IMG/VR virus record: IMGVR_UViG_3300026078_000017
Span: 186,001 to 250,000 of that record
Length of the DNA stretch: 64,000 nt
Reading direction: 5' to 3' (one strand)
In this document: positions 1 through 64,000 of the stretch, in pieces
Numbering within the stretch: the stretch's first letter is position 1
How the letters are laid out: each line of letters starts with the position of its first letter
Program-made: the position numbers and the translations under genes
The notes under the pieces: generated by a model
Seen by the model: only the letters and a program-made list of their open reading frames with translations
The model's database searches: none
Told to the model about the DNA's origin: nothing

Positions 1-3000
1 GAGAGATTCTGTCTGAAAGATTCTTGGAGAATCCAGCCGGAATACCAACGGTAAGGATTTTCACCTTTTGATCGGCACTAGTCTTGTGAGAGTATGTTGG
101 TTGTTGAAGCATCGACAGAAGAGCGTTGAACTCTGGGACTGGGATTCTGTCCGTTACCAAATAACCGCTGTTTGCCTCAAGAGAAGAGTCGTCTAGAGAC
201 GTGTCAGAGATTTTATCGTTATAGTTGTCAAACAACCAAGAACTGACTCTTACTTGAGAAGGGTTTCTGACAAGGTCAAAATCTTGAATGGTTGTTCCTG
301 TCGTTGCAAGGAAGTTTTGCAAGGAAGTCTTCGTGAAAGTGTGGATGACTGTTTCCTTGGTTGCCAAAAGACGAGAAGAAATCACACTGTAGATGTGGAG
401 GATGTTCTTGATGGTCTTGTCTTCATCATCCAACTTAGATCTGTTGCCAACAATGGTTTTTCTCAACTCCAACAACTGGGTGGATTCCTGAACATTAATC
501 AAGCCAATCGTGGTGTTTGAAAATACCTTACCAAATCCAAATTTTGGAGTATTGATGATGGTTGACAGATTTGGCAAGTTTAAAGTATTGCTCTTCACGC
601 CAGGCGAGAAAATAGGTGGAACGAGACTTGGGTTATTTACTCCAACTTGACCAGAGACATTTGGAAGTCGTGGCTTTTCATTTGACAAGTCAAAGTTAAA
701 CAAGGAGAATGGAGCTTGTGGAGCTGGTGTTGACGTTGTTAGATTTTGAATGTTTAGTCCACTAGCAACTTTGGTTGTTGCTCTTGTGGCTACAAATAGA
801 ATCTTGGCTGCCACAATATCCTTGAGTATTTTCACCACTCCATCTGACATGGAAGTATCAACCGTAAGACTACCCTCAACAAGTGAACTGTCCTTGTTGA
901 AAGAAGCAAAGGTATACCTGTTGGCAAAAGCCGACATTGTTTCAAAAATAAACAAAAGCAATGTACTTGTACTGAAGTAGTTCTGTCTTGTTCTTCCAGT
1001 GCCATCCTGAAGAGTGTAAACTGGGTTGGAACTTATAGAAGCATTCTGGTCAAGTTTGACAGCAATATCCACGAACTCCTTGCAGAGATTTGTAGACGAG
1101 GGTCCAATTGCTGCAACGTTGTTGAGTAAGGTTTCTCTGATTTCTCCACGTCTAAAAGACATGAAGTAACCATTTCTGTTCAAGGTAATTAGAATTCTGT
1201 TGGAGTTTAAAATTTGAGCTGCCACACCAACAGAACCTAAAGTCTGAGTTGGAGCAGAAATATTAGGAGAGAGAACGGTTGGTCTTAGAGAAGGAACACT
1301 CTTGGTGTATCCCTTCTTCAGCAAAGAAGTATTGAGGGTGCTTGTCAGAGAAAACACCTTGGTTTCAATTGCATCAACAACTGCCTCGATATATGGTCGA
1401 AGACCAGATTGACCACCAAAAAAGTTTGTGTTGTCGTTAGGAGAAACATTGGCAAACTTCAAAGCCTGAACTGTACCAAGTTCTGAACCGAGATTTTGAA
1501 AAATGCTCTTTTGGTCAGTTGGAGTCAAGGATGACAACCCAAGGAGCAACAGATATTCGAACAACATGTTCTTCAGGGTTGTGTCTGAGTTTGCAAGTCT
1601 CAACAAGGCTACAGAAATAGCCTGACTTCTGTTGATGCCGGAACTGTTGACAAGTCCAGCCATTGCCTCAGCTAGACCATTGAGGAAAATGTCATAAGTT
1701 GCCGTTGGAGACAAAGAAGAACCTTGGTTCAACTCCAAAAGATTTTCAATGATGTTTTTCGTGTCACTTGTAATCTGATTAAACTGACTGACGAAGGTCA
1801 CATAAGGTTGAGTGTTGAAGCCATTTGCATCTACCGTCAAAATCGTGTCAACGAAGTAGGTACTGCCAGGAACGTACACACGTCTATCGGCATCGGAGTC
1901 CACATACAGACTTTCAAATGGCAGCACAAGGTTTGTGGTGTCTACATTAAACAACGTCATGGATGCCAAGGAGTTTGGTCCACGTGGGTCATTGAAAATG
2001 GTGTCACCTACATCGCCCAAGATATTATCGAAAGGATCACCATTGTCATCCTGAGCATACTTAGCCTGAAGATTTCTGGCATTTTCTGCTCTGCCCATTT
2101 GTTTAGAAACTCTAAGTTCCTTTGACAAGAAGTGGACAAGAAGCTTGATACGGTCATCTGGGTTGGATGGCAAGGAGTTGAGAAACTGATTAAAGAAAGC
2201 TGACTCGTTTGCATTACGAGGTGTATTTGGAGATCTTACGCTTGAAGGAGTAAATGTAAATCCATTGGTTTGGGTGTATGTCTTGTCAATGTTGACAGGA
2301 CTTGTGTCTGAAGCTCTGTCAGAATCCACAAGGTCAAACAAGGACAAAGAATACCCCTCAAGGATGTTCTTGAAATCTGAGGTAAGTTGGTTGATGATTT
2401 TCGAGTCTGAGAAGTTGGCAAACTTGCTTTTTGGATACTGCATCTTGCGTTCATAGAAGTCAGCAAGGGTCAAGTAGTTTGCAGTGTCGAAGGATGTGTT
2501 TGGAATGCTCTTTGGGTCAAGAGACGTGTTCACAGCCTCGATTTTATCAATCAAAGTTCCATAGTAGTTCAAAATGGTCTTGGTTGAGTTTAGACCATTA
2601 GCAAAGCTTGACTTAATTGAGTCAAGTTGGGCTTTGAACTGAGTGTTGTTTCTCATGTCCCCAATAAGACGTTCAAGTGTAATGGCTCTAACTTCGTTCG
2701 CCTGGAATTGAGACTTTAGAAGCTGCTCTGCGGTCTCAGTTGGGTCCTTGGAACTAAGTCTACCACTTCCATCAACCGGAACGAAGTTCATTATAGACAA
2801 GATCTCTGGCCGAAACACAGAAATGCCGTTTTGTTCAACAGCCTGAAACTTACCATTAGTAAATCTAAACTGGGAGACTCTAAGGGTATCTTGCGTGTAC
2901 TGTTTGGCACGTGAAAGAATGATTGGGGGAACGAATCTCAACACAGGCGGAAGAGGAATGTTTCTAACAATAGAAGGAGAGATTGTTTGTGGGCTTATGT

Positions 3001-3166
3001 TTCTGGCTGTGACAATGGCTCCAATTGTTCCTGCGCGGGAACTTGGACCAATGACGGTTGCAGAACTTGGTGTAGTTTTAGCCGCAGCAGGAGCCGAAAC
3101 CGACTGCTGTGAAACTTGACCCATTGGAGCTGGACTGCCCCTTACACCTATGCCAAAAGTACCCAT
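1..3166 (-). CDS. Large virion structural protein, partial (at least 1055 aa, runs off left edge)
   Basis: Absent from the ORF track. Manual translation from ATG at 3166 (TAATG overlap with the upstream stop) gives MGTFGIGVRGSPAPMGQVSQQ..., open with no stop to position 2. Lies at the end of the baseplate operon. Confidence 0.8.
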   Translation of the reverse strand, partial: MGTFGIGVRGSPAPMGQVSQQSVSAPAAAKTTPSSATVIGPSSRAGTIGAIVTARNISPQTISPSIVRNIPLPPVLRFVPPIILSRAKQYTQDTLRVSQFRFTNGKFQAVEQNGISVFRPEILSIMNFVPVDGSGRLSSKDPTETAEQLLKSQFQANEVRAITLERLIGDMRNNTQFKAQLDSIKSSFANGLNSTKTILNYYGTLIDKIEAVNTSLDPKSIPNTSFDTANYLTLADFYERKMQYPKSKFANFSDSKIINQLTSDFKNILEGYSLSLFDLVDSDRASDTSPVNIDKTYTQTNGFTFTPSSVRSPNTPRNANESAFFNQFLNSLPSNPDDRIKLLVHFLSKELRVSKQMGRAENARNLQAKYAQDDNGDPFDNILGDVGDTIFNDPRGPNSLASMTLFNVDTTNLVLPFESLYVDSDADRRVYVPGSTYFVDTILTVDANGFNTQPYVTFVSQFNQITSDTKNIIENLLELNQGSSLSPTATYDIFLNGLAEAMAGLVNSSGINRSQAISVALLRLANSDTTLKNMLFEYLLLLGLSSLTPTDQKSIFQNLGSELGTVQALKFANVSPNDNTNFFGGQSGLRPYIEAVVDAIETKVFSLTSTLNTSLLKKGYTKSVPSLRPTVLSPNISAPTQTLGSVGVAAQILNSNRILITLNRNGYFMSFRRGEIRETLLNNVAAIGPSSTNLCKEFVDIAVKLDQNASISSNPVYTLQDGTGRTRQNYFSTSTLLLFIFETMSAFANRYTFASFNKDSSLVEGSLTVDTSMSDGVVKILKDIVAAKILFVATRATTKVASGLNIQNLTTSTPAPQAPFSLFNFDLSNEKPRLPNVSGQVGVNNPSLVPPIFSPGVKSNTLNLPNLSTIINTPKFGFGKVFSNTTIGLINVQESTQLLELRKTIVGNRSKLDDEDKTIKNILHIYSVISSRLLATKETVIHTFTKTSLQNFLATTGTTIQDFDLVRNPSQVRVSSWLFDNYNDKISDTSLDDSSLEANSGYLVTDRIPVPEFNALLSMLQQPTYSHKTSADQKVKILTVGIPAGFSKNLSDRIS

Positions 3167-5631
3167 TAGATAAACACTTCGTTCGTTGCTACTTCTGTTC
3201 CTCTACTAAAGTCATAGAAAACCGGAACAATGTAGTATGTCAGTTTTCCATGCTCGCCGTCTGTCAAATTATCCACAAACTGGAAATAGTTGGACTCAGA
3301 AATGTTGTGGGACTTGCCAACGACCGTTCTCATACCTACCATTTCCATGATAACTATGAAGTGGTCGATTTTTGTGACACTTCCTTGGATTCTCCACTGA
3401 ACCAAAATCGAACTTTTACCAAACTTTTGAGCAGATGCCTGGGCAATGGATGGCAAAATGTTTGCCAAGGAGACGTTTGTCGTGACAATGTTGCCAACCG
3501 AACCAAAGGAGAAGACGTTCTGGGAGTGATTTCTGGTAAGAGAGTTAGGACTTACCAAAGAACCTTTGTTGAGGGTAACAGGATGATACCACTTTGAAGG
3601 AGTAAGGTTGTAAGACTGGTTCTGAGAAGTAACAACCGTACGTGATACTGTGTTTAGGGTAGTTTCGGCACTTCTGAAATATGTCGTGACAGCGTATCGG
3701 TATTCAAATCCAGCTTCCAAAACCTTGACTCCCTGAACCTTTCCAAACTTCTTGTCTGAGAAGTCGGTTTCAGAAATTATGCCAAAGTCTTCTACCTCAC
3801 CCGTGGTAACGTTGGTACGCTTTACGTTATAGGCGATAATGTTTTGAAGTTTTTCTTTCTCGTCACCAACAGCTTTTTGGAAGAAGTCTAGGAGTCCTTG
3901 TTTTGCCAAGGTTGACTTGATTAGGTCCATGTTGGTAGGAATAAGGGAGGAGTTCAAGGTAAACTGAACGTCAATCTCTGAGTCATTTTGGACAACAAGT
4001 GGCTTAGAAAGACTTGTTTCAACAATATTCGCAGTTACTGGTTCATACTTGATGATCAGGTTGTTGGCTCCACGTTCTATTGACCCATCTGGGTACAGAA
4101 GTTGAACTTGATACTCATAGATTCGGTCTTCTTGAACGTCATTGTCTGTGAGGAACAATGGAGCAGAGGTCTCTTCGTTTGTAATAAGAGACGACTTAAC
4201 CACAAGCGAAAAATCTTCCTCGAAAATGGTAAGGTTCCTCTTTAGAAGTGACACCAAACACACTCCTGATGGAATATCGCGGATTTCGATAGAAATCGCA
4301 TTTGTGACAATTTCCCCTAACAAGGAAACGAAGTTATGTCTTCGTTGATACTTGTTTGCATTGCGAGGTCTCTGGATTCCCTTGGCTCCAGAAGAGGAGA
4401 ACTCTCCCGACTTTATGTTGTGAGAGTTATAAGGGATTGCTCTATAGAGGATTGTGTTGAAGTTGTTAACGACATCTTCCATACGTTGGAAGTCTTGTCC
4501 ATAAGTTGCATTTATGTTACCAATGAAGGTATAAGCCGCATCCACATTTGGAATGCTCTTCTTTATTTCCTTACGATATACGGCAACTCCTACGGCTGTA
4601 GGATCAAGTTGCTTAACCTGCACAACGTTCTTGCCAGGAAGTCCTGTCTGAAGAATCTGAATGCTTGGCGGAATCGTAGGAATCTGAAGATTTGCGACAT
4701 TCTTTGCGTGTGGCACAGAAATCGTAATGGTCTGGACAGGAACATTTAGGTTGTTCGTGAGTTGCAACACCAAAAAGAACTCATCAAGTTGCAACAAGCC
4801 AATTGGAATATAAAGATATTCTTGAATATCAAGGGTAGTACGAGGACTGTCTACAACCACGTTCACGTAGTCAGTAGAACGTAACTGAAGATGCGTTGAG
4901 GGATTGATTTCGTTTACCAGGTTTCCGGTCAAGGAAACCTTCTGTACGTCGCTCAAGTTCATCTGCTTGAGTACTGGGTTAGGTTGAGCTGTAACGCCTC
5001 CAGAGACCTTCTTGGCGCTCTGAATGGTCCTTGTAGGAGCACCTGAGATCTGTGCAGGATCTACACCCTTAGAAGCCAGTTGTAAGGATACATTTTTGGC
5101 AATGCTTGTGTTTCTTACCAATCCTGGAGACAGGATTGCTGTGGAGATGTTGTTCTCCAGCACAGGCATGATAATGTTTGAGTTCGTGATTTCCTGTACA
5201 GACTTCAACTTTACCAACTTGTCCTTCTTCAGGGTAACTTCCGGAACCAAGGTTTGAATGGCAGGTTTTAGGGTAAGTTGAGTTGTCTTGTCGTTTGGAA
5301 TCTTGGCACTAATATCCGAAATATAAGTGAAGAACACATTTGAAACCTGTCCTCTGGACTGGTCTTTGTTGTTCGAACTCTTTTTCAGAATATTGCTGAT
5401 TAACTGGTCTGGATTGAATGAAGTCAGAATTTTCTGTGGTTGGTTGGTAATCGGCTTTGAGGAAGCCAACATCTTTACCAATATAGACTTATTTTGGATA
5501 GCCTTACGAGGGTCTGTTCTGTAGTTCACCTCATACTTGAAGTAACCATCAGATGTGATTTCAAGCAAATGTACCGCCCCATCTTCTGGGACGTCAATGA
5601 TGTTGGTTTGCTTTTTAAGTGAGACCTTCAT
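3166..5631 (-). CDS. Virion protein with FN3/Ig-like domains (821 aa)
   Basis: Beta-rich segments with FN3-type YxYxV strands (YEYQVQLLY, YRYAVTTYF, YYIVPVF); baseplate operon context. Confidence 0.6.
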   Translation of the reverse strand: MKVSLKKQTNIIDVPEDGAVHLLEITSDGYFKYEVNYRTDPRKAIQNKSILVKMLASSKPITNQPQKILTSFNPDQLISNILKKSSNNKDQSRGQVSNVFFTYISDISAKIPNDKTTQLTLKPAIQTLVPEVTLKKDKLVKLKSVQEITNSNIIMPVLENNISTAILSPGLVRNTSIAKNVSLQLASKGVDPAQISGAPTRTIQSAKKVSGGVTAQPNPVLKQMNLSDVQKVSLTGNLVNEINPSTHLQLRSTDYVNVVVDSPRTTLDIQEYLYIPIGLLQLDEFFLVLQLTNNLNVPVQTITISVPHAKNVANLQIPTIPPSIQILQTGLPGKNVVQVKQLDPTAVGVAVYRKEIKKSIPNVDAAYTFIGNINATYGQDFQRMEDVVNNFNTILYRAIPYNSHNIKSGEFSSSGAKGIQRPRNANKYQRRHNFVSLLGEIVTNAISIEIRDIPSGVCLVSLLKRNLTIFEEDFSLVVKSSLITNEETSAPLFLTDNDVQEDRIYEYQVQLLYPDGSIERGANNLIIKYEPVTANIVETSLSKPLVVQNDSEIDVQFTLNSSLIPTNMDLIKSTLAKQGLLDFFQKAVGDEKEKLQNIIAYNVKRTNVTTGEVEDFGIISETDFSDKKFGKVQGVKVLEAGFEYRYAVTTYFRSAETTLNTVSRTVVTSQNQSYNLTPSKWYHPVTLNKGSLVSPNSLTRNHSQNVFSFGSVGNIVTTNVSLANILPSIAQASAQKFGKSSILVQWRIQGSVTKIDHFIVIMEMVGMRTVVGKSHNISESNYFQFVDNLTDGEHGKLTYYIVPVFYDFSRGTEVATNEVFI

Positions 5632-5645
5632 GTCGTATAAGTAGA

Positions 5646-6590
5646 TTATTCGAATATTAACGAAAACATGTTGACGAAAGTTGTTGTGCCAGTGTCATCA
5701 ATAAACACTTTTCCAACGAAAAACACATGTTTTGTTGGGAATTCTATATCATTTGGAACCGTAAATAGACCAAAGTCGATAACATCTAGTTTTGTTATGG
5801 CATTTCCAGCCACTTCGAACATTTGACATACCAAGTTGTTCTGTCTGGAGGTCTGAAGGAAGGTCACCGTTTGCTTAAATCCAAGTTGATCACTATACCT
5901 AAACTCATTTTCAAGGTCATCATTGGTTAGGATTGGTGCTTGACCAAGGCTTGGGAAGACGCCAAGGGAAGACGTTGTGTTGCCGATTCTAGCTTTATTC
6001 ACAGGTGGCAAATACTTGAAATTGGGCACATGCGAGAGTCTCTTGTCCATGAAAAGACTTTCAATGCTGTTCACCTTGACACTTTGAAGAGCACTTGCTG
6101 AAATAGGAAGGTTGTTGGTAACCGTAAACTTCAGATTGTCATTTCCAATAAGGAACTCGTTAAATCTCTGGTCGAAGAAGTCTGGAGAACCCAACACACG
6201 CAACCTGGAGAAGGCATCAATCGAGGCAGAAGTCAAGAGGTCCCCTGACAAACTTGCAAAGTCAGACCCGGTTACAAACTGTCCAAGACTTCCAGAAAAA
6301 AGCTGACCTGCCTGAATGGTTAGGCCAGAGCTTCTAAAAGCCATGAGTTTGCCAGAGTCATCAGCCTCGAAAGTCACCTGGTCTTGTGGCAAGGAAGTAG
6401 CCTCAAAACAAATACGATAGGTTTCGTCCAGGTGAGATCCTGTGTTGATGGTGTCTGTGTTGTAAATGGCAAATGCATCAGTAAAGCTGTAGTACTCAGC
6501 CTTCATTTTACCAGATGCGAACTGACGGCGACCTTCCTGGGTTACGAAGGTGTCGAAAATGCGAGTCTTTGCGTCGAGTATTCCAGCCAT
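5646..6590 (-). CDS. Baseplate wedge / tail-collar-like protein (314 aa)
   Basis: N-terminal DTFVTQEGRRQFASG...YYSFTD resembles the T-x-x-G-R-x-x-x-A-x-G start of tail-collar/wedge proteins; operon position. Confidence 0.5.
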   Translation of the reverse strand: MAGILDAKTRIFDTFVTQEGRRQFASGKMKAEYYSFTDAFAIYNTDTINTGSHLDETYRICFEATSLPQDQVTFEADDSGKLMAFRSSGLTIQAGQLFSGSLGQFVTGSDFASLSGDLLTSASIDAFSRLRVLGSPDFFDQRFNEFLIGNDNLKFTVTNNLPISASALQSVKVNSIESLFMDKRLSHVPNFKYLPPVNKARIGNTTSSLGVFPSLGQAPILTNDDLENEFRYSDQLGFKQTVTFLQTSRQNNLVCQMFEVAGNAITKLDVIDFGLFTVPNDIEFPTKHVFFVGKVFIDDTGTTTFVNMFSLIFE

Positions 6591-6598
6591 TTTGTTAA

Positions 6599-7801
6599 TT
6601 AGTCAACTGCTTCAATATCAAAGTATGGCTGTCCCACACGTGCATGGATGTCAAATTGACCATTATCACGTGGATTAAACGTGCTTGCTCCAGAAGCAAT
6701 TAGGTCCAGACTAGCTGAGTTGTAGACTTGTGTTCCGCTGAGGAACGAAATCATAACTGGATAGTCAAGGGTTATGTTGTCTGAGGAAATGGTTGCGCCA
6801 TAAGGTGAAGTTTCCAAAAGGTCTCGGAAGAAACCAAAGTGGGTACGTCTGAAGACGTATTTTGGATTCACTGGGTTGGCATTCAGGACGCCATACTTGA
6901 ATCCTCTTAGTCTTGGGTTTGCTATGAAGTACAGATTGTTTGAGTTGCTTTGACTGTTAAACAAGTACACGTCAAATTGAGGCATTGTATGAAAGTTTGG
7001 AAGGGCAACTCTAGATGCCGAAACTGTCAACTCGGTTCCATCTCCGGCACCAAAGAAAACTTTCTTTATAAGGTCGAAGTTGACTGTTGTGAAACCACCA
7101 TTCAAACTAATGCTGGCCGACATGCTTTGACTTATATTGACGCTTGAAAACGAGACTTCTGGATTTGAGTTACAAACCGTTTCAAACCAATAAGAGTTAT
7201 ACCAACTTGGTAGTGTGGCAGAAGCAACACTTACGAAATGTAAGCCACCAAGAACTCTTCCTCCCAAAGCACCAGTAATGTATCCAAGTTGTCTGGTCTG
7301 AAATGTTTGTCTGATGATTTGTTTGTATTTGCTTTGAAATGGAAAACTGACAGGCCAAGGAGATGATGCACTCATGTAAATGTCAATTGCATCATTGTGA
7401 CTAATGGCTTCTGCATTTACGTCTGAATTTCCAAGATAGCCTAAAAGGCTAAAGCTAGCATAGTCTCCACTACGATCTGCAATCTTGGCCATATTTGGCA
7501 TTGTACTATCAAAAAAGATAGCATCTTGATTACTGCAAAACAGGAATCTGTTGTTTCCTTTGACTATGGCTCCAGACACAAACTGAATGAAGTCGTGATA
7601 TCTCCACTTTGGAAGTGTTGTAAAAAGAGAAGATGTTATTCCTGTAGACAGGTCTCCAATAACTTGACGTTTTACGTTATAGATGGAAGCCGAAACAGCA
7701 ATGCTTGAAGTCAAGGTTGACTTGCCAACCACAAACTGTGATGTCATGGAACCGCTAAACTCGGCTTTGAGTTCAAGTCCAAACTGATCAAAAACTGTCA
7801 T
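6599..7801 (-). CDS. Putative virion protein (400 aa), Ser/Thr-rich
   Basis: Long ORF with ATGA overlap in the baseplate operon; many SAS/SGS motifs. Confidence 0.6.
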   Translation of the reverse strand: MTVFDQFGLELKAEFSGSMTSQFVVGKSTLTSSIAVSASIYNVKRQVIGDLSTGITSSLFTTLPKWRYHDFIQFVSGAIVKGNNRFLFCSNQDAIFFDSTMPNMAKIADRSGDYASFSLLGYLGNSDVNAEAISHNDAIDIYMSASSPWPVSFPFQSKYKQIIRQTFQTRQLGYITGALGGRVLGGLHFVSVASATLPSWYNSYWFETVCNSNPEVSFSSVNISQSMSASISLNGGFTTVNFDLIKKVFFGAGDGTELTVSASRVALPNFHTMPQFDVYLFNSQSNSNNLYFIANPRLRGFKYGVLNANPVNPKYVFRRTHFGFFRDLLETSPYGATISSDNITLDYPVMISFLSGTQVYNSASLDLIASGASTFNPRDNGQFDIHARVGQPYFDIEAVD

Positions 7802-9555
7802 TCGATTGCCTCATGAATTGAGTTAGAAAACATGACTTGATTAAAGCCTGAGTTGAACTCAGTTCCTTCTTGAAGGTAAGAACCATAAAGAACAACCTTT
7901 GAGAAACCAGGAGCGATCGTAAGCTGTGCTCCAAAGTTACCACTACCAGTAATGAAAATTCCATCAGGATGTTGACGATCCCAAGTATCTCCCGTGTGAG
8001 GAGATTGCCAACCAAAAATCAACTGATCATTAGGGTACAAAATATATGGATTCAAAATCCAAGAGACGCCATTGATTTGATCTACCAGGCCAGTTGTAGA
8101 GTCGAAAACGCCATGACGTTGGTTGCCAGCAGTTGAATTCAAGAAGTTTCGATTGCCTACAATGGAAGAACTTCCATTTCTAGAATTGGGGAACGTTGGG
8201 ATTGTGTCATAAGTGTCAAACAAGTTACTTCCGCTTCTAATACGAAGGACAGCACCGTTGTCTTGATCTGTGGTAAACAAAGGAGTTGGAGCACAGACCA
8301 CTCCAGAAACAACATACTTGCCTGACCACTTCAACAAGGAACCATCAGGATCATCAGATCGTTGAAATGGAAAAATGATATTTACATTGAGATTTTTCTG
8401 CAAAGCAGGAACAATAGAAATATCTCTGGTTGCTGGATCTGTGGAAAAAGCTCCGGTGCCTGGTGTAAAGATAGGAAGACAGGCAACAATGTCCATCGTA
8501 CCTGAGTTATGGGAAACGGTGTAAGAAGCTGTTGTGTTTGAGAAACTGGTTGGCCCAGGATTTAAGACTACCGTTTCATTAACACTTCCATTTTTACGTT
8601 GGTTCAAAATAAAGAAGAAACTGGTACCTGAACCCAAGGCACCACCACTCCAGTTACATACAAGGTCACCAGAATTAAAGCTTCCAGTAAACTGAACGGC
8701 TACAGCTTCTACCAAAAATGGTCTTCGAAGTTTATTACTCATCGAGTAAAGAATCGAAGAAGAAACTCCAGTGTCTGGAACGAAGTACTTGTCAGCAAAA
8801 GGAAATCCATGTTCCTTGAATGGACGTACTGCCGAAAGCAATTCCATGTTAGGAAGAGCGTTCGTGTAAATGCCAGAAAAGGCACCAAATCCAATTGCTT
8901 TTTCTTTGTACCAAGGAACAATACCGACAGAACCTGTGGCAAGTGCCTGAGAAACGTAGTAGGTTGCCACACGTGGACTTCCAACAGGCTGCCAAGAAGC
9001 AGACCCATGGTTATAATAAGCCATTGTGTATGACTCTGAAATAGCAGGACCCCAGGCATCCCCAAGTGTTCTTGAGGCTACAGCCGAAAGATTGATTTCA
9101 ATCTTTTGTTTGCTCCACAAAGGACTACCAAAACCAATAATCTGAGTTCCGCTTGAGTACAACTGCAAGTTCTGAGACTTACCATCTACAGCAAACTGAT
9201 CATTATCGATAAATGGGTTGATGTTAGAACTGGAAGTATAGTATTTTGGGATATCCAGAAACACGTCAGAGATACCAGCGGCTACATAACCTGAACCTGT
9301 AATAGAAGGCAATAGTCCAGAACTAGAAATAGCAGGAATATAACTTGACCCAGTTGGGACGTTCAAACCATAATAAACATTTCTTTTGTTAAAGACGATA
9401 GTTTCAGTTTGATCATTAAATGGGCTTACGGTGGTTGTTACACCAATGGTTTTGGAAATAACTGGAGGATAACTGCCTGTTGTGCTGTCCTGAATGGTTA
9501 GTCTTACCTTGGGTGGAAGTCCTCTAATGGTTGTTCTTTTTTCGGTTCTTGCCAT
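7798..9555 (-). CDS. Putative virion protein (585 aa), Ser/Thr/Gly-rich
   Basis: Long ORF in the baseplate operon; many TGS/SGS motifs. Confidence 0.6.
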   Translation of the reverse strand: MARTEKRTTIRGLPPKVRLTIQDSTTGSYPPVISKTIGVTTTVSPFNDQTETIVFNKRNVYYGLNVPTGSSYIPAISSSGLLPSITGSGYVAAGISDVFLDIPKYYTSSSNINPFIDNDQFAVDGKSQNLQLYSSGTQIIGFGSPLWSKQKIEINLSAVASRTLGDAWGPAISESYTMAYYNHGSASWQPVGSPRVATYYVSQALATGSVGIVPWYKEKAIGFGAFSGIYTNALPNMELLSAVRPFKEHGFPFADKYFVPDTGVSSSILYSMSNKLRRPFLVEAVAVQFTGSFNSGDLVCNWSGGALGSGTSFFFILNQRKNGSVNETVVLNPGPTSFSNTTASYTVSHNSGTMDIVACLPIFTPGTGAFSTDPATRDISIVPALQKNLNVNIIFPFQRSDDPDGSLLKWSGKYVVSGVVCAPTPLFTTDQDNGAVLRIRSGSNLFDTYDTIPTFPNSRNGSSSIVGNRNFLNSTAGNQRHGVFDSTTGLVDQINGVSWILNPYILYPNDQLIFGWQSPHTGDTWDRQHPDGIFITGSGNFGAQLTIAPGFSKVVLYGSYLQEGTEFNSGFNQVMFSNSIHEAIE

Positions 9556-9557
9556 TG

Positions 9558-10388
9558 TTAACTGCCCCTAACCGTTCCCAGAAATGTAATAGAGTCTGTG
9601 CCGTAAATTGCTGAATCTCTACCATAAACGAAAGTATTTGTGTTAGCGGACCTGGTGCGACTTGGACGCAAGTCGCCATTGAGGTTCATATCCATGTTGT
9701 TTAGAACGCTCAGGAGGTCGCTGGTGGCACTTGTGGTCTGGGGAAGGGCGTTGATGGTCGTGTCGTTAAAAGCCCGTATAAGGCGTTCCTGGCCGAACGT
9801 ATAGCCATCTATGACGATACCATTCGAGATAGGACCCCAAACAGCCTCACCTTCATCCAAGAAGAACCTTTGCTGAATAGGGTCATCATATTCCTTGAAC
9901 TGGGTGGTTCTGTTGGCATTCTTGAAGATTGTGTCAAAGTCATTGCCATCTTCAACTTGACCAGCTACCCTGTGAGCGTAAAATGGACCTTCATTGCCAT
10001 TTTTCCTGAATGGGATCGTCAAAGGCATGATAATGGTTTCCTCTTCCTCTTGAGGACCATCATTGAACACGATAGGAAGTGGGTAGTTCATTCCCAGAAC
10101 AATAAAACTAACCGGGTCGAACTCTGGCAAGTCTTGGAACAAGGGAGAGTTCTCATACTCCGTGAAAGACCTTGCCTGACCAATGGTGTGAATATCCACA
10201 ACGTGGTCAAGGTCACCAGACCAAATTTTAGGTTGAGTAGAGAAGAATCTATGACGATTTGTGGTAATTTCCACACCTTGACGGTAGGCGTCAATAGCCA
10301 AGGTATCACTTCCACCAGTGTCTGAGTCTGTTGGAATGTAAATTACCTGTTGTGAGTCGTCAAATGGTGTAAATTCGTTAGAAGACAT
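9558..10388 (-). CDS. Putative virion protein (276 aa)
   Basis: Tiles the operon with 1-2 nt gaps; acidic. Confidence 0.6.
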   Translation of the reverse strand: MSSNEFTPFDDSQQVIYIPTDSDTGGSDTLAIDAYRQGVEITTNRHRFFSTQPKIWSGDLDHVVDIHTIGQARSFTEYENSPLFQDLPEFDPVSFIVLGMNYPLPIVFNDGPQEEEETIIMPLTIPFRKNGNEGPFYAHRVAGQVEDGNDFDTIFKNANRTTQFKEYDDPIQQRFFLDEGEAVWGPISNGIVIDGYTFGQERLIRAFNDTTINALPQTTSATSDLLSVLNNMDMNLNGDLRPSRTRSANTNTFVYGRDSAIYGTDSITFLGTVRGS

Positions 10389-10389
10389 A

Positions 10390-13300
10390 TTAGTACCGCT
10401 TAAAGTCGCCCGTGATCAACTGCAACAAAATCGTATCTTTTAGACCATGACGGTTATTGTCGCCAAGGTAAATATCAGAGTACAGATATTCCAGTTTTGG
10501 TCTTTCAAGCATGTGGCTTTCAATAACGAAGTTAGTTCCAAGATACTTGGTTTTTCTTGGAATAAGTTGAGCAATGAAAGTTCCAATATTTGTGTCAAAC
10601 CACTTATAGAACTCGAAGAAGCTCTTCAGGTTCATTTTGTCTGTAAGTCTGTTGAAGTAGACTTCTCTAAGGAAGGCAAGTCGTGGGTAGTCAGGGGAGA
10701 ACAACAACTCAGGATTACCAATGATGTTATCCAGGGCATTAAGAGTTGAGAAAATGCCAACCATGTCTTGGTCAAGAGCATCTACAATCGAGAAGTCGAT
10801 GGTGAATCTTGTGTTGTCTGTTGGTTGTTCAGAAAGCTCCACACGATACAAGGGAGCAACTGCCGCATAAGAGCTGGAAAGGACATTTTGATAGTTCAAG
10901 AAGGACCTTGGACGTACCTTCTCTGTTGTGGAGGCTTCATCGAACTTTGGAGAGATGTAACTATAAAAGAATCTCTCTGGAACTACGACAGAAGATGTAG
11001 CTGGGAAAGAACTACCGGAAAAATGCGACAAGGCTCCGAGATAGTTCAAGTTTTGGGAGTAGTCGAAGAACTGAATCTGTCCAGAAGCATCCGACTGTGT
11101 AACCTGTTGATCCATGGAAACATCGAGACGAAGTCTTTCCCAAGAACCTGATGCGTTCGTCACGAAGTTGAAGTTAAGATCAGGGTTCTGAACACCAAGA
11201 GACTTGAAGTTTCTTACGTGTTCTTGCCATTCGTCACTCTCAAGATATTTTGACCAGAATCTAATCTGACCAACACGACCATCGAAATAGGTTACTCTAG
11301 AAGTCTCAGGTGCCGAACCTGTCTGGTTCAAGAAATATGGAGAGGTTGAAGAAAGACTTTGGGAACCCAAGGCCAACCAGGATGCGCTTGCATTTGCAAC
11401 GCTGCTATTGGTTCCCCAAACCGAAGTTGCTCCACCAGGAATTTCATTGAAGAAACTAGATGTAAAGTAGGCTTCAGTAATGTCACCAAAACTCTGCTTG
11501 GCTGCTCTAAGGAAATAAGAAGAAGAGACCACAGAGTTGAGGTCTGGGTGATCACTTCTTTGACGACCATAAGAGACATACCACTGACCACCATCAAAAA
11601 TGTCTGCACCCGTAAGAACAAGACTAACAATTGGACTTGCAGAAGCCGTGATGGTTGGTTGTGTGTAAAGTGTAATATTTTTGGAACCAGAAACCGCTAC
11701 AACGTTCAACAGGGCTTGTTCGCCTGGAACGCTTCCGGTGTTCATGATACGAATAAGACCTTGAGACACATGGTTAACGGTATTCTTTGGAAACCTATAT
11801 GTTCCTTCAATTGTGAAGGAACCAGAAGTAAGATAGCCGGCATCCGTTGTGAATCCAGGTGTAACGAAAGGATAGCCAGGTTCAAATCTGGTCTGGTACA
11901 AATATTCGCTTCTTAGGTATCCGCCTGACACGAAGTTGGCAAAGGAAGAAATCTCCGAACGTTTGTCTCTGACGAAAGAAAGAGGAGCCTTTGTTGGACC
12001 ACCAAACTCACGAATTCTGAAGTTGTTATCTGGGTCAATACCAACAGAACGAATGAAGGACTTCACTGAGTGAATCGTTCCCTTGGACTTTACAACGTCT
12101 TGAAGGTTGATCAAAATACGTCTCCAGATTTGATTCTGGATGTACTGAAGGCTTAGAGCATTTGTAGAAACATCGTCTTGGATGTTTTCTCGATTAATAT
12201 ACTGCTCAATAGAACTGCCAACAAACAACGGTGGCAAGTTGAAGCCCTGTTGTTTAGCCATAAACTGCAAAAATTGATCTGGGACAGTGTCTTCAGAATT
12301 ATAGTCAACCCAGTTCAAGTTAGAGAATGACTGGATGTAAAGCTTCATTTCATCGAAGTACTTTGCCCACACATAAGCAAATGACAAGAGAAGTTGAGTA
12401 CCTCCCAGTTGAGCTGACCGAGGGTCTGTACCAGAAATGATGGTATTGATGATGTTGCCTTGTTCTGTAGCAAGTCCATCTTGAACTTGACCTTCAAGAA
12501 GGTAGTGTTTTGGAACAAGTTTCGTAATGAGGTTGGGGTTGGCGTCATCAAAGTTGGATGCACTAACCATGAAGCTTTGATTGAACGTAAGAACTTGTGG
12601 GTGAGTACCGAAAAGAATTGGCGTGAACTCCAACTTCTCATAGGTCATTGGGTCTGGACCTGCAACAGAACCTGTAGGAATCTCTCTGACTCTGAGAGCA
12701 TTTCCGGCAATGTTCAACTGTCCATGAAGACCTTGACCACTAGAATCCAAGGTAAGAAGCGTGTTTGATCCTGAAGGTTCATTAAGTTTGAAGTACAACC
12801 TAAGGTCATCACTTGCAAAGACTGCCTTCTTTTGGTAGTTCAGTCTGTCATCAAGACTTCTAACCGAATGCCAAATTCTAAAGTCATCTAGGGCACCAGA
12901 AAGTGTATTTTGTGGTGCGTGAGTAAATGATCCCATGGAGAAACCGGAACCAGAACCTATGACAAGGTCAATGCCGTCCCAAAAGGTTTCTCCCAGTTCA
13001 AACGAAACGCTTGATCCAGTCAACGCCTGATTGACATAAGCGTACATTTGGTTGACATTTGGAGTTCTGTCCCAAATCAAAGCTACATTGTTCCAGGTTC
13101 CCTTTCGCAAGGAGAACGACATTGTTTGACCCAAGGATTTACTTGCAACCGTGTAGTACATCGGTGCCATGTCAGTATTTGCGGTACCGCTGACAACCAA
13201 GGAGAAACCATCAAGTCCACTAATGGACTGGGACATCTTACTGAAGACTGTTTGTGTGGTATTTGAACCTGAAGGAAGATAAACCCAAAACTCTATTGTC

Positions 13301-13836
13301 GTAGAGTCAAGACCAGGATTAAGCTTAGAGGCACCTGTGATGTCCTTGGAGACGTTTGGGAAGGCAGCACCGGCACTGTCCTTGACAGTAATCCAAGTGC
13401 CAGCATTCGTCTCTGAACCCTTAGAGCCAGAGAAGAAGGCATATCCCTTGTACTTGGGATAATTGTCAAAGACATATTTCTCAAAGCCCGTCAAGCGGTC
13501 AAAGAACATTTCATATTCTTTTTGTGAGCCGTCAAATGGGAAAGAGTCGACAATTGTTGTAAATGCAACGTTAGTCTTGACCTGAGCACTGTTGAAGAAT
13601 GTGTGATTTTCAAACTTGGACCAGTCTACATTCAACTGTTGAGTGGACTTGAGTCCTTCATTGTCAAGGTCATACTTGAAGGAAGCTGTCATGCCAATTA
13701 CAGAATCAGCCAAGTCTGCACCAATAACCTTCGTAAATGTCGAAGATTTTGCTGCATCTTCTGTTAAGCCTCTTACAAGATTTGGCGTAAACAGGGATGG
13801 TCGGTTGAACCGTAAGTTGTCATTGTTATCTGTCAT
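10390..13836 (-). CDS. Baseplate wedge subunit (gp7 / P2 gpI-like) with two LamG (concanavalin A-like) domains
   Basis: LamG signatures (TIEFWV...WNNVALIWD...GALDDFRIW; second copy GQWYVSY...GRVGQIRFW) flank a WRRILINL...KSKGT..SV helical motif typical of gpI/gp7-like proteins. Confidence 0.65.
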   Translation of the reverse strand: MTDNNDNLRFNRPSLFTPNLVRGLTEDAAKSSTFTKVIGADLADSVIGMTASFKYDLDNEGLKSTQQLNVDWSKFENHTFFNSAQVKTNVAFTTIVDSFPFDGSQKEYEMFFDRLTGFEKYVFDNYPKYKGYAFFSGSKGSETNAGTWITVKDSAGAAFPNVSKDITGASKLNPGLDSTTIEFWVYLPSGSNTTQTVFSKMSQSISGLDGFSLVVSGTANTDMAPMYYTVASKSLGQTMSFSLRKGTWNNVALIWDRTPNVNQMYAYVNQALTGSSVSFELGETFWDGIDLVIGSGSGFSMGSFTHAPQNTLSGALDDFRIWHSVRSLDDRLNYQKKAVFASDDLRLYFKLNEPSGSNTLLTLDSSGQGLHGQLNIAGNALRVREIPTGSVAGPDPMTYEKLEFTPILFGTHPQVLTFNQSFMVSASNFDDANPNLITKLVPKHYLLEGQVQDGLATEQGNIINTIISGTDPRSAQLGGTQLLLSFAYVWAKYFDEMKLYIQSFSNLNWVDYNSEDTVPDQFLQFMAKQQGFNLPPLFVGSSIEQYINRENIQDDVSTNALSLQYIQNQIWRRILINLQDVVKSKGTIHSVKSFIRSVGIDPDNNFRIREFGGPTKAPLSFVRDKRSEISSFANFVSGGYLRSEYLYQTRFEPGYPFVTPGFTTDAGYLTSGSFTIEGTYRFPKNTVNHVSQGLIRIMNTGSVPGEQALLNVVAVSGSKNITLYTQPTITASASPIVSLVLTGADIFDGGQWYVSYGRQRSDHPDLNSVVSSSYFLRAAKQSFGDITEAYFTSSFFNEIPGGATSVWGTNSSVANASASWLALGSQSLSSTSPYFLNQTGSAPETSRVTYFDGRVGQIRFWSKYLESDEWQEHVRNFKSLGVQNPDLNFNFVTNASGSWERLRLDVSMDQQVTQSDASGQIQFFDYSQNLNYLGALSHFSGSSFPATSSVVVPERFFYSYISPKFDEASTTEKVRPRSFLNYQNVLSSSYAAVAPLYRVELSEQPTDNTRFTIDFSIVDALDQDMVGIFSTLNALDNIIGNPELLFSPDYPRLAFLREVYFNRLTDKMNLKSFFEFYKWFDTNIGTFIAQLIPRKTKYLGTNFVIESHMLERPKLEYLYSDIYLGDNNRHGLKDTILLQLITGDFKRY

Positions 13837-15419
13837 TATTCAGAAACTACCTTAAATCTGAACCCTTGTTCGTAGAAGAAGTCTGTTCTACCATTTTCCT
13901 CAAGCTTGAACTCGAACTCATACACTTTACTTGCCTGAAGGTCATTGAACCAAAAATCAAAGAACATTCCTTGGCTGTCTGAAGACAACTTTGTTCCTTG
14001 GGTGTCAAACGGAACAATGATTTCTTTAGTATAGGGGTCAATAACTCTCCAGTACATATTTTTGAAAATTCTAGACACCGCTGGCTTTGGAAGGCGTTGT
14101 GTGGCGAAGTCGAACTCCCAGTCTTGAATGAACACACGAAGACGTGTGTTTTCTTTCTTTGTGTAGAACTGTTCAAGATTGGTGATGTTAACCACATAGT
14201 TTCTTTGGTCGAAAGAAACACCATCACCCATAAGCTTGGAAAACTTCACATATCCACCAGAAGCAAACAAGTAGGTTTTGTCCAAGGACTTCCACAACAA
14301 CAAGAAACTCTGGTCATAACCTGAGGCACTTACAAATGAGTTGAGTTGAATGTCCGAGAACGTGTTAAGTGACACGTCAGCATAATAAGAACCTGTTTGT
14401 TTCAGGTTGCCAAAGGAAAGCTGACTGCCAGTAAAGGAAGAACTAAAGTAAGAATTGCTGCTAGTGTAAAATGTGATTGACTGTGAGTGGCTTTGTGACC
14501 AAGAGGTTACTGGAATAATGCTGCTCTTGGAAGCAACCAACTCCAACATCAAACAGTTTGAACCTGTGATTTCCTGAGCACCCGACATGAAGTTGTGATA
14601 AATGCCTCTTGGAGACGAGTAGACAAAAAATCTATTTGGCACATCAAACATAGCCAAGTTAGAGTCATCAGAAACGACATTGCCATCATATTTGATGTAA
14701 AGTTGAGGTCTAAAAGTTGGGTTATTGGTGTTGCGTCCACCAAACCTCTTTACAAATCGAGTTGTCTGGTCAGTCTCCTGAGAGTCGATGAAGCTGAGTC
14801 TGAAGCCATTGTTTGGAAGATTTCCCCACAAGGAAGCAGACACGAGTTGTGTTACATTCATGAACAAGTCTTCATCACCACGACCAAAAGACTGTGTGAC
14901 ACTCAAACTCTGAGAACCAAAACCAATGTTGCCGCTTACGTAATAATCACAGATGTCACCGATAGCTCCCGAGGCAGCAGCACCAGAAACTGTCCACAAG
15001 GTCACAGAAGGGTTTACAGAGGCTGTAATCCAGTTAGCAGCGTCCAAGTCTCTAAAGTAAAGAACGTCAGAACCTGCTCCTTCGTTCCAGTCTTTTGCAA
15101 GAGGATGAAGTTGAAGGGTAAAATTCGATGGAACAGTTTGACCGCCATTAATGTTTTTCAAGTACAAAAAGGCACCAAAATTTGCACCAGAAGCATCTAA
15201 GATGGAACTGGTCAAGGACTGAAGAGGTGAGTAGTCAAACTTCAACAGGGCTCTTGATAGCTCGGTTGGATTGTTTGTTCCAGATAGTGTCGTTTCACCA
15301 TAAAGGTGGAACAGGTCCATGCTTGCTGCTTGACCAACGTTTGAGTACAAAGACCTAGACCCGAACAAGATTTTGTCGGTAATGTAGGAATCTTTGCTTG
15401 ATGACAAAATTCTAAACAT
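13836..15419 (-). CDS. Baseplate-associated protein with DNRLRE/CBM96-like domain
   Basis: KDSYI...RALLKFD...LHPLAKDWNEG...MNVTQLV...NNGFRL...RPQLYIKY pattern. Confidence 0.6.
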   Translation of the reverse strand: MFRILSSSKDSYITDKILFGSRSLYSNVGQAASMDLFHLYGETTLSGTNNPTELSRALLKFDYSPLQSLTSSILDASGANFGAFLYLKNINGGQTVPSNFTLQLHPLAKDWNEGAGSDVLYFRDLDAANWITASVNPSVTLWTVSGAAASGAIGDICDYYVSGNIGFGSQSLSVTQSFGRGDEDLFMNVTQLVSASLWGNLPNNGFRLSFIDSQETDQTTRFVKRFGGRNTNNPTFRPQLYIKYDGNVVSDDSNLAMFDVPNRFFVYSSPRGIYHNFMSGAQEITGSNCLMLELVASKSSIIPVTSWSQSHSQSITFYTSSNSYFSSSFTGSQLSFGNLKQTGSYYADVSLNTFSDIQLNSFVSASGYDQSFLLLWKSLDKTYLFASGGYVKFSKLMGDGVSFDQRNYVVNITNLEQFYTKKENTRLRVFIQDWEFDFATQRLPKPAVSRIFKNMYWRVIDPYTKEIIVPFDTQGTKLSSDSQGMFFDFWFNDLQASKVYEFEFKLEENGRTDFFYEQGFRFKVVSE

Positions 15420-15421
15420 GA

Positions 15422-17263
15422 TTATACCGATGTTCCTTCAATATCAAAGTCCTTGTATCGGATTTCGAAAATAGATCCTGGTGGGCCAATGATAATACCC
15501 TTGGTTGTGTTAGAAGCCACGTCGAACTGTGCTGAACTGTAAACTCTACTGTTCTGTGCACCAGTAAGGTTCTTCACAGAAACGTTCGTTACAGACACAA
15601 CACCGTTGTTATTGAAAATAAGATTCTGCAAGTCAGATAGAATGATTGGTTGGTCAATCTCAAAGTGCTTTATAGAAAAGTACTGTGTCAATCTTGACAC
15701 AATGTTTTGAAGAACGAGTTTCTTGTTCTTGGTTGGGTCGATCACCACAGAAAACTCAACCTTGAGGTTGATGATTTGAGCATCGAGAATATCGATGGCA
15801 TCAGAAATCATTCTGAAGGAATTCAAATAGGTCTGAAGGTTCTTCTTCAAGCTATCTGGAGACACAACAAGTTGACCTTGTTGATTTCTCGAAATGATGT
15901 AAAGTTGAGTTGCAAGTGGGTTGTTCTGGTTGGACCTAACAGAAGCACGATAAACTCTTCCAAAGTTGGAAGGCATCGTATACACACGGGCAAGCAAGTC
16001 TGGCTTTGTGACAATGCGACTCTGGGAGGCACGAACTGCTGGAATGCGAGTCTTTAGTTCGTCTGTGGTTGGAGCGTCATCTCCTCCTCCAGCATCTTGT
16101 TCATTTACTGCATCTACGGATTTTCTAACGAAAGATGCAACAGATGTACTTGGACCATTTGGGAAACTAATGTTGAGAGTACCAACACCTCTAATAGCTC
16201 CACCAATGACGTTGTGTTTCAAACCACCACCATATCTGTATTCTACAGACAAGGTCGAGTTTGGAGAAATAACACCAAATGTCGTGGTCTGAAGAAGATT
16301 GCCAGGATTCAAGGTAAATCTGGAGAAAGTCTTCTTTCCATAGAGTGGAACTGCAAACTCACTTGGATCTGGAATGATGTCATCATCCAAGGTAGAAGCA
16401 CCACTTCCACCAAAGGTCAAAGACGTAAGGCGTGTCTGAATGTCAGTTCTCTTGATAAAACGATATGGAGCTGGAATGATAGCCAAGTTTTCTTGAACCA
16501 GTTCATTGTCATCGTTTCGGTTAATCAGAGCCTGGAATACTGTGTCTTGGGTCAGGTACTCAACTTCATAGTACTTGTTGCCCTGTGAGTCAGAAACTGA
16601 AATGACCTCAGTAACATTTTCTTTTGAAAGGGTGAACTTCTTGAAAGCCTCGAAATTTCCGATAGAGAAAGACTCGACCTGACGATTACCAGAAAGAGCT
16701 GTGCCCTTTCGAGACATGATGAATGCTGTAGGATTGTTATTCGCATCTCTTCCAGAGATACGAACGCTCGCAACATAGTTGCCGTCAATCGTTTCAGAAA
16801 AATCTAGGTCATCCACAAGTTCGAAGGATGTACCCACGTTTGAAGGGAAGGTTGTACCTGCCTCAATAACTGGGATAGCTGCTAGAAGGGGAGCCGGAGG
16901 GTTTTGGTTTGGGTCGGCTGGGACTTCGAGAGAGATCGTAATATCCACGACAGCCGGGGACGAACCAACGATATCAACACCCGCATTTCTGAGGTGGCGT
17001 TCGATATTCCGAAGCTCAACAGACGAATTCGGGTCCAACTCATGGAACTGATGATCGAGATAGAAACTTTGTACGTCCCCAATATACGCGGCAAATTCCA
17101 AGAACATACCACCAAGCGAAGGCTCGCTAAGGTCACGAATGCGATCCGGGAAGTGTACTCTTGCATATTCAAACAAATCCTGCTTAAAACCAGAGAAATC
17201 CTTGTTTAAGTATTTTCTGGTCTTGATTTGCTTTAAAATCTGCTTTCGTGAATCAGTTGGCAT
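15422..17263 (-). CDS. Baseplate wedge protein (T4 gp6 / baseplate J-like)
   Basis: NKDF..FKQDL.EYA..HFP...D.SE...GGMFLE..AYIGD N-terminus; YRYGGG, GGGDDAPT..ELK, SRIVT..D motifs; follows gp25. Confidence 0.85.
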   Translation of the reverse strand: MPTDSRKQILKQIKTRKYLNKDFSGFKQDLFEYARVHFPDRIRDLSEPSLGGMFLEFAAYIGDVQSFYLDHQFHELDPNSSVELRNIERHLRNAGVDIVGSSPAVVDITISLEVPADPNQNPPAPLLAAIPVIEAGTTFPSNVGTSFELVDDLDFSETIDGNYVASVRISGRDANNNPTAFIMSRKGTALSGNRQVESFSIGNFEAFKKFTLSKENVTEVISVSDSQGNKYYEVEYLTQDTVFQALINRNDDNELVQENLAIIPAPYRFIKRTDIQTRLTSLTFGGSGASTLDDDIIPDPSEFAVPLYGKKTFSRFTLNPGNLLQTTTFGVISPNSTLSVEYRYGGGLKHNVIGGAIRGVGTLNISFPNGPSTSVASFVRKSVDAVNEQDAGGGDDAPTTDELKTRIPAVRASQSRIVTKPDLLARVYTMPSNFGRVYRASVRSNQNNPLATQLYIISRNQQGQLVVSPDSLKKNLQTYLNSFRMISDAIDILDAQIINLKVEFSVVIDPTKNKKLVLQNIVSRLTQYFSIKHFEIDQPIILSDLQNLIFNNNGVVSVTNVSVKNLTGAQNSRVYSSAQFDVASNTTKGIIIGPPGSIFEIRYKDFDIEGTSV

Positions 17264-17271
17264 GTGTATCC

Positions 17272-17745
17272 TTAAATAACAAACAGGGTGACTTCTAATT
17301 TGGCATTATTGATCGCAAGTGAAGCTACAGAATAAATTAGCACCAGTTTGACGATTCCGGTGTATCTATTTTCCACTTGGTCGACATATGACTCATAAGC
17401 CACAGGTGTAACGAAAGGCATCCACTTCGAAATGGCTGTGTTTATACGAATCATCGCCTCTTGATCAAAGTCTGGTTTTGATGAGAAATCAACCAAAAGT
17501 GGTCTTAAATTGGCACCAAGGAAATAGTTTCCGAGTCTTTCGCCCCAATTCGTTAAGATAAGGTTTCGAAGATTGTCAGCAACCTGAGCCTTAATGTCAG
17601 TGTTCATTAGGAACAAGCCGTTCTGAGATGGGTCAGGTTCTACTGGGGTTTTGATGCCAATTGGCGTAATGGTCTTGTTCTTATTCAAGACGTCTTGTTG
17701 CTTAAAGCCCGTTACGCCAACATCTTTGAAAGAGATTTGTGCCAT
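17272..17745 (-). CDS. Baseplate wedge protein gp25 (GPW/gp25 family)
   Basis: NLRNLILTNWGER...GANLRPLL...I..AISKWMPFV pattern; directly upstream of gp6. Confidence 0.85.
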   Translation of the reverse strand: MAQISFKDVGVTGFKQQDVLNKNKTITPIGIKTPVEPDPSQNGLFLMNTDIKAQVADNLRNLILTNWGERLGNYFLGANLRPLLVDFSSKPDFDQEAMIRINTAISKWMPFVTPVAYESYVDQVENRYTGIVKLVLIYSVASLAINNAKLEVTLFVI

Positions 17746-17769
17746 TTTGTTAAATATTTCGACAAGGGA

Positions 17770-18012
17770 TTATGCGCTAGACCCTGTTGGAAGACCTAAG
17801 GTCGTCACACGGGTACTGAGCTGGTTGATTTGGCTTTGAATGGACACAAAGCTGGCAGTTATCTGGTTTTGTATGTACAGGTCTATTTCTGTAGCAAGAT
17901 TCTGAGCAAAGGACAACTTCAGGGTTTGAGCCTGTTCAGGAGTCGTTACAGTTTGTGAGGAGTCCAAAATCCTTACGATTGCATCCCCAAGTTCTTTTTT
18001 GTTTGTTGCCAT
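17770..18012 (-). CDS. Hypothetical protein (80 aa)
   Basis: TAATG overlap with the upstream gene; tiles the operon. Confidence 0.6.
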   Translation of the reverse strand: MATNKKELGDAIVRILDSSQTVTTPEQAQTLKLSFAQNLATEIDLYIQNQITASFVSIQSQINQLSTRVTTLGLPTGSSA

Positions 18013-19601
18013 TATTCTCCGAAGATTCTTTCTGACTTGGCTTTCTCGACAATAGAGTTGTCACCACTGCCTACTAGATTTTGTTCTTTTTGAGTAATTG
18101 TTTGTTGAAGTTGACCTCTATAAAGAGTATTCGACAAAATTTGACTGGATGCAATTGCCTGAAGGGAAGCAATGTTGCTATATGGAACCGCAATGGCAGT
18201 GTTGAAAGCTGTCTCCAAGGTAGTCGTCAAACTTGAACAGAAGTCCTTCAAGGCATTTACTTGATCCTGAAGATTCTGAATGGAGTTCTTGTATTCTGAC
18301 CACTTGATGTATGGCTCAGCCTTTCCAGTTGCCTTGCCCAGGTACATCTCTGGGGCATACATCTGAAGCTTGCCATTTTTATCAATATACAGATAAGCAA
18401 GGTCATCTTCATTATCTGCTTGACGAATGATTAGGATGGTTCCATCGATTTGGTCGGTCTTTCTGGCAATCACACGAATGTGGTCTGCCTTGGCAGCAAC
18501 ATAAGACTTACCAATAGTACCATCGTTTCCATCTTGAGGTTGTTCAAACTCTAGGGTATCATCAGGAAAACTGACATCTGTCAACTTGAAGTTTTTGTCA
18601 AGTTCTGACTGCATCGTAACCATAATACGAGCAGCATCATTCTCCATGTCAGGATCACCCTCACGTGGGTTATCTTGCTTTCCTTCTTGAAGATATGGGG
18701 TTTTGTTTACCTCTTCCACATGACGAGAGTTCTCTACGACACGTGGAGCTGTCTCTTCTGGATCCGTGTTCTCATCTGGAGGGAGCTTACGAGCACGTCC
18801 TGCGACTATGTCAATAGAACCTGCCTGACCGATAGCATCTGCTTCAGCACGAACCACAGGACCCGTTCTGTCTTCTCCAAAAACAATCATGGAGTTGTTC
18901 TTGCCCTGAAGAACAAACTCACCTACGCGTTTGTTGAATCTAGGAACAGGTTCAAAGGTGAAGTTCTTTATCGAGTTGCTGCCCTCCACAATGCCATCGT
19001 AGGGGTTTTCGTTGTTTGACCCAGTAACTCTAAGGGTCAAGGTCTGAGGCGTGTCAGCACCATTTGGGAAGCTTGGAGTATGGTCCTGGTCTCGTCCACG
19101 TTCTGTGGTGGATAGGAGTTGTGGATTGTATTCCGGAAAGAATCTACGGTCATGAACGTTATAGTTCACATCCTCAATAGTTCTCTGTTCTGAGACTCTG
19201 GAAATCCAATAGCCAACCACCGTTCCACTTCGACTTGGATCTGGGAAAATAACCCAAACCTGTTCGCCAGGAACAATAGGAAGTTCAATATAGGAAGAGA
19301 ACAAAGGAAACAACACAGTAGAGATAGGGTTACCACTGTCTGCCGAGTCTGAAACCATTCTTGCCAAAATGGAGTTGACAGGAAGAATGTCTACGAGTTC
19401 AGGGTTGTTTACCTGTTCAGCAAGTGCTTGTTTCTGGTCATCTGACAAAGCACTAGGGTTATCCAAAACCTCTACTACAACAGCCCTTTGAAGGGTTGGA
19501 GCTTGACCTTGTGTTTGAACTGCCCTGATTTCCTGAGTAGGCTGACCAAGGGTCGAACCTCCCACAGCTCTTCTAGAAACCGCACTTGATATTCTTGCCA
19601 T
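18012..19601 (-). CDS. Baseplate hub/central spike protein (gp5-like OB-fold)
   Basis: N-terminal AVVVEV...PLFSSYIELPIVPGEQVWVIF...GYW OB-fold-like pattern, beta-rich C-terminus, position upstream of gp25. Confidence 0.55.
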   Translation of the reverse strand: MARISSAVSRRAVGGSTLGQPTQEIRAVQTQGQAPTLQRAVVVEVLDNPSALSDDQKQALAEQVNNPELVDILPVNSILARMVSDSADSGNPISTVLFPLFSSYIELPIVPGEQVWVIFPDPSRSGTVVGYWISRVSEQRTIEDVNYNVHDRRFFPEYNPQLLSTTERGRDQDHTPSFPNGADTPQTLTLRVTGSNNENPYDGIVEGSNSIKNFTFEPVPRFNKRVGEFVLQGKNNSMIVFGEDRTGPVVRAEADAIGQAGSIDIVAGRARKLPPDENTDPEETAPRVVENSRHVEEVNKTPYLQEGKQDNPREGDPDMENDAARIMVTMQSELDKNFKLTDVSFPDDTLEFEQPQDGNDGTIGKSYVAAKADHIRVIARKTDQIDGTILIIRQADNEDDLAYLYIDKNGKLQMYAPEMYLGKATGKAEPYIKWSEYKNSIQNLQDQVNALKDFCSSLTTTLETAFNTAIAVPYSNIASLQAIASSQILSNTLYRGQLQQTITQKEQNLVGSGDNSIVEKAKSERIFGE

Positions 19602-19638
19602 AATCGTTAAATAGTTACAGTCAAGAATTCAAAATAGT

Positions 19639-20091
19639 CTAATGTTTTGCTGAAGCTTCTATTTGGTCGTAAAGTGCGTCTTCTGTTAGTTCCGTTGTTT
19701 CCTTCTTACGGGCAGCACCAACCAGTTCAACCAGCTTCAAAAGCTGGTCATTTGCCTTTGACATACGTTCAAGGTACCTTGACAAGTTTTGTCCATGAAT
19801 AGCATGTTCTGAAGGCTTACCTTGAACTTCCATGTAAAGGTCAGTCCAAATAATATAGGCATTCATACGATCCGTAATGGAGTTCTCGTAAATCTGTCTC
19901 CACAGGGATTTTTGTTTGTCTTCTGTGCTGGCAAGAGTTTCCAACAGCTCATTGAAAGACGCTAGTTGTTCGGTGGTCTTCTCTCTTAGAGAGTCAATGT
20001 TCTCACCAACAAAATTCCCCACAGGACTGTTAGTTTCAAGTTCTTCATCGTCTGTTATCAAAGCCTGTTGTTTTTTAGAATTGGAACTCAT
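19639..20091 (+). CDS. Hypothetical helical protein (150 aa)
   Basis: Only plus-strand ORF filling the gap; convergent with the sigma gene (17-nt overlap). Confidence 0.6.
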
Positions 20092-20917
20092 CGCGTTTCT
20101 TTAGCTCCCTGTAGTGTTTCTTCAAAGAAGCCAAAACAATGCTCAGTTGCTTGGAAGAAAGACCTGTGATCTCTCTTAAATATAGTAGAATGGCTCTTTT
20201 ATTCAAGAGGTCCACTTCATCTAGATTTTCAACCAAAATCTTGATTGCCTTAACGCAATTTTGTTCGTTGTCAGTCTTTACCTTGACGCCAATTTCTCTA
20301 ATCAAGGCAGTAATCTGATTTTTAAGTTCTCTACCAGCCATAATCTCCTCACCGTCAGGAGCAATGTTGTAAGACTCAATGGTCTCCAAGTCCTGCTGAG
20401 AGATGGCATCCTTGTTGTCAATGGATATGTAGGTTTGAGTCTTCTTGGCGTTCTGTTTTGACTTTATGGTCAACCAGTGTTTCGCAACGACGTTGAAGTA
20501 GGAGAAAGCCTTAGAACCCTTTTCAGCATTGAACTTTGGAAGGGCTCCATACAAGAACTCCAAACACTCATTCTTGAGATCTGTACGACTCTCATACATA
20601 ACAGTAAAGCCATATACGTTAATGAGGTTCTCAACCAAGGAATCAAAGGCAGGGTAAATCTGCTCTAGGTAGATTTTGTTCTTACCGTTGTAGGTTGTTT
20701 CTTTCTGATAAGCAACAATGGATTTTTGGGTATTGTGGTCGAAGTAGTTGATGGTCTTTGTGCCAGGCTTTTTTCTAGAAATCTTTCTTTTTCCAGATAG
20801 CGTTAACTCTTCGGTTGGAGCAGTTGACATTTTAGTAGTGTTGTCCGATTTATCTTTCAATGGACGGCGGGAGTCTGTCTTTTCTTCCACCTTCGAGTTC
20901 TTGTTCGTCTTCTTCAT
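20075..20917 (-). CDS. Phage sigma-factor-like protein (gp55-like late sigma); probable start 20830
   Basis: Region-2-like DLKNECLEFLYGALPKFNAEKGSKAFSYFNVVAKHWL (compare KF.....PFAYF of gp55-type sigmas). Confidence 0.65.
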   Translation of the reverse strand: MKKTNKNSKVEEKTDSRRPLKDKSDNTTKMSTAPTEELTLSGKRKISRKKPGTKTINYFDHNTQKSIVAYQKETTYNGKNKIYLEQIYPAFDSLVENLINVYGFTVMYESRTDLKNECLEFLYGALPKFNAEKGSKAFSYFNVVAKHWLTIKSKQNAKKTQTYISIDNKDAISQQDLETIESYNIAPDGEEIMAGRELKNQITALIREIGVKVKTDNEQNCVKAIKILVENLDEVDLLNKRAILLYLREITGLSSKQLSIVLASLKKHYRELKKRDEFQF

Positions 20918-21233
20918 CGGACCTCACTGTTATATATCTCTCTTTACTAAGACGAGTAAAGTCGTTGATTAATGCCACAAGGGCTGTTCTACTGAGACGA
21001 ACACTGCTTAAGGCTTCCTCAACAGCGTATTTTACTTCTTTTGAATCAAAGAAAAGCTTCATTTCTAGAAGACTCTCTAGTGCTCCATATATTCCATTTA
21101 AAGTCTCAAGTGCATTTTCCAACTTGTCTTCAATTGAGAAGATAATTCTGGCAAACTTGATCAGATAGAAGGTTTCAACCCCTAAAAGACCTAACAAAAG
21201 AACAATAAGAGTAACTAGGAGAAATATCAACAT
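20850..21233 (-). CDS. Membrane-anchored coiled-coil protein
   Basis: N-terminal hydrophobic helix (LIFLLVTLIVLLLGLLGV) followed by a heptad-rich region. Confidence 0.55.
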   Translation of the reverse strand: MLIFLLVTLIVLLLGLLGVETFYLIKFARIIFSIEDKLENALETLNGIYGALESLLEMKLFFDSKEVKYAVEEALSSVRLSRTALVALINDFTRLSKERYITVRSDEEDEQELEGGRKDRLPPSIER

Positions 21234-21234
21234 T

Positions 21235-22413
21235 TTACACTACGCTTCCCAAAACCGCATCATAAGCTGTGGAAATTGCTTGAAAAGAGTGTGTTTTCAA
21301 CAATTTACCCTGAAGCTCCTCAGCCCACTGTTTTGGAATGGTCGAGTTTTCATAGAACTTGAGGACACGCTTCTTGAAGTCTTCCTCGTCAGCAATGCCC
21401 CATTGAGAGCCTGGCATCCAGATTTCATTGTCAAAACGACCTGGAGGAACTGCTCCTACCTTGGTATCAACCTTGATGTACTTGCCTTGACCCAGGAACT
21501 CTGTGTGAGCTGACCAACCAGAGGCAATCACTGGAACACCGCTTGCTGCCGCCTCTAAAATCGGTAAACCGAATCCTTCACCATGGGTGAGGGTTACTAG
21601 CGCCTTGATGGAAGGGTGCTTATAGAGCCTTACAACCTCCTCGTCGTTCATTTCCCCGTGAAGAAGATAAAGTTTTGGATTTGTGCCTTTGTTGACTTGG
21701 CTAAGAAGACCCGTCAACTGTTGCTTGCACAAGAACTCATCTGCCTTGGTGTAACGACCCATGTTGGTCTTCAGAACAATGCCAACGTCTGGCTTGTCTG
21801 CAAAGACCTCAAACAGCCACTTGAGCGTAAATGGAAGGTTCTTTCGGTCGGTAGCTGCGTCACCACCCGTGATCTGACCAAATACCAAGAAGTTAAATGC
21901 CGTGTCGGTTTTGAAGTCAAGAGGCTCAACTGTGGAAGACTCTAGAATCTTGTCAAAGAAAGCCTCGGGAACAACAACGATTGGGGTTGTGACCTTTCCA
22001 GAGTTCATGAACACAGACTTGGTAAACTCAGAAGGAACAATAACCAAGGTCATCTTGTTTACGTGTTCAATCCACTTTGGATTACAGCGGTCTGCCTCTA
22101 CGCCTGCCGTCATACCAATATTTACCTTACCAAGTTCAGGACACCACTCATTTGGGAGCTGGAGTTGGATTGTCACATCATAAAGCTTCTTTTGCTTTTG
22201 GGTGGCACTTGCCTGAAAACAACGACCAATCAGGTCATTCTGGGCATAGGTGTCAACATACCAAGGAGTACCTCCCCAGTTCAAAAGTTCTGTCGTAATG
22301 TCCAAGTTGCCATTCTTGTCGGCACGGTCAAACAACCACCTTGCAACTTGTCTTGCGTGAACTCCATAACCACTCTGTGAAAGAAGTGGCGCTCTCAGAA
22401 GAACTGTTTTCAT
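21235..22413 (-). CDS. Glycosyltransferase, GT4/GT-B fold
   Basis: SGYGVHAR N-terminus; HGEGFGLPILEAAASGVPVIASGW (EX7E) motif. Confidence 0.85.
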   Translation of the reverse strand: MKTVLLRAPLLSQSGYGVHARQVARWLFDRADKNGNLDITTELLNWGGTPWYVDTYAQNDLIGRCFQASATQKQKKLYDVTIQLQLPNEWCPELGKVNIGMTAGVEADRCNPKWIEHVNKMTLVIVPSEFTKSVFMNSGKVTTPIVVVPEAFFDKILESSTVEPLDFKTDTAFNFLVFGQITGGDAATDRKNLPFTLKWLFEVFADKPDVGIVLKTNMGRYTKADEFLCKQQLTGLLSQVNKGTNPKLYLLHGEMNDEEVVRLYKHPSIKALVTLTHGEGFGLPILEAAASGVPVIASGWSAHTEFLGQGKYIKVDTKVGAVPPGRFDNEIWMPGSQWGIADEEDFKKRVLKFYENSTIPKQWAEELQGKLLKTHSFQAISTAYDAVLGSVV

Positions 22414-23852
22414 TTTGCGCTTGCCTTTGTGATTTTGATGTTTTTCATCAAGTGAGCCGTAATGTCCATTGGAAGTTTTGCAACACTTGGGTCAATTTTA
22501 ATTTGCTTCTGTTCAAAGAGCTGTTGAGTAGCTTCCTGTTGATTCTTTGGTTGTGGATTTGGATTATCGATGAGAGAAAGACTCCAAGTCTTTGGTTTGT
22601 TTGCCTTGTACTTGAGGATTGTGTCTTCAAGGGTTCTATCCCAGTCAGCAACCATCTTCTCATAAGAGAACTCAAAGTTCGTGTACTCAAGTAGCTTCTG
22701 CTTCATAGCTACTTTCTCTTCTGGTGTGTACTCGTAAACCTTCATGAAGGCATCCACAACCTGTTGGTGATTTGTGAAGTCTTCATAAATGTATGGAACC
22801 ATCTGAGAACCAACGAGCTGTTGACTTGCTGGTGGAATGGCTACTCCGTTTTCTGAGCCGTCTCTGTGATCAATGACCTGACGAGTCAAACCACCAGTGG
22901 TAAGAGCAATGATTGGCTTACCAACCATCATCTGAATCAAGGTAGACAAACCAAAACCTTCAGCCTTGGCAATGTTGATTAGAACGTCAGACATGTTGTG
23001 AACGATGTTCATGTCACTTGGATTAAGCTTTTCTGTGGAGAACATCAGGTGCTCTCTAAGACCATAGAGATTGCTTACCTCAGCCAAGTTGCCGCCTTCG
23101 ACGTCAAATGGATCTGTGTGCATAATCATCATGGCTTTTCTGTGTCCATGCTTTTTTTCAAGAGCATCAAGGAACTCACTGAAGCATGCAATGACATCAG
23201 AGCCCATTTTACGATGAGCATTTCGGTTAACCCACAAGACCTTGAACCAGTCAGCCTTGTCTCCGAACTTGCCAGTATTGAACTCCGTCATCTTTTCTTC
23301 AGGAAGTGGATAGTAGATTTCCTTTGGAAAGCTGTGAGGAATGTAGTTCGTCTTCTCAGGGAAATGAGGCTGAACTAACTCATATGTCTTATATGCAAGA
23401 CAGTTGATGAGGTCAGTTGAGTTGTACCAAATCTCATTGAACTTTGGATATGGACCATTATCCCACACGTGCCAGTAAACAAGTGGAGCGAGTTGATGAA
23501 TTTCATCCAAGACTTCCCAGGTCCAAATGAACTGACGTGGATCAGTAAACAAGAACACAGCATCTGGACGCTCTGACAACAAGATCTGACGAAGTTGTTC
23601 CTTCGTACCAAAACCATCAACTGGTTTGATGATCATGTCAGGATGTGGTTGAGATACACGATAATCGGAGTGCTTCTGTGCACCACCCAAACAAACAAAC
23701 TTGTACTTGCCGGTATTGAGTAGACCATTGAACAATGCGCCAGCCTGGACGCCTACACCTGAGGTAGACAAAGGATGATCGCAAAGCGTTAAAATCTTGA
23801 ACTTCTTTTTGGGAAGTTGTGCCTGTATGTCGCTTGGGTTAAATCCGGTCAT
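22410..23852 (-). CDS. Glycosyltransferase, GT4/GT-B fold
   Basis: SGVG N-terminus; NRNAHRK; AEGFGLSTLIQMMVGKPII motif. Confidence 0.85.
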   Translation of the reverse strand: MTGFNPSDIQAQLPKKKFKILTLCDHPLSTSGVGVQAGALFNGLLNTGKYKFVCLGGAQKHSDYRVSQPHPDMIIKPVDGFGTKEQLRQILLSERPDAVFLFTDPRQFIWTWEVLDEIHQLAPLVYWHVWDNGPYPKFNEIWYNSTDLINCLAYKTYELVQPHFPEKTNYIPHSFPKEIYYPLPEEKMTEFNTGKFGDKADWFKVLWVNRNAHRKMGSDVIACFSEFLDALEKKHGHRKAMMIMHTDPFDVEGGNLAEVSNLYGLREHLMFSTEKLNPSDMNIVHNMSDVLINIAKAEGFGLSTLIQMMVGKPIIALTTGGLTRQVIDHRDGSENGVAIPPASQQLVGSQMVPYIYEDFTNHQQVVDAFMKVYEYTPEEKVAMKQKLLEYTNFEFSYEKMVADWDRTLEDTILKYKANKPKTWSLSLIDNPNPQPKNQQEATQQLFEQKQIKIDPSVAKLPMDITAHLMKNIKITKASAK

Positions 23853-25855
23853 TTCTTTGTTTCCATTTCAAGTAACAATGTACGCTGTCTATCGCTCGTT
23901 ACTGTGTCTTTCATTAAGTTCATCAAGTCATCTTGATACATTATTTTGGCAAGTTCCTTGAACTTTACTTTTGGTTCCCAACCAAGAATGTTTCTTGCTT
24001 TTGTTGGGTCGCTTTCAAGATGCGTAACTTCATGAGGTCTGAGTTGTTGTGGGTCGAACACTACGTATTTTTCCCAATCTAGCCCTGCTTGTTCAAAAAC
24101 TGCAATTACAAACTCTTTTACAGAGTGACTTTCTCCTGTGCCAATAACGAAGTCATCTGGAACATCATGTTGAAGCATTTTCCACATGCACTCCACGTAC
24201 TCTCTGGAGAAACCCCAGTCACGCTTGGCGTCAAGGTTACCCAGAAGAAGCTTGTCTTGTTTACCCAAGGTAATGTTTGCTACAGCCTTTGTAATCTTTC
24301 TTGTTACGAAGTTTTCGCCACGTCTTGGAGATTCATGATTATGTAAAATACCAACGGCAATGAACATTTTGTATGCCTCACGATAGTTCACACAAATATT
24401 ATGTGCAGCTACCTTGGCACAAGCATAAGGACTTGCTGGCATGAAAGCGGTCTGTTCATTCTGAGGATGTTGGGGATTGAAACCAAACTGCTCAGAAGAA
24501 CCAGCCTGATAAATACGGGTATGAGGAATCAAAACCTTTGCTGCGTTGAGAAGTCTGAGGGTTCCCATGGCAACAACATCAAATGTCTCTTCAGGACAGT
24601 CAAAGCTGACTCTTACATGAGACTGAGCTGCTAGATTGTAAATCTCATCAGGCTTGTATTCTTCCAAAATCTTCCACAGGGAACTTGAATCCTGCATGTT
24701 TCCATAAACAGAAATGAAGTTTGGATGTTCGATTATGTTCTTCATCCATGGGTGCATGCTTTGGGAGTTTCGACGAAACATACCAACAACGACGTAGTTC
24801 TTCAAAAGTAAGAACTCAGCAAGGTAGCTTCCATCTTGACCAGCCACTCCAGTGATTAAGGCGACTTTACGGTGAGTGTCTTCTTTTTTCATGTTTGGAT
24901 TTTTATTCTGGGTTTCCAAGAAGAAATCATAAGCATTTTTTAATGAATCTTCGAAGGTAATTTTAGGCTTCCAACCCAATTTTGTCTGTCTTGACACATC
25001 CGAAAGTTTTTGAAACATTCCATCAGGTCTTGAGGTGTTGAAGGCAAACTTGATTTTTTGTTCAGAACCTACCTTGGTTTCCCCAGTAAGAACCTCAACA
25101 GCCTTTTCATAGATTTCCTTGATACTCAGGTCATATCCAGTAGACACGTTCATGATGTCTGGAACTTCATCGAACTTATCCAAGGAGAAAAAGATAAAAT
25201 CTGCTAAGTCAGCAGCATCCATGAACTCTCTTCTTGGTGTGCCAGTTCCCCAAATCTCAATATAAGTGTCAGACTGTGTTTCCAGTCTTATCTTGGCCTC
25301 ATGAACCTTACGAATGATGGCTGGAAGAAGATGGCTTGCTTCAGGGTCAAAGTGATCCCATCTACCAAACAAGTTGCAAGGAATATAGGTTTTATATGAG
25401 ACACCCTTTTCTTCAGAAGCATACTGACAGGCTCTTTGAACTGCATTTTTAGCAATCGCGTAACCTTCATTGGTTGGCTCAAGAGGACCAGTGAACAGAT
25501 ACGACTCCTTCATTGGCTGTTGAGCCTCACGTGGATACATGCAGGTAGAACCAAGATTAATCATCTTGGATACCCCGAGCTGTTTTGCAGCTCTTACCAC
25601 ATTCAAACCCATGGTGATGTTATCCATCATGAAATTGAACATGTTGGTTTTGTTGGCCTGAATGCCACCAACCAAGCCAGCCGTGTGAATGATGAGGTCT
25701 GGCTTGGTAATGTCTATTGTCTCAACAACTTGAGCAAAGTTCAACAAGTCGAGGTCCTTGCGTGAGGGAGCAATGATTTCGTGTTGTTGAGCTGCTGGAT
25801 GTTCTAGGATATTTCTTCCTACCATTCCAGTGCCACCAGTTAAAAGGATCTTCAT
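23849..25855 (-). CDS. fcl-gmd: Fused GDP-L-fucose synthase (Fcl/GMER, about aa 1-315) and GDP-mannose 4,6-dehydratase (Gmd, aa 322-668)
   Basis: Two Rossmann motifs (TGGTGMVG; ITGVAGQDGSYLAE). Fcl motifs STCMYP, YAIAK, WGTGTPRREF; Gmd motifs NLAAQSHV, SSEQFG, SPYACAK, NHESPRRGENFVTRKI. Confidence 0.92.
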   Translation of the reverse strand: MKILLTGGTGMVGRNILEHPAAQQHEIIAPSRKDLDLLNFAQVVETIDITKPDLIIHTAGLVGGIQANKTNMFNFMMDNITMGLNVVRAAKQLGVSKMINLGSTCMYPREAQQPMKESYLFTGPLEPTNEGYAIAKNAVQRACQYASEEKGVSYKTYIPCNLFGRWDHFDPEASHLLPAIIRKVHEAKIRLETQSDTYIEIWGTGTPRREFMDAADLADFIFFSLDKFDEVPDIMNVSTGYDLSIKEIYEKAVEVLTGETKVGSEQKIKFAFNTSRPDGMFQKLSDVSRQTKLGWKPKITFEDSLKNAYDFFLETQNKNPNMKKEDTHRKVALITGVAGQDGSYLAEFLLLKNYVVVGMFRRNSQSMHPWMKNIIEHPNFISVYGNMQDSSSLWKILEEYKPDEIYNLAAQSHVRVSFDCPEETFDVVAMGTLRLLNAAKVLIPHTRIYQAGSSEQFGFNPQHPQNEQTAFMPASPYACAKVAAHNICVNYREAYKMFIAVGILHNHESPRRGENFVTRKITKAVANITLGKQDKLLLGNLDAKRDWGFSREYVECMWKMLQHDVPDDFVIGTGESHSVKEFVIAVFEQAGLDWEKYVVFDPQQLRPHEVTHLESDPTKARNILGWEPKVKFKELAKIMYQDDLMNLMKDTVTSDRQRTLLLEMETKK

Positions 25856-26538
25856 TTTCTTACCTTAAAGACTCCATAACTGACACAGTCATTGTAGACT
25901 GGGCTATAAAGTAATGATTTGTCTGCGTTTTGCTTCATTACAACTGCATCACATGGTTCAAACAAGTCAAAGGCATCAAGAGTAAAGTCTGTCATGCCAT
26001 ATGAGGTATTTTGATCCTCTGTCTTTAGGCCAGCTCGGTTTCTGGCTCTTTCAAGTTCATTCCATGGAAGACATGACTGGTCATAGTGATCCCAGTACTC
26101 ATCCAAGGTAATAACCATTTTTCCACCTGGACGAAGAACTCTGTGCATTTCCTTCAAAATCTTCTTGAAGAGGTCAAAGTTATCAATGTGTTCAAATGTA
26201 GAAATGGCGTAAACTAAGTCGATGGAGTTATCTGGCATCTGAAGGTTCGATGCATCCATCCACAAGACTTTATGGTTTGGAGTATTGATTTCTTCATTCT
26301 TGATTCGAGAGTCGAAGTCAAATCCAAGGTAGGATTTCGGCTTTAGGTTGTCTCTAACGAACTCATGCCAGTTGTGCTCTGAAGGTAAACCAGTTCCAAA
26401 GTCAATAACGTCCAATCCTTCTACAGGCTCTACAAAAGCAGCCCACATGTACTCATAAGGTCTGGAACCCCAGTTTCCAAAACGAATGCCAGGCAACTGT
26501 GGGTCTGAGGTTTTAAAGTATCCAAATTTTTTCATCAC
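25852..26538 (-). CDS. Class I SAM-dependent methyltransferase
   Basis: VIDFGTG motif I; DASNL..PDNSIDLVYAISTFEHI; RVLRPGGKMVIT. Confidence 0.85.
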   Translation of the reverse strand: MMKKFGYFKTSDPQLPGIRFGNWGSRPYEYMWAAFVEPVEGLDVIDFGTGLPSEHNWHEFVRDNLKPKSYLGFDFDSRIKNEEINTPNHKVLWMDASNLQMPDNSIDLVYAISTFEHIDNFDLFKKILKEMHRVLRPGGKMVITLDEYWDHYDQSCLPWNELERARNRAGLKTEDQNTSYGMTDFTLDAFDLFEPCDAVVMKQNADKSLLYSPVYNDCVSYGVFKVRK

Positions 26539-27473
26539 AACACCTTCAGGATATTATTGATTCGATTCACGAAAGTGTGTTTGTCCTTGACCTTTTGAAC
26601 CAATTCTCTTAGCGTTTGGGGATCTGGGTTTTCTTCCCACAGTTTTGCCTTAAGGTACATTTCTGCTGTGTCAGGAGAATATGGAAGCTTTTGGTCAAAC
26701 AAATCCCACACCGTCTGAGAGTTGGTTGCCGTCATACGACCAAAGGATAGGTTTTTAAAGACACGACAAGGCACATAGCCCTTGTCTACTTGCCAGGACC
26801 CCTGAAGGGCTGGGGCTATCCAGGACTCGGCTATAGCACGAGGCTGGAGGTCATTCTGGAGCTTGGCATGAATAAGTTGGACTCCATCACCCTTGGCTGC
26901 CTGAGCCAAGTCTTGAATTTTGTCATCATTCCTGTGAGGACCACCCATGATGCTACCAATCCAAAAGATTTGCTTGCGACGTTTGTGTTGCATGGCAATC
27001 GTGTGGTCTGGGTCTATTTCACTTGGAAGCAGATTTGTTGCCCATGGTTGGTAAAGAGTTCTGTTGTCACACCCGTGATCAGGTCTGGAATAATCCGGAT
27101 CTTTTTGATAATAGGCGAGCTGTTCAAGGTCAACAGGAACAACATTTCTTGTCAAACAGTCATGAGTGTAAACCTGAAGGTTCAAGACGTTCGGAAGAAT
27201 AGGGCGATACTTGTCCAGGTTGCAGTTATGAATGACGTACTTGCTTGACGCAACAATTGGAATGTTTTGATCAACCTGTCCTTCAGTGAGGAACAGGCAA
27301 TTCTCAAAAGAAAGACCAGAGACATCATCGGAGTTGTCCAGCCATAAAACCTCATATCCCATGTAGTTGAAGGTTCGATACCAGGAGTCATGAATAAAAG
27401 CAAAAGTGTTTGCCGTTCTAGCATCCAGGAGTTTATGACCCCAAACAACTACCTTGTTAAATTTTTCTGTCAT
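26535..27473 (-). CDS. Putative glycosyltransferase (CgeB-like GT-B)
   Basis: IFWIGS and YVPCRVFKNLSFG resemble CgeB-type RxFE motifs; cluster context. Confidence 0.5.
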   Translation of the reverse strand: MTEKFNKVVVWGHKLLDARTANTFAFIHDSWYRTFNYMGYEVLWLDNSDDVSGLSFENCLFLTEGQVDQNIPIVASSKYVIHNCNLDKYRPILPNVLNLQVYTHDCLTRNVVPVDLEQLAYYQKDPDYSRPDHGCDNRTLYQPWATNLLPSEIDPDHTIAMQHKRRKQIFWIGSIMGGPHRNDDKIQDLAQAAKGDGVQLIHAKLQNDLQPRAIAESWIAPALQGSWQVDKGYVPCRVFKNLSFGRMTATNSQTVWDLFDQKLPYSPDTAEMYLKAKLWEENPDPQTLRELVQKVKDKHTFVNRINNILKVL

Positions 27474-28479
27474 ACGTTTCCTTTTCTAAAAACTGATCAA
27501 GCCTTCTGGAAAGTTCTTCATAGGAGATGACAACATCTTTAGAGGAATAGTCCTTAAAAGGACCAGAAGCCTTCTGACGTGACCAGGACTCCCTGATGCA
27601 ATATGCAAAGCCATAGTCTTCCTTCTTTATGTCCTCAAGTTCGTTCATCATGATTTCATGAATCTTTTCTCCAGGACGAATACCAATGATTTTAGTAGGC
27701 TTGTTGAACTTCTTGCTAAAATATGTGGCAAGGTCTTCAACCTTGAATGAGTCGAGTTTTGGAACCCACATAGAACCTGAAGTGCCATAGGCAAGAGCCA
27801 TGTCAATAAGCTTAACCGACTCCTCCAGAAGCATCATGAACCTTGTCATGTTCGGATCTGTAATGGTAAAGGCTTCAGCCTCCTTGGCTTGCTTTAAAAA
27901 CAAGGGAACGATACTTCCTCTTGAGGAGATAACATTTCCATATCTTGTAACCATGTAGGCAACCGAACTTTTTGCAGCCGTAGCAATAACCAGTTTCTCA
28001 GAAATGCTCTTACACATGCCATATACGTTAATCGGATTGCATGCCTTGTCGGTTGACACAAAACAAACTCTGGTGATTTTATTGTCTGGACGTATGGAGT
28101 TTTCCTCAATGGCATCCAGTACGTTTCTAACGCCAATTACGTTTGTGTCGATTGACTCACTTGGTTGATTCTCGCAAGTATCTACCTGTTTCAAAGCCTG
28201 TGCAATAATGACATAAGTTGGGTTCTCTTGACGAATAACCTGACTTACACGACGTGGATCACGAACATCACAAATAATCGTGCTTATTTTCTTGCGGCTG
28301 TTTAACGGAGGAAACTTGTTCTTGAGTTCCCAGTGCTTTGCTTCATCCCTGGAAACCACAACAATGTCAGAAATATATTGCCTGTAAAAGGAAACAAGGG
28401 CTTGTCCCAAAGAACCAGCCCCTCCAAAAATCAACAACTTCTTGTCAGTTAAGTTACTTACGTGTTGCATTTGCCCCAT
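27457..28479 (-). CDS. UDP-GlcNAc 4,6-dehydratase (inverting; PseB/FnlA/CapE family)
   Basis: GGAGSLG, SRDEAK, ALKQV..CE, STDKACNPINVYG.CK, RYGNVISSRGSIVPLF, TRF, GIRPGEKIHE; no N-terminal TM domain. Confidence 0.88.
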   Translation of the reverse strand: MGQMQHVSNLTDKKLLIFGGAGSLGQALVSFYRQYISDIVVVSRDEAKHWELKNKFPPLNSRKKISTIICDVRDPRRVSQVIRQENPTYVIIAQALKQVDTCENQPSESIDTNVIGVRNVLDAIEENSIRPDNKITRVCFVSTDKACNPINVYGMCKSISEKLVIATAAKSSVAYMVTRYGNVISSRGSIVPLFLKQAKEAEAFTITDPNMTRFMMLLEESVKLIDMALAYGTSGSMWVPKLDSFKVEDLATYFSKKFNKPTKIIGIRPGEKIHEIMMNELEDIKKEDYGFAYCIRESWSRQKASGPFKDYSSKDVVISYEELSRRLDQFLEKETYDRKI

Positions 28480-29342
28480 CCGAAGTAAGTGTCTATCGGA
28501 ATCTGGAAGTTGTGTTCCTTGGCTTTTATGAATTGATCCATTTTAATTCCCCTGATTTCCTCGGGCATTATTGTCCTGGAAATGAAGTCTGCCACGAAGT
28601 CAGTCTTGGCTTGGTGATGTTGTTGACTCTGATGATCCCAGTTACTGGACCTACAATAGTGCAAGAAGGCATTTCCAAAGAACTCAAGGTTCCACTCAGG
28701 ATTGTATGAACCAACAATCTCATCAGGAAGACAATGCATGTTTTTGTTTTCTGGCTTGATATGCCAGGTGTTGTGCATGGTTCTTACTGCGGCTTTCACC
28801 TCAGGATGCTTCTCAAAATACAAGTGAAGTCCACCACCCGTGTCAAGACGAGTGTTGTTAATTCCAATACCTTCCCAGTCAATCGTCTCAGCCTCTGGCA
28901 ACAGCTCAGGATTTGCCATCACAATCACAGGTGTGAGATAGTGGTAAATGTGATCTCTCTGTTGTTTACACCCACCAAAGGTTCCTGTGTCTCCAAGAAA
29001 CTCATTGACGGAAAATGGAGCAACCATAAAGCAGTCGCCATCAAGGAACATCACATAGGAATCCTTGTGTTTACACATGTCAGAACGCCAAACCATGTTC
29101 AAGGAATCGGCATGATGTTTTCCTGCCAGGTGAAAGGGTGTATCTGAGTGAGTCTGGATTGTAAAAAGCCCAGCAGCTTCTGCTGTTGTATTAATAGCAT
29201 CTCTCAAACTCTGTTCTCTGGCATTATTGATGATGGTGAAGTCAAAAGGGTCTTTTAGGTGCTTTTGAAGGGTCATCAACTGCCATCTGATAAACTCAGG
29301 ACGATTGTAGTGAACAGCATATACATGTACAGGTTTAGTCAT
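28458..29342 (-). CDS. Putative GT-A fold glycosyltransferase
   Basis: VHYNRPEFI...TIINNA...MFLDGDCF (DxD) pattern. Confidence 0.55.
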   Translation of the reverse strand: MTKPVHVYAVHYNRPEFIRWQLMTLQKHLKDPFDFTIINNAREQSLRDAINTTAEAAGLFTIQTHSDTPFHLAGKHHADSLNMVWRSDMCKHKDSYVMFLDGDCFMVAPFSVNEFLGDTGTFGGCKQQRDHIYHYLTPVIVMANPELLPEAETIDWEGIGINNTRLDTGGGLHLYFEKHPEVKAAVRTMHNTWHIKPENKNMHCLPDEIVGSYNPEWNLEFFGNAFLHYCRSSNWDHQSQQHHQAKTDFVADFISRTIMPEEIRGIKMDQFIKAKEHNFQIPIDTYFGWGKCNT

Positions 29343-30189
29343 TTTCTTTCATCCACTCTCTCAGTTCACAAAGTTGATCACAAATGTTTGGTGCTTCTCC
29401 ATTGCTAGGCAACAGAGCACGATTGACTGCTTTTGGAGCTTTAACATTTTCAACCAAAGGATTTTTCCACTCATTACAAAACACGTTGCTAATGTTAACC
29501 AGAAGATCATATTTTGTTATTGGTGCACTTGCTAGTTGTACGAGCATTCCTGGTGGAAGAGTTAGCAATTGACTTTTGTTGAAAATAAATCTCTCAAGGT
29601 ATTGAGCCAAATATAAAGTTGTTACACCAGACCAAATATGGTTGTTAAATCCTGGAACGCTTTGTTTTGGACTGTTCCTAAACCACTCAAACAAACCATG
29701 TTCAGTGTCGGCCGGACCAATGATGCTTGTCCTTACCACGATAGTGTCTGATGGTTCTCCAAGAGCCTTAGAAATACCATAGTCATCATCTGCGTCCTTT
29801 GGTGCTGAGGCGATATATCGTTCACCTGGTTTGAGGTCGCCCTTAAACACACAGTCACTTGAAATGTGAATTAGTTTGACATTAGCCTTTTTACAAGCCA
29901 ATGCCAGCTTCCATGGAAATACAGCATTAACCTCATAAAAGTCTGAGGACTTCAATCCTTCTTTTTGCTTGATGTTTCCAATGCAGTTAATGACAAAGTC
30001 ATAACCTTCAAAACTTGGTAGCAAGTCCGACTTCACGTCAAACTTGATAACTCCCACAGCTTTTCTTGTAGGCATCCAAGAAGGAATTTTGTCTCGAACA
30101 GTAAAGGTAACATTGTGATCTTTAGAAATCAAATACCTAACAACCACACTGCCCAACATCCCTGTGCCGCCGAGTACCAATACTTTCAT
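29335..30189 (-). CDS. RmlD-like NDP-sugar 4-keto reductase (SDR)
   Basis: LGGTGMLG, VINCIG, HISSDCVF, YGISKALGE (YxxxK), RTSIIG, WSGVTT. Confidence 0.85.
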   Translation of the reverse strand: MKVLVLGGTGMLGSVVVRYLISKDHNVTFTVRDKIPSWMPTRKAVGVIKFDVKSDLLPSFEGYDFVINCIGNIKQKEGLKSSDFYEVNAVFPWKLALACKKANVKLIHISSDCVFKGDLKPGERYIASAPKDADDDYGISKALGEPSDTIVVRTSIIGPADTEHGLFEWFRNSPKQSVPGFNNHIWSGVTTLYLAQYLERFIFNKSQLLTLPPGMLVQLASAPITKYDLLVNISNVFCNEWKNPLVENVKAPKAVNRALLPSNGEAPNICDQLCELREWMKEND

Positions 30190-30875
30190 GTTCTCATTTC
30201 CTTGTGGTTTTTATCAAGAGCCAAGAGTCTCTTCTGAAATGGAAGAGACCAGGACTCAGGATAACAGTAAGAAGGCGACAAGGACAAAGTAGGAGGATTA
30301 TCGATAAAATACCTGTTCATGTGAGACTCATCATGCCAAACGGCTATGATATTTTTGGCTTTATCTTCCAAAACACGACTACCAATGGTTTCACACATCT
30401 TCAGGTATTCTTTAGCAGAACCTCCATTGAATCCACCAGCATAATACACAGTGCCCTCTGAAGGCGCTACAAAGGCTTTGGAGACACGATTGGTCTCATA
30501 GGTGAATGCCTCCCTTGGCTTGTTGAAAAAGCCCGGGTGGATGGTTCCTACGCGGTCTGAGAGCACTTCATCCCCAACCGTGTCCACAAACAACATGTCG
30601 GCATCACAATAAAAGAGATAATCCATCTCTTCTAGTTGCTTCTTTGTCGAAGGCATGGTGAACACATTATACCGAAATAAGGTTGGTCCCGGCCAAGCCA
30701 TATGGATTTGTGGGATAATAACCTGACCAGGTTCTGGTGTGATGCCATGTTTGTTTGTGAAGACAAACATAGTAACCTCATGTTTGGTCAAAAAATGCTT
30801 TTTAACCGACTCCCATAAAGGTGGTACAAAGTCATAGTATTTATTTGTGGCAATAACCAACAGTCCAATTTTCAC
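30186..30875 (-). CDS. GT6 family glycosyltransferase (ABO-like alpha-1,3-GalNAc/Gal transferase)
   Basis: IATNKY, WP..TL.RY, YLFYCDAD, HPGF, YYAGGFNGG, WHDESHMNRYF: the full GT6 motif set. Confidence 0.9.
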   Translation of the reverse strand: MKIGLLVIATNKYYDFVPPLWESVKKHFLTKHEVTMFVFTNKHGITPEPGQVIIPQIHMAWPGPTLFRYNVFTMPSTKKQLEEMDYLFYCDADMLFVDTVGDEVLSDRVGTIHPGFFNKPREAFTYETNRVSKAFVAPSEGTVYYAGGFNGGSAKEYLKMCETIGSRVLEDKAKNIIAVWHDESHMNRYFIDNPPTLSLSPSYCYPESWSLPFQKRLLALDKNHKEMRT

Positions 30876-30879
30876 AGGA

Positions 30880-31482
30880 TTACTCCTTGAGCTTCATGAA
30901 CAAGACAACTTCCTTTGGGTTCACACGAACCCAAGTAAATGAAGTGACCTTTGGGTTCTGGCTCAAGAAGTTCTCAATATCTTGCTTGTTGTAGCGGTTA
31001 TGGAAAAGTTGATCTGGCTCAAAGAAGTCAATCTTCTCTGGTTCATCTGTTGGCTCAATGAAGAAAATGTTGATGGCTTCTTTTTGTCCAATACGAATCA
31101 TCTCTCCAAGACACTCACGAAACGTAGGAAGATGTTCAAGAACGTGGCGAGAGAAAGCAACCTCAAAGGATGAGTCTGGAAGTGAAATCTCCTCAACTGG
31201 AGAATGAAGCGCAGGAACTCCTTGAGAGGTAATGTGGCTATACAAAACCCAGGAAGAGTCAACTCCCATGTAGGAGATCTCATATCCATCATTCTTGTAG
31301 CCAAAATACTCAGTGGCTGGTCCGCATCCAAGATCTACAAGAGACTTATAGCCTGCATTTTTGACATAGTTTCTTACGAAAACCTTGGACTCTGCGTTGA
31401 AGTCACCAATCCAGCTCTTAAACTCACCGAATTTCTGACCAACGTTCTTGTCCCACCATGTTTGATTAAATCTCTCAGTCAT
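30880..31482 (-). CDS. Class I SAM-dependent methyltransferase
   Basis: LVDLGCGP, MGVDSS, LPDSSFEVAFSRHVLEHL. Start moved to ATG 31482. Confidence 0.85.
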   Translation of the reverse strand: MTERFNQTWWDKNVGQKFGEFKSWIGDFNAESKVFVRNYVKNAGYKSLVDLGCGPATEYFGYKNDGYEISYMGVDSSWVLYSHITSQGVPALHSPVEEISLPDSSFEVAFSRHVLEHLPTFRECLGEMIRIGQKEAINIFFIEPTDEPEKIDFFEPDQLFHNRYNKQDIENFLSQNPKVTSFTWVRVNPKEVVLFMKLKE

Positions 31483-31882
31483 TGTCCCACATTTCCTTCT
31501 CGTAAGAATACTTCTTGGCAATCCACTCTTTGTAAAAATGATGTCCTATGTCTAGAGACACATAGTTGTCTCCTTGCATGCCTTGCTCAGAGTAGTCTAC
31601 ATCGTTACAAGCTTTCTTAGAAAATCCTTTTTTGGCTAGGAACTTATGAAACTCCTGTAGCCACAAGCCATCCGTGTAAATCAGTCCATGTTTATCTGGA
31701 TTCCAGGAACTCTTGTAAAAGTAAACCTTGAGTTCTCCCCAGGGCTTCTGTACAGGTCCATCCCAGGATTCGAAAATAAATCTGGCTCTGGCATCACGCA
31801 TCTTGACTTTTCTGTACTCATTTGACCACAACCCATTGCCGGCTGTTTGAATAAGCTTGTTTATTGCCAGATGTTTTTTCAT
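31475..31882 (-). CDS. Hypothetical phage protein (135 aa)
   Basis: GELKVYF...W...GLIYTD...YSEQGMQGDNYVS pattern that I recall from large-phage hypotheticals; not a sugar enzyme. Confidence 0.6.
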   Translation of the reverse strand: MKKHLAINKLIQTAGNGLWSNEYRKVKMRDARARFIFESWDGPVQKPWGELKVYFYKSSWNPDKHGLIYTDGLWLQEFHKFLAKKGFSKKACNDVDYSEQGMQGDNYVSLDIGHHFYKEWIAKKYSYEKEMWDND

Positions 31883-31883
31883 G

Positions 31884-32606
31884 TTACTTACCTGCTGTTT
31901 GTTGGAGGGCTGCCTTCATTGAGATACAGCAAAGTTGAGGAATCCGTGGGTCATACTTCGGATTATGAGAAACGTTATATTCAACCAGCATCTCATCCAG
32001 GTTTGCAAAATTAAACCAAGAAACACACTTAAGCCATAAGTGATAGTCTTCTGCTACTGGATAGGTGTTGTCGTATCCACCAGTTCTCAAGACAACTTCC
32101 GGGCGAAACACCACAGAAGGGTGGGCAAGGGCATTGTGACCAAGGAGTAGCGTTTTCTTTATTTCTGCATTTTCCTTGGGATAAGTCATCTGACTATTCA
32201 AAACGACTTTGGTCCCTGTGGAATAGTCGACTCTTAGGATTTGAGTACCACAAATATGAACGTCAGGATTTTCTGTCATGAACTTGACTTGTTTTTGGAG
32301 TTTGGTTGGTTCCCAAACGTCATCAGCATCAAGTCGAGCAATCAAGTCTGAACTTGCTTCCCCAAGAATCGTAAAGAGTCCTTTGTTCAAGGCAGGAACG
32401 ATTCCAGGTTCCTTGCAAGAAAGCAAGGTCCAATCTTGACCAGCCTCATCCATAAGGTCACTAACGATTTTTACGGTATTGTCCGTGCAGTTGTTGTCAA
32501 CCAACACAAGACGATAGACTCTATAAGTCTGAACTAATAAAGATCTAATTGCTCTTTCAATGGTTTTCTCACCATTGAACACAGGAAGCAAAACCGCTAC
32601 TTTCAT
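31884..32606 (-). CDS. GT2 glycosyltransferase
   Basis: LLPVFNGEKTIERAIRSL, VDNNCTD, IARLDADD, HPSVVFR, EDYHLW. Confidence 0.9.
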   Translation of the reverse strand: MKVAVLLPVFNGEKTIERAIRSLLVQTYRVYRLVLVDNNCTDNTVKIVSDLMDEAGQDWTLLSCKEPGIVPALNKGLFTILGEASSDLIARLDADDVWEPTKLQKQVKFMTENPDVHICGTQILRVDYSTGTKVVLNSQMTYPKENAEIKKTLLLGHNALAHPSVVFRPEVVLRTGGYDNTYPVAEDYHLWLKCVSWFNFANLDEMLVEYNVSHNPKYDPRIPQLCCISMKAALQQTAGK

Positions 32607-32609
32607 AAA

Positions 32610-33416
32610 TCACCTCTTTACAAAAGTCAAAGGTACTAGTTGATGAGCCGACTTGTTCTTGATTCTTTGGAATGTTTTAATGTCAATCTTCTTGCCTTCA
32701 TTCCACAAGCTAAGCAAGTCTCCTTCAGAACCTCCACCAAACACGTTCTTTACTTCAGACTGCACACGGTTATGGGGAACGTTGAAAACTCTCGATACCG
32801 TGAAACAAGCCATCTGTGGATGAGGAATCTGATTGTGAAGGTGAGACATGTTTCCTTCAAAGGTATTTGGGGATTTCCAGTCACCACTGTTGTTCATGGC
32901 AAACAAGGCGTCTGTCCTACGAAACACGTGCCCATCTACGGACAAAGGGTAATTCCAGTCCCAGTCTGTACCCTTCCAGTTCCACACAAAGAATGGTTCT
33001 TTGGTTACGCCTGCATGTGGAACACTCTGTCTTGATTGTGTGGAATAACAAAAATCTAGGTGCTTGCCAAGTCTGAGACTAAAGCAAAACACTGGAAGGT
33101 TGCCTCCAAGAAATCTTGTTATCAGGTCAAAATCCACATTATCCTTAAACACGTCATCGTCTGTGAAGTACACGACATGTTCCTTGGCTCCATTCACAAG
33201 ACCCATGGTTTGTGTGCGAAAGTCAAACTCAGGATGAAAGTTCACTTTTGGGAAAGCCTGTTTCGCCTGTTCCATAGGCCAAATATACTCGTGGTCAGCC
33301 TTGTAAAGGACATTCACATCTGTAGGATCCATGTTCGAGTTATAAAACATGGACTCCAACAGAGCAAACAACTGCATTGGTCTGTTTTTAGAAAACACAA
33401 TTGCGGTAATGTTCAT
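32610..33416 (-). CDS. Putative GT-A fold glycosyltransferase
   Basis: FSKNRPMQL, YFTDDD, YPLSVDGHVFR; cluster context. Confidence 0.55.
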   Translation of the reverse strand: MNITAIVFSKNRPMQLFALLESMFYNSNMDPTDVNVLYKADHEYIWPMEQAKQAFPKVNFHPEFDFRTQTMGLVNGAKEHVVYFTDDDVFKDNVDFDLITRFLGGNLPVFCFSLRLGKHLDFCYSTQSRQSVPHAGVTKEPFFVWNWKGTDWDWNYPLSVDGHVFRRTDALFAMNNSGDWKSPNTFEGNMSHLHNQIPHPQMACFTVSRVFNVPHNRVQSEVKNVFGGGSEGDLLSLWNEGKKIDIKTFQRIKNKSAHQLVPLTFVKR

Positions 33417-34414
33417 AGTGGATGTTTCTCGCACCAGTCTTTCATGATTTCAGGTGCGTTTCTCAAAATCTTGACAGAAGGAGTTGTGGAACCATCCCAA
33501 GGACTGTGGAAAATCCATCCGCCAGTCTTGTCGCGAAGTTCCTTTGCCTTGGCTTCAATCATCTCATCCGTAACCTGTTCCCAGGGAACATCAAAGAAGA
33601 CATTCGAGGAACGATTGATGTCATTATACATTGACTTCCAGAAATCCCCAAAGAAGTGCTTATACTTCTCAATCTTGCCCTTGATGCTGTACCAGGAATA
33701 GTGATACACCGTTGGCAAACCAAAACTCATTTGATTATACCATTTTTCATAGGCTTCAAGAGCCTTAGGATCTTTTAGGGCTGCCATTCTCAAGGACTCA
33801 AGTTGACTATTCATGAAGTTCAAACTTGGAACCGGAAGTCCTTGTTCTTTATTGATATAGTCACAGGTGTCCGTTCCTGGCTTTGCATAAACTAGTCCGT
33901 TGACAACCTGACGATGTGTAACCGGCATACCATGAGTAATGCCTGGGTGATTGCGACTTACACGCCACTTCCATGGGTTGATGTCCACACGAACTTTGTC
34001 TGGACCGCCCCAAAACTCCACAACTGGCAAGCACAACAGAGGAACATCCTCAAGGTTTTTTGCTTGAACAATCAAGTTATCCAAAATAGGTCTGTCAGAG
34101 GCATGAACGACTTCATCACAGTCCATCTGCCAAAGATAGTCGCCTGTACACTTCTCACGAGCTGCTTGCTTGAGCACACCATCATACACTCCGTGGTTTG
34201 GAGCATTCCAGTCCATGTCGGCATAATAAACAAAGAGCTTACCTTTGTTGGCTGCCATCATGTCTGCGAGAACTTTTCTCGTGTCATCGGTTCCGTCCGA
34301 GGAGTCCATTACAACGACTTCATCACAGAAGTCGATAAGAGACTGAATGGACTCCCTAAAAGGGTAATCCATGGCAATGCAGTTACGAGTGGTTGTATAT
34401 CCAGATAGTTTCAT
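33413..34414 (-). CDS. GT2-like glycosyltransferase
   Basis: YPFRESIQSL..FCDEVVVMD...DDT, KQAAREKC, WQMDCDEV (DxD). Confidence 0.75.
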   Translation of the reverse strand: MKLSGYTTTRNCIAMDYPFRESIQSLIDFCDEVVVMDSSDGTDDTRKVLADMMAANKGKLFVYYADMDWNAPNHGVYDGVLKQAAREKCTGDYLWQMDCDEVVHASDRPILDNLIVQAKNLEDVPLLCLPVVEFWGGPDKVRVDINPWKWRVSRNHPGITHGMPVTHRQVVNGLVYAKPGTDTCDYINKEQGLPVPSLNFMNSQLESLRMAALKDPKALEAYEKWYNQMSFGLPTVYHYSWYSIKGKIEKYKHFFGDFWKSMYNDINRSSNVFFDVPWEQVTDEMIEAKAKELRDKTGGWIFHSPWDGSTTPSVKILRNAPEIMKDWCEKHPL

Positions 34415-34422
34415 TTGATTCC

Positions 34423-35286
34423 TTACTTGCAATGTTCAGTCATGTAATATGGACAATACTTGCATGAGTTTCTATTTTTGGTGAAAATCTTCTTTTCGAC
34501 AGACCCAACCATTCTGTAGATGTTCTCCATTGCCTTTTCGATTGCCTTCTCACCAACCGACACAGGCACGAACTCGATGTGCTCACCTGGCTTTGCTGTT
34601 CTCTTGAGAAGAACCCAGGCACATCTAACCTTTTCGATTGGAACATTATTCTTGGCACACCAGAAGTGCTTGTAAAGCACAAGCTGCATCTGTTTCATTT
34701 GGTCACGCTTCTTGTCCCCAGTCCAACCCCAGTCGGTTGTCTTCCAGTCAATAATCCAATATTGCTGTTCAATCTCTGGTTCCTTCTTACGCTTGTCGAC
34801 CTTCTCACACTCAAGGACACAGTCAATAAAGCCCTTGAAGTAGCGGTTCTTCTTTTTTTCTAGACTTTCGAACAAGTCGTACTCAGCAGCAATGATCTTG
34901 TAGTTCTGAAAGTTCTCCTGAAGAAATCCTGGAAGTTCCTCAAAAATAGGCTTGACTGTGGCAGCCCACACAGCAGGGTCATCCTTGAACTCAGGGATTG
35001 CCTTGAGAACCTCAATGACCTTCTCGCCTGTGACAACAGGGTCTAGTGGAGCCTTGCCAAGCAAATACTGCTCAATGGCATCATGGAGCGTTCCACCAAA
35101 CTCTGTGTGTTGGGTTGGCTTGTCCTCCCCAAGTTTATCGATGTGCTTCAACTTGTGACGAAAGGAACACTCGAACCAATCTGTGAACTCGGAATAGGAC
35201 ACATGCCACTTCAACGTTGGAAGTGGGTTGCCCTCAAAGATCATTGGTAACTTGATTTTTTCTTGTTCTTCTGTTATTTCAGACAT
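34423..35286 (-). CDS. PD-(D/E)XK exonuclease (RecB/Cas4-like, probable Fe-S)
   Basis: SYSEF...C, G..LH..IE, E..L, GFID, IIDWKT, Q...Y, C-terminal CKYCPY...C. Confidence 0.85.
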   Translation of the reverse strand: MSEITEEQEKIKLPMIFEGNPLPTLKWHVSYSEFTDWFECSFRHKLKHIDKLGEDKPTQHTEFGGTLHDAIEQYLLGKAPLDPVVTGEKVIEVLKAIPEFKDDPAVWAATVKPIFEELPGFLQENFQNYKIIAAEYDLFESLEKKKNRYFKGFIDCVLECEKVDKRKKEPEIEQQYWIIDWKTTDWGWTGDKKRDQMKQMQLVLYKHFWCAKNNVPIEKVRCAWVLLKRTAKPGEHIEFVPVSVGEKAIEKAMENIYRMVGSVEKKIFTKNRNSCKYCPYYMTEHCK

Positions 35287-35334
35287 TACAAGAGTAAGTC
35301 TGCGTTACAAAGAACCGAAAGGATTATGTGAGTC

Positions 35335-35586
35335 TTATTCTTCAATTCCTGCTTCAATTTTTTCTTTCTTTGTCATTGGTGCCAAACAATATTTTGTTGA
35401 TCGCTTTATTGTTCTACCCAATGGGGTTTCAATAGATGTTTCATCAATGAAACATTCATTAACATCTATAGAATCTTTTTCTTCACCTTCTCCTAAGAGA
35501 CTTTTCACGAAATTCATCGCAAGTTTCTTAGTAGAAAAATAATGTGTATTAGAAGTCGAATAAATATAGACAGAATAAATCTTCAT
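35335..35586 (-). CDS. Hypothetical AT-rich protein (83 aa)
   Basis: ORF overlapping the IMPDH stop (ATGA); markedly AT-rich. Confidence 0.5.
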   Translation of the reverse strand: MKIYSVYIYSTSNTHYFSTKKLAMNFVKSLLGEGEEKDSIDVNECFIDETSIETPLGRTIKRSTKYCLAPMTKKEKIEAGIEE

Positions 35587-36632
35587 TTTCTAACTCCAAA
35601 TGACACGTTCTTACGGAACTCTTCAAGGTTTCTTGCGTTAGAGTAACTCATAGAACTCTGAAGTCCACCCTTAATGTGTTTAACCACATCTCCAACCGTC
35701 TCACCCGAGATATCCAACACTGTGGAAATACCTTCTGGTGTAGGTAGCACTGCGGCGTCCTTGATGGTCAACATGGCATCTTTGGAAGCCATACCACGAT
35801 AGACCTTCATTCCATTGATACGCGGTCCTGGAGCCTCCTGGCAGCTCGCAAAAAGCCTTCCGGACATAACCAGGTCAGCACCCAAGCCAAGAGCCTTGGC
35901 AATGTCGCCAATTTCCTGGATACCACCATCAGCAACAAGTAGGGGCTTTTCCAACATGTGATTATGGGCTTGTTTATACTTGTCCAGGTAAATTCTTTGG
36001 TTAATATCACGAGCACAATCCATTACGGCCGAAAACTGAGGGACAGTTACGCCTGTGATATTCTTGGTTGTACACACAGCACCTGGACCAATGCCAATTT
36101 TAACAGCATCTGCACCCCAGGAAATCAAGTCAAGACAACCTTCCGGAGTTGCCACGTTTCCTGCCATGATGAACGTGTACACGCCAAACTTTTGACGCAT
36201 GAACTTAATCATGTCCTTCATCATCAAGGAGTGACCATGAGCAATGTCAATAATGAAGTTTCTGGCTCCTGCCTTGAAAAGAGCTTCTGCTCTTTCTTTT
36301 GAGTCAGAGTTTACTCCGACAGAAACAAAACATTGTCCATCTTCATTCTGAACACGTTCAAACTGTGCTACATTTTCCTCGATTGACATAAAACGATGAA
36401 CAGCACCAATACCACCAGCTCTCCAAATAGCTAGAGCCATGTTCCCATCAGTAACTGTATCCATGTTTGCTGACATGACCGGAACGTCCAGTTTAAAATC
36501 CGGAGAACCCAACAAGCCCTCTTTCAACACAAGACTTGTGTCTACTTGCGTCCTGGACGTAATGTCGCTGTACTGTGGATAAATGAACACGTTCTTGTAG
36601 TCCAGGTTTTCTACCTCTTTATGTATTTTCAC
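35583..36632 (-). CDS. IMP dehydrogenase / GMP reductase family protein (no CBS domains)
   Basis: [39 protein letters not shown] (catalytic Cys), ADGGI, YRGMAS, PEGIS. Confidence 0.92.
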
Positions 36633-37071
36633 TATTAAGTTCCTTTACAACATCCGAATATTCAATCAAGTCATCTGCAAAATAGAAGTCTGTCTCGTCT
36701 TTAGACTTGTCGCACAGGTAACCAATGCTACCTTTTTCCGACAGCACGTAAAACTCAGAGGTTACAACAACAGTTTCTGTGGTGGGGTTACCCTTGTCGT
36801 CATAATACCCATCAGCATGGATAATACGACCCACATCAACATGAACAATGGACCCGATTGGGTACTTCTTTTGAAGCAAGTCCCAAATCTGGAACAACAT
36901 GTTGAGTTCCTTCTGGCTAGTAACTGGACGACGTCTTCCATAAAGAGTTTGAAGTCCAAACAAGATACCCGAAGGCAAAGTCATTGGTTGAACCGAAACA
37001 ATCTGTTGAGATATTAGTTGTGGCAAAACTGTCCTGACAGTGGGAAATCTAACTTTTTTTGGTGGTGCCAT
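36619..37071 (-). CDS. Small protein with N-terminal major-capsid (gp23 Gol-region)-like peptide and unrelated C-terminal beta domain
   Basis: ATG 37071 overlaps the upstream stop (TGATG). FPTVRTVLPQLISQQIVSVQPMTLPSGILFGLQTLYG matches the gp23-family VRR..P.LI...I..VQPM..P.G..F motif. Confidence 0.75.
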   Translation of the reverse strand: MAPPKKVRFPTVRTVLPQLISQQIVSVQPMTLPSGILFGLQTLYGRRRPVTSQKELNMLFQIWDLLQKKYPIGSIVHVDVGRIIHADGYYDDKGNPTTETVVVTSEFYVLSEKGSIGYLCDKSKDETDFYFADDLIEYSDVVKELNSENT

Positions 37072-37976
37072 CAGAGAACTATTTGATCCCAAAATGCTTT
37101 GCCACGACCACGAAGATATTGTACCGTGTCTTCAACAGTTCCAGCAAACCAAGGCTCATCCTTGTGCTGAACATTTTCATTGAGGTCAAGAGCACAACCA
37201 ATAATCTTCGCCTCAATAACAACTCTTGGACAGGTGTCAAAATCCAAAGGATGGAAAACTAGTCCATCGCACTTTGCAAGTTCTTGAAGGAAATCGTTGG
37301 CAGCCAAGTTAGAAAGGATCTTGACAGGCATTCTCTTTTCCGTACACCACTTTATGGTTTCCTGTGTACCCTTAATCCAGTTGCTGGACCCCTGAACAGC
37401 CCAAATCTTAATTGGAAGCTTACCAGCCACTTGCTCATGAACTTGACGAAGTTCCAAAAGCTTGTCAATTGTCTCATCTGAGAAAACTGAACTCAAAACA
37501 ACATGCTTGCTTTCTTCCACGAAGAGAAGAGCAGGCATTCTTGACAGGAAATGTTCCTTCTGTTTTTCTGACATCCAGAAAATATGCTGGGCTGCTGAGT
37601 ACAACTTCTCCACGACCATCCCATGAGGACGAAGAGGACAGTCACAAGGACTATTTGTCTGCTTCACGTGTGCCACCTCAGACCTAAACATGCAGTACTT
37701 GTAGTCATATTCGATTACTGAGTACTTGATGTTGTTCTGAATCATGTAGGCAAGACTTGCTACGTCACACTGTGTATAGTTGCCAAGGATCCAATATACG
37801 TCCTTGTATTTCTCCAACATGTCAATCGTGAGACTTGAGGAATGAACCTTGAAAATCTTATGAGGGGACTTCTGGATTATCGCCTCTGAGGTAGCCTCGG
37901 CTCCTCCTGCATAATCCTCTAAAAACATGTCACCGACAAAAACAACACGGGTCCCTGATGGAACTACAAATTCCAT
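37071..37976 (-). CDS. Putative GT-B fold glycosyltransferase (alternative start 38054)
   Basis: YAGGAE N-terminal motif; LVFHPLDFDTCPRVVIEAKIIGC (DxxPxxxxEA) motif. Confidence 0.6.
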   Translation of the reverse strand: MEFVVPSGTRVVFVGDMFLEDYAGGAEATSEAIIQKSPHKIFKVHSSSLTIDMLEKYKDVYWILGNYTQCDVASLAYMIQNNIKYSVIEYDYKYCMFRSEVAHVKQTNSPCDCPLRPHGMVVEKLYSAAQHIFWMSEKQKEHFLSRMPALLFVEESKHVVLSSVFSDETIDKLLELRQVHEQVAGKLPIKIWAVQGSSNWIKGTQETIKWCTEKRMPVKILSNLAANDFLQELAKCDGLVFHPLDFDTCPRVVIEAKIIGCALDLNENVQHKDEPWFAGTVEDTVQYLRGRGKAFWDQIVL

Positions 37977-38019
37977 AGGAACCCCCGTGAAGTGATTATT
38001 TGCTGTGGCTGCGCCTAAG

Positions 38020-40008
38020 TTACGCAGAGTCTTTTCCTGTGGTTGCTGTGTCATTCTTACTCTCGGGTTGTGTGTGCTTGACAACCTCGCGTCCACCCTT
38101 GAACACGTAGGTTCGGCCAACGCTATCAGCATACACCTTAACAATCACCTTGTACGTCATTTCGTCATCCAAACCGAAAGGCTTGTCGTTTCGATAAAGA
38201 ATCTGACCGAAACCCATCGTCAGGGCATTGTCAAGGTCAACCAGGCTGATGGTCTCTTCCTCGGTATCAAAGTGATACTTGCGGTCGTACTTGTTGTACC
38301 CACGAGGACAACCAATCATACTGTCAGCGTCAATCTTCTTGATGCTATACATGGTGTTCTTGATTCCAACAATGTCACCCACCTGGATGGCATCCATGAA
38401 ATCACGAGTACGTTCCTCGTCATAAACCAACGTTCCAGCCTCATAGTCCGCTTCCTGCTCAGGCGAAAGCTTCTCGAAAAGCTTGATCTGTGCCATGAGC
38501 AAATCCTGGCTGGACTGCTGCATCCCGTTATACTTGAAGTCATCCGGGTTGTACTTGCGATCGGTCGTGATAATGTCCTCACGAGTCTCAATCAAGGTCA
38601 ACGGAAGACCATCAGGTCCAATAGGACCATTTCCAGAAGCTGCCGCAGTATCTTCCTCGGTACTTCCCTCGACAGGCGTGGCAACAGGAGCTGCCTCAAC
38701 CACAGGCTCAGAAACCGCGACCTCTTCAACCGACTTAGACTTTTTCTTGGTAGCCATTGTATCTCTCCGATTGCTTACATCTTCGCACGTTTCTTCAGCT
38801 TGTGCAAGGACATTCTCGTTTGTATCTATATTCCATAGATTTGCCTTGGATGTTCTTGTCCGTGTAAATCCAAGAGACCGCAACTTCTCAGCCAAAAGCT
38901 GAGACTTGTAGGTTGCAAAATCCTTGATGTCATGACTTTGATACCACGACTTACGCTTCTCTGCAACCCATGCCAAGGAAACCAAAGTTTTTCCAGGTTT
39001 AAGACTGGAGAAAAATAAGGAGTCAACCTGTTCAACCATCTCCAGGTCATTTTTGATCCCTTTCTTCTCCAACCACTTACAGTAATTCTTGTTTACATTT
39101 TCTGAACTGGAGTTGTACACGGGATATCTCATGACTGATACCACGATTCCACGAAGCTCCTTGTCATCAAAGGTTTCAGGATTTTCCAGACAAGCCTTGT
39201 AGTGAACTGCCAAAGCCATCAAGTCTTCATAGGTCGCTACTCCCTTTGCCCTGTGAGAAGACAACATTCGATGGATGGTGATGTTGCGAACACCTGAAGG
39301 GATTTTAACTCCTTCATCTATTTTAGCCTTAACGTCAGCAATGGGATTTTTGTGCCAGGATTCGAATATTGGGTCTGCCACCTGAACGTCAGCACTGAAA
39401 AGGTTTTTCTTCTTGGGCTTTCTTGGACGTCGACTCTTTTGCATCTCGTCATGAGATTTCTTGGTCATGTCCAAGATATGTTTTGGAAGGTCAACAATAG
39501 GTTCATTTAATCCATAAATGAGTTCATAGAATTTTCCTGACTTATGTTTGCTTGGAGGAACAATAACATAACCTGAGGAACCCTTGATGTCGACCTTGCT
39601 GGCAACACCAGAATATGAACAACTTACTGGAACATCACTCCAGTACCAAAAGTGATATCCACCAGATCCAGTACGATAACTGAAGGTTCTTGGAAGAGAC
39701 TTGATTATCTCGTGTTCTACTTGATCAACGTCTACAACAACCAGGTATTTGCCTGTCTTTGAGGATTTCTGACCTGTGATGACAGCGTAATTAACACTAC
39801 GTTTTCCAGCCATCTTGTTGAATTTCTCAAGGTTGTTGGTGGCAAGCTTTTTCCATCCGAAGTTGAGAAATGGATGTTTTCCTGGTGTACGACAAGTCTC
39901 CTTGTTTCGACAGGTACATTTACAGTTTTCATCAACTGAGTGAACTGGGAATATTTGTAAATCGCAGTCTTCTACGAAGTATTTGAGTATGTCTTCGACA
40001 GGGAACAT
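38020..40008 (-). CDS. Bifunctional primase/polymerase (Prim-Pol + PriCT-1-like) with an unrelated acidic C-terminal module
   Basis: C.C....C..PGKHP, NYAVITG, LVVVDVD, RTGSGGYH.WY, DIKG..GYV.VPPS.H.SG; GVRN PriCT motif. Internal ATG 38757 with GGAG RBS. Confidence 0.85.
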   Translation of the reverse strand: MFPVEDILKYFVEDCDLQIFPVHSVDENCKCTCRNKETCRTPGKHPFLNFGWKKLATNNLEKFNKMAGKRSVNYAVITGQKSSKTGKYLVVVDVDQVEHEIIKSLPRTFSYRTGSGGYHFWYWSDVPVSCSYSGVASKVDIKGSSGYVIVPPSKHKSGKFYELIYGLNEPIVDLPKHILDMTKKSHDEMQKSRRPRKPKKKNLFSADVQVADPIFESWHKNPIADVKAKIDEGVKIPSGVRNITIHRMLSSHRAKGVATYEDLMALAVHYKACLENPETFDDKELRGIVVSVMRYPVYNSSSENVNKNYCKWLEKKGIKNDLEMVEQVDSLFFSSLKPGKTLVSLAWVAEKRKSWYQSHDIKDFATYKSQLLAEKLRSLGFTRTRTSKANLWNIDTNENVLAQAEETCEDVSNRRDTMATKKKSKSVEEVAVSEPVVEAAPVATPVEGSTEEDTAAASGNGPIGPDGLPLTLIETREDIITTDRKYNPDDFKYNGMQQSSQDLLMAQIKLFEKLSPEQEADYEAGTLVYDEERTRDFMDAIQVGDIVGIKNTMYSIKKIDADSMIGCPRGYNKYDRKYHFDTEEETISLVDLDNALTMGFGQILYRNDKPFGLDDEMTYKVIVKVYADSVGRTYVFKGGREVVKHTQPESKNDTATTGKDSA

Positions 40009-40104
40009 GTGTCCCTTAGGTCTAAGTCATATGATTTGGTATGTATCTATCACTCTAATTGGTTATGTTCCACTGTGTTTAATTTGACACACACAATCTA
40101 AACA

Positions 40105-40821
40105 TCAGCTTCCAAATGAAGTGATATATGTTTCTGCACTTGCAAGTTGAGTAGTCACATCATTTCCATGAAGAATCATAAAAGCTTTAACGTCCATGGT
40201 AGCTGGTAAACCACCAGTAGCTCTGTTGCCAAGACACAAGAGAGCTGTGGTGAAATTGGCAACTAAACATCCAGTTGAACCACCAGACAAGGTTTGTGAT
40301 ACACCATCAATTCTAATATCCGAACAACCTCTAGTATTACTAGTGTCAATAATTTGAGTTATCGTATGCCATTGATTTTGAGGTCCTGCTGCGGACGTTT
40401 CATTATAACCGAATGTTCCACCCGAACCCCATGCACCACCATTTAATTTGTTATTGGCTGCTGTGAAAGATTGTCCAACACCAAAAGTGTTTGGATTTCC
40501 AGAAAATGCATTACCTAGTTCAAGCCAAATTTCAGCAGCAGTATTTGAACCATGTCTAACTCTCCAAATAATAGCAATTTTTGAATCTGACGTAAATGCA
40601 TTAGTTGAAGGTGTTGCAGTTGGATTGCAATTAGCAAATGAAATATAATCCGAAGTTTTGGTTGGTTTTGTGCCAGAGGTTGCAAAACTTAGAACAGATT
40701 TTCTTCCAGTCCAAGCATTTACTGTTCCAGCAGAAACGTCTCCTGCTACCAATAAATCAATGGTATAAGAACCAACTGGATTCCAAGTACTGTGTCCTGT
40801 TGCTAAAATTACGGCTGTCAT
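40105..40821 (-). CDS. LamG/lectin-like protein, putative receptor-binding or fibre-tip protein
   Basis: QWHTITQII...IRIDGV...LCLGNR LamG-like pattern; downstream of the fibre gene; AT-rich. Confidence 0.5.
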   Translation of the reverse strand: MTAVILATGHSTWNPVGSYTIDLLVAGDVSAGTVNAWTGRKSVLSFATSGTKPTKTSDYISFANCNPTATPSTNAFTSDSKIAIIWRVRHGSNTAAEIWLELGNAFSGNPNTFGVGQSFTAANNKLNGGAWGSGGTFGYNETSAAGPQNQWHTITQIIDTSNTRGCSDIRIDGVSQTLSGGSTGCLVANFTTALLCLGNRATGGLPATMDVKAFMILHGNDVTTQLASAETYITSFGS

Positions 40822-40836
40822 CAGCTAGTAAATATA

Positions 40837-42987
40837 TTAGCGGAACCAATTCAAACCATTACGTGAACTGATGGACAACAAACCACAACCAAGAGATCCA
40901 GTATATGGAGTTGACAACATGTTTAGAGTTGTGCCGCCAGAGCAGGAAATGATTGGAAGCGAAGCACTGTGTTCAAGTTGCAACAAAATAATGCCAGCAT
41001 TTCCTGTTGGGAAACTTGCCGTCAAAGAACTGTTGAGTTGGATGACAATTGAACTGCTTAGGGTATAAGCCACAACCTTACCGAAATCGGTTGCCAAGAG
41101 AGTGTCGGTTGAACCTGTTACAACTCTGACGCTTGGAGTATCCACATATTGTTTATTCGTTGCGGCAGATCCTGTTGTAGGAGTCGGAACGATAACTGTG
41201 CTGCTAAAGGATGCCGTGTTTAATCCATAAAAAACACCAGAAACCACAGCATCGCCTCTGAACAAGGACACGTTACCATTTGAGGTGTCTTTTCCACCGA
41301 TATTACCGGAGACTACAAAAAGGATATCCTTTTCATTGATGCCTGCGTTGGCATTGGCAAGTCCTGTAATTTGGATTGCGCTTACACTACCCGCAGACGT
41401 ATTTCCATTTGCATGAAGATTGATCAAGGATCCACTAAATCCAATACCGCCATCACTATTACCATTTATGATGAAGTTTGAAGTGTTGGCTGAAGACGAA
41501 ACCATTTGAATGGTGCCAGACATATACATGTCACAACCAAAGACAGCAACTCTTTGAACAGAGCCGCCCGGAATAGAGTTTACAGTTCCACTAGCAAGAA
41601 AAATATATTTTGGGTTAGGAGTACTGGTAATGTTGTCGCCAATGTTAATGCTTCTGGAAGTGTAGAAGTTTCCAGAAACAAGAGTGTCTCCAGCAAACAC
41701 TGCTATTGAACCAGAACTGTTAACAGTGTTTGCATTCTTTACACCAAGACCACCAGAGACATAAAAGAAAATGTCCTTACCTGGGTAACCTGCTGTACCT
41801 ATAATTGGGTTGCCATTGAAAAATGCCTTGGCAACTAAGTTCTTGTTTGGAAGATCTCCAACGATGAAGAAGGACCCAGACTCAGAAAACCAAGAAGGAC
41901 GGCTTGCACCAAAGTTACTTCCACCAAAAAGAATGTTGCCAGCTTTGCTTACATAAATGCTTCCACTAAAGGCAGAATAACCTGCTTGTAGGGTTATGGT
42001 ACCTCCAGTACCATGACTACCAGTTGTTGTAAGAACAGGACCAGCAGCACCACCAGCAATGAAAATACCACCACCATCACCACCAATTCCACGATAAGCT
42101 GAAGCACCTGATCCGGCAGAAAGTCCAACAGAACCTCCCGCTCCACCACTACCTGTATTTTCTGAAAGTCCAAAACCTTGAGAATCGCCAGCCGTGATGT
42201 TAACGCTACCACCAGTTCCAGAACTTCCGGTTAAGACATTTGCAAAACCGCCAAAGCCTGCCAGAATAACAACTGTTCCACCACCTCCAGCAGAAGTATT
42301 TTCAATGTTCGCATCACCACCAGCACCTCCTTCAACGAAGGATGATCCACCACTTCCAGCAACCGTTCCTGCTTGAATGGTTGATCCGCCAACACCAGCA
42401 AATAATTGAATGGTACCTCCACCAAGTCCACCGACGGTATTTATGCCAGCATTTCCGCCTTGCAAAATGAGATCACCACCACCACCTGAAACAACAGCAG
42501 TGCCTGCAACAATTTGCATAGAACGTCCTGCTTGAGGAAATCCTGTTGCGTCATTCATGCCCTCAACAGTAATCGTTCGTGGTGTGGTGCTGCCAGCTTC
42601 TACCTTAAAGACAACATCGGACTTGTAGAGTTCAACAGAACCGGTGGTGTAGATAACGTTTGAGGAAGTAGAGAACCAATAACTTGTTCCGCCTCCACCA
42701 GTTCCACCAATTGTGAGATTTCCAGACACATGAAGATCACCACCGAACACAGAAATGGCATGAGTGTTGGCTGTTCCTTTTTGACCAACACCACCTGAGA
42801 CATACAAGAAGACATCTGTACCAATGGAACTTGTACCAAACACTGCCGCATTTATGTTGCCGATGTTTGGAGTCGAAGGATTATCGGCTGCAATCGGATA
42901 AAACAAAAGGGAAGCACCAGTTCCAGTTGAACCTGAACTGATGAACTTCGCACCTCTAAGTTGACTTGCTCTAAAATCTAGTGTCAA
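40837..42987 (-). CDS. Glycine-rich tail fibre-like protein (716 aa)
   Basis: G-rich GG.GG.V.I.AG repeats, four F.VSG...F.GD..VSG repeats, AATNKQYVD fibre motif. Confidence 0.65.
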   Translation of the reverse strand: MTLDFRASQLRGAKFISSGSTGTGASLLFYPIAADNPSTPNIGNINAAVFGTSSIGTDVFLYVSGGVGQKGTANTHAISVFGGDLHVSGNLTIGGTGGGGTSYWFSTSSNVIYTTGSVELYKSDVVFKVEAGSTTPRTITVEGMNDATGFPQAGRSMQIVAGTAVVSGGGGDLILQGGNAGINTVGGLGGGTIQLFAGVGGSTIQAGTVAGSGGSSFVEGGAGGDANIENTSAGGGGTVVILAGFGGFANVLTGSSGTGGSVNITAGDSQGFGLSENTGSGGAGGSVGLSAGSGASAYRGIGGDGGGIFIAGGAAGPVLTTTGSHGTGGTITLQAGYSAFSGSIYVSKAGNILFGGSNFGASRPSWFSESGSFFIVGDLPNKNLVAKAFFNGNPIIGTAGYPGKDIFFYVSGGLGVKNANTVNSSGSIAVFAGDTLVSGNFYTSRSINIGDNITSTPNPKYIFLASGTVNSIPGGSVQRVAVFGCDMYMSGTIQMVSSSANTSNFIINGNSDGGIGFSGSLINLHANGNTSAGSVSAIQITGLANANAGINEKDILFVVSGNIGGKDTSNGNVSLFRGDAVVSGVFYGLNTASFSSTVIVPTPTTGSAATNKQYVDTPSVRVVTGSTDTLLATDFGKVVAYTLSSSIVIQLNSSLTASFPTGNAGIILLQLEHSASLPIISCSGGTTLNMLSTPYTGSLGCGLLSISSRNGLNWFR

Positions 42988-43145
42988 AATTGCACCTTAT
43001 ATTTCCATTGAAGTTTGCCTGCGGTCTTATTTCTGCCACTTGAGCATTCACTAATTGTTGTACGTTTAATTGAGGTTTTTTCAGAAGAACCAACATACAA
43101 CTTTCCATTATATCTGTTTTTGATGATGTAAATGCCTAGTGTCAT
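42984..43145 (-). pseudogene. Internally deleted GIY-YIG homing endonuclease remnant (GIY-YIG N-terminus joined in frame to a NUMOD1 C-terminus; 53 aa)
   Basis: Manual translation: MTLGIYIIKNRYNGKLYVGSSEKTSIKRTTISECSSGRNKTAGKLQWKYKVQF*; below the ORF-track cutoff. Confidence 0.75.
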
Positions 43146-43179
43146 TGTGGTTTATCCTGAGTTCTAAATATCTCAATTG

Positions 43180-43914
43180 TTAATAAAATGCGATGAAATC
43201 AATGGTGGTGTTTGTTGGTGCAGAGATTTCAACAGTTTCAGAGTTGCTTGAGGAAGTCTGATGACTAAAGGCAACGTCTGCACTTCCATCATTTATACCA
43301 ACGTTTGCCCAGGCAGTGTCATAGTAGAACTTTGGAAGACCCGGTAGGGTCGCGAAGGATGCCGTGTAAAAGCTTTTCCCACCAGGAGCGACAGAACCTG
43401 CCGAGGCTGTAATGGATGCCGTATAGGCGCTTGTAGCGACCGCAGGATAGGTTGGAGAGTAGATGGCTCTCCAACGAATACTTCCCGAGAATGGTGCCGA
43501 GAAGTCAAATGTAAATCCTGTGGTTGTTATGTTTCCACCATAAAGATTTAGGTTTCCGCCATAAATCGATGCAGATTCAACAGAAAGGACCACATATGGT
43601 TGATGACTGAAGGTAAAACCAAAGGAACCTGTACCAGAAGTTCCAAGACTTGGAAGTGTGAAAATACCTTCAGAGTACTCTGCCGTGGCAAAAGCAAAAC
43701 TGCTGGTGATAATAACCTGAGATCCTGAGTTGACACCGTTGATTATAAAGAAATCTCGATGACGTAGGGTTTTGTTTAAGTCTAGGGAGTAGGTGACCTG
43801 CGTTTGAGGGTCAACAATACTAACGACCTGAGGTTTGTTGTTGTGGTAGCCATAAACCTTTCTCCAAAGGTTTCGGGCATTACCACCATATTTGTTATTC
43901 TGGTCGTTGCTCAT
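43180..43914 (-). CDS. Virion/fibre protein with tandem H-type lectin-like beta domains
   Basis: F..QPYVVLS...ITTTGF...IRWRAI pattern plus a degenerate second copy; S/T-rich. Confidence 0.45.
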   Translation of the reverse strand: MSNDQNNKYGGNARNLWRKVYGYHNNKPQVVSIVDPQTQVTYSLDLNKTLRHRDFFIINGVNSGSQVIITSSFAFATAEYSEGIFTLPSLGTSGTGSFGFTFSHQPYVVLSVESASIYGGNLNLYGGNITTTGFTFDFSAPFSGSIRWRAIYSPTYPAVATSAYTASITASAGSVAPGGKSFYTASFATLPGLPKFYYDTAWANVGINDGSADVAFSHQTSSSNSETVEISAPTNTTIDFIAFY

Positions 43915-43952
43915 GAGGGTAAATAGGATTTACCCTCCTAAACACACCCGAC

Positions 43953-45311
43953 TCAAAGAATCTTAGCAGCCAAGGTTGCCAACTCAGAACGTTCACCCTT
44001 TGTAAGTGTGACGTGACCTGAGATCTGTTCTTTTTTGAACTTCTCAATAGCCACCGTCAAACCGTTAGAAAGACTGTCCACGTAGGTGTTGTCGATCTGC
44101 TCAATGTCACCTGTGAGAACGATCTTGGTGTTTTCGCCAACTCTCGTAAGAATCGTCTTCAACTCATGGGCATTGAGGTTCTGAGCTTCATCGATAATCA
44201 TGAAAGCATTGGAGATACTTCTGCCACGAATGAAGGTCATTGCCTCAACTTCAATCGTACCTTCCTCGAAGTACATGTTCAAGGTCTCTTCAATGTTTCT
44301 GGATTTTTTACCAGAAGCACTCAACAAGAAACGCAAGTTGTCCTTGATAGGAGCAACCCATGGTTCCATTTTCTCTTCAATGGTACCTGGAAGGAAACCA
44401 ATGTCTTTACCCATTGGCTGAACTGGACGACAAACCACAAGACTCTTGTACTTCTTCTTTTCAAGAACAAGCTCCAAGCCTGCTGCGATTGACAACAAGG
44501 TTTTACCACAACCAGCCAAGCCTGCAAGAGTTACGAGTTTGACATCTGGGTCAAGAAGCAACTGAAGGGCGAATCTCTGTTCTTTGTTCTTTGCTTCCAA
44601 CTTACCAAGTTTCATTACATCATCTACCAAGTAGAGAGGTTCATCCTTGGAAACGAAACGTACAAGTCCAATAGACTCTTCATCAGACTCCGTGTCTTCT
44701 AAAACAAGGAACTGATTTGGAAGCAAGCCCCACTCATCTACCTTACCTGGGTGGATTTCAAGACACTTATCAGCGTAAAGTTTGTCAATGTCAAAATCTC
44801 CCTTAAGAGTCTTGACACCCGAGTACAAACTAGAAACTGATGTGGTTGCTTGAGCCTTTTTATAGTCTTCACACTCAAGACCAAGAATATCTGCCTTGAG
44901 TCTAAGGAGTGTGTCTCTTGTTACCAAAACAAGTTTTTCCTCTGTCTTAGCAGCGACGATTGTCTGACACAAGGTAAGGATGGAGTTGTCTCCAGACTGT
45001 TTGCCTGCAAGTTCGACTGGGAGAGCTTGTGGAGCTGCATTCACAATGTCATCAACAGACAAGATTCTAAGGGTGCCACCATTATTGAGAGCAATGCCGG
45101 TTTTAAGTGCCTTGTCATTTTTGGTAATATCTGCCAACTTACGAACAGTCTCACGGGCATTTCTACCAACTTCGTCTTGACGGTCCTTGTGACGATCGAG
45201 TTCCTCAATAACAATCAAAGGCAAAATGACGTAATTGTCTTCAAATGAAAAAAGTGCTTCTGGATCGGAAAGTAGAACGTTCGTGTCAATAACAAAAGTT
45301 TTCTTGGCCAT
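43953..45311 (-). CDS. phoH: PIN-PhoH (PhoH2/YlaK-type) ATPase
   Basis: N-terminal PIN (VIDTNVLL, EELD, D..IL, VTRD..LR.KA); Walker A GLAGCGKT; RGRS; IIDEAQN; LTRVGENTKIVLTGDIEQID; ERSELA. Confidence 0.93.
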   Translation of the reverse strand: MAKKTFVIDTNVLLSDPEALFSFEDNYVILPLIVIEELDRHKDRQDEVGRNARETVRKLADITKNDKALKTGIALNNGGTLRILSVDDIVNAAPQALPVELAGKQSGDNSILTLCQTIVAAKTEEKLVLVTRDTLLRLKADILGLECEDYKKAQATTSVSSLYSGVKTLKGDFDIDKLYADKCLEIHPGKVDEWGLLPNQFLVLEDTESDEESIGLVRFVSKDEPLYLVDDVMKLGKLEAKNKEQRFALQLLLDPDVKLVTLAGLAGCGKTLLSIAAGLELVLEKKKYKSLVVCRPVQPMGKDIGFLPGTIEEKMEPWVAPIKDNLRFLLSASGKKSRNIEETLNMYFEEGTIEVEAMTFIRGRSISNAFMIIDEAQNLNAHELKTILTRVGENTKIVLTGDIEQIDNTYVDSLSNGLTVAIEKFKKEQISGHVTLTKGERSELATLAAKIL

Positions 45312-45376
45312 TTAAATACACTTATCCCTTCGTACCAAAGAGGTACTAGATACACGGTCACCACTCACTCAACCAG

Positions 45377-45613
45377 CTACTCAGACTTAGGTTTTCTTTT
45401 CACTTTTGCGCTTTTGTCATCCGCATTATTTGCTTCAATGTCAATAAGTTGCGTAGGTTCACTAAAGTGCACAAGTGCATTTTTATGAACTTTCTCTTCG
45501 GTTGTATCACTAATGGGTTTTGTTTTCTCAACAAATGTTCCACTTGGGCCAACTTCGACATTGAGCGGATCTAAGCCTCTTATAAGAAGGTCACGTTTTA
45601 TCGTTCCTAGCAT
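45377..45613 (-). CDS. Hypothetical protein (78 aa)
   Basis: ATG preceded by TATTTAAGGAC. Confidence 0.55.
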   Translation of the reverse strand: MLGTIKRDLLIRGLDPLNVEVGPSGTFVEKTKPISDTTEEKVHKNALVHFSEPTQLIDIEANNADDKSAKVKRKPKSE

Positions 45614-45629
45614 GTCCTTAAATAGAGCC

Positions 45630-46154
45630 TCAACCTACAAAAAGATCCCACAAGAACTTACCAATTGCTGATAATAGGCCAGTTAGGACAAAACCGCCAA
45701 ACCACCAAGCACCCTTGCTAAGTTTGACTGCCTTCTGCAAATCCTTGTTGTCTTCTCCAGCAACCTTTTGGATTTGTTTAATCTTGCTGTCTGTGTCGTC
45801 AGTTCTCTTTTCAACCGAGGAAACTCTAATGTGCATCTTTTCATCAAAGTTAGAAAGGGCATCTACCTTATTGGTAAGGTTTGCAATCATTCCTTCAGAC
45901 TTGTGAAGCTTGGAGTAAATGCCATCTTCAGGGTCATAGAGACGATCAAGCTTTTCCTCAATGCGGCTGTCGTTCTGTTTGTGAGATTCAAAGTCGACGT
46001 TCAACTTGGCTTGCATACTCTTGATTTGAGACACCTCAGCCTCAAGTCTATCAAAGCCTCCGTTTAACACTTTGGCCGATCCAATCTTCTGATTGATTTG
46101 AGTTAGAAGTGCCTTGATTTGCTGGTCGTTTTCGTTGTCGTCAATTTTGGCCAT
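45630..46154 (-). CDS. Coiled-coil protein with C-terminal membrane anchor
   Basis: Long heptad region ending in AWWFGGFVLTGLLSAIGKFLW. Confidence 0.55.
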   Translation of the reverse strand: MAKIDDNENDQQIKALLTQINQKIGSAKVLNGGFDRLEAEVSQIKSMQAKLNVDFESHKQNDSRIEEKLDRLYDPEDGIYSKLHKSEGMIANLTNKVDALSNFDEKMHIRVSSVEKRTDDTDSKIKQIQKVAGEDNKDLQKAVKLSKGAWWFGGFVLTGLLSAIGKFLWDLFVG

Positions 46155-46208
46155 TACATCCCCCAAGTGAATACAACGATAAATATAAACAACAGACTGA
46201 TAAATAAG

Positions 46209-47612
46209 ATGACATCAACAACAACCTTCGTTGACAGAGAAGACTATCAGAAACAAATTCGCCTGTTATCTGAGGAGATTTTAACCAAATACAATGGAAT
46301 TTCTTCACTTTTAACAGAGGACTTGACCGCACTAGATTCTAATACTCTCCATCTTATTGGTAAAGTTTTACGCTCGAATTCACCTCTGGGGGTGAGTTTT
46401 TGTAAGCTCCTTGGTAACTCTTTGTTACAGGCTGAGTCACTAGCTGGCAACTCTGCCAACATTGGACTCATCTATTGCCTGAGCCTCCTTAAGAACGTTT
46501 TGGCATCAGATACCCTAAAAGGCATGTCAGATGTTGCACTTCTGTCTCAATATGAGACAATTCTCCTCAAGCTAAAAGAAGCCATCGAAAACAGCTATCA
46601 AGTTCCTAACTTGGAAGACCTGGAGCAGATTATCGAAAAGGTGTGTGAGGATCGTCTGTTGGCACAGGTTGTCGTTGGAGCAATGAAGGTTGCCGGACTT
46701 CAAGGAAAGATCTACTTTGAAAACGGCAGACAGCACAACTTTGTCGTAGAACGTAGAACTGGGTACAACTTCAAAACAAAACCCTACAAGTTCTTCTTGG
46801 ACTCAAGTGGAGTCTGGGAAAGACAGAATGTAAGGGTTCTGTTGATTGATGGTGTTCTTGAGCAGGTATCTGAGATTGATCAGATTTTGAATGCCGCTCT
46901 TACAAACAAACAGTCAGGTATGATTGTGTGCAGAGGTTTCTCTGAAGAAGTTATTGCCACTCTCAAGGCCAACTTTGACAGAGGACTAATCGACGTCATG
47001 CCCGTCAGAATCAACTCTGACCTGGAGTCCATTAATATTCTCAATGACATGGCAAGTGTGTGCGGCTGTGATATTGTTTCTTCCCTTAAGGGCGATTTGA
47101 TTTCTTGTGTAAAGTGGGATAGTCTTCCTGTTATCAACAAGGTTAGATGTCTTCTTGACAAGACAACCATTGAGGAAGAGAAAACCAGAAATAGTGTCAA
47201 TGCCCAAATCAAACACTTGTTGGCTAAAAGATTTGACAACCAAAACTTGGAAGACGTTGTGAACCTGATTGACGAGAGAATCAAGGCTCTAACCTCTGAG
47301 TCTGTTATTGTTAGACTTCCAGTTATGACCCATCTTCAAAACCAAACAGCAAAAGGGAAGTTCGATACTTCCCTTCGTACAGTCAAGGCAGTTTTGAATA
47401 ATGGCCTAATGACCTTTGGTGACCTGAGAAACAATTTTAAACCAAATAATACTCCACTCGACAGAGCAGTACTTCAAAGCCTAGAAGAAACCCTAAAACA
47501 TTTTGAGAATGTCAAGGTTTCTTCCTTGTCAGCTTACTTGGCCTTCAATGTTTGTGGTAAACAAACGTTGATGATTGCCTCAACTAACGGTGCTATTGTT
47601 GAGGAGGACTGA
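46209..47612 (+). CDS. GroEL/Cpn60-like chaperonin with degenerate ATP-binding motifs
   Basis: G..F apical entry, LLIDG.L..VSEI..IL, IVCRGFSEEVIATL.AN..RG, LNDMA..CG, ERI..L, C-terminal LMIASTNGAIVE; GDGTTT replaced by GNSANI. Confidence 0.75.
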   Translation: MTSTTTFVDREDYQKQIRLLSEEILTKYNGISSLLTEDLTALDSNTLHLIGKVLRSNSPLGVSFCKLLGNSLLQAESLAGNSANIGLIYCLSLLKNVLASDTLKGMSDVALLSQYETILLKLKEAIENSYQVPNLEDLEQIIEKVCEDRLLAQVVVGAMKVAGLQGKIYFENGRQHNFVVERRTGYNFKTKPYKFFLDSSGVWERQNVRVLLIDGVLEQVSEIDQILNAALTNKQSGMIVCRGFSEEVIATLKANFDRGLIDVMPVRINSDLESINILNDMASVCGCDIVSSLKGDLISCVKWDSLPVINKVRCLLDKTTIEEEKTRNSVNAQIKHLLAKRFDNQNLEDVVNLIDERIKALTSESVIVRLPVMTHLQNQTAKGKFDTSLRTVKAVLNNGLMTFGDLRNNFKPNNTPLDRAVLQSLEETLKHFENVKVSSLSAYLAFNVCGKQTLMIASTNGAIVEED

Positions 47613-49272
47613 TCTTCCAACCAGCCTTTAGAAGTGCACTGAGAACTTGCTTGTTGTTTTGGATTGGACCACCAGCAATCTGTGTAACCTTCGCAGCCAT
47701 GTCATCGACGTTTGGAGCGTTTGGCTGACCTGGAGGAGTTTGTTGCTGTCCTGCTTGTGGAGTAGGACTTGCTGTGTTTTGTTGATTTGTCTGTTGAACT
47801 TGGGATGCTCCATTTGGCGGTGGAGGTGCCGCACCCGCTGTTCTCTGAGCCTGATTAGAAGGCTGAGAGCTTTGGGTTGGAGCTGCCTGTCCCGCTGGAG
47901 TTGTACCAGAAGCCTGTTGGGTTCCTTGGGATGCGTTTTGACCTGGGGTGATCGGGTGACCTCCCTTGTCCATGCCTGGAGGAAGTTTTAGACCATTGAG
48001 CCTGGTGAAGAAGTTCTCAAGGTGTTGAACTGTTGCCTGGTCATTTGCAGCAGTTCCTTGTTTCAAGACATTTATCAAGTCTGTCGTGATGGCTTCTGGA
48101 CGAAGAGCAGGATCAGTTGTGCCGGACTTAAAGAAGTTAGAAATTCTCTTGAATAGATTTTGACCAACACCCTTGTTGATGAGAGCTTCCAGTTGTTGAA
48201 GTTCTTGATCATTTAGTGGTCTGTTATCAGGCAGCAACTGATTGATTTTTGGCCAAAGTTCAGCAAGCTTCTCGAAGTAGTTGTAGACGATGTTTGCAGT
48301 TGCAGCCACACCCTTGATAGATGGATCAAGGAAGTTCTTTTTGCCTGAGGCAGCAGCCAAGGCTTGACCACGAAGCTTTTCGAGAGCAGCACCAGTTGCC
48401 TGGAGTTCTGGAAATTGCTTGATGATGGTAGAAATCTTCTGGAGTCCCTGATTGACTCTTTGAAGCTGCATAGCAGGATCTTCGCCTGCTTCCTTGAGGA
48501 AGGCTTCTTCCTCTTCTGTCAGAACATCGCCTCCCTCAGGTGCTTTTGGGTTTGTGCCTGTCGCTGCCTCCATCGCAGGAGCTGCCATTGGAGCTGCTTC
48601 TGCCTTTTCTGGAGTAGCTACAAGCGGAACCTTGTCAACAGACATAAGTTGCTTGAAGTCTCCGGCACTCAGGTTCAAAAGTTCATCTGCGATTTTCTCA
48701 TAGTCCAAGGTTGGAAGTTCCATGGACTTGTACATCCTCTTGAGGATTTCTTGGACTTCATGACCTGGAACCAAGGCATGAAGAATCGCCTTCTTCATTC
48801 TTTCAGCCTCTGCAAGATCCTTGAGAGGTGTGGTTGGGTTCTCGATAGCCTTTCTGAAAATAGGGAACTCCAACATGGACTTCATGTCTCTGTTGAAGAA
48901 CCTCGAAAGGTTGTTGTAAAGCAAGGACATGTACTTTACCATGTAGGTTGCTGGTTCCTTGATTGACTCTTTTTCCTCATCTGTCAAACGAAGACGACCA
49001 TCCGCACGGGTGATCTTCTCGCCCATGGTAATACGGTTCATGAGTTCAACAGCATCGTCAAGGCTTTTCTTGACTTCTGGAACTCTTGCTGCAAACGGAG
49101 CAAATACTGAGTCAAACTTCGAAATTGAACTCTGGAGTCTCTGGAGCGCCTCACGATTAAAAGTCTCGTTGAGCAACAAAACGTTTTCCATTACCCAAGA
49201 AACAGCGGCTTCGTTTATCGCTTTATTCTTTTGGACTTTAAACTTGCCATACTCTTCTCTAAGTGTTACCAT
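47593..49272 (-). CDS. Helical protein with Q/P/A-rich tail, possible internal head protein
   Basis: 559-aa ORF with upstream TATTTA motif and several [LI]xE motifs. Confidence 0.55.
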   Translation of the reverse strand: MVTLREEYGKFKVQKNKAINEAAVSWVMENVLLLNETFNREALQRLQSSISKFDSVFAPFAARVPEVKKSLDDAVELMNRITMGEKITRADGRLRLTDEEKESIKEPATYMVKYMSLLYNNLSRFFNRDMKSMLEFPIFRKAIENPTTPLKDLAEAERMKKAILHALVPGHEVQEILKRMYKSMELPTLDYEKIADELLNLSAGDFKQLMSVDKVPLVATPEKAEAAPMAAPAMEAATGTNPKAPEGGDVLTEEEEAFLKEAGEDPAMQLQRVNQGLQKISTIIKQFPELQATGAALEKLRGQALAAASGKKNFLDPSIKGVAATANIVYNYFEKLAELWPKINQLLPDNRPLNDQELQQLEALINKGVGQNLFKRISNFFKSGTTDPALRPEAITTDLINVLKQGTAANDQATVQHLENFFTRLNGLKLPPGMDKGGHPITPGQNASQGTQQASGTTPAGQAAPTQSSQPSNQAQRTAGAAPPPPNGASQVQQTNQQNTASPTPQAGQQQTPPGQPNAPNVDDMAAKVTQIAGGPIQNNKQVLSALLKAGWKISPPQQ

Positions 49273-49329
49273 GAGATTTCCTCTTGAAAGTGCATCTAAG
49301 CATAAGTAAATAGGTAAGAATACCCCAAT

Positions 49330-50010
49330 ATGCCCATCGATATAAAACCAACCGGAAAAACAATTTCCCTAGAAGAGCTTCTTCGAAAGGAAAATGCTGT
49401 TTATTTGCCCAAGCCTATGATTTCCCGACCAAATTCCCCAAGTGTGGAAAATGAGGAAGACAAGGTTCCAAGCAAGTTTTACTTGCCAGTCCTGAGGATT
49501 AATGACCCAACACAGTGGGAATCGAAACCCCTGAGCGAACGAGTACACTTCACAGATGAGGTGGCAAAGAAGACCTGTCTAGGAAACTGTTGTGGTGTCA
49601 AGGACTTGCGTGCCGGGTGTTGTCAGCTCGACGTGGACGAGGGAGACATGGAGCACGTTCTAGGTCCGGTGGATGAGGACTGGATCAAGAAAACAATCCA
49701 CTGGATGAAAAAGAAGGGATTGAACGTGACAAGACACGATCTTGTGATAGACTACGATGAAGGTAAACTAATCGGGCAACAGTTCTTTCACGATCACGAG
49801 GTCTTCAAACAGAAGGACACCTATCCAATCTTACGCATCCAGGCCAACGGAAAACGCTTTGCCTGCAAATTCCTAAATGTTCATAATGGTATGTGTACCA
49901 TTTACGAACAAAGACCGAACATGTGTAGAGACTATTTATGTGAGTATGTGAAGTCGAACTTCCTTGCAAGGACCAAGGAACACCCGAATACGTATAAAAA
50001 GCTAAGGTAG
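49330..50010 (+). CDS. YkgJ-family Cys-cluster (Zn/Fe-chelating) protein
   Basis: CLGNCC....AGCC; CKFL....GMCTIYEQRP.MCRDYLC. Confidence 0.8.
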   Translation: MPIDIKPTGKTISLEELLRKENAVYLPKPMISRPNSPSVENEEDKVPSKFYLPVLRINDPTQWESKPLSERVHFTDEVAKKTCLGNCCGVKDLRAGCCQLDVDEGDMEHVLGPVDEDWIKKTIHWMKKKGLNVTRHDLVIDYDEGKLIGQQFFHDHEVFKQKDTYPILRIQANGKRFACKFLNVHNGMCTIYEQRPNMCRDYLCEYVKSNFLARTKEHPNTYKKLR

Positions 50011-50013
50011 AAT

Positions 50014-50586
50014 ATGATAACGAAAACCGCAAAACCGATGCCAGTGACCGTTGACACGTGGACGCAGGGAAACGATCCAAAGCAGTATGCTATGGACGAG
50101 ATGCTCGATATTGTACGTCAGAAGTACAATAACCCTGACACCATTACTCACGTGATGGTTGGAACCGACAGTCACTCTGCCGGCGCGAACTACCATTTCG
50201 TTACCGTGCTTTGTGTGTGGGACGAGGGTAAGGGCGGCACGTACTTCTACAAGTCGACCTATGAGCCTAGGAAGACCTTCCAGGGCTCTCAGAAAATGAG
50301 ACTTCAAGACGAGGTTACCAAGAGCCTTGCCTTGGCTTTTGAACTTGAGGAAAAAACCAAGATCAAGCCAGAGGTCCATATTGATGCCTCTCCAGCGGAC
50401 AAAAAGGAATTCTCTTCCTCCTTCAGTGATTTTCTGAAGGGCTATGTACTTTCTTCGGGTTATGATGCAATACTGAAGCCAGAAAGCTTCGTCTCAAATT
50501 GTATTGCAGACAAGCACACCCGTAAAAGAGTACGGGCACGAAGAGGAAACAAAAATGGATCGCAAACAATTGGAAACAGCAATTGA
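50014..50586 (+). CDS. Ribonuclease H-like YkuK family protein
   Basis: VGTDS, FVTVL, GKGG.YFY, RL..EV.KSL..A, EVHID, KP.S...N..ADK. Confidence 0.82.
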   Translation: MITKTAKPMPVTVDTWTQGNDPKQYAMDEMLDIVRQKYNNPDTITHVMVGTDSHSAGANYHFVTVLCVWDEGKGGTYFYKSTYEPRKTFQGSQKMRLQDEVTKSLALAFELEEKTKIKPEVHIDASPADKKEFSSSFSDFLKGYVLSSGYDAILKPESFVSNCIADKHTRKRVRARRGNKNGSQTIGNSN

Positions 50587-50863
50587 ACGTCAAACCTTCA
50601 AATTTCTCACAATGATAAAGGAGTCTGCCTCAGACACCGTAATGTTGTGGGCAAATAGAAACAGGGTTGATGTTGACGTTGCTCTTCTACAAAGAATCCT
50701 TGACCAGTACAAGGCAGCAATTGAGAACGAGTATCTTGGCAAAGTCGATTACTTCATGAAGAACTTAGATGGGGAACTTGAAAAGTTTTCTGAGGTGTCA
50801 AACCCTTTGCCACTTACCGACGAGTTGAAGCCCAAGAGAAAAAACTCCAAAAAGAGCGCCTGA
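50555..50863 (+). CDS. Hypothetical protein
   Basis: ATG 50555 with AGAGGA RBS; in frame with the tracked ORF. Confidence 0.6.
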   Translation: MDRKQLETAIERQTFKFLTMIKESASDTVMLWANRNRVDVDVALLQRILDQYKAAIENEYLGKVDYFMKNLDGELEKFSEVSNPLPLTDELKPKRKNSKKSA

Positions 50864-50889
50864 GTACCAAGCTTAGGATCGCTCTTTTT
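50849..50889. terminator. Intrinsic terminator (possibly bidirectional)
   Basis: AAAAAGAGCG-CCTGAG-taccaag-CTTAGG-at-CGCTCTTTTT hairpin over the 50863 stop. Confidence 0.65.
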
Positions 50890-50945
50890 GTACTTGGTGG
50901 TATAGGCTTGGTCGGTATAGGTTTTCTTTCCGCCTTGTTATTGCT

Positions 50946-51419
50946 ATGAGAGACTACGTAAAGCACCTTATTCAATGCAAGTGCATTCTGATGCAGTTTC
51001 GTCAGATGCCAGATCCTCCTTTTCACAAGTTCATTGTGTTCTCGGAAATCGAACCCCCGGGCATTATAGTAAAATCTATTGTCCAGTGCCCGAACTGTGG
51101 TGCGGTTCACCGAGTAAAAGAAGTCGGAGTCAGTGAAGTCCTTCGTAAGGAAGATGCCCCAAGCATTCTGACAATCGAGGAAATCAAATCCTCCCTGCCA
51201 GAGAAACTGGTTGCAGGATTTTCAGGGTATGACCTTGAACTCCACCAGTGGATGGAAATCAAGTGGATCCTAGACAATGAACAGTGGGGCAGAAACGTCA
51301 TTCTCACAAAAGACTCTGCCGATGGTCTTGTCACAGGAAAGTATGTCCAAATCATATCCAAGGACATTTGGCGATTTAACAACTTCTCCCGTGAGGAGAT
51401 GATTGCAGAGAAGACATGA
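50946..51419 (+). CDS. Zinc-ribbon hypothetical protein
   Basis: QCKC and CPNCGAVH motifs. Confidence 0.65.
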   Translation: MRDYVKHLIQCKCILMQFRQMPDPPFHKFIVFSEIEPPGIIVKSIVQCPNCGAVHRVKEVGVSEVLRKEDAPSILTIEEIKSSLPEKLVAGFSGYDLELHQWMEIKWILDNEQWGRNVILTKDSADGLVTGKYVQIISKDIWRFNNFSREEMIAEKT

Positions 51420-51724
51420 CAGACACCAAAGAACAAACCCCAGCAGAGTTTTGGGAAGAAGAACAACCAGATCAGGTTTACATCAAACCACGTCTAGAGA
51501 TGAATCTTTCCCCAAAGCAGAAACAAGACTGTAGAGACATTGCCCTGGAGATTCGTAAGTTCGGAATCAACTACAGACAGAGATTGTTTCTGTTGGAACT
51601 CCTTGCCCTTGAGTGCGAAGATAATAACCTCATCCGAGATATCAAGGCTGCCATTGAGAAGTCCAGGGAGACTTTCGGCAAGCAACAGGAATCCGGGTTG
51701 ATTATTCCTGGGTCAAACGACTGA
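51416..51724 (+). CDS. Hypothetical protein (102 aa)
   Basis: ATGA overlap with the upstream gene. Confidence 0.65.
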   Translation: MTDTKEQTPAEFWEEEQPDQVYIKPRLEMNLSPKQKQDCRDIALEIRKFGINYRQRLFLLELLALECEDNNLIRDIKAAIEKSRETFGKQQESGLIIPGSND

Positions 51725-52112
51725 CCCGACACAAGTTGTGGTAGGCGTTTCTGATAAATGTCATCTGATAAATACCAACCGTCACAACCTGATTTTTGTA
51801 TAAGCAGCGATAGTACTCGCCATTTATCTGATCTGCTGACCTTGGCACAAACTCAAGAATAAGCAACCAACCCGGAAACATCAGGTTTGTTGGTCTACGA
51901 TAGTGACCATATTCATGCTTCTCTGAAAGCACTGACAAAGAAAAGTCAGCCCCTATAATGAGAAGGTCACCAGGCTCAAAGACGTCCGTTTGGAAGAGCG
52001 ATAATCCTTCGGGTGACTCCGTCTTCTGGGAACGTGTAGGTGTACTCGCCATATAGACTGTGTTCGTTTGGACCCGCTTCTCGATAGTAGTACCCTGGAG
52101 TACTCTTGTCAA
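51702..52112 (-). CDS. Small protein with FEPGDLL...LLILE pattern (same family as the right-arm array); start uncertain
   Basis: ORF track; motif similarity to array proteins. Confidence 0.5.
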   Translation of the reverse strand: MTRVLQGTTIEKRVQTNTVYMASTPTRSQKTESPEGLSLFQTDVFEPGDLLIIGADFSLSVLSEKHEYGHYRRPTNLMFPGWLLILEFVPRSADQINGEYYRCLYKNQVVTVGIYQMTFIRNAYHNLCRVSRLTQE

Positions 52113-52278
52113 GCTTAGTCTTTAACTTCGTACCATCCGTGTCCATCCAGTGAATAAAGTGTAACATGAACTCCTGGTAAATAACCGGATTGACACCAGG
52201 AGGAGATACCCTGCGGAAAATCCTCTCCATGCCAGTTGTCATCTTTGGAGTTGGAAGTGTTGGTTTTGGTGGTTGCAT
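51976..52278 (-). CDS. Hypothetical protein
   Basis: ATG 52278 follows the upstream TAA (TAATATG). Confidence 0.5.
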   Translation of the reverse strand: MQPPKPTLPTPKMTTGMERIFRRVSPPGVNPVIYQEFMLHFIHWMDTDGTKLKTKLDKSTPGYYYREAGPNEHSLYGEYTYTFPEDGVTRRIIALPNGRL

Positions 52279-52279
52279 A

Positions 52280-52441
52280 TTATCTGTACCTTGGGTAAGT
52301 CGCATGTCTTCGACAACACTTTTGGAAGTCTTCCTCAGCCTTACGTAAAACTTCTCGAAACTGTTCAGGCGTGGGAACTTCTACCTTCTCATAGTCTTCC
52401 TCAGAAAGAGTCTTGAAAATATCTGGTCTGTTGTCAGTCAT
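52280..52441 (-). CDS. Small acidic protein (53 aa)
   Basis: Manual translation MTDNRPDIFKTLSEEDYEKVEVPTPEQFREVLRKAEEDFQKCCRRHATYPRYR*; GGGGAG RBS. Confidence 0.55.
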   Translation of the reverse strand: MTDNRPDIFKTLSEEDYEKVEVPTPEQFREVLRKAEEDFQKCCRRHATYPRYR

Positions 52442-52455
52442 AGCACTCCCCTAGT

Positions 52456-53397
52456 TTATGGGATTGGTAATAAAATGGGCAAAGACAAGGGATCTGGACA
52501 AGCCCACACAGGAGCATCAACCCATACCGGAATCCTACCAGAAAACCAAATCTTGTAGAAAATGGTCTTGTAGTCATTCCCACCAACATATTGACCGTCA
52601 GCCGTAAGAGAGTGAGTTACTACCCTGTAGTCCATCAAGGTCCCAACCAACCCACACAAAGGAAACTTCACATAAGTCTCCCCTGTCAAGTCACTAGAAC
52701 TCTGATGTATGTTGTTATTGGTGTTGTTGAAAAACCAGTGCTTCTGTCTTCTGGTCTCAACTACTCCAGGAATACCAGTTATCATGTCCGTGTCCAACCA
52801 GGCAATCTGGTGGAAGTTCACACTGTCCCCAGCAGAGAACCCTATCGACTGTCCATCTCCATTAAGAATCTTTGACCTTTTTGTCACATAGTCCCTTAAC
52901 CGAAGTCCCCCATGCTCCCGCATGTCCCAACGTTTCGTGTCCGTCATGGACTCCTCATAGTCATAACCAGTCAACTCCAACATTCCGTCCACATCCAAAA
53001 AACAATTCAATGTCAAAGTCGGTATGTACTTCGTCTCCTCAGGACTTCCCTTTGTGGTGTGATTTACAATATCTACCATAATGAACTTGTCCTTTAGGGC
53101 AGGAGGTAAGAAGTAGTGGTTAGGATAAGAGAAGGCGGTGCTTACAAACTGTAGGTCACACTTAACAGCCACCAGGTCACCTATCGTCGGAAGATAGTCC
53201 TCAAGCCCTCCTAGAGCCGGCAATAATACATTCTTGGGCGGTACATCCGGAAGATGTGTCACAACAAGTCTCCGACCATCAAAATATCTCCAAGAGGCAT
53301 GATATATCGACATGTACAATCTACCAGAACCATACTCATTAACCCGCGCACGAGTAAACCACTTGTCCATGATAAATGCATTCCGACACCCCCGCAT
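52456..53397 (-). CDS. Hypothetical protein with LPTIGDLV-type beta modules
   Basis: Tracked ORF 52456..53508; start moved to ATG 53397, 6 nt after a TATTTA motif. Confidence 0.55.
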   Translation of the reverse strand: MRGCRNAFIMDKWFTRARVNEYGSGRLYMSIYHASWRYFDGRRLVVTHLPDVPPKNVLLPALGGLEDYLPTIGDLVAVKCDLQFVSTAFSYPNHYFLPPALKDKFIMVDIVNHTTKGSPEETKYIPTLTLNCFLDVDGMLELTGYDYEESMTDTKRWDMREHGGLRLRDYVTKRSKILNGDGQSIGFSAGDSVNFHQIAWLDTDMITGIPGVVETRRQKHWFFNNTNNNIHQSSSDLTGETYVKFPLCGLVGTLMDYRVVTHSLTADGQYVGGNDYKTIFYKIWFSGRIPVWVDAPVWACPDPLSLPILLPIP

Positions 53398-53531
53398 ACC
53401 ATTTAAATAGATGACCACAAATACCCAAATCAACTTATTCCCAAATATCCACTTATTGCCAATATGAACAAATGCCAATATCAATAAAACAAATATCCAT
53501 ATAACCAATAATCAACCCACCATAATAAAAC

Positions 53532-53633
53532 ATGCTCATCATCCCAGGATCCCTAGAAGCACTCGCCATCCTCATAGTCACCCTCACTATGGCATATACC
53601 CTCTTCTACCTCCTCTCAGATAATGACCACTAA
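53532..53633 (+). CDS. Putative 33-aa single-pass membrane peptide
   Basis: MLIIPGSLEALAILIVTLTMAYTLFYLLSDNDH*; manual translation. Confidence 0.35.
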   Translation: MLIIPGSLEALAILIVTLTMAYTLFYLLSDNDH

Positions 53634-53799
53634 CCCATAAAGACACTGAGTGGCGAGAGTGAGAGATACAGAGAGAGAGAACACACCCACGTCCTCCCCT
53701 AAGATTTTCTGAGATTTATCAGGCGTTTTTCTTCGCAAAGTTTCAGAAGTTGACAAAAGGGTGAGACCCAACCCCTAATTTACACCTCCACCCTCTTTT

Positions 53800-53895
53800 G
53801 GAATTCCCAGGTTTCCCCTTAGTTCTCAGACACTTACAAAGATTTCCCTAAAGAGTGTGGTTTTGGGTGTGTTTAGAATTCCCTAAGGAATTCCA
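53800..53895. repeat. Cluster of AATTCCC-type imperfect repeats
   Basis: GGAATTCCCAGG, AGATTTCCCTAAAG, AGAATTCCCTAAGGAATTCC. Confidence 0.5.
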
Positions 53896-53965
53896 TATGT
53901 GGCGGCAGTTCTGGTTTCTCTTTTGGGGATTACACAAGATTTGAGGTTGATACCAAAATATCCTT

Positions 53966-55375
53966 ATGCGAAATTCCTCCTCCAAGTCCAAGTCCCCGGT
54001 TTCTAAGAAAACCAAACAGCCAAGGAAACACCTGGCAAAACAGCAGGCCAAAAACAACAAGAAGATGTCTTCCAAAAAGCAGCAGACTCAGAAGGAGAGT
54101 CTGTTAAGCCTGAAGTCTGGTGGGACATTTCCTAGAAGTGTAAGTTCTTCTTCTGCTGGTACCTGGAGTGTTCAACCAGTTTCCTCCACCGGAATACCTT
54201 CCACAAGCAACAGCACCACATTTGAACTAAAGAAGGCAATGTCCTCTCGACTCTTACACAAGGTCAAGGCATTTACTCCTGGGGAGATGGTTTTGAAAAA
54301 GCTAGCTGTGATGGAGTACATCGACCTGTACCTGAGGATTCTGAAAAAGGTGAACTCCACAAACACGCCATCCCTTGGAGGTTTAGGGGGAAGTCCAAAT
54401 GTGGTTATTGCCACTTCTGGGTACTCGGTGTCTCTCAGTCCAATCACCACTTCCACGCCAATGTCCACAAGCACCTCAGTGTCTGTTGGTGGTAGTAAAC
54501 CAATAAACCTGGGTTCGGCTTTTACACACATTGGTGGGTCGTCTTCTCCTTCCTCAGGTGCCTCGGTTGAACTTACCATTCTCCCACAACCCCAGTTTTC
54601 TAAAATAGACATGGAAGTCACCTTCGACGGGTCAGAGCTTGAAGAGGTAGTTTACAAAACCAAAAGCAAGCAAGCCGAGCCAGCCAAGTCAACCGCAAAG
54701 AAGGCAACCAAAAAGCTGGCCCAGGAGAAGGAAGGACCAATAACCAAGTCCTTGAGAGAAGCCACAGAAGGGTTGCCATCCTTTGCCAATATGTCCCCGG
54801 CAGGCATCCTGGGAACCTTGATTTCCGATAACCTAAACCCTGGGTTGAAGGATGCTGGAAATCTGGAAAGAGACATCACCAAGTCAACCTCTGCCACGGA
54901 CGTGATCTTTGCCGAAATGCTCCTGTGTGTGTCCAAGCCTTTTTTGAAAAAGAGGGACATCGAAAAGGAACAGGAAGAAGTCGAAAAACAACTCACCTTC
55001 AAGTTTCATGGACAAGGAGACAGGTCAGACTCTTCTTCCTCCATTACACCAGAACACCTCAGGGACTACGACCTGTCGAAACTGGAAAACCTGGAAGTCA
55101 CCACAGACCACACAGAAGACAGCGATGAAGAAGACCCAAAAGGGCTTTGGTCCAAGTCACTCGACACCGGCGGATTCACCTTTTCTGGAAGTTCTGCTGG
55201 GTATTTCGGAGAAGCCAACACGATCTTTCAGGAGTTCTGGAACCTTGAGAAAAACTGCAAGGTCGAGGTTGCCCTGAGTGCCTTTGAACCAAAACACCTG
55301 GAGGTCTATGACCCACAGGGGATTCACAAAAACTGGAAGTCCCTGTCAACCTTGAAGAAAGACCTTGGCGAGTAG
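53966..55375 (+). CDS. Low-complexity K/S/T-rich, largely disordered protein (469 aa)
   Basis: Long ORF; basic N-terminus, S/T tracts, acidic C-terminus. Confidence 0.65.
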   Translation: MRNSSSKSKSPVSKKTKQPRKHLAKQQAKNNKKMSSKKQQTQKESLLSLKSGGTFPRSVSSSSAGTWSVQPVSSTGIPSTSNSTTFELKKAMSSRLLHKVKAFTPGEMVLKKLAVMEYIDLYLRILKKVNSTNTPSLGGLGGSPNVVIATSGYSVSLSPITTSTPMSTSTSVSVGGSKPINLGSAFTHIGGSSSPSSGASVELTILPQPQFSKIDMEVTFDGSELEEVVYKTKSKQAEPAKSTAKKATKKLAQEKEGPITKSLREATEGLPSFANMSPAGILGTLISDNLNPGLKDAGNLERDITKSTSATDVIFAEMLLCVSKPFLKKRDIEKEQEEVEKQLTFKFHGQGDRSDSSSSITPEHLRDYDLSKLENLEVTTDHTEDSDEEDPKGLWSKSLDTGGFTFSGSSAGYFGEANTIFQEFWNLEKNCKVEVALSAFEPKHLEVYDPQGIHKNWKSLSTLKKDLGE

Positions 55376-55380
55376 TTCCC

Positions 55381-55956
55381 GTGAGTTCCTCAATCGCCAA
55401 GTTCCAAAAAGTCCTAAGAGACGCAGCTCGGTATCAAATCATCAAAAGGATGAACGAGATCGAGGCCGAAACAGACTTTGAGTCCAGTTGTTACCTTGCT
55501 GAGTCTACAAATAGTGTTGACATAACCCCCGAGATAACCAAAATGGCAAACCCAAGTTCTGACGATGAGAAACCCCTGGATGCAGACCTTCACGAAACCC
55601 TTAGGGCCAAGTATGGGACCTATGCTATTCCAAAATACATGTATGGTCAAGCTTTGGCACAAGGCAGTCTTTACAAAAGAAACGACAAGGGTGTTCCGGA
55701 CTGGGACAGAGGCAGAGTTACTTCCTCTTCTGGTATAGGAGACCCAAACCAGTATCTCTTCACCCAAAGTAACACAACGATTCCCTTGAACTACGCCTTC
55801 AAGACTGGTGACATCATTCTGATAACTTCAAGCCCACAGGCAGAACAGCCCTGGCAAAACGTCCTGGTGCTCCACAATAACGCCAGAGCCAGACTTTACA
55901 CAAACCCCGAGATTCTGTTGTACTGGGACCTTGTGAGCGAACCTGAGGTCAAGTAA
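55381..55956 (+). CDS. Hypothetical protein with C-terminal FKTGDIIL array-type domain
   Basis: ORF track; C-terminal motif similarity to array proteins. Confidence 0.6.
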   Translation: MSSSIAKFQKVLRDAARYQIIKRMNEIEAETDFESSCYLAESTNSVDITPEITKMANPSSDDEKPLDADLHETLRAKYGTYAIPKYMYGQALAQGSLYKRNDKGVPDWDRGRVTSSSGIGDPNQYLFTQSNTTIPLNYAFKTGDIILITSSPQAEQPWQNVLVLHNNARARLYTNPEILLYWDLVSEPEVK

Positions 55957-56236
55957 GGGATTTCAAAGTCCAAAATTCTCCCGGGAATTTTTTCCACAGG
56001 GAAATTCCCCAGGAAATTTTTTCCAAAATTGAAATTGGAATTTGAAAATTGACTTGCGCCAAAAAGTACAGGGGTCAAGCCTATTAACACAATAGGAACC
56101 CCCGGTCATTATGGACGTGGGGGGGTGGGGTCAATTTGATACCCCTGGTAGGGGTGGGGGTCAATACCCCCAATTGACGGGTATCAAGTTCGATACAGTG
56201 TCAAGTGTAGGTATCAAACGAGATACCTTGACAAGG
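55957..56236. repeat. Repeat/palindrome-rich non-coding element (origin or terminus candidate)
   Basis: GG[GA]AATTTTTTCC at 55983 and 56012; GGGAAATTCCCC at 55999; GGGGTCAA at 56071, 56127, 56157; GTATCAA at 56181, 56211; four G-tracts 56119-56160. Confidence 0.7.
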
Positions 56237-56256
56237 CATGTGATGTATGCTAGGGT
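56228..56256 (+). promoter_or_regulatory. Sigma70-type early promoter
   Basis: TTGACA-N17-TAGGGT with TGC just before -10; ATG at 56262. Confidence 0.7.
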
Positions 56257-56261
56257 GTATC

Positions 56262-56471
56262 ATGTCTGAGTGGCATCACAACTGGCAGCCTGGGTATCTA
56301 TATAGGTGCATACATCATCATGGCACATGGATTGCACCTGGCGACTTAGTTTTGTTATTGAATGAAGGTGGTGATGGTCGGTATGAGGTGTATCACTTCC
56401 GTCTTGGACAGAAGGCATTGGTATTGCATCATGATGCGGTGTGGCATTTTAAGTTAGAAGCCAAGCTTTGA
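56262..56471 (+). CDS. Small SH3/KOW-like array protein
   Basis: WQPGYLY...APGDLVLLL...YEVYHF. Confidence 0.6.
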   Translation: MSEWHHNWQPGYLYRCIHHHGTWIAPGDLVLLLNEGGDGRYEVYHFRLGQKALVLHHDAVWHFKLEAKL

Positions 56472-56752
56472 GGGTCAACATGGAAAATTGTTCTACTGAG
56501 GAGAAGGAGCATTTGTCTTTAACCAACATGCCTAGGGTTGGCGACTTGGTTTGGTTACCGAATTACTACACTCCGCACTTATATCTTGTGATACAAAATC
56601 CGGTAGTATCATGGTTGAACTCTACTGATGGATATTTGGTGGAGTTTTTGTGTGTTGACATGGTGACGCAGAGAAAAGGACTTCAGTGTTTCGAGCAGTA
56701 TCCCGATATTTGTATCGATAGCGATTATCGGATCATGTCGAGGTTTTGTTGA
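56468..56752 (+). CDS. Small SH3/KOW-like array protein
   Basis: MPRVGDLVW...LYLVI. Confidence 0.6.
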   Translation: MRVNMENCSTEEKEHLSLTNMPRVGDLVWLPNYYTPHLYLVIQNPVVSWLNSTDGYLVEFLCVDMVTQRKGLQCFEQYPDICIDSDYRIMSRFC

Positions 56753-56777
56753 CATGTTGTCATGGGTCTGCTAGTGT
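56749..56777 (+). promoter_or_regulatory. Sigma70-type early promoter
   Basis: TTGACA-N17-TAGTGT with TGC; GTG start at 56784. Confidence 0.7.
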
Positions 56778-56783
56778 GAGAGG

Positions 56784-57017
56784 GTGGAAGAGAACGTTGG
56801 AAAGTTATTGAGGGCGAAGGGATCCTGTCGAGCCTGGGCTTTGGTCTCAGTTGGGGAAGTGATTTGTCTTATCCATCCTTCGGATATCATTTTGGTCTTG
56901 AGGTGGCATAACTCACATTTTATTGTGTGGGACTTGACACAGCAATGCATGTACGAGGTTTTCTTTCTAGATTTTGCGCGTATGGACTGGGAAGAGGTAA
57001 CGAGTGAAGGATTCTGA
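56784..57017 (+). CDS. Small SH3/KOW-like array protein
   Basis: VGKLL...HPSDIILVL...FIVWDL. Confidence 0.55.
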   Translation: MEENVGKLLRAKGSCRAWALVSVGEVICLIHPSDIILVLRWHNSHFIVWDLTQQCMYEVFFLDFARMDWEEVTSEGF

Positions 57018-57312
57018 CTTTGGTGGGCTTTATAAGCCTTTGAGACGTGTTCCTAGGGCTGGGGATATTCTCTTGCAGGATTTTCCTCGGTGGGCTAGTG
57101 GCGAGCTTGGAATCTACATGGTAACCTCAGAGCCTGCATATCACACCACCAAGAGTCCATATTTGCCGCCAGGGACTTTAATTTGGCACATTGACTTGTG
57201 GAACTTGGTTGACTATGGATTTACGTGGTGGGAGCCGCAGGGTTTGGAAGATGGTAAGTTGACTTCTGAGAGTGTGCAAGGGTGGTATTTGGCGACTTAT
57301 GACAAAGTCTAG
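57004..57312 (+). CDS. Small SH3/KOW-like array protein
   Basis: VPRAGDIL...IYMVTSEP...LWNL. Confidence 0.6.
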   Translation: MKDSDFGGLYKPLRRVPRAGDILLQDFPRWASGELGIYMVTSEPAYHTTKSPYLPPGTLIWHIDLWNLVDYGFTWWEPQGLEDGKLTSESVQGWYLATYDKV

Positions 57313-57616
57313 CAAAAATCTTGTGCCGGCAACCTTTGTGCCAGAGGTTGGGGAGATTTATAGGATTAAGGGAAATTATGGCCGTGGCAATAGCAGCGTG
57401 CCATTTTACACAATCAATGACCGTTTGTCAGGGGATTTTAGTTTCTTGCACACGGGTGATCTTGTTCTTTTTCTTTGTGAGGAGGAGAATTCTCACTGGA
57501 AAGGCACGCCTTATGCTTGTAAGTGGTGGAAGGTCTTTGACTTGAAGAATCTTTTGGTTGGACATATCATGGATGACACCAGGACGATTGAGAGCTTGTC
57601 TAAGGACTTGGCATGA
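57299..57616 (+). CDS. Small SH3/KOW-like array protein
   Basis: VPEVGEIY...LHTGDLVLFL...WKVFDL...GHI. Confidence 0.6.
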   Translation: MTKSSKNLVPATFVPEVGEIYRIKGNYGRGNSSVPFYTINDRLSGDFSFLHTGDLVLFLCEEENSHWKGTPYACKWWKVFDLKNLLVGHIMDDTRTIESLSKDLA

Positions 57617-57879
57617 AAATTGACTTACAGGTTGGCGACGTGTTTCAGACCAAAGCCACAAGTCACGCGTGGATTGGGCCAAAGTATTTGTTACTTGACA
57701 AATGTCCGATTGAACCAAAATACGGCAATTTTGAGTCGGCGTTTGCACTTGACCTTGACAAGTGTGAATGTTTCAGGTTTGCTATTGCGAGCGACAGCAC
57801 ACAGTTGACCATGGGTTATGAGTTAACGGTTTGGTCTATGTCAGGCAAGATGAAAATCTATACCAGTGAAATGTTATGA
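57613..57879 (+). CDS. Small SH3/KOW-like array protein
   Basis: LQVGDVF...YLLL...ALDL; ATGA overlap. Confidence 0.6.
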   Translation: MKIDLQVGDVFQTKATSHAWIGPKYLLLDKCPIEPKYGNFESAFALDLDKCECFRFAIASDSTQLTMGYELTVWSMSGKMKIYTSEML

Positions 57880-58169
57880 CGTGTGAGTGCAAAAACTGTT
57901 GTTTCGTCCGCAAGCAAGAATTGCCTATGTGGACCTTTGGTGAACGTCCACCGAGGGTTGGTGACCATATCTTTCTTGACACGCCATCCAACATTTTCAG
58001 ACGACACAAGGCATCACACTTGATACTTTCGATTGACGAGCATGAAGATGAGTGGAAAATGTTCAAGTATTTTACACAGACGATTCAATACATGGACGGC
58101 AAGGATTCTAGGTCGCCATTGAATCTCAAAGTCACAGACAGTTATTGGTTGCTTGGAAGTGTGGATTGA
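57876..58169 (+). CDS. Small SH3/KOW-like array protein
   Basis: PPRVGDHI...HLIL; ATGA overlap. Confidence 0.6.
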   Translation: MTCECKNCCFVRKQELPMWTFGERPPRVGDHIFLDTPSNIFRRHKASHLILSIDEHEDEWKMFKYFTQTIQYMDGKDSRSPLNLKVTDSYWLLGSVD

Positions 58170-58177
58170 GGTATACT
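58149..58177 (+). promoter_or_regulatory. Sigma70-type promoter
   Basis: TTGCTT-N17-TATACT; ATG at 58189. Confidence 0.55.
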
Positions 58178-58188
58178 AGGTAATTGCG

Positions 58189-58461
58189 ATGTTTGAGAGA
58201 CCTTTATTTCCTCCTGTGTGTGAGTCTGGCATGTTATATGTGGTAACACACGCCATGCCATTTTACAAAAATTGTTTTGTAAATGTTCCACCTGACCTAT
58301 TGCCAACGATGTTGACTGGTCACAAGGTTTTGCCTCTTGGACCGATTCATGCACTTGAGTACAACTTCCAGCAAATATGGAATTTGACGTCAGGACATAT
58401 TGGGTTTGTGTTTGGTCCAACCACTTATCACTTTAGGAAGCTTGAGGAAGATGGCTTATAA
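58189..58461 (+). CDS. Small SH3/KOW-like array protein
   Basis: ESGMLY...IWNL.SGHIGFV. Confidence 0.55.
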   Translation: MFERPLFPPVCESGMLYVVTHAMPFYKNCFVNVPPDLLPTMLTGHKVLPLGPIHALEYNFQQIWNLTSGHIGFVFGPTTYHFRKLEEDGL

Positions 58462-58711
58462 CGAGCAAAAGCCTGAGGCTGGTGATGTGTGGATTGTCAC
58501 AAAGACAAGTGGCACTTATGTAAGTGTACCTGCCAGCATTTTCGGTTCCAACGAACATCGTGTAGCAAAACATATACCATATGGCACGTATGTTTTGTTT
58601 CTTGAGAATGCACAATTTAAGAATGCAAATGGCACTGCCATTATGGTAAATGGAGAAAAATGTTGGGTATCTCCGTATTATCTTCACGGAATAAGCCCGA
58701 TTCGAGGATGA
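58451..58711 (+). CDS. Small SH3/KOW-like array protein (paralogue of 58715)
   Basis: PEAGDVWIV...IPYGTYVLFLE...KCWV; GAGGA RBS. Confidence 0.65.
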   Translation: MAYNEQKPEAGDVWIVTKTSGTYVSVPASIFGSNEHRVAKHIPYGTYVLFLENAQFKNANGTAIMVNGEKCWVSPYYLHGISPIRG

Positions 58712-58714
58712 CTT

Positions 58715-58978
58715 ATGAGAGGCGCAAAGTTACCAAAAAAGGGTGACATCTGGATTGTCAAGTCACATTCGGTTTATGTGAGGGTTCCAGGCGCGTCACC
58801 TTATGCGGATATCACTACTCGATACGCAATTCCTGTGCCATACGGGTCATACCTCTTATTTCTTGAAGATATGCGGGATTTTCCAGAGCAGGTTGAAGTT
58901 TTGTGGAAAAATCAAAAGTGTTGGATAACATTTAGTTATGTGACTCAACACATGCAAGACATGGAGAGATTGAAGTGA
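58715..58978 (+). CDS. Small SH3/KOW-like array protein (paralogue of 58451)
   Basis: PKKGDIWIV...VPYGSYLLFLE...KCWI. Confidence 0.65.
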   Translation: MRGAKLPKKGDIWIVKSHSVYVRVPGASPYADITTRYAIPVPYGSYLLFLEDMRDFPEQVEVLWKNQKCWITFSYVTQHMQDMERLK

Positions 58979-59289
58979 CGATGACACCAGAAGAAAAAGA
59001 CAACTTGACAAGCGTTTTCTACCTGCTCATGCGGGATTATGTTCCAACTGGCACAATTGCAAAGCTCGTGCAGGACTTGGAGAAACATCCAGGTCCGCAC
59101 GAGTTTACGAGCAAGTATCTTGCGGCTTACGCTGGCGAGCTTGTAGAACGCATCGCTAAGGTGCCGCAAAGCCCTTCTTCCAATAAACCTTCGCCTTCCT
59201 TGGAAAGTCTACGGAAGGAGATTGAGGTTTTGCGGCAGAAGATTGCCGAGATGGGTCCGATTCGGAATGACGGTTTCCAGGACCCGTAA
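58975..59289 (+). CDS. Hypothetical helical protein
   Basis: GTGA overlap; helical, does not carry the array motif. Confidence 0.6.
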   Translation: MTMTPEEKDNLTSVFYLLMRDYVPTGTIAKLVQDLEKHPGPHEFTSKYLAAYAGELVERIAKVPQSPSSNKPSPSLESLRKEIEVLRQKIAEMGPIRNDGFQDP

Positions 59290-59293
59290 ACAC

Positions 59294-59518
59294 TCAGATC
59301 TTATCATGTTGCCAATATTTGGCAATGAGAGAAATAATTTCTTCTTTCTCAACCTGCCCTGTCTTGAGGTTGAGTTTAGTTAGTGTGTAATAATTCCGGC
59401 CATCGGGCTTTTCCACACGTAACACTAAGTGAATGGATTTGGTCTCAAGGTGGGTGATTAGGTCGCCTGGGGACAGGTCAGTGACCAGAATCTCTTTGTA
59501 GTGGGAAAGCCTAGTCAC
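59294..59518 (-). CDS. Small SH3/KOW-like array protein (opposite strand)
   Basis: LSPGDLI...IHLVL...LNL..G. Confidence 0.6.
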   Translation of the reverse strand: MTRLSHYKEILVTDLSPGDLITHLETKSIHLVLRVEKPDGRNYYTLTKLNLKTGQVEKEEIISLIAKYWQHDKI

Positions 59519-59688
59519 GTTGCCGATTCTGCCAGAAGAGCGTGAGCCCTTGCCTGAGAGTCTTCCTGGTACTGACGCTCACGTGAGGAGCTGAACCAGG
59601 TGAGGGATTTCAATCGACTCTGAATCAGGTCATCCTGAGACTTTTCGACGTTGGACTTCTTGCGCTTGGGGTTCTTGTTGGTCGGCAT
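59515..59688 (-). CDS. Small basic protein (57 aa)
   Basis: Manual translation MPTNKNPKRKKSNVEKSQDDLIQSRLKSLTWFSSSRERQYQEDSQARAHALLAESAT*; GTGA overlap; upstream TTGCTC-N16-TAATAT promoter. Confidence 0.6.
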   Translation of the reverse strand: MPTNKNPKRKKSNVEKSQDDLIQSRLKSLTWFSSSRERQYQEDSQARAHALLAESAT

Positions 59689-59712
59689 AAGGAGATATTA
59701 GCAGAAACGACA

Positions 59713-59745
59713 AAGGGAGCAACCTATTTTTGTAGGTGCTCCCTT
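59713..59745. terminator. Intrinsic terminator hairpin
   Basis: AAGGGAGC-a-ACCTAT-tttt-GTAGGT-GCTCCCTT just downstream of the 59751 stop. Confidence 0.7.
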
Positions 59746-59750
59746 CTTAT

Positions 59751-60341
59751 TCAGCGTCGGCAAATCGTTGGTTGTTTCACACGAACCCAATCCTCGTGAG
59801 GATCCAAGGCAAGCAAGGTATCTAGATTCTTGGAACAAACGAACATGGACACCGGCCCAGCCCCTTCACTTTCGCTCAGAAAGTCGTTGTACTCACTTGC
59901 AACCATCCGAGTCCATACGAAACATGCCGGACTATCGAACATGCGTGAAGGCTTGGGCAAGTGATTGAAATTTCGTCCGTTACTGAACGATTGAGTGTGA
60001 GAGAAAAGGGCATTTGCCAGATTCTCCATTTTCCAATCGTCGAACAAATTTGAGAAAAGACGAAAGCCATCCAAAGCATATCGTGATTTCTTGGCGTTTT
60101 CGCTTTTGCCAGTCCAGTAGATTCGATTGACTAGAACCTTACAGATCCGCGTCTGATGAGGCTTAGTGTGAGCTTCTCGAATCAACGATTCGGCTTCTTT
60201 GGCAGAATGGGCAGTAGTATAGTGCTCGTAAATGATCGCATCACGGTGGTTCGTGAAAGACTTCTCGCCACGATGCGAGCCCATGAGATCTTTGCGGGTA
60301 TCATTGCCACGGGCCAAAACCAAAACCTGATAGTCAGCCAT
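59751..60341 (-). CDS. Hypothetical protein (196 aa)
   Basis: GAGGA RBS; followed by a terminator. Confidence 0.65.
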   Translation of the reverse strand: MADYQVLVLARGNDTRKDLMGSHRGEKSFTNHRDAIIYEHYTTAHSAKEAESLIREAHTKPHQTRICKVLVNRIYWTGKSENAKKSRYALDGFRLFSNLFDDWKMENLANALFSHTQSFSNGRNFNHLPKPSRMFDSPACFVWTRMVASEYNDFLSESEGAGPVSMFVCSKNLDTLLALDPHEDWVRVKQPTICRR

Positions 60342-60425
60342 TTTATATCCTCGGTGTTTGTCAGTCGCCCTGTGCTGTTGACAAAGAACGTTTTACCAGA
60401 ATCTCAGAGACGTGCAAGGATTATT

Positions 60426-60752
60426 TTAGCGTCCAACCACTGACACAGGACAACCATGCGTCAAAAGAAAATCTTGACGACGAAGTGGAGAAGTGTGCCA
60501 AAATTCTGTTCGCAATCGAACGATGCAGGAAATCCGGGAAATTGGTTCACGTGAACATAACATTGGCACAACAATTGGCAGACATTGATCAAGCATACGA
60601 TAGCCGTGTGACTGCACGCGGTCTTCACCAGCACCATAAATAGGACCTGACGCAAAAGATCCACGATCAAGTCGAGTCACGTAAACACGCGGTCCACAAC
60701 CGCTTCCAAGACTGCTGAATAGAACCAACAGAACTAACAGAAAACTTTTCAT
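60426..60752 (-). CDS. Putative lipoprotein / secreted Cys-rich small protein
   Basis: MKSFLLVLLVLFSSLGSG-C signal with lipobox-like Cys; upstream TTGACT-N16-TAAAGT promoter. Confidence 0.5.
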   Translation of the reverse strand: MKSFLLVLLVLFSSLGSGCGPRVYVTRLDRGSFASGPIYGAGEDRVQSHGYRMLDQCLPIVVPMLCSREPISRISCIVRLRTEFWHTSPLRRQDFLLTHGCPVSVVGR

Positions 60753-60757
60753 CCTAC

Positions 60758-60816
60758 ACTTTATCACACCTTCCCAATGAGTCAAGGATTGACATTGGCT
60801 TTCTTTCTGCTACTCT
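60758..60816. promoter_or_regulatory. Back-to-back divergent sigma70 promoters
   Basis: GTCAA-gga-TTGAC inverted repeat (60781-60793) supplies both -35 boxes; minus TTGACT-N16-TAAAGT, plus TTGACA-N16-TACTCT. Confidence 0.6.
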
Positions 60817-60825
60817 TCCCAGGTC

Positions 60826-61137
60826 ATGCCTCAGATTTGTGATTTCTCTAGAGAACGTCTTCTGCGTCCACCTCCAATTGGCGCACTTATTGCGTGCGAA
60901 AGAGGTACGAATGCAAATGTAAACCGACCGAGAAAACTCGGTGGACCACACGAGGAATTCTTTTTGGTCCTCAGTGTCAAGATGGACACATACAGCAATA
61001 CCTCGGAGATAGTCAAGAAGTGGTTGATTGACGTCTTGGACTTACAAACCCTAACAACCACATGGATTTGGCCGCGTGAGGACGAGGAAGGAAATCTCAA
61101 GTTCATGAATGCTGATTGGTGGTTGCTGCATGAGTGA
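60826..61137 (+). CDS. Small SH3/KOW-like array protein
   Basis: PPPIGALI...FFLVL...VLDL...W. Confidence 0.6.
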   Translation: MPQICDFSRERLLRPPPIGALIACERGTNANVNRPRKLGGPHEEFFLVLSVKMDTYSNTSEIVKKWLIDVLDLQTLTTTWIWPREDEEGNLKFMNADWWLLHE

Positions 61138-61399
61138 AAAATTCCTTGATTGGGTTGACCTTGACTACACCGACATAACATATCCGCCAAAGGTCGGAGA
61201 CTTCATTTCTCCTAATGAATTTGGGCGTGATGACATTTATATGGTCATCAGAACCGAAAGAATTGACCCTGACTGTTTGCTTGTTGTTTTGTGGGACCTG
61301 AGAAAAAATTGCAAGGCTTTCAATGTTTGGCACTTAATGCCGGACACCAAGAAAGTGCGTTGGCCTTATTCTAGATGGGCGGTTGTTACGCTTCCATGA
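61130..61399 (+). CDS. Small SH3/KOW-like array protein
   Basis: PPKVGDFI...IYMVI...LWDL. Confidence 0.6.
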   Translation: MSEKFLDWVDLDYTDITYPPKVGDFISPNEFGRDDIYMVIRTERIDPDCLLVVLWDLRKNCKAFNVWHLMPDTKKVRWPYSRWAVVTLP

Positions 61400-61626
61400 G
61401 TGAAAAACATTACGACTTTGTTGGAAAATCATATTTGATACCCTTTGGTGTGTCAGTGTTCGGATTTGGCGTTACGAATCCTGGACACAATGAGTGGTTA
61501 AAGCCTGGCACAACATTTCTGGTGCTGAGTGACAGCCAAACAACAGGGGAATATTTTACTGTCTTGCATCTTGGTCTCAGGTATGACATAAGCTATAGTC
61601 GCCTTATGGACTGTCGTGAACTATGA
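61396..61626 (+). CDS. Small SH3/KOW-like array protein
   Basis: FVGKSY...LKPGTTFLVL...FTVLH. Confidence 0.6.
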   Translation: MSEKHYDFVGKSYLIPFGVSVFGFGVTNPGHNEWLKPGTTFLVLSDSQTTGEYFTVLHLGLRYDISYSRLMDCREL

Positions 61627-61952
61627 CTTTCATCAACCTGAAAAATCTTGTGGATGTTCAGCCTGGAACGTTGCTGAAAGCTCGGGGGTGTGAGGGAAGC
61701 TTTGCCTTGGTTCTTGAGCCACCCACACTAAACACAACACAAACAAACAGTGATACTTCTTTTCACCTAAATTGTAACTGTTGGCATATTTCTGAGAAGA
61801 GTCTTTACGGTACGAAAAGACAACCAACCGATTTACCAAAGCCAGATTTTCTCACCATAAAAATGCACTTCTTTCCACATCAGGGATTAAGTCTGGCGAC
61901 ATGTGTCGGATGGGAAATATACGACGGTGAGGACATAAATCATGGAACTTGA
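61623..61952 (+). CDS. Small SH3/KOW-like array protein
   Basis: VQPGTLL...FALVLEPP...CW. Confidence 0.6.
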   Translation: MTFINLKNLVDVQPGTLLKARGCEGSFALVLEPPTLNTTQTNSDTSFHLNCNCWHISEKSLYGTKRQPTDLPKPDFLTIKMHFFPHQGLSLATCVGWEIYDGEDINHGT

Positions 61953-62175
61953 TCGACTACCACAAATCGGCGAGACATGGACGGTCAAGGAAGATCACCA
62001 AGCTTTCGCCATTGACCAAAACTACAAGCCGTGGCGATTTGTACCAGGTATGTATATTCTCTTCCTTGATACAGTCAGGTCACTAGACATAACAGATGAA
62101 TCAACACCCATTCTGTGTCAAGGTGTACGTTATCACATCATGCGACTCTATATCAGGGCCTTAGTACCTCTGTGA
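61942..62175 (+). CDS. Small SH3/KOW-like array protein
   Basis: LPQIGETWTV...VPGMYILFLD. Confidence 0.6.
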   Translation: MELDRLPQIGETWTVKEDHQAFAIDQNYKPWRFVPGMYILFLDTVRSLDITDESTPILCQGVRYHIMRLYIRALVPL

Positions 62176-62182
62176 GACACAA

Positions 62183-62512
62183 ATGGAATTTCATAAATCA
62201 AAAATGATAGAAGTCAAAGTTGGTCAGGTGTATCAAATTCGAGAAGAGACAGATCCGGATCTGTGGTGTCACCTAATGATTTTTCAAGACGAAAGAGATA
62301 GTCAAGGCAACTATCCCCACAAGCACTTGGAATACCCTTCTAAGGTCGTAATAACCCGTGAGAAGCATATTTCAAACGGACGTTGGGTGATTGAGGTTCA
62401 GGTGGCAAATGTCATCTCACCGCTTCTGAGTGACCTGGAAAAACGTTGGATTTGTCGAGAAGGAGATCTCAGAGAAGATACAATTCAACTGGTAGATCAT
62501 GGAACCCCATAA
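62183..62512 (+). CDS. Small SH3/KOW-like array protein
   Basis: VKVGQVYQI...VVIT...WVIEV. Confidence 0.55.
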   Translation: MEFHKSKMIEVKVGQVYQIREETDPDLWCHLMIFQDERDSQGNYPHKHLEYPSKVVITREKHISNGRWVIEVQVANVISPLLSDLEKRWICREGDLREDTIQLVDHGTP

Positions 62513-62789
62513 AAATCATAGACACTATGTGTCAAGGAAAAATCTCCCTAGTGTTGGTGACATAATCCAGTGGGGCGAATGTAAGCCCGGTGAGCATTAT
62601 TTGCTGGTTTTGGAAGAGCCAAAGTTGATACAAGAAGCCAAAGATTTTTCCAGTCCCCTATTAAATGCCATAATAGACACACATTGGCAACTTTTGTGTC
62701 TCGACATTGATTCTGGAACCCTGGCACACAATTGGTTTTGGGATGATGTTATCAGCGACTATGTGTTCATTAGTCGACTTGACCCATGA
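62499..62789 (+). CDS. Small SH3/KOW-like array protein
   Basis: LPSVGDII...YLLVLEEP...LDI.SG. Confidence 0.6.
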   Translation: MEPHKNHRHYVSRKNLPSVGDIIQWGECKPGEHYLLVLEEPKLIQEAKDFSSPLLNAIIDTHWQLLCLDIDSGTLAHNWFWDDVISDYVFISRLDP

Positions 62790-62807
62790 CCAAAGCCATG
62801 CTAGACT
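62779..62807 (+). promoter_or_regulatory. Sigma70-type early promoter
   Basis: TTGACC-N17-TAGACT with TGC; ATG at 62818. Confidence 0.65.
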
Positions 62808-62817
62808 ATTTGGTTCT

Positions 62818-63111
62818 ATGTTTCACAAAGGTACAGTAAAAAAACTGAAACTGCTTAAAGAAGTTCCCAAGAATGGCACGCTTCTTGTTCAGCAGCACAA
62901 CAATGGCAATAATGTGTCGCTTGATTTTTCTCTCTATCTGGTCTTGGATTCTGAGTATATCGCGACTCGACGTGACTGGCGCTTAAATCTATGGTGTATC
63001 ACAGCAGGATATAACACAAGGTGGAATCCTCCGGGCTTTCCAAATGGAAAGCTAAATCTTGACTGGACAACAGGACCCGTTAAGTGGTATGTGTTTAGTG
63101 AGCCCGAATGA
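62818..63111 (+). CDS. Small SH3/KOW-like array protein
   Basis: VPKNGTLL...LYLVL...LWCI; start moved to the ATG after the promoter. Confidence 0.6.
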   Translation: MFHKGTVKKLKLLKEVPKNGTLLVQQHNNGNNVSLDFSLYLVLDSEYIATRRDWRLNLWCITAGYNTRWNPPGFPNGKLNLDWTTGPVKWYVFSEPE

Positions 63112-63413
63112 CACGTCAGAAGAAAGTCAAGCATTTACCTGGCAAGATTCTTGAAATGCGTGCCAATGGATGTGTGATGTATTTTTTCTCAGATGAAGAC
63201 AATAATACTTCCAACCTCAAACACCTTCACAAGGGAAATCTCTTTATGATACTTGACACGGTCAAGTCAGAGGATGTTCCAGGCGAAGCCTGGCAAAAAA
63301 GCAACCCTCAAGAAAAGTGGTGTCGAGTTTGGCACTTCAAGTCTAATCTGATTGGATACATTGCCCTAGAGGACATAATCGTCTTCACAGAAGAAACTCG
63401 GTGGTTGACATGA
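63108..63413 (+). CDS. Small SH3/KOW-like array protein
   Basis: LPGKIL...LHKGNLFMILD...RVWHF...IGYI. Confidence 0.6.
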   Translation: MTRQKKVKHLPGKILEMRANGCVMYFFSDEDNNTSNLKHLHKGNLFMILDTVKSEDVPGEAWQKSNPQEKWCRVWHFKSNLIGYIALEDIIVFTEETRWLT

Positions 63414-63622
63414 GCACTATTCTGCGAACAGGAGACATTATCCGTTATCGGCCAGCAGCCCTTGGTACAGTATCCTTGGTTTTGACAGAACCAATTTTGG
63501 TAAACAGTCGTTGTTGGCGTGTTAAAACGTGGGACCTAACCCGAAATGAACTGTCGGGTGCAGTCTTTTACACAATCAAGAACAATGCCGATCCCAACTG
63601 GGAAGTTATTTACCACATATGA
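63410..63622 (+). CDS. Small SH3/KOW-like array protein (paralogue of 63619)
   Basis: LRTGDIIRYR...LVLTEP...TWDL...DPNWEVI. Confidence 0.65.
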   Translation: MSTILRTGDIIRYRPAALGTVSLVLTEPILVNSRCWRVKTWDLTRNELSGAVFYTIKNNADPNWEVIYHI

Positions 63623-63978
63623 CCAAAGGTGACAACAGGTATTTGCCAGAAGTAGGTGACTTGATCCGTTACCGTCGTCAGGAGTTTATCGAAGGTTTGC
63701 ACCTGGTTCTTTCTACTCCAGAAAAAGCCAGAAATTCAGCTTATGCCATGTATGTGGGTGGCGTGCCTGTGCATATGGACTCTTGGGTTGTGTCAGTTTG
63801 GGAATTGACTGGAATGTGTGAAAGCGGTGCAAGCTTTCAGAAGATCAACAGTCCAGATCCCAATTGGGAAATCGTCCTCAAGTTCAAGCCATCACACACG
63901 AGTCACCAGACACAGGTGCAAGGTGCAAGTATTCCGGAATGTCCTGATTGCTCAGGAAGTACACCAGACCGTCTGTAA
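63619..63978 (+). CDS. Small SH3/KOW-like array protein (paralogue of 63410)
   Basis: LPEVGDLIRYR...LVLSTP...VWEL...DPNWEIV; C-terminal CPDC. Confidence 0.65.
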   Translation: MTKGDNRYLPEVGDLIRYRRQEFIEGLHLVLSTPEKARNSAYAMYVGGVPVHMDSWVVSVWELTGMCESGASFQKINSPDPNWEIVLKFKPSHTSHQTQVQGASIPECPDCSGSTPDRL

Positions 63979-64000
63979 GGGCGTTGCGAATCTCTTCCAC

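What the first reader, a model, noticed from the sequence alone, without database searches (positions are those of the whole stretch)
30186..30875. ABO-type GT6 with blood-group-A-like donor signature next to GDP-fucose synthesis
Seen: YYAGGFNGG, WHDESHMNRY and a DAD metal motif. Known: human GTA has YYLGGFFGG and GTB YYMGAFFGG at the donor-determining positions; small residues there (as in Bacteroides BoGT6a) favour UDP-GalNAc. Many bacterial GT6s have NXN, whereas cyanophage P-SSM2 GT6 keeps DXD. GT6 acceptors are typically alpha-1,2-fucosylated. Inference: the phage may build an A-antigen-like GalNAc(a1-3)[Fuc(a1-2)] epitope; no GT11 is recognisable here, so one of the unassigned GTs could be a new fucosyltransferase.
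Basis: partly seen in the sequence, partly recalled or inferred. Interest (0 to 1): 0.65.

Follow-up and report, generated by a model that had tools for sequence, protein, structure and literature searches.

The report
Phage blood-group-type glycosyltransferase with unusual partner
A giant soil phage carries a relative of the human ABO blood-group enzyme inside a 14-gene sugar-building cluster; the usual fucose-adding partner enzyme is missing, and an unnamed enzyme family sits in its place, making that family a testable candidate for a new fucosyltransferase.

Summary
Window 30186-30875(-) is a 229-aa GT6 glycosyltransferase (Pfam 1.6e-50; BoGT6a 2.4e-57; human GTA 5e-45). It has DAD, YYAGGFNGG and WHDES, plus the fucose-accommodating His113, Gly115 and Ala219. 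These residues are nearly invariant across the closest 120 homologues, so they are a clade trait. The clade is the known "minimal, DXD" GT6 group (cyanophage P-SSM2, Parachlamydia PaGT6).

The host genome is a 320-kb T4-like jumbo phage from a rhizosphere metagenome, with no sign of being a cyanophage. The gene sits in a conserved 14-gene, all-soluble cluster that includes a fused GDP-fucose synthase/GMD.

No GT11 exists in the record. Across 160 GT6 loci (80 viral, 80 cellular):
- GT11 lies nearby in 83.
- A homologue of the unassigned ORF 32610-33434 lies nearby in 43.
- Both occur together in none, with at least 9 switches on the GT6 tree.

The ORF's model resembles inverting GT-A enzymes. 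A sister contig with the same backbone carries GT11 instead. Donor, acceptor and glycan target remain untested.

The parts
30186..30875 (-). GT6 glycosyltransferase, 229 aa: a minimal catalytic domain with no membrane or BHB domain. Motifs: DXD = D91-A-D93 (nt 30597-30605); donor loop Y144-Y-A146-G-G148-F-N-G-G (nt 30420-30446); W180-H-D-E183 (nt 30309-30338); His113-Pro-Gly115, Ala219, Lys222.
32610..33434 (-). Unassigned GT-A glycosyltransferase (268-274 aa; DDD motif at residues 92-94 of the 274-aa ORF). Candidate substitute for GT11, i.e. candidate inverting alpha-1,2-fucosyltransferase.
   Evidence: No Pfam, NCBIfam, PHROG or PDB sequence hit. AF2 model pLDDT 90; nearest solved folds are inverting GT-A enzymes. 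Mutually exclusive with GT11 beside GT6. Natural fusion to the next gene's orthologue in P0264.
31884..32606 (-). GT2-family glycosyltransferase, 240 aa. Best solved relative is the GT2 fucosyltransferase WrtF, but WrtF's fucose pocket is not kept. Possibly the transferase that lays down the Gal acceptor.
33413..34432 (-). Weak GT2-like protein, 339 aa; first gene of the cluster.
31475..31882 (-). 135-aa protein of unknown function.
30880..31521 (-). SAM-dependent methyltransferase immediately upstream of GT6. The same MTase-GT6 order is seen in P-SSM2 and ACG-2014f.
29335..30189 (-). Short-chain dehydrogenase, RmlD-like 4-reductase, 284 aa. Its start overlaps the GT6 stop.
28458..29342 (-). 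Unassigned viral GT-A/GT2-like protein, 294 aa (DGD motif).
27457..28479 (-). UDP-GlcNAc 4,6-dehydratase of the PseB/FnlA/CapE type.
26535..27473 (-). GT-B fold glycosyltransferase, 312 aa, from an unnamed family.
25852..26538 (-). SAM-dependent methyltransferase.
23849..25855 (-). Fused GDP-L-fucose synthase (residues 1-325) and GDP-mannose 4,6-dehydratase (residues 330-668).
22410..23852 (-). GT4-type (GT-B, retaining) glycosyltransferase, 480 aa.
21235..22413 (-). GT4-type glycosyltransferase, 392 aa; last gene of the cluster, followed by baseplate/fibre genes.

Best explanation
ORF 30186-30875(-) encodes a soluble, metal-dependent (DXD) retaining alpha-1,3-glycosyltransferase of CAZy family GT6. 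It belongs to the 'minimal catalytic domain' clade typified by cyanophage P-SSM2 and Parachlamydia PaGT6. By its active-site residues it most likely transfers GalNAc from host-supplied UDP-GalNAc to O3 of a galactose that already carries an alpha-1,2-fucose, giving an A-antigen-like GalNAc-a1,3-(Fuc-a1,2)-Gal cap. It works inside a 14-gene, 13-kb cluster (21235-34432, minus strand) of a T4-like jumbo phage. That cluster also makes GDP-L-fucose (fused Fcl-GMD) and a UDP-6-deoxy-HexNAc, and it encodes about eight glycosyltransferases and two methyltransferases, all without membrane segments. The canonical fucosyltransferase (GT11) is absent. Its step is most likely done by the unassigned inverting-type GT-A enzyme 32610-33434, possibly after the adjacent GT2 (31884-32606) has added the galactose. 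Shown: family membership, motifs, cluster composition and conservation, absence of GT11, and the GT11/32610 complementarity. Inferred: donor, acceptor, linkage, the fucosyltransferase role of 32610, and the target of the glycan. The target may be a virion or other cytoplasmic phage protein, or a host lipid-linked glycan intermediate.
For: Family membership and catalytic residues. The characterised enzymes with the same donor loop (BoGT6a, AGGL) or from the same clade (PaGT6, with DXD) use UDP-GalNAc plus 2'-fucosyllactose, and PaGT6 needs metal (PMC3516806 and PMC3961637). GT6 is tied to fucosylation in phages: GT11 lies on the same strand in 64 of 64 GT11-bearing loci (of 80 viral loci), with a median gap of 1.3 kb and overlapping stop/start in B23 and S-CAM9. 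GMD or Fcl is present in 41 of 80. GDP-fucose synthesis in the window. GT11 is absent from the 320-kb record and from 13 related records, one of them 92% complete. Complementarity of GT11 and 32610 homologues: 83 loci with GT11, 43 with 32610, 0 with both, 34 with neither; Fisher p=4e-18, not corrected for phylogeny; at least 9 switches on a 173-sequence tree and at least 2 forced by well-supported branches on the 88-sequence tree. The 32610 homologue is often directly upstream of GT6. Contig L023 has the same backbone with GT11 where this phage has 32610. GT6 active-site residues are the same in both locus types. The 32610 model matches inverting GT-A enzymes (GT13, GT16, GT2), as an alpha-L-fucoside made from GDP-beta-L-fucose requires. 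A natural fusion joins a 32610 homologue to the GT2 orthologue. The cluster is conserved in related jumbo-phage contigs.
Against: No activity data exist for any phage GT6 of this clade. The donor loop is AGGF, which is neither exactly BoGT6a's AGGL nor GTA's LGGF. No UDP-GlcNAc 4-epimerase is present in the phage record. The 32610 family is broader than the GT6 pairing: in 80 viral loci of that family only 15 have GT6, and 9 have a GT11 without GT6, so family members need not share one specificity. Its nearest solved folds use UDP or TDP sugars, not GDP-fucose. Complementarity shows alternation, not identity of reaction; 32610 could add a different 2-O substituent. The record is only 81% complete.
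Confidence: 0.55

Rival explanations
1. The GT6 is genuine but does not make an A-like epitope. It uses another donor (UDP-Gal, giving a B-like or alpha-Gal cap, or a 6-deoxy analogue) and/or a galactose whose O2 carries something other than fucose, added by 32610. Fucose would then enter the glycan elsewhere through the GT2 or a GT4 enzyme.
For: The specificity is inferred from only a few residues. The 32610 fold neighbours are UDP-GlcNAc and TDP-Rha enzymes. GT4 genes lie directly downstream of Fcl-GMD. GT6 overlaps an RmlD-like reductase gene. No GalE-type epimerase is in the phage.
Against: Ala146 and Gly148 match the GalNAc-type pattern that mutagenesis showed to be decisive in BoGT6a, alpha3GalT and GTA/GTB (PMC3516806). 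His113, Gly115 and Ala219 match fucose-accepting enzymes. The GT6 pocket residues are the same whether the partner is GT11 or 32610. The dehydratase is nearest the inverting CapE/FnlA/PseB type, whose products are L-sugars unsuited to GT6. GT4 enzymes are retaining and would give beta-L-fucosides.
Confidence: 0.25
2. The missing alpha-1,2-fucosyltransferase is the GT2 enzyme 31884-32606 (WrtF-like), not 32610-33434. In that case 32610 would do a neighbouring step, such as adding the galactose.
For: The best solved relative of the GT2 is WrtF, a GT2 GDP-fucose fucosyltransferase (E=5e-9, aligned over the whole GT-A domain). Pro8, Phe10, Gly and Ile of the nucleotide pocket are kept, and the guanine-binding Asp66 is Glu here. 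GT2 enzymes are inverting. The GT2 is fused to a 32610 homologue in P0264.
Against: WrtF's fucose-pocket residues Gly89 and Val87 are Asp and Arg here, giving a normal DxDD motif. GT2 homologues occur together with GT11 in 22 of 34 loci, including a true orthologue next to GT11 in L023, so the GT2 is not what alternates with GT11.
Confidence: 0.15
3. Alternative view of the target: the cluster remodels a host surface glycan (LPS O-antigen, capsule or S-layer glycan) during infection, as proposed for the P-SSM2 'LPS genes', rather than decorating phage particles.
For: Sullivan et al. 2005 proposed this for the homologous P-SSM2 cluster (PMC1079782). The cellular homologues of GT6 sit in bacterial genomes. 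BoGT6a-type enzymes build surface antigens.
Against: None of the 14 proteins has a membrane segment. The 320-kb record has no initiating phosphoglycosyl transferase (PF02397, PF00953) and no Wzy_C polymerase or ligase. The cluster lies directly upstream of baseplate and fibre genes on the same strand. A strictly lytic jumbo phage gains little from changing the surface of a dying cell. None of this is decisive, because host machinery could be used.
Confidence: 0.35
4. The glycosyltransferases hypermodify phage DNA bases with a glycan.
For: The cluster lies next to the Prim-Pol, PD-(D/E)XK nuclease and IMPDH/GMP-reductase genes. The GT-B 26535 has weak structural similarity to T4 alpha- and beta-glucosyltransferases (TM about 0.5). 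Phage DNA glycan clusters with epimerases are known (bioRxiv 10.1101/2023.12.21.572611).
Against: No thymidylate-synthase-like hydroxymethylase and no TET/JBP dioxygenase is in the record. GT6, GT11 and GDP-fucose genes are not part of the known DNA-glycosylation pathways. The same GT6 modules occur in bacterial chromosomes.
Confidence: 0.03

Closest known systems
Cyanophage P-SSM2 GT6 (PSSM2_268) and its 'LPS' gene cluster
   Same: 47% identical, same length, DXD motif, identical YYAGGFNGG donor loop, Ala at the fucose-accommodating position, and a methyltransferase immediately upstream. GMD and Fcl are in the same cluster.
   Different: P-SSM2 has a GT11 three genes upstream of GT6; this phage has none and carries the 32610 GT-A instead. 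P-SSM2 has Tyr where this protein has Gly115. The rest of the two clusters is not detectably homologous. P-SSM2 is a marine cyanophage, whereas this is a roughly 400-kb rhizosphere phage without psbA.
Parachlamydia acanthamoebae PaGT6 (characterised; PMC3516806)
   Same: Same clade by published description: minimal catalytic domain, DXD, no BHB domain. Close relatives of the phage protein (44-58% identity) are in Parachlamydiales, other Chlamydiae and Dependentiae genomes. PaGT6 uses UDP-GalNAc plus 2'-fucosyllactose and needs Mg2+ or Mn2+.
Bacteroides ovatus BoGT6a (PDB 4AYJ/4AYL/4CJ8)
   Same: Best solved relative (E=2.4e-57, aligned end to end). Shares His122/Gly124/Thr134/Tyr153/Trp189/Glu192/Lys231 equivalents and the AGG donor loop.
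   Different: BoGT6a has NAN instead of DAD and is metal-independent. It has a C-terminal membrane-binding extension. Position A7 is Ile in BoGT6a and Ala here.
Human ABO transferases GTA/GTB
   Same: E about 5e-45 over the whole catalytic domain. Shares DXD, His233, Gly235 (A-type), Gly268 (A-type), Phe269, Trp300, Glu303 and Ala at A7.
   Different: No stem or transmembrane region. Ala replaces Leu266/Met266, and Asn replaces Phe270.
GT11-GT6 gene pairs of Synechococcus phages B23, S-CAM9, ACG-2014f
   Same: The same two-step logic, with GT11 immediately upstream of GT6 and stop/start overlap.
   Different: Those GT6s are only about 33% identical and have a different pocket (HPC, Y-x-Q-G-C, and His at A7), so probably different specificity.
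Dictyostelium PgtA (GT2 beta-3-GalT fused to GT74 alpha-2-FucT)
   Same: Works alike in concept: a soluble cytoplasmic GT2 plus a non-GT11 GT-A fucosyltransferase making Fuc-a1,2-Gal. A homologue of 32610 is naturally fused to the GT2 orthologue. The nearest Atlas cluster is auto-named 'Bifunctional glycosyltransferase family'.
   Different: Homology to GT74 could not be tested with the tools at hand; this is a lead from my own knowledge plus PMC11468063, not a result.

Membership tests
CAZy GT6 / Pfam PF03414 | Sequence match above the curated threshold over the whole catalytic domain | tested here: met
   PF03414 172 bits against a cut-off of 25, residues 2-227. Aligned 1-225 to BoGT6a 1-234. 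NCBIfam subfamily model NF041524 scores 214 bits, below its 250 cut-off.
CAZy GT6 / Pfam PF03414 | [quoted passage not shown] | tested here: met
   D91-A92-D93 aligns with BoGT6a N95-A-N97 and GTA D211-V-D213. Asp is invariant in 120 of 120 homologues.
CAZy GT6 / Pfam PF03414 | Catalytic Glu (GTA E303, BoGT6a E192) and conserved C-terminal Lys (alpha3GT K359, BoGT6a K231) | tested here: met
   E183 within WHDES, and K222 within LALDKN.
CAZy GT6 / Pfam PF03414 | Retaining alpha-1,3 transfer of Gal or GalNAc | not testable with these tools
   Needs an enzyme assay.
GT6 clade 1 (P-SSM2 / PaGT6 type; PMC3516806) | Minimal catalytic domain with DXD; no BHB membrane domain and no stem or TM region | tested here: met
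   229 aa ending at the catalytic domain. Maximum 19-residue hydropathy is 0.84. On the GT6 tree it falls in the same well-supported 85-sequence group as the P-SSM2 GT6, apart from the three GT11-adjacent Synechococcus-phage sequences used as outgroup. No NXN-type or vertebrate sequences were in that tree.
Blood-group-A-type specificity (GTA / BoGT6a-like) | Small residues at GTA positions 266 and 268, and Gly at 235 | tested here: met
   Ala146, Gly148 and Gly115. The role of these positions is from PMC3516806.
Blood-group-A-type specificity (GTA / BoGT6a-like) | [quoted passage not shown] | tested here: met
   His113, Gly115 and Ala219, where alpha3GT has Gln/Trp/Trp.
Blood-group-A-type specificity (GTA / BoGT6a-like) | A GT11 alpha-1,2-fucosyltransferase that makes the H-type acceptor | tested here: not met
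   No PF01531 match in the 320-kb record or in 13 related records. Profile comparisons of the two orphan families with phage GT11 give probability below 1%.
Blood-group-A-type specificity (GTA / BoGT6a-like) | Supply of UDP-GalNAc (a 4-epimerase) | tested here: inconclusive
   No GalE match above the cut-off in the phage. The host may supply it.
GT11 (for ORF 32610-33434) | Homology to PF01531 / the HxRRxD motif region | tested here: not met
   No Pfam hit even at E<=10. hhalign probability 0.4%. The fold is GT-A, not GT-B-like.
GT2 fucosyltransferases of the WrtF type (for ORF 31884-32606) | GAD in place of DxD, and a hydrophobic C6-methyl pocket (Val87, Gly89) | tested here: not met
   The aligned residues are Arg and Asp, giving a DADD motif. 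Overall similarity is E=5e-9.
GT74 (for ORF 32610-33434) | Homology to the Dictyostelium PgtA fucosyltransferase domain | not testable with these tools
   No GT74 sequence, profile or structure was reachable.

The most novel reading that the evidence does not exclude
ORF 32610-33434 represents a large, unnamed GT-A family (over 2,200 sequence clusters in phages, Dependentiae, Chlamydiae and other bacteria). Its GT6-linked members would be alpha-1,2-fucosyltransferases unrelated to GT11. That would make a second, independently evolved route to H-type (Fuc-a1,2-Gal) acceptors, and hence to ABO-like antigens, outside animals. In this phage the resulting A-like glycan would be attached to virion proteins.
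Probability: 0.3. Interest if true: 0.75.

Novelty: new variant of a known kind. Interest (0 to 1): 0.55.

Why it matters
GT6 enzymes make the ABO, alpha-Gal and Forssman antigens, and how they spread between microbes and vertebrates is an open evolutionary question. This work shows three things. The phage and intracellular-bacteria GT6 clade is large. It is almost always coupled to a fucosylation step. That step is carried out by one of two unrelated partners, never both. The result is a concrete, cheap test: express three small soluble proteins and assay them with GDP-Fuc and UDP-GalNAc. That could define a new fucosyltransferase family useful for making H and A type glycans. It also raises the question of what a lytic jumbo phage does with a blood-group-like glycan, whether masking virions, altering adsorption or remodelling the host.

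Tried and rejected
1. GT-B ORF 26535-27473 as the fucosyltransferase. The AF2 model (pLDDT 94.7) matches Gtf3/GtfC, SenB, BGluT and T4 AGT/BGT at TM about 0.5, and no fucosyltransferase. hhalign against GT11 gives 0.2%. Its homologues co-occur with GT11 in 15 of 23 loci. Rejected.
2. ORF 28458-29342 as the GT11 substitute. Its homologues co-occur with GT11 in 20 of 25 loci. Rejected as the substitute; its function remains open.
3. The GT2 as a WrtF-type fucosyltransferase. The fucose pocket is not conserved. Kept only as a minor rival.
4. A cyanophage origin. No psbA is present. The nearest capsid proteins are from Flavobacterium phage immuto and Microcystis phage Mel-JY01 at about 45%, and the source is a rhizosphere metagenome. 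The host remains unknown.
5. DNA hypermodification. No ThyA-like or TET/JBP gene is present.
6. UDP-D-FucNAc as the GT6 donor. The dehydratase is nearest the inverting CapE/FnlA/PseB types. Not favoured.
7. Megablast of the 12-kb region against the phage collection found no match.
8. Link of the 32610 family to streptococcal dGT1 CgT. The solved CgT (5HEA) is only a distant fold match (TM 0.50, rank 35), so nothing can be drawn from it.
9. Tools not used. The search of protein representatives was not run because its 150-row output would be filled by close family members and could not reach GT74. Complex prediction was not run because no binding claim is made. Read laying was not run because the only holder is a DNA run kept as contigs, probably the source sample.
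Full report
**Observation.** The ORF at 30186-30875 on the minus strand (GTG start, 229 aa) exists as described. It contains CDAD, YYAGGFNGG and WHDESHMNRY. It is an unambiguous member of glycosyltransferase family 6: Pfam PF03414 E=1.6e-50 and PHROG 3317 E=7e-57. It aligns end to end with Bacteroides ovatus BoGT6a (E=2.4e-57), human GTA/GTB (about 5e-45) and bovine alpha-1,3-GalT (about 1e-30).

In those alignments:
- D91-A-D93 falls on the DXD/NXN motif.
- A146-G-G148-F falls on BoGT6a A155GGL158 and GTA L266GGF269.
- E183 falls on the catalytic Glu.
- K222 falls on the conserved C-terminal Lys.
- His113-Pro-Gly115 and Ala219 fall on the positions that let GTA and BoGT6a accept a 2'-fucosylated galactose. 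Alpha3GalT has Gln, Trp and Trp there (PMC3516806).

**How special the signature is.** It is not special to this gene. The word-index search found 2,672 homologues at E<1e-10. In the closest 120 (at least 53% identity), Asp91, Asp93, His113, Glu183, Ala219 and Lys222 are invariant, Gly148 occurs in 117, and Ala146 and Asn150 each in 113. The protein belongs to what Thiyagarajan et al. called clade 1 of GT6: minimal catalytic domain, DXD, no membrane-binding domain. That clade is typified by cyanophage P-SSM2, marine metagenome sequences and Parachlamydia PaGT6. PaGT6 was expressed and shown to use UDP-GalNAc and 2'-fucosyllactose in a metal-dependent way. In species-representative genomes the clade is found mostly in Dependentiae/Babeliales, Chlamydiae and small uncultured Pseudomonadota genomes.

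**The genome.** The window is part of a 320,479-bp IMG/VR virus record estimated to be 81% complete. It has a T4-type gp23 capsid gene whose nearest named relatives (about 45% identity) are Flavobacterium phage immuto and Microcystis phage Mel-JY01. It has no psbA. The only public run holding the DNA is a rhizosphere metagenome. It is a jumbo myovirus of unknown host, not evidently a cyanophage.

**The surroundings.** The GT6 lies in a run of 14 co-directional genes (21235-34432, minus strand). In transcription order they are:
- a GT2-like protein
- the unassigned GT-A 32610-33434
- a GT2
- a 135-aa ORF
- a methyltransferase
- GT6
- an RmlD-like reductase
- the unassigned GT-A-like 28458-29342
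- a PseB/FnlA/CapE-type UDP-GlcNAc 4,6-dehydratase
- the GT-B 26535-27473
- a second methyltransferase
- a fused GDP-L-fucose synthase/GDP-mannose dehydratase
- two GT4 enzymes

Baseplate-J-like and Laminin-G fibre genes follow. Prim-Pol, an IMPDH/GMP-reductase-family gene and a PD-(D/E)XK nuclease precede the cluster.

None of the 14 proteins has a membrane segment. The record has no initiating phosphoglycosyl transferase, no WecA/MraY type enzyme and no Wzy_C ligase or polymerase. The whole cluster is conserved, gene for gene, in other jumbo-phage contigs at 40-86% protein identity. One variable slot follows the reductase; one relative has a PIG-L deacetylase and a formyltransferase there.

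**GT6 and fucosylation in phages.** In P-SSM2, B23, S-CAM9 and ACG-2014f, a Pfam-significant GT11 lies next to GT6. It overlaps GT6's start in B23 and S-CAM9, and is separated only by a methyltransferase and a small ORF in the other two. P-SSM2 also has GMD and Fcl in the same cluster.

I fetched the best 80 IMG/VR loci encoding this GT6 clade and scanned their six-frame ORFs. I used an HMM built from the four phage GT11s and searched with the window's cluster proteins. GT11 is within 10 kb in 64 of 80 loci, always on the same strand, with a median gap of 1.3 kb. GMD or Fcl is present at strict score in 41 of 80.

**The missing GT11.** This phage has none. There was no candidate in a six-frame PF01531 search of the record.

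In the 80 viral loci:
- Nine lack GT11 but contain a homologue of ORF 32610-33434.
- No locus has both.
- Of the seven with neither, most are truncated beside GT6. One full-length case has its GT11 13 kb away, just outside the flank.

Pfam's own GT11 model finds nothing in the whole records of 13 such '32610-type' contigs, one of them 332 kb and 92% complete.

In 80 cellular loci the split is 19 with GT11, 34 with 32610, none with both and 27 with neither.

Pooled, the counts are 83 / 43 / 0 / 34. Fisher p=4e-18, which is not corrected for relatedness. On a FastTree of 173 GT6 sequences the GT11/32610 state changes at least 9 times. On an IQ-TREE of 88 viral sequences it changes 5 times, at least 2 forced by well-supported branches.

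Further points:
- The 32610 homologue usually lies just upstream of GT6 on the same strand, sometimes with overlapping stop and start, mirroring the GT11-GT6 arrangement.
- Contig L023 shares this phage's backbone (GT2-like, GT2 orthologue, GT6, both GT4s and the downstream structural gene). It has GT11 between GT2 and GT6 and no 32610 homologue.
- The GT6 pocket residues do not differ between the two kinds of locus.
GT2 homologues do so in 22 of 34.

**What 32610-33434 is.** It has no Pfam, NCBIfam, PHROG or PDB sequence match, and its 2,229 homologues are unnamed. An AlphaFold model built from 11 homologues (pLDDT 90.3) has a GT-A fold. Its nearest solved relatives are inverting enzymes: POMGNT1 and GnT-I (GT13), GnT-II (GT16), and TarP, SpsA and RmlT (GT2).

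Inversion is what an alpha-L-fucoside made from GDP-beta-L-fucose requires. This follows from established glycosyltransferase chemistry, but it does not identify the donor. The family is unrelated to GT11 (hhalign 0.4%). One homologue (P0264, 520 aa) is a natural fusion of this domain to the orthologue of the adjacent GT2, which suggests consecutive steps.

The arrangement recalls Dictyostelium PgtA (GT2 beta-3-GalT plus GT74 alpha-2-FucT). I could not test homology to GT74, so that remains a lead. A caution: the family is wider than the GT6 pairing. Of 80 viral loci of the family, 15 have GT6, none of those with GT11, and 9 have a GT11 but no GT6.

**Other candidates.** The GT2's best solved relative is the GT2 fucosyltransferase WrtF (E=5e-9). 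However, WrtF's fucose-pocket residues Gly89 and Val87 are Asp and Arg here. The GT-B 26535 (model pLDDT 94.7) resembles Gtf3/GtfC, SenB and T4 glucosyltransferases only at TM about 0.5, and shows no relation to GT11.

**Most likely mechanism.** The phage makes GDP-L-fucose and a UDP-6-deoxy-HexNAc itself. It builds a methylated hetero-oligosaccharide with soluble enzymes in the cytoplasm. Within it, the most probable order is:
1. The GT2 adds a galactose.
2. 32610 adds alpha-1,2-fucose.
3. The GT6 caps the galactose with alpha-1,3-GalNAc from host UDP-GalNAc, using Mn2+ or Mg2+ through DAD.

No phage 4-epimerase was found. The family membership, motifs, cluster make-up, absence of GT11 and the complementarity pattern are shown. 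Donor, acceptor, order of steps and the carrier of the glycan are inferred.

**The carrier.** Two observations favour phage proteins as the target: the absence of any lipid-carrier or export gene, and the position beside tail genes. The host-surface remodelling idea proposed for P-SSM2 (PMC1079782) is not excluded. DNA glycosylation is unlikely, since no hydroxymethylase or TET/JBP gene is present.

**Verdict.** The GT6 itself is a new member of a known clade, and its 'A-like' signature is ordinary for that clade. What is new is the partner: an unnamed GT-A family that alternates with GT11 beside GT6 in phages and intracellular bacteria.

Noticed in passing
window 23849-25855 (-); L004 16509-19474: GDP-fucose synthase and GMD are fused into one 668-aa ORF here, with Fcl N-terminal. 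In relative L004 they are separate genes. There the GMD carries a LAGLIDADG intein, as do the IMPDH-family gene and the GT2-like first gene of the cluster.
   Followed up: partly
window 35583-36632 (-): An IMPDH/GMP-reductase-family gene (349 aa, no CBS insert) is conserved just upstream of the glycan cluster in all relatives. It might feed guanine nucleotides for GDP-sugar synthesis, or it might be ordinary nucleotide metabolism.
   Followed up: no
G000:C1 121485-123400 (outside the window): The gp23-type major capsid ORF is 638-654 aa. Matches to known capsid proteins cover only about 64% of it, in two pieces, which suggests a large insertion domain.
   Followed up: no
window 36619-37092 (-): A 157-aa ORF whose N-terminus matches the first roughly 45 positions of the Gp23 Pfam model (E=1.7e-8). 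This is a small protein with a capsid-prodomain-like start; L005 has the same feature.
   Followed up: no
L003 11507-12933: In a 326-kb relative, a PIG-L deacetylase and a formyltransferase are inserted after the reductase. This suggests that lineage makes an N-formylated rather than N-acetylated 6-deoxy-amino sugar.
   Followed up: no
P0264 (520 aa, 39-kb contig): A natural fusion of the 32610-type GT-A domain to the orthologue of the adjacent GT2 gene, in the same order as the two separate genes in the window.
   Followed up: partly
L177-L256 (cellular GT6 loci): The phage-type DXD GT6 clade is concentrated in obligate intracellular or symbiotic lineages (Dependentiae/Babeliales, Parachlamydiales, Simkaniaceae, Rhabdochlamydiaceae and roughly 1-Mb Pseudomonadota MAGs). 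Some cellular copies carry N-terminal hydrophobic leaders that the phage copies lack.
   Followed up: partly
L010, L011, L012 (Synechococcus phages B23, S-CAM9, ACG-2014f): Their GT11-adjacent GT6s have a different pocket (HPC, Y-x-Q-G-C-x-W-G-G, and His at the A7 position), so they probably have a different donor or acceptor from the P-SSM2 type. ACG-2014f also has a galactose-3-O-sulfotransferase-like gene in the cluster.
   Followed up: no
window 10390-13836 (-): An 1148-aa putative fibre protein with a concanavalin-A-like/Laminin_G_3 lectin domain lies downstream of the glycan cluster. It is a possible glycan-binding or glycosylated tail component.
   Followed up: no

What the first reader, a model, noticed from the sequence alone, without database searches (positions are those of the whole stretch)
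36619..37071. Stand-alone major-capsid Gol-region peptide fused to a small beta domain: capsid mimic or decoy
Seen: the N-terminus (36940-37047) reads TVRTVLPQLISQQIVSVQPMTLPSGILFGLQTLYG. Known (T4 gp23 sequence quoted from memory): MVRRAIPNLIAFDICGVQPMNSPTGQVFALRAVYG aligns without gaps at 16/35 identities and largely overlaps the Gol peptide, which binds EF-Tu and triggers the Lit protease. The rest of the 150-aa protein is not capsid-like; its YPIGSIV...VVVT...GYL pattern resembles the array family at 56-64 kb. The gene is intact, coupled at both ends and far from any head gene. Inference: a dedicated capsid-epitope module acting as a decoy for capsid-sensing defences, an EF-Tu binder, or an assembly/chaperonin regulator.
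Basis: partly seen in the sequence, partly recalled or inferred. Interest (0 to 1): 0.82.

Follow-up and report, generated by a model that had tools for sequence, protein, structure and literature searches.

The report
Stand-alone capsid-strand mimic protein
A jumbo phage carries a small, conserved gene whose product starts with a copy of the most conserved strand of the T4-type capsid protein joined to a new small domain. It belongs to a class of such capsid-strand mini-proteins that I could not find described, and their role (most likely shielding or mimicking the unfolded capsid protein) is unknown.

Summary
Window 36619-37071 (-) encodes a 150-aa protein. Residues about 6-48 match Pfam Gp23 above its curated cut-off (32.5 vs 24.4 bits, E 8e-8). 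The rest is a confidently modelled helix + small beta-barrel + helix domain with no detectable relatives. Its claimed likeness to the 56-64 kb array is not supported.

The gene is real. Orthologues sit in the same operon in related jumbo phages, and dN/dS is 0.12-0.26 in both halves.

New here:
- One orthologous subclade carries a different conserved capsid segment in place of the Gol-like one (Gp23 profile 135-168).
- The slot holding the gene is hypervariable in relatives.
- Many other T4-like phages encode stand-alone mini-proteins of 55-190 aa. Each has one of three conserved capsid strands plus an unrelated tail. One 10-kb contig carries all three.

It is therefore one member of a class of capsid-strand mimics that I found no description of. 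Function is untested. My leading reading (about 0.35) is shielding of, or competition for, the exposed Gol strand of nascent capsid protein. This phage's own capsid gene could not be recovered.

The parts
36619..37071 (-). Whole gene: 150-aa two-part protein. Capsid-strand tail plus a new small domain.
   Evidence: ORF. Orthologues at 41-67% identity. dN/dS 0.12-0.26. The source annotation called only the last 93 aa (P0002). The conserved N-terminal part argues for the ATG at 37071.
36925..37053 (-). Residues about 7-49: copy of gp23 'motif 1', which is the end of the N-arm plus the first P-domain strand up to I-domain linker 1. It corresponds to the T4 Gol region, gp23 residues 97-136.
   Evidence: Pfam Gp23 above the gathering score. 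Full MCP profile positions 69-119 of 579, E 4e-16. Alignment to T4 gp23. AF2 pLDDT 53-67, so probably flexible on its own.
36622..36924 (-). Residues 50-150: family-specific domain. Helix 53-69, small beta-barrel about 75-131, C-terminal helix 138-149.
   Evidence: AF2 with 17 sequences gives pLDDT about 82-91 over most of it. No significant Foldseek match in PDB or BFVD. No Pfam, PHROG or NCBIfam hit. Only weak SH3/Tudor-like leads.
37071..37976 (-). Upstream operon partner, 301 aa, GT-B-like glycosyltransferase family found only in phages. Its stop overlaps the small gene's ATG.
   Evidence: Start chosen from the length of homologues. ESM Atlas score 0.99 to phage clusters, some carrying Glycos_transf_1. 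No Pfam or PHROG hit. Conserved next to PrimPol in relatives.
35583..36632 (-). Downstream operon partner, an enzyme of the IMP dehydrogenase / GMP reductase family. Its start overlaps the small gene's end by 14 nt.
   Evidence: Pfam IMPDH 3e-83. NCBIfam GMP reductase and IMPDH models match below their cut-offs. Conserved neighbour in all relatives.

Best explanation
Shown. This is a real, selected, accessory phage gene. Its product has two parts. The first is a flexible N-terminal tail that copies one conserved core strand of the T4-type major capsid protein. In the folded protein this stretch is ordered P-domain (residues from about 106 in T4), and in T4 it is the Gol region. The second part is a new domain of about 100 aa. 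The protein belongs to a wider class of stand-alone capsid-strand proteins in T4-like phages. These use any of three conserved capsid segments: motif 1, motif 2 and the C-terminal YAPYVP segment.

Inferred mechanism. The tail acts by mimicry of the unfolded capsid protein. It either occupies the factors that read the exposed Gol strand of nascent capsid protein (EF-Tu, and Lit- or CapRel-type motif sensors), or, in the motif-2 and motif-3 versions, pairs with and masks that strand by beta-strand complementation. The net effect would be that nascent capsid protein is not read by the host before it folds, which is a counter-defence or folding-shield role. The C-terminal domain would then be the part that makes binding non-activating, or that anchors or oligomerises the protein. 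No step of this mechanism has been tested.
For: Capsid origin of the tail.

Both halves are under purifying selection while synonymous sites are saturated, so conservation is at the protein level and is neither recent copying nor a DNA element.

Orthologues in the same operon carry gp23 profile 135-168 instead of 3-52, joined to the same domain. What is selected is therefore 'a conserved capsid strand', not one peptide.

A second, unrelated mini-protein group shows the same swap: motif-1 P0072/P0073 and the motif-2 ORF L208:5743-5925 share a basic tail. One 10-kb contig has separate mini-ORFs for motifs 1, 2 and 3.

The position is an accessory one. The slot between the GT-like and IMPDH-like genes is empty or holds unrelated tiny ORFs in relatives that keep the same gene order. 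The neighbours are replication, nucleotide and sugar genes, not head genes. Another member overlaps a peptide deformylase gene beside clamp-loader genes.

The tail is not predicted to pack on its own domain.

Literature: a 29-residue Gol region of gp23 binds EF-Tu domains II/III and suffices to license Lit, and it is the most conserved part of gp23 (PMC3014915). Lit and CapRel read short capsid motifs (bioRxiv 10.64898/2026.01.04.697583). gp23 residues 66-105 and 132-160 are disordered in the unexpanded head, and the segment between them is ordered P-domain (PMC9546572).
Against: No binding, expression or phenotype data exist.

In the one studied system (Lit), a free Gol peptide activates the defence rather than blocking it. 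A motif-1 copy would therefore have to be a non-activating antagonist, and that is assumed, not shown.

EF-Tu is too abundant to be titrated by an ordinary early protein.

That motifs 1, 2 and 3 form one beta-sheet is inferred from HK97-fold topology and was not checked on coordinates here.

Finding only conserved segments as stand-alone copies is partly a detection bias of profile searches.

The phage's own capsid gene was not recovered, so similarity of mimic to self is unknown. The one thing known is that the own contig has no second QQI-x-SVQPM site.

Host and defence repertoire are unknown.
Confidence: 0.35

Rival explanations
1. Capsid-directed assembly factor. The tail pairs with its partner strands in the phage's own unfolded capsid protein. 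It would then act as a holdase or folding helper, possibly with the phage GroEL-like chaperonin, or as a timer of assembly, with no role in defence.
For: Three different strands are used interchangeably or together, and by HK97 topology all three are inferred to belong to the P-domain sheet. A divergent phage GroEL-like gene lies 9 kb away. It is established knowledge that T4 gp23 folding needs GroEL plus a phage co-factor encoded away from the head genes. The I-domain inserted between motifs 1 and 2 is very long in these capsid proteins, so strand 1 waits unpaired during translation.
Against: The gene is absent from close relatives that keep the same operon, which is odd for an assembly helper. 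It is not linked to head genes. A trans copy of strand 1 would compete with the cis strand rather than help it. No Cpn10/gp31-like fold was found.
Confidence: 0.25
2. Inter-phage weapon. A dominant-negative capsid fragment made early to poison the capsid assembly of co-infecting T4-like phages, as a form of superinfection exclusion.
For: The mimicked segments are those shared by nearly all gp23-type capsids, and tblastn finds only MCPs, in 2146 phage records. The gene is accessory, patchy and in a variable slot. One phage carries a cocktail of three fragments.
Against: The producer's own capsid protein should be equally sensitive, and no self-immunity is evident. The own MCP was not recovered for comparison.
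Confidence: 0.1
3. Minor virion protein. The capsid-like arm docks the small domain onto the shell, as a decoration, cement or special-vertex filler.
For: Literature shows that N-terminal arms and I-domain linkers make inter-subunit beta contacts in T4 heads (PMC9546572). From general knowledge, not checked here, decoration proteins of other phages dock by an N-terminal strand. The variable C-terminal modules would fit a 'tag plus cargo' design.
Against: Most of motif 1 is ordered P-domain in the folded protein rather than a flexible surface arm (PMC9546572). Many class members are a peptide only, with no cargo. The gene is not in a structural module and is patchy in distribution.
Confidence: 0.1
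4. Dedicated EF-Tu effector. The Gol-like tail recruits the C-terminal domain to EF-Tu to modulate translation.
For: The Gol region binds EF-Tu and inhibits its GTPase (PMC3014915). Leaders are basic. One class member is coupled to peptide deformylase.
Against: Orthologues with motif 2 in place of the Gol-like motif keep the same domain and locus. Motif 2 and motif 3 have no known EF-Tu link.
Confidence: 0.08
5. Not functional as read. Either it is debris of a duplicated capsid gene, or only the 93-aa C-terminal product that the source annotation called is made.
For: The source gene call (P0002) starts at Met58.
Against: The N-terminal part is conserved with dN/dS 0.13-0.24 while synonymous sites are saturated. 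Full-length calls exist in at least 8 independent contigs. The start and stop overlaps are conserved.
Confidence: 0.03

Closest known systems
Gol region of T4 gp23 (trigger of the e14 Lit protease through EF-Tu)
   Same: It is the same segment of the capsid protein: family profile positions 9-50 align to gp23 97-136, with 16/35 identities for this protein. The Gol peptide works as a free peptide, so a stand-alone copy is biochemically plausible.
   Different: Gol is part of the capsid protein and is a liability to the phage. Here the segment is a separate gene fused to another domain, and orthologues replace it with a different capsid segment. Lit activation and EF-Tu binding were not tested.
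Pfam PF07068 Gp23 / HK97-fold major capsid proteins
   Same: Significant profile match above the gathering score.
   Different: The match covers only 43 of 376 profile positions. There is no spine helix, A-domain or remaining P-domain. hhalign against an MCP alignment aligns confidently only the first 45 or so residues. It is not a capsid protein.
Phage anti-defence proteins that work by mimicry or sequestration (for example the DNA mimic Ocr, or sponge proteins for immune signals)
   Same: Small accessory genes in variable slots. The proposed logic is the same: present a copy of what the host recognises.
   Different: I found no described case that copies a piece of the phage's own capsid protein (literature searches). 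The function here is inferred only.
T4 gp31 / CocO co-chaperonins and phage-encoded GroEL
   Same: These are accessory factors devoted to folding gp23-type capsid proteins and are encoded away from head genes. This phage also has a GroEL-like gene.
   Different: No sequence or fold similarity to Cpn10/gp31.
Capsid-derived assembly modifiers of satellites (for example the PICI Ccm, a capsid protein homologue)
   Same: Capsid-derived sequence used in trans.
   Different: Those are full HK97-fold homologues encoded by satellites. This is a strand of about 45 aa on a phage's own genome.

Membership tests
Major capsid protein Gp23 (PF07068, HK97 fold) | Significant match to the family profile | tested here: met
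   32.5 bits against a gathering score of 24.4, E 8e-8.
Major capsid protein Gp23 (PF07068, HK97 fold) | Full fold: P-domain with spine helix, A-domain, length about 450-650 aa | tested here: not met
   Only profile positions 6-48 of 376 are matched. The protein has 150 aa. hhalign and the full MCP HMM cover only motif 1. The AF2 model of the remainder is a small barrel, not HK97-like.
Gol peptide (functional definition) | Corresponds to gp23 residues of about 93-122 and beyond | tested here: met
   Alignment to T4 gp23 97-136.
Gol peptide (functional definition) | Binds EF-Tu domains II/III and licenses Lit cleavage | not testable with these tools
   Needs biochemistry or multimer modelling. 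The host is unknown.
New family defined here (two-domain capsid-strand proteins of the PrimPol/GT/IMPDH operon) | C-terminal domain with the YP-x-GS ... SE ... VGFLC ... DFY-x-x-DDL-x-EY pattern | tested here: met
   Alignments A3 and A5. The profile finds 10 proteins with E<=1e-10 among 1.84 billion representatives.
New family defined here (two-domain capsid-strand proteins of the PrimPol/GT/IMPDH operon) | Position between the GT-B-like gene and the IMPDH-like gene, with overlapping start and stop | tested here: met
Co-chaperonin Cpn10 / gp31 | GroES-like fold or profile match | tested here: not met
   No Pfam, PHROG or NCBIfam hit. No Foldseek hit.
56-64 kb array family of this window | Profile similarity to the array paralogues | tested here: not met
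   hmmsearch finds nothing below E = 0.1 in the window, with the best array-region ORFs at E 0.5-6. hhalign probability is 0.08%.
Known anti-phage defence or anti-defence families | Match to a curated model | not tested

The most novel reading that the evidence does not exclude
T4-like phages widely deploy a previously unrecognised class of 'capsid-strand mimics'. These are small proteins made of a trans-acting copy of one of the capsid protein's conserved P-domain strands, alone or fused to varied modules. They would blind host sensors that read short capsid motifs, or otherwise control the unfolded capsid protein. The strand would be exchangeable by recombination with the capsid gene as the arms race demands.
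Probability: 0.3. Interest if true: 0.9.

Novelty: categorically new. Interest (0 to 1): 0.8.

Why it matters
Capsid proteins are now known to be major triggers of bacterial immunity. Lit and CapRel read short motifs, and Avs7, Avs8 and Avs10 read the fold. Their conserved core cannot mutate freely.

A phage-encoded, exchangeable copy of exactly those immutable strands would be a new way out of that bind. If instead the role is in folding, it would be a new kind of capsid-specific chaperone working by strand complementation.

[quoted passage not shown] It also flags many unannotated mini-genes of 55-190 aa in T4-like phage genomes. Gene callers truncate or name them as capsid fragments.

Tried and rejected
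1. Recovering this phage's own capsid gene failed. The window is positions 186001-250000 of IMGVR_UViG_3300026078_000017. The 5.8-billion-protein search listed 120 of 8000 scored candidates, none on a 320-kb contig. A peptide-level DNA pattern for QQI-x-SVQPM found only the small gene itself on the contig. Synteny with Flavobacterium phage immuto, where the MCP lies next to PhoH, is broken here.

2. Fold searches with the good AF2 model against PDB and BFVD gave nothing below E 0.03. ESM Atlas gave only weak SH3/Tudor-like leads. The first AF2 run, with 3 sequences, was useless at pLDDT 42.

3. The idea that the C-domain is a shrunken spine helix plus P-domain (a mini-capsid protein) was tested with hhalign against an MCP alignment. 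Only the N motif aligned with confidence, so I rejected it.

4. The link to the 56-64 kb array was rejected.

5. Repeat-rich giant proteins P0039 and P0082, which matched the barrel region several times, look like compositional matches.

6. The T4 late-promoter motif is absent from the whole window, and the sigma-70 and terminator scans were at background. Expression timing could not be read from the sequence.

7. No cultured phage has a full-length family member. Literature searches found no description of stand-alone capsid peptides. The original Lit/Gol papers are not in the held library.

Full report
**The gene and the match**

Window 36619-37071 (-) is an intact ORF of 150 aa. Its ATG shares one base with the TGA of the upstream gene. 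Its last 14 nt overlap the GTG start of the downstream gene. Residues 6-48 match Pfam Gp23 (PF07068) with E 8e-8 and 32.5 bits, above the curated 24.4, on profile positions 6-48 of 376. PHROG 138 'major head protein' scores 2.5e-7.

A profile of the family searched against PDB chains aligns positions 9-50 to residues 97-136 of real T4 gp23 (6uzc_a). The 35-mer sits at 36937-41, a few bases from the coordinates given. A full-length MCP profile hits this ORF and nothing else in the 64-kb window. The real capsid gene is therefore elsewhere on the contig.

**Where it comes from**

The window is positions 186001-250000 of a 320,479-bp IMG/VR contig, which is a jumbo phage. By its baseplate J protein the nearest cultured relatives are distant, at about 31% identity. 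They are the Flavobacterium immuto phages, Microcystis phage Mel-JY01 and an uncultured 484-kb phage.

The gene lies in one long minus-strand block:
- PIN-PhoH, PrimPol and a 301-aa phage-only GT-B-like protein;
- this gene;
- an IMP dehydrogenase / GMP reductase family enzyme and a PD-(D/E)XK nuclease;
- a sugar-nucleotide and glycosyltransferase island of about 14 kb, followed by baseplate genes.

**It is a family, and it is under selection**

The 5.8-billion-protein and 1.84-billion-representative searches find few relatives. Ten have E<=1e-10, are 104-172 aa long and are 28-67% identical. Every relative whose context could be fetched sits in the same place, between the GT-like gene and the IMPDH-like gene, with the same overlapping start and stop.

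Nei-Gojobori estimates give dN/dS 0.12-0.26 for the capsid-like part and for the rest alike, with synonymous sites saturated in most pairs. The capsid-like stretch is thus kept by selection on the protein. It is neither a recent copy nor a DNA-level element. The 93-aa product called in the source annotation (P0002) is a truncation.

**Anatomy**

With a 17-sequence alignment AlphaFold2 models residues 50-150 confidently, with block pLDDT about 82-91. The elements are a 17-residue helix, a small beta-barrel and a C-terminal helix. The first 49 residues stay at pLDDT 53-67 and do not pack on the domain. Foldseek finds nothing significant in PDB or BFVD, and no profile library names the domain. 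There are only weak SH3/Tudor-like leads.

**The orthologous swap**

Four family members (P0010, P0012, P0014, P0020) lack the Gol-like motif. Three of them match Pfam Gp23 at profile positions 135-168 instead; P0012 is above the cut-off, P0014 and P0020 are below it, and P0010 has no hit. This is the other highly conserved capsid segment, the RKLKA-W-x-x-E-x-x-x-DL stretch. In T4 it is gp23 about 255-284, just before the spine helix.

Two of the four, P0012 and P0020, sit in exactly the same operon position. Their phages are the more distant branch by IMPDH identity, at 63-65% against 73-79%. Both tail types join the common domain at the same point, just after a Y/H-G dipeptide that follows each motif in capsid proteins.

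According to the T4 head structures, gp23 66-105 and 132-160 are flexible and the stretch between them is ordered P-domain. The two I-domain linkers stand in for the HK97 E-loop (PMC9546572). Motif 1 therefore runs into linker 1, and motif 2 follows linker 2. By HK97 topology they would be partner strands at the base of that loop. I did not check this on coordinates.

**A wider class**

Many hits of the family profile are not capsid fragments. They are complete small proteins that start with a short, often basic, non-capsid leader, carry motif 1, and then end or continue into unrelated sequence. About 25 are representatives of 50%-identity clusters, for example P0016, P0017, P0023, P0035, P0037, P0038, P0045, P0061, P0074, P0080 and P0089. 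All ten that I scanned match Gp23 above its cut-off, and almost only on the first 45 or so profile positions (P0074 and P0015 reach a little further). I confirmed five on DNA as internal ORFs bounded by stops.

P0074 overlaps the stop of a peptide deformylase gene, beside Tet/JBP and clamp-loader genes, in a 167-kb T4-like contig.

It hits three places only: motif 1, motif 2 and the C-terminal YAPYVP segment.

One 10-kb contig (L100) carries three separate mini-ORFs, one per motif. They are interleaved with baseplate genes and are not collinear with a capsid gene, and at least two have similar amphipathic leaders. A motif-2 mini-ORF (L208:5743-5925) has the same basic tail as the motif-1 minis P0072 and P0073. 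That is a second, independent case of strand exchange on a common chassis.

No cultured phage has a full-length member of the window's family. I found no description of such proteins in the literature.

**Accessory status**

Among 81 IMG/VR loci with the IMPDH-like gene, only this contig and one relative carry the family. Many others keep the order PrimPol, GT-like, IMPDH-like, PD-(D/E)XK. In them the slot is empty, holds 46-47-aa acidic ORFs, or holds an unrelated 114-aa ORF. The gene therefore occupies a hypervariable slot and is dispensable for close relatives.

**Interpretation**

What is shown:
- a selected, operon-embedded, accessory protein with an exchangeable capsid-strand tail and a new domain;
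- membership of a broad class that uses three conserved capsid segments.

What is inferred is that the tail works by mimicking a strand that is free only in unfolded capsid protein.

The literature fixes one partner for motif 1. The Gol region binds EF-Tu and thereby licenses the Lit protease (PMC3014915). Short capsid motifs are also what CapRel reads (bioRxiv 10.64898/2026.01.04.697583).

My leading reading (0.35) is that these proteins keep the nascent Gol strand from being read. Motif-1 copies would do this by competition, and motif-2 and motif-3 copies by pairing with the strand. This fits the accessory slot, the patchy distribution, the non-head neighbourhood and the strand exchange. Its weak point is that a free Gol peptide activates Lit, so the copy must be a non-activating binder.

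The rivals are:
- a capsid-directed folding or assembly role (0.25), attractive because one phage carries all three strands and this phage has its own GroEL-like gene;
- an inter-phage capsid poison (0.10);
- a docked virion protein (0.10);
- a dedicated EF-Tu effector (0.08), weakened by the swap;
- debris or mis-annotation (0.03), contradicted.

**Limits**

The phage's own capsid gene could not be reached with the tools and quotas available. Multimer modelling was not available. Host, expression timing and any phenotype are unknown. Finding only conserved segments as stand-alone copies is partly a detection bias of profile searches.

Noticed in passing
window 46209-47612 (+): Divergent phage-encoded GroEL-like chaperonin. 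PHROG 5725 scores 3.9e-19 and NCBIfam GroEL models reach 8e-18, far below their cut-offs. There is no Pfam hit at 1e-3. It lies on the opposite strand, 9 kb from the finding, and is conserved in the L090 relative.
   Followed up: partly
window about 20000-34500 (-): Large sugar-nucleotide and glycosyltransferase island: two GT1-like genes, a GDP-mannose dehydratase/epimerase fusion, methyltransferases, a Polysacc_synt_2 dehydratase, a GT6 family enzyme and GT2 enzymes. It is conserved in relatives and suggests virion, DNA or host-surface glycosylation.
   Followed up: partly
window 56247-63978 (mostly +): Array of about 20 tandem paralogous small genes (70-120 aa) that share a P-x-VGD ... LVL ... 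W pattern. It is unrelated to the finding's domain by profile comparison.
   Followed up: partly
L100 2260-2508, 4622-4927, 5059-5316 (all -): One 10-kb T4-like contig carries three separate mini-ORFs. Each bears a different conserved capsid segment (motif 1, the C-terminal YAPYVP segment, motif 2), and at least two have similar amphipathic leaders. They are interleaved with two T4_baseplate genes and lie near a GIY-YIG endonuclease and Thy1.
   Followed up: partly
L188, L189, L191, L193 about 2300-2490; L202 2129-2470: In relatives the slot between the GT-like and IMPDH-like genes holds 46-47-aa ORFs with very acidic tails, or a 114-aa Cys-rich ORF, or nothing. It is a hypervariable accessory slot.
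   Followed up: partly
L091 10572-11755: A relative of this phage carries a gene with a RuBisCO large-subunit Pfam hit a few kb from the locus.
   Followed up: no
window 47593-49272 (-): 559-aa protein with a helical N-terminal half and a long Q/P/A/T-rich low-complexity C-terminal half. It has no family hit.
   Followed up: no
window 43953-45311 (-): PIN-PhoH fusion protein, conserved in the L090 relative.
   Followed up: no
L095 8001-8498: P0074 (165 aa), with capsid motif 1 at its very N-terminus and a helical tail, overlaps the stop of a peptide deformylase gene. It lies next to Tet/JBP, sliding clamp, clamp loader and RegA genes in a 167-kb T4-like contig, and was seen in 5 contigs.
   Followed up: partly
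window 36619-36900 (P0002): The public gene call for this locus starts at Met58 and drops the capsid-like tail. Automatic annotation will systematically hide this class or label its members as capsid fragments.
   Followed up: yes

What the first reader, a model, noticed from the sequence alone, without database searches (positions are those of the whole stretch)
46209..47612. GroEL-like chaperonin that has lost its ATP-binding motifs
Seen: equatorial-apical-equatorial order is retained, but AGDGTTTA aligns to AGNSANIG and the EEGVVAGGG region to NNGLMTFG. No GroES-like gene is in the window; the gene is inverted relative to its neighbours. Known: characterised phage chaperonins (EL gp146, OBP) keep GDGTT and hydrolyse ATP. 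Inference: an ATP-independent holdase, a structural scaffold, or a dominant-negative/hetero-oligomeric partner that reprograms host GroEL.
Basis: partly seen in the sequence, partly recalled or inferred. Interest (0 to 1): 0.6.

Follow-up and report, generated by a model that had tools for sequence, protein, structure and literature searches.

The report
Dead-ATPase GroEL paralogue of jumbo phages
This gene encodes a protein with the full fold of the GroEL folding machine but none of its ATP-binding parts; it is conserved across an uncultured group of giant phages that also carry a normal GroEL, so it is a working "pseudo-chaperonin" whose job is not yet known.

Summary
Pfam gives no hit. The family profile matches solved GroELs at E 1e-35, and the AlphaFold model matches at Z 28 over 461 residues. 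Every nucleotide-binding element of GroEL is substituted or deleted, and the equatorial domain is about 60-90 residues shorter.

New findings:
- The window lies in a 320-kb phage record from a rhizosphere metagenome. That record also encodes a canonical GroEL with intact motifs and a GroES, both outside the window.
- The protein belongs to a virus-only family: at least 132 IMG/VR loci, down to about 25% identity, and none of the 80 fetched loci has the ATP motifs.
- All seven records that are at least 57% complete also carry a canonical Cpn60.
- Conservation is strongest in the apical domain, where two groove residues have become charged.
- The gene keeps conserved neighbours, including a tail-anchored coiled-coil protein at its 5' end.

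It is not a pseudogene. The most likely role is an ATP-independent binding or adaptor module that works beside the phage's own chaperonin. I could not establish ring formation, partners or clients. I found no prior description. I rate it a new variant of a known kind, of moderate to high interest.

The parts
46209..47612 (+). Gene for the degenerate GroEL paralogue ('dGroEL', 467 aa, P0002), stop codon included
   Evidence: ORF and start. GroEL homology. GroEL fold.
46209..46589 (+). N-terminal part of the equatorial domain (aa 1-127). The N-terminal strand (aa 4-9) and a low-confidence hairpin (aa 32-42, at the place of the GroEL stem-loop) are kept. The phosphate-binding turn (T30-P33), K51/D52 and the GDGTT loop have no equivalents.
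   Evidence: DSSP and pLDDT of the model. Alignments with the phage's canonical GroEL.
46443..46466 (+). AGNSANIG (aa 79-86), at the place of the AGDGTTTA phosphate-binding loop. The family consensus here is S-G-G-S followed by variable residues.
46590..46757 (+). First intermediate-domain segment (aa 128-183). I150-S151-A152-N153 of GroEL is replaced by V145-C146 plus a 2-residue deletion.
   Evidence: Boundaries are taken from the structural alignment ranges.
46758..47303 (+). Apical domain (aa 184-365), the best conserved part of the family. It holds the invariant residues D214, G215, E222, L227, E247, T251, N255, N276, D280 and G295. Groove residues: L234 to D224, L237 kept as L227, L259 to I249, V263 to K253, V264 to A254.
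   Evidence: Family conservation. Apical-domain superposition: Z 24.7, rmsd 1.9 A over 178 residues. Gap-free alignment across this stretch with the canonical GroEL.
47304..47399 (+). Second intermediate-domain segment (aa 366-397, helix M equivalent). The catalytic D398 of GroEL corresponds to T387. The neighbouring E397 position is an Asp (D386) that the family conserves.
47400..47609 (+). Reduced C-terminal part of the equatorial domain (aa 398-467). NNGLMTFGD (aa 397-405, nt 47397-47423) replaces the EEG..GGG turn. About 25 and about 43 residues of GroEL are missing, including the N479-A481 hairpin and D495. The final beta-strand is kept in all subgroups.
45630..46166 (-). Conserved 5' neighbour 'o178' (P0052; likely start at the ATG that gives aa 5). 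It is a coiled-coil protein with a C-terminal transmembrane helix, so it is tail-anchored. It lies directly beside the 5' end of dGroEL in 48 of 80 loci. It is divergently oriented in the window's subgroup and co-directional, immediately upstream, in distant subgroups. It is a possible partner; this is not shown.
47593..49272 (-). Convergent 3' neighbour 'o559' (P0055). Its C-terminal half is rich in P, Q and A. It overlaps the 3' end of dGroEL by 20 bp. It is conserved only in the closest subgroup (16 of 80 loci).
50946..51724 (+). Conserved downstream pair 'o157' (Cys-pair, zinc-ribbon-like; 72 of 80 loci) and 'o102' (37 of 80 loci). They are linked to dGroEL across the whole clade. Function unknown.
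43953..45311 (-). PIN-PhoH gene, within 6 kb of dGroEL in 68 of 80 loci.

Best explanation
Shown. The gene encodes a member of a conserved family, found so far only in virus records, of catalytically dead group I chaperonin paralogues ('pseudo-chaperonins'). The family belongs to an uncultured clade of jumbo phages. The protein keeps the three-domain GroEL fold, with near-canonical apical and intermediate domains. Its equatorial domain is eroded and has lost every element that binds or hydrolyses ATP in GroEL. The phages that carry it also carry a canonical, motif-intact GroEL elsewhere in the genome.

Inferred. The protein cannot run the ATP-driven GroEL cycle. It most likely acts without nucleotide, as a binding or adaptor module. 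Its strongly conserved but re-surfaced apical domain would hold a specific phage protein, either a client or a partner, rather than unfolded proteins in general. It would act beside, or hand over to, the phage's own chaperonin.

The model places the apical domain in the raised position that GroEL reaches only with ATP and GroES. This suggests a fixed 'open' state; it is a prediction only.
For: Homology and fold.

Loss of all nucleotide-site elements across the family: none of 80 loci has GDG[TS]T or GxGGG; the consensus and representative rows are.

Selection: at least 132 IMG/VR loci. Intact ORFs of 386-509 aa occur in 80 of 80 fetched loci. There are 13 invariant and 23 nearly invariant columns, mostly apical.

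No cellular members were found. Of 8 ESM Atlas clusters without Pfam families, the three listed are 95-100% viral. The genome-contig scan gave only two hits, at 22-23% identity. GenBank phages gave none.

Co-occurrence with a canonical Cpn60: 7 of 7 records at least 57% complete, and 12 of 23 records overall. The canonical copies keep their motifs.

Groove changes L234 to D and V263 to K lie in a gap-free, well-anchored alignment.

Conformation, with a control: dGroEL has TM 0.77-0.78 to GroES-bound subunits and 0.49 to apo. The phage's canonical GroEL, folded the same way, has TM 0.76-0.81 to apo/ATP states and 0.58 to GroES-bound ones.

Conserved gene neighbourhood.
Against: There is no direct evidence for any client, partner or oligomeric state. 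The homodimer prediction gave no verdict.

The N- and C-terminal strands and the stem-loop position that build GroEL rings are retained. This fits a ring subunit as well as a free adaptor.

The predicted conformation comes from a monomer AF2 model, and the control model rests on only 5 sequences (pLDDT 72.9).

No expression data exist; the only sequencing run holding the locus is the source DNA sample.

A new nucleotide-binding mode cannot be excluded from sequence alone.
Confidence: 0.5

Rival explanations
1. Hetero-oligomer subunit. dGroEL inserts into the heptameric rings of the phage's own canonical GroEL as a non-hydrolysing subunit. This would resemble specialised subunits in chloroplast Cpn60 alpha/beta or in CCT. 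It would tune allostery or client choice.
For: Strict co-occurrence with a canonical Cpn60 in near-complete genomes. The N-terminal strand, the stem-loop position and the C-terminal strand are retained in all subgroups.
Against: The equatorial domain, which makes most ring contacts, is cut by about 60-90 residues here and by more in the roughly 400-aa subgroup. The two genes are about 98 kb apart and not co-located. dGroEL is no closer to its own phage's GroEL than to bacterial ones: BLASTP is not significant, while phmmer to T. thermophilus gives E 1e-11. There is therefore no sign of co-evolving paralogues. This was not tested by modelling, because the pair exceeds the size limit.
Confidence: 0.15
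2. Static lid or cage. dGroEL is frozen in the GroES-bound-like conformation. It either forms a passive hydrophilic chamber or caps the phage GroEL, replacing a co-chaperonin.
For: Predicted cis-like conformation, with a same-method control in the opposite state. The groove is made polar. Cpn10 was not detected in 4 of the 5 large records searched (G001-G004), all of which have a canonical Cpn60 and dGroEL.
Against: The window's own genome has both a Cpn10 and dGroEL. The Pfam Cpn10 search would miss gp31-like co-chaperonins. The conformation is a monomer prediction only. There is no support for self-association (no verdict).
Confidence: 0.1
3. Membrane-associated or structural complex with the tail-anchored coiled-coil neighbour o178. 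The GroEL fold would be reused as a scaffold, for example at an assembly or replication site on the membrane.
For: o178 sits at the 5' end of dGroEL in 48 of 80 loci, despite a change of orientation and other rearrangements. In distant subgroups the gap is only a few to about 30 bp on the same strand. o178 has a coiled coil and a C-terminal transmembrane helix.
Against: Adjacency alone is weak evidence. o178 was not detected in 32 of 80 loci at BLASTP E 1e-5.
Confidence: 0.1
4. Decoy or inhibitor of the host chaperonin system. It would sequester host GroES or poison host GroEL rings.
For: The GroEL-like apical domain is retained.
Against: L234 to D and V263 to K remove hydrophobic contacts that GroEL uses for the GroES mobile loop (the roles of these residues come from established GroEL mutagenesis, recalled from memory). 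The family spans very diverse phages and so probably diverse hosts. The phage supplies its own GroEL.
Confidence: 0.07
5. Decaying pseudogene, or a chance ORF.
For: There is no Pfam hit, and the motifs are lost.
Against: Full-length intact orthologues occur in 80 of 80 fetched loci with invariant residues. The fold is predicted with confidence. The profile E-value is 1e-35.
Confidence: 0.01

Closest known systems
Canonical group I chaperonin GroEL/Cpn60 (E. coli GroEL, T. thermophilus Cpn60; Pfam PF00118, TIGR02348)
   Same: The three-domain fold and domain order match: Z 28.4 over 461 residues. The apical domain superposes at 1.9 A. Profile homology is E 1e-35. Many structural residues of the apical and intermediate domains are kept.
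   Different: All nucleotide-site elements are lost. The equatorial domain lacks about 60-90 residues. Two groove residues are charged. There is no C-terminal tail. Scores fall below the Pfam and NCBIfam thresholds.
Characterised phage chaperonins (Pseudomonas phage EL gp146; also OBP gp246 and AR9 gp228)
   Same: They are phage-encoded GroEL homologues of large phages.
   Different: Those proteins are active, ATP-dependent chaperonins. For EL gp146 see PMC7185714; for AR9 see PMC9598537, found. Here the ATP site is absent, and the protein is a second copy beside a canonical phage GroEL. tblastn found no family member in GenBank phages.
Chlamydial GroEL2 (Ct604) and GroEL3 (Ct755)
   Same: They are extra GroEL paralogues kept beside a canonical GroEL1. 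They diverge in the ATP-binding/hydrolysis and GroES-binding regions and do not complement GroEL function (PMC1892554). The NCBIfam model 'variant chaperonin GroEL3' also hits dGroEL weakly (E 3e-11).
   Different: They are cellular and full length (about 500-540 aa). By my recollection (not checked here) they are still recognised by Cpn60 family models. dGroEL is viral, much more divergent, carries large equatorial deletions, and is not specifically related to them.
GroEL apical-domain 'minichaperones' (fragments 191-376; PDB 1kid, 1la1, 1fy9)
   Same: They give a functional analogy: an apical domain can bind polypeptides without ATP or rings. The dGroEL apical domain superposes on them at Z 23, rmsd 2.2-2.6 A.
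   Different: They are engineered fragments with the native hydrophobic groove. dGroEL is a natural full-length protein with a partly charged groove.
Viral GroEL/GroES of the virioplankton (Marine et al. 2017, PMC5649160)
   Same: That work is a metagenomic survey of phage chaperonins. It shows that large phages commonly carry GroEL with or without GroES.
   Different: A term search of that paper for ATP-binding, GDGTT and paralogue found no mention of ATP-site loss or of a second GroEL-like paralogue.

Membership tests
Group I chaperonin GroEL/Cpn60 (PF00118, TIGR02348) | Significant sequence similarity to the family | tested here: met
   phmmer against PDB GroEL gives E 1.4e-11. The family profile gives E 1e-35. 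hhalign against the phage's canonical GroELs gives probability 99.3%.
Group I chaperonin GroEL/Cpn60 (PF00118, TIGR02348) | Score above the curated family thresholds | tested here: not met
   There is no Pfam hit at E up to 1. NCBIfam GroEL models score 29-64 bits against cut-offs of 352-1041 bits. A PF00118 search of the genome finds only the canonical copy.
Group I chaperonin GroEL/Cpn60 (PF00118, TIGR02348) | Equatorial-intermediate-apical three-domain fold | tested here: met
   The AF2 model has pLDDT 86.8. Foldseek gives E 1e-26. VIA gives Z 28.4 over 461 residues.
Group I chaperonin GroEL/Cpn60 (PF00118, TIGR02348) | Nucleotide-binding elements: T30-P33, K51/D52, G86-T91, I150-S151, D398, G414-G416, N479-A481, D495 | tested here: not met
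   All are substituted or deleted in P0002 and across the family. The same elements are intact in the phage's canonical GroEL.
Group I chaperonin GroEL/Cpn60 (PF00118, TIGR02348) | Hydrophobic helix H/I groove for substrate and GroES (L234, L237, L259, V263, V264) | tested here: not met
   By alignment the five positions are D224, L227, I249, K253 and A254. Two of the five are charged, and the family consensus keeps the D and the K. The functional meaning is inferred.
Group I chaperonin GroEL/Cpn60 (PF00118, TIGR02348) | Heptameric ring (single or double) | tested here: inconclusive
   The homodimer prediction gave no verdict (score 0.00). The ring-forming strands and the stem-loop position are retained in the model.
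Group I chaperonin GroEL/Cpn60 (PF00118, TIGR02348) | ATPase activity and ATP-dependent folding | not testable with these tools
   This needs biochemistry.
Chlamydia-type variant GroEL paralogues (NF038369 GroEL3) | Score above the model cut-off, or specific relatedness | tested here: not met
   The score is 42.8 bits against a cut-off of 600. That is no better than the general GroEL models.

The most novel reading that the evidence does not exclude
A whole clade of jumbo phages carries a nucleotide-free GroEL derivative locked in the shape that normal GroEL reaches only with ATP and GroES. It would work as a passive cage, as a lid or co-factor for the phage's own GroEL, or as a membrane-tethered docking platform through its tail-anchored neighbour. 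That would be a chaperonin architecture working without an ATP cycle, which has not been described.
Probability: 0.12. Interest if true: 0.85.

Novelty: new variant of a known kind. Interest (0 to 1): 0.55.

Why it matters
GroEL is a textbook ATP-driven machine, and known phage chaperonins keep the ATPase. This is a widespread and strongly conserved viral paralogue. It has discarded the whole nucleotide pocket and part of the equatorial domain, kept and re-surfaced the apical domain, and always sits beside a normal phage GroEL. That shows the GroEL fold has been reused for a second, ATP-independent job.

It offers a natural test of what a chaperonin scaffold can do without its motor. It may also reveal a dedicated assembly factor or client-delivery step in giant phages. 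In practical terms, the family is invisible to Pfam and is labelled 'hypothetical' in most records. It could now be annotated.

Tried and rejected
1. Complex prediction on two copies of dGroEL gave no answer (score 0.00, controls not run). It counts neither for nor against self-association.
2. I could not model the hetero pair of dGroEL with the window genome's canonical GroEL. Together they have 1047 residues, over the 1000-residue limit, and both termini of each chain are needed. I did not try it.
3. The Python machine was lost. I therefore did not finish a maximum-likelihood tree of dGroEL against canonical phage and bacterial GroELs, per-column conservation statistics on the 117-sequence set, or dN/dS. 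The origin of the family (an old duplication within phages or a separate capture) stays open. Pairwise BLASTP to the phage's own GroEL is not significant.
4. The promoter and terminator scan of 45300-49400 found no more sites than in shuffled sequence.
5. GenBank phages hold no near-identical DNA. tblastn found no family member with P0002 or with a short-subgroup member, and no homologue of the conserved neighbour o157.
6. The genome-contig scan gave only two hits at 22-23% identity, which is ordinary GroEL-level similarity. That scan used a single peptide pattern, so absence from cellular genomes is not proven. I did not run the large all-against-all protein search, because the family was already identified.
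7. Expression: the only sequencing run holding the locus is the probable source DNA sample, a rhizosphere metagenome. No RNA run holds it, so I did not use read laying.
8. Literature searches found no description of an ATP-site-less GroEL paralogue in phages.
9. The neighbours o157, o102, o119, o559, o716 and o244 have no Pfam or PHROG assignment.
10. The pseudogene reading is rejected on conservation.
Full report
**The gene.** An ORF on the + strand runs from 46119 to 47612. The first ATG is at 46209 and gives a 467-aa protein, P0002. Orthologues elsewhere start at the equivalent position. GC content around the gene (0.435) matches the rest of the window (0.41-0.48). Nothing marks it as a recent foreign insert.

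**Is it GroEL-like?** Yes, but only remotely.
- Pfam-A gives no Cpn60_TCP1 hit, even at E up to 1.
- PHROG 5725 'chaperonin groEL' matches at E 4e-19 over residues 114-400.
- Seven NCBIfam GroEL models match at E 8e-18 to 4e-07. They score 29-64 bits against cut-offs of 352-1041 bits.
- phmmer against PDB sequences finds T. thermophilus Cpn60 at E 1.4e-11 and dozens of other group I chaperonins.
- A profile of 44 family members (A1) matches PDB GroELs at E 1e-35 over positions 49-402.
- The same profile matches an alignment of the phages' own canonical GroELs (A2) at hhalign probability 99.3%, E 1.5e-20, residues 1-403 against 9-427.
- An AlphaFold2 model built on A1 is confident: mean pLDDT 86.8, pTM 0.71.
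- Foldseek finds GroEL chains at E 1e-26.
- VIA-align gives Z 28.4, rmsd 4.3 A over 461 of 467 residues against 4v4o_G.
- The apical domain alone gives Z 24.7, rmsd 1.9 A over 178 residues against 5cdj_B.

All three domains are present in the GroEL order.

**The ATP site.** I used the phage's own canonical GroEL as ruler (P0051, 580 aa; its numbering is E. coli +10 in the first half). The residue roles are recalled from established GroEL structural and mutational work, not re-checked here. Every nucleotide-contacting element is lost:
- The T30-P33 turn has no counterpart, and the region is 8-13 residues shorter.
- K51/D52/G53 falls in a variable, low-confidence segment that the family does not conserve.
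- A-G-D-G-T-T-T-A pairs with AGNSANIG (aa 79-86). The family consensus there is S-G-G-S followed by variable residues.
- I150-S151-A152-N153 becomes V145-C146 plus a two-residue deletion.
- The catalytic D398 pairs with T387.
- E-E-G-V-V-A-G-G-G pairs with NNGLMTFGD (aa 397-405), and about 25 residues after it are missing.
- A further block of about 43 residues is missing. It includes the N479-A481 hairpin and D495.

The canonical copies in this phage and in four relatives keep all of these elements.

**Genomic setting.** The window is positions 186001-250000 of a 320,479-bp IMG/VR virus record, 81% complete by CheckV. The only sequencing run holding the locus is a rhizosphere metagenome, probably the source sample. 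The window holds a baseplate-like gene, sugar-modifying enzymes, a Prim-Pol, a PIN-PhoH and an RNase H-like gene. Most other ORFs have no assignment.

The same genome encodes a canonical Cpn60 at C1:133998-135632 (PF00118, E 2e-57). It also encodes a Cpn10 at C1:143360-143599 (E 2e-12). Both lie outside the window. 'No GroES in the window' is therefore true, but it misleads about the phage.

The A1 profile finds only two places in the genome. One is dGroEL itself (E 3e-189) and the other is the canonical GroEL (E 1e-19).

**A conserved family found so far only in viruses.**
- The word-index protein search returned 49 relatives at 72% down to about 30% identity. Most are 440-490 aa, with a few shorter, partly truncated entries. 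None has a precomputed Pfam domain. Several lie on contigs of 255-331 kb.
- A scan of IMG/VR found 132 loci, of which I fetched 80.
- In all 80 the ORF is intact (386-509 aa, plus one of 303 aa cut by the contig end). None has a GDG[TS]T or GxGGG motif.
- The ESM Atlas holds eight look-alike clusters without Pfam families. The three listed have 283, 125 and 71 members and are 95-100% viral.
- GenBank phages contain no member.
- A single-pattern scan of 185,579 prokaryotic species genomes gave only two hits at ordinary GroEL-level similarity.
- One member sits in an NCBI assembly (GCA_029980445.1), on a 180-kb contig with the same synteny.

Conservation is concentrated in the apical domain. The invariant residues are D214, G215, E222, L227, E247, T251, N255, N276, D280, G295, R357 and L361, and there are family-specific blocks around aa 220-224, 242-255, 269-281 and 290-296.

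A subgroup of about 400 aa has lost still more of the equatorial domain. It lacks the last long helix, equivalent to aa 439-457, and part of aa 100-125. It keeps the final C-terminal strand. So the equatorial domain is being whittled down while the apical and intermediate core is held. This is the signature of a functional pseudo-enzyme, not of a pseudogene.

**The apical groove.** From aa 210 to 300 the alignment with canonical GroEL has almost no gaps (one single-residue gap near aa 275). It is anchored by shared invariant residues. In this stretch the P0002 number equals the E. coli number minus 10. The five helix H/I residues that bind substrate and the GroES mobile loop in GroEL are L234, L237, L259, V263 and V264. 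They correspond to D224, L227, I249, K253 and A254. The D and the K are in the family consensus. I infer that the groove is no longer a general hydrophobic binding site. That argues against a generic holdase and against a GroES decoy, and for a specific partner.

**Co-occurrence with a canonical chaperonin.** PF00118 searches of the whole records behind the loci found a canonical Cpn60, at a different place from dGroEL, in the following:
- G000-G004.
- 7 of 18 further records of at least 100 kb.
- All 7 records with CheckV completeness of at least 57%, and 12 of 23 records overall.

The misses are fragments of 28-52% completeness. Cpn10 (PF00166) was found only in G000 among the five large records searched. 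gp31-like co-chaperonins would escape that model.

dGroEL is no closer to its own phage's GroEL than to bacterial GroELs. BLASTP to P0051 is not significant, while phmmer to T. thermophilus gives E 1e-11. The split is therefore old.

**Neighbourhood.** In the window the gene is flanked by two - strand genes. One is a divergent 5' neighbour, o178, at 45630-46166. The other is a convergent 3' neighbour, o559, at 47593-49272, which overlaps the gene's 3' end by 20 bp. The closest relatives have the identical layout (L003-L018, L037, L089), so the 'inversion' is ancestral to this subgroup.

Across the clade, dGroEL stays linked to several genes:
- o178, in 48 of 80 loci and always at its 5' end. 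In distant subgroups it is co-directional and separated by only a few to about 30 bp.
- o157, in 72 of 80 loci.
- o102, in 37 of 80 loci.
- PIN-PhoH, in 68 of 80 loci.

o178 is a coiled-coil protein with a C-terminal transmembrane helix. The linkage suggests a functional tie but does not prove one.

**Predicted conformation, with a control.** The dGroEL model superposes well on GroES-bound (cis) subunits: TM 0.77-0.78 and rmsd about 5 A to 4v4o_G and 4pj1_A. It superposes poorly on apo GroEL: TM 0.49, rmsd about 16 A.

I folded the phage's canonical GroEL by the same method. That model has pLDDT 72.9 and rests on only 5 sequences. It behaves the opposite way. TM is 0.76-0.81 and rmsd 4-5 A to apo or ATP-only states. 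TM is 0.58 and rmsd 11-13 A to GroES-bound ones.

So the raised-apical state is not a general bias of the method for GroEL-like sequences. It remains a monomer prediction, and I treat it as a lead. The lead is that dGroEL may be fixed in the shape GroEL reaches only with ATP and GroES.

**Oligomeric state.** The model keeps the N-terminal strand (aa 4-9) and the C-terminal strand (aa 461-466). It also keeps a low-confidence hairpin (aa 32-42) where GroEL has the stem-loop that pairs with the neighbouring subunit. This is compatible with ring formation.

**Interpretation.**
- Shown: this is a conserved GroEL-fold protein, found only in virus records, without a GroEL-type ATP site, and it accompanies a canonical phage GroEL.
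- Inferred as most likely (about 0.5): it is an ATP-independent binding or adaptor module that uses its re-surfaced apical domain on a specific phage protein, beside the phage's own chaperonin.
- Rivals: a non-hydrolysing subunit of mixed rings with the phage GroEL (0.15), a static lid or cage (0.10), a membrane-associated or structural complex with o178 (0.10), a host GroEL/GroES decoy (0.07), and a pseudogene (0.01, refuted by conservation).

**Comparison with known systems.**
- Against canonical GroEL, it is a homologue by fold and profile. It fails the defining nucleotide-site and groove features and the curated thresholds, so I do not file it as a GroEL.
- The characterised phage chaperonins are active ATPases: EL gp146 (PMC7185714), AR9 gp228 (PMC9598537) and OBP gp246.
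- The nearest conceptual parallel is chlamydial GroEL2/GroEL3. These are extra paralogues with divergent ATP and GroES regions that do not complement GroEL (PMC1892554). They are cellular, full length and not specifically related to dGroEL.
- Isolated apical-domain 'minichaperones' show that an apical domain can bind polypeptides without ATP. That is a functional analogy only.
- The metagenomic survey of viral chaperonins (PMC5649160) yielded no mention of such paralogues in a term search.
- Five literature searches found no description.

**Verdict.** I rate the novelty as a new variant of a known kind: a viral pseudo-chaperonin family that current family models cannot see. Interest is 0.55. 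It is a clear, testable case of a chaperonin fold reused without its motor, but its function is still unknown.

Noticed in passing
G000:C1:133998-135632 (+) and C1:143360-143599 (-), outside the window (loci L001, L002): The phage carries a canonical GroEL (580 aa, intact motifs) and a GroES (89 aa). They are about 8 kb apart on opposite strands, not in a groES-groEL operon. The GroEL has a lysine-rich insertion of about 50 residues (aa 498-551) that is modelled with low confidence.
   Followed up: partly
Related record G006 (holds L005), C1:18623-21250: The canonical Cpn60 match is split. Pfam positions 1-62 and 63-487 lie about 1 kb apart inside one 964-aa open frame without stops. This looks like an intein inserted just after the TKDG region of a phage GroEL.
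   Followed up: no
L089:4594-7014 (-); also the enlarged PhoH ORFs in L004, L009, L021, L022 and L028: In several relatives the PIN-PhoH gene is much longer (about 800-1170 aa). In L089 it carries a LAGLIDADG_3 domain between two PhoH matches, which points to an intein in PhoH. The window's copy (43953-45311) has no insert.
   Followed up: no
window:45630-46166 (-): This is a tail-anchored coiled-coil protein with XhlA-like features by language-model look-alikes. It stays next to dGroEL across the clade even though its orientation flips between subgroups.
   Followed up: partly
window:47593-49272 (-): This 559-aa protein has a long C-terminal half rich in P, Q and A. It converges on dGroEL and overlaps it by 20 bp. 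It is conserved only in the closest subgroup (16 of 80 loci).
   Followed up: no
window:50946-51419 (+) and 51416-51724 (+): These are two small overlapping genes. The first has Cys pairs like a zinc ribbon. They are among the most conserved markers of the clade (72 and 37 of 80 loci). They have no Pfam or PHROG family and no homologue in GenBank phages.
   Followed up: partly
window:1-32000 (- strand): This is a long run of large same-strand ORFs (up to 1148 aa). Of the ten large ORFs I scanned, the only PHROG matches were a baseplate wedge-like protein (15422-17263) and a nucleotide-sugar epimerase (23849-25855). The clade is essentially unannotated.
   Followed up: partly
window:35583-36632 (-), 33413-34432 (-): A dehydrogenase-like gene (PHROG 9582, E 5e-89) and a weak glycosyltransferase-2-like gene sit near the epimerase. 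Together they suggest a sugar-modification module in the phage.
   Followed up: no
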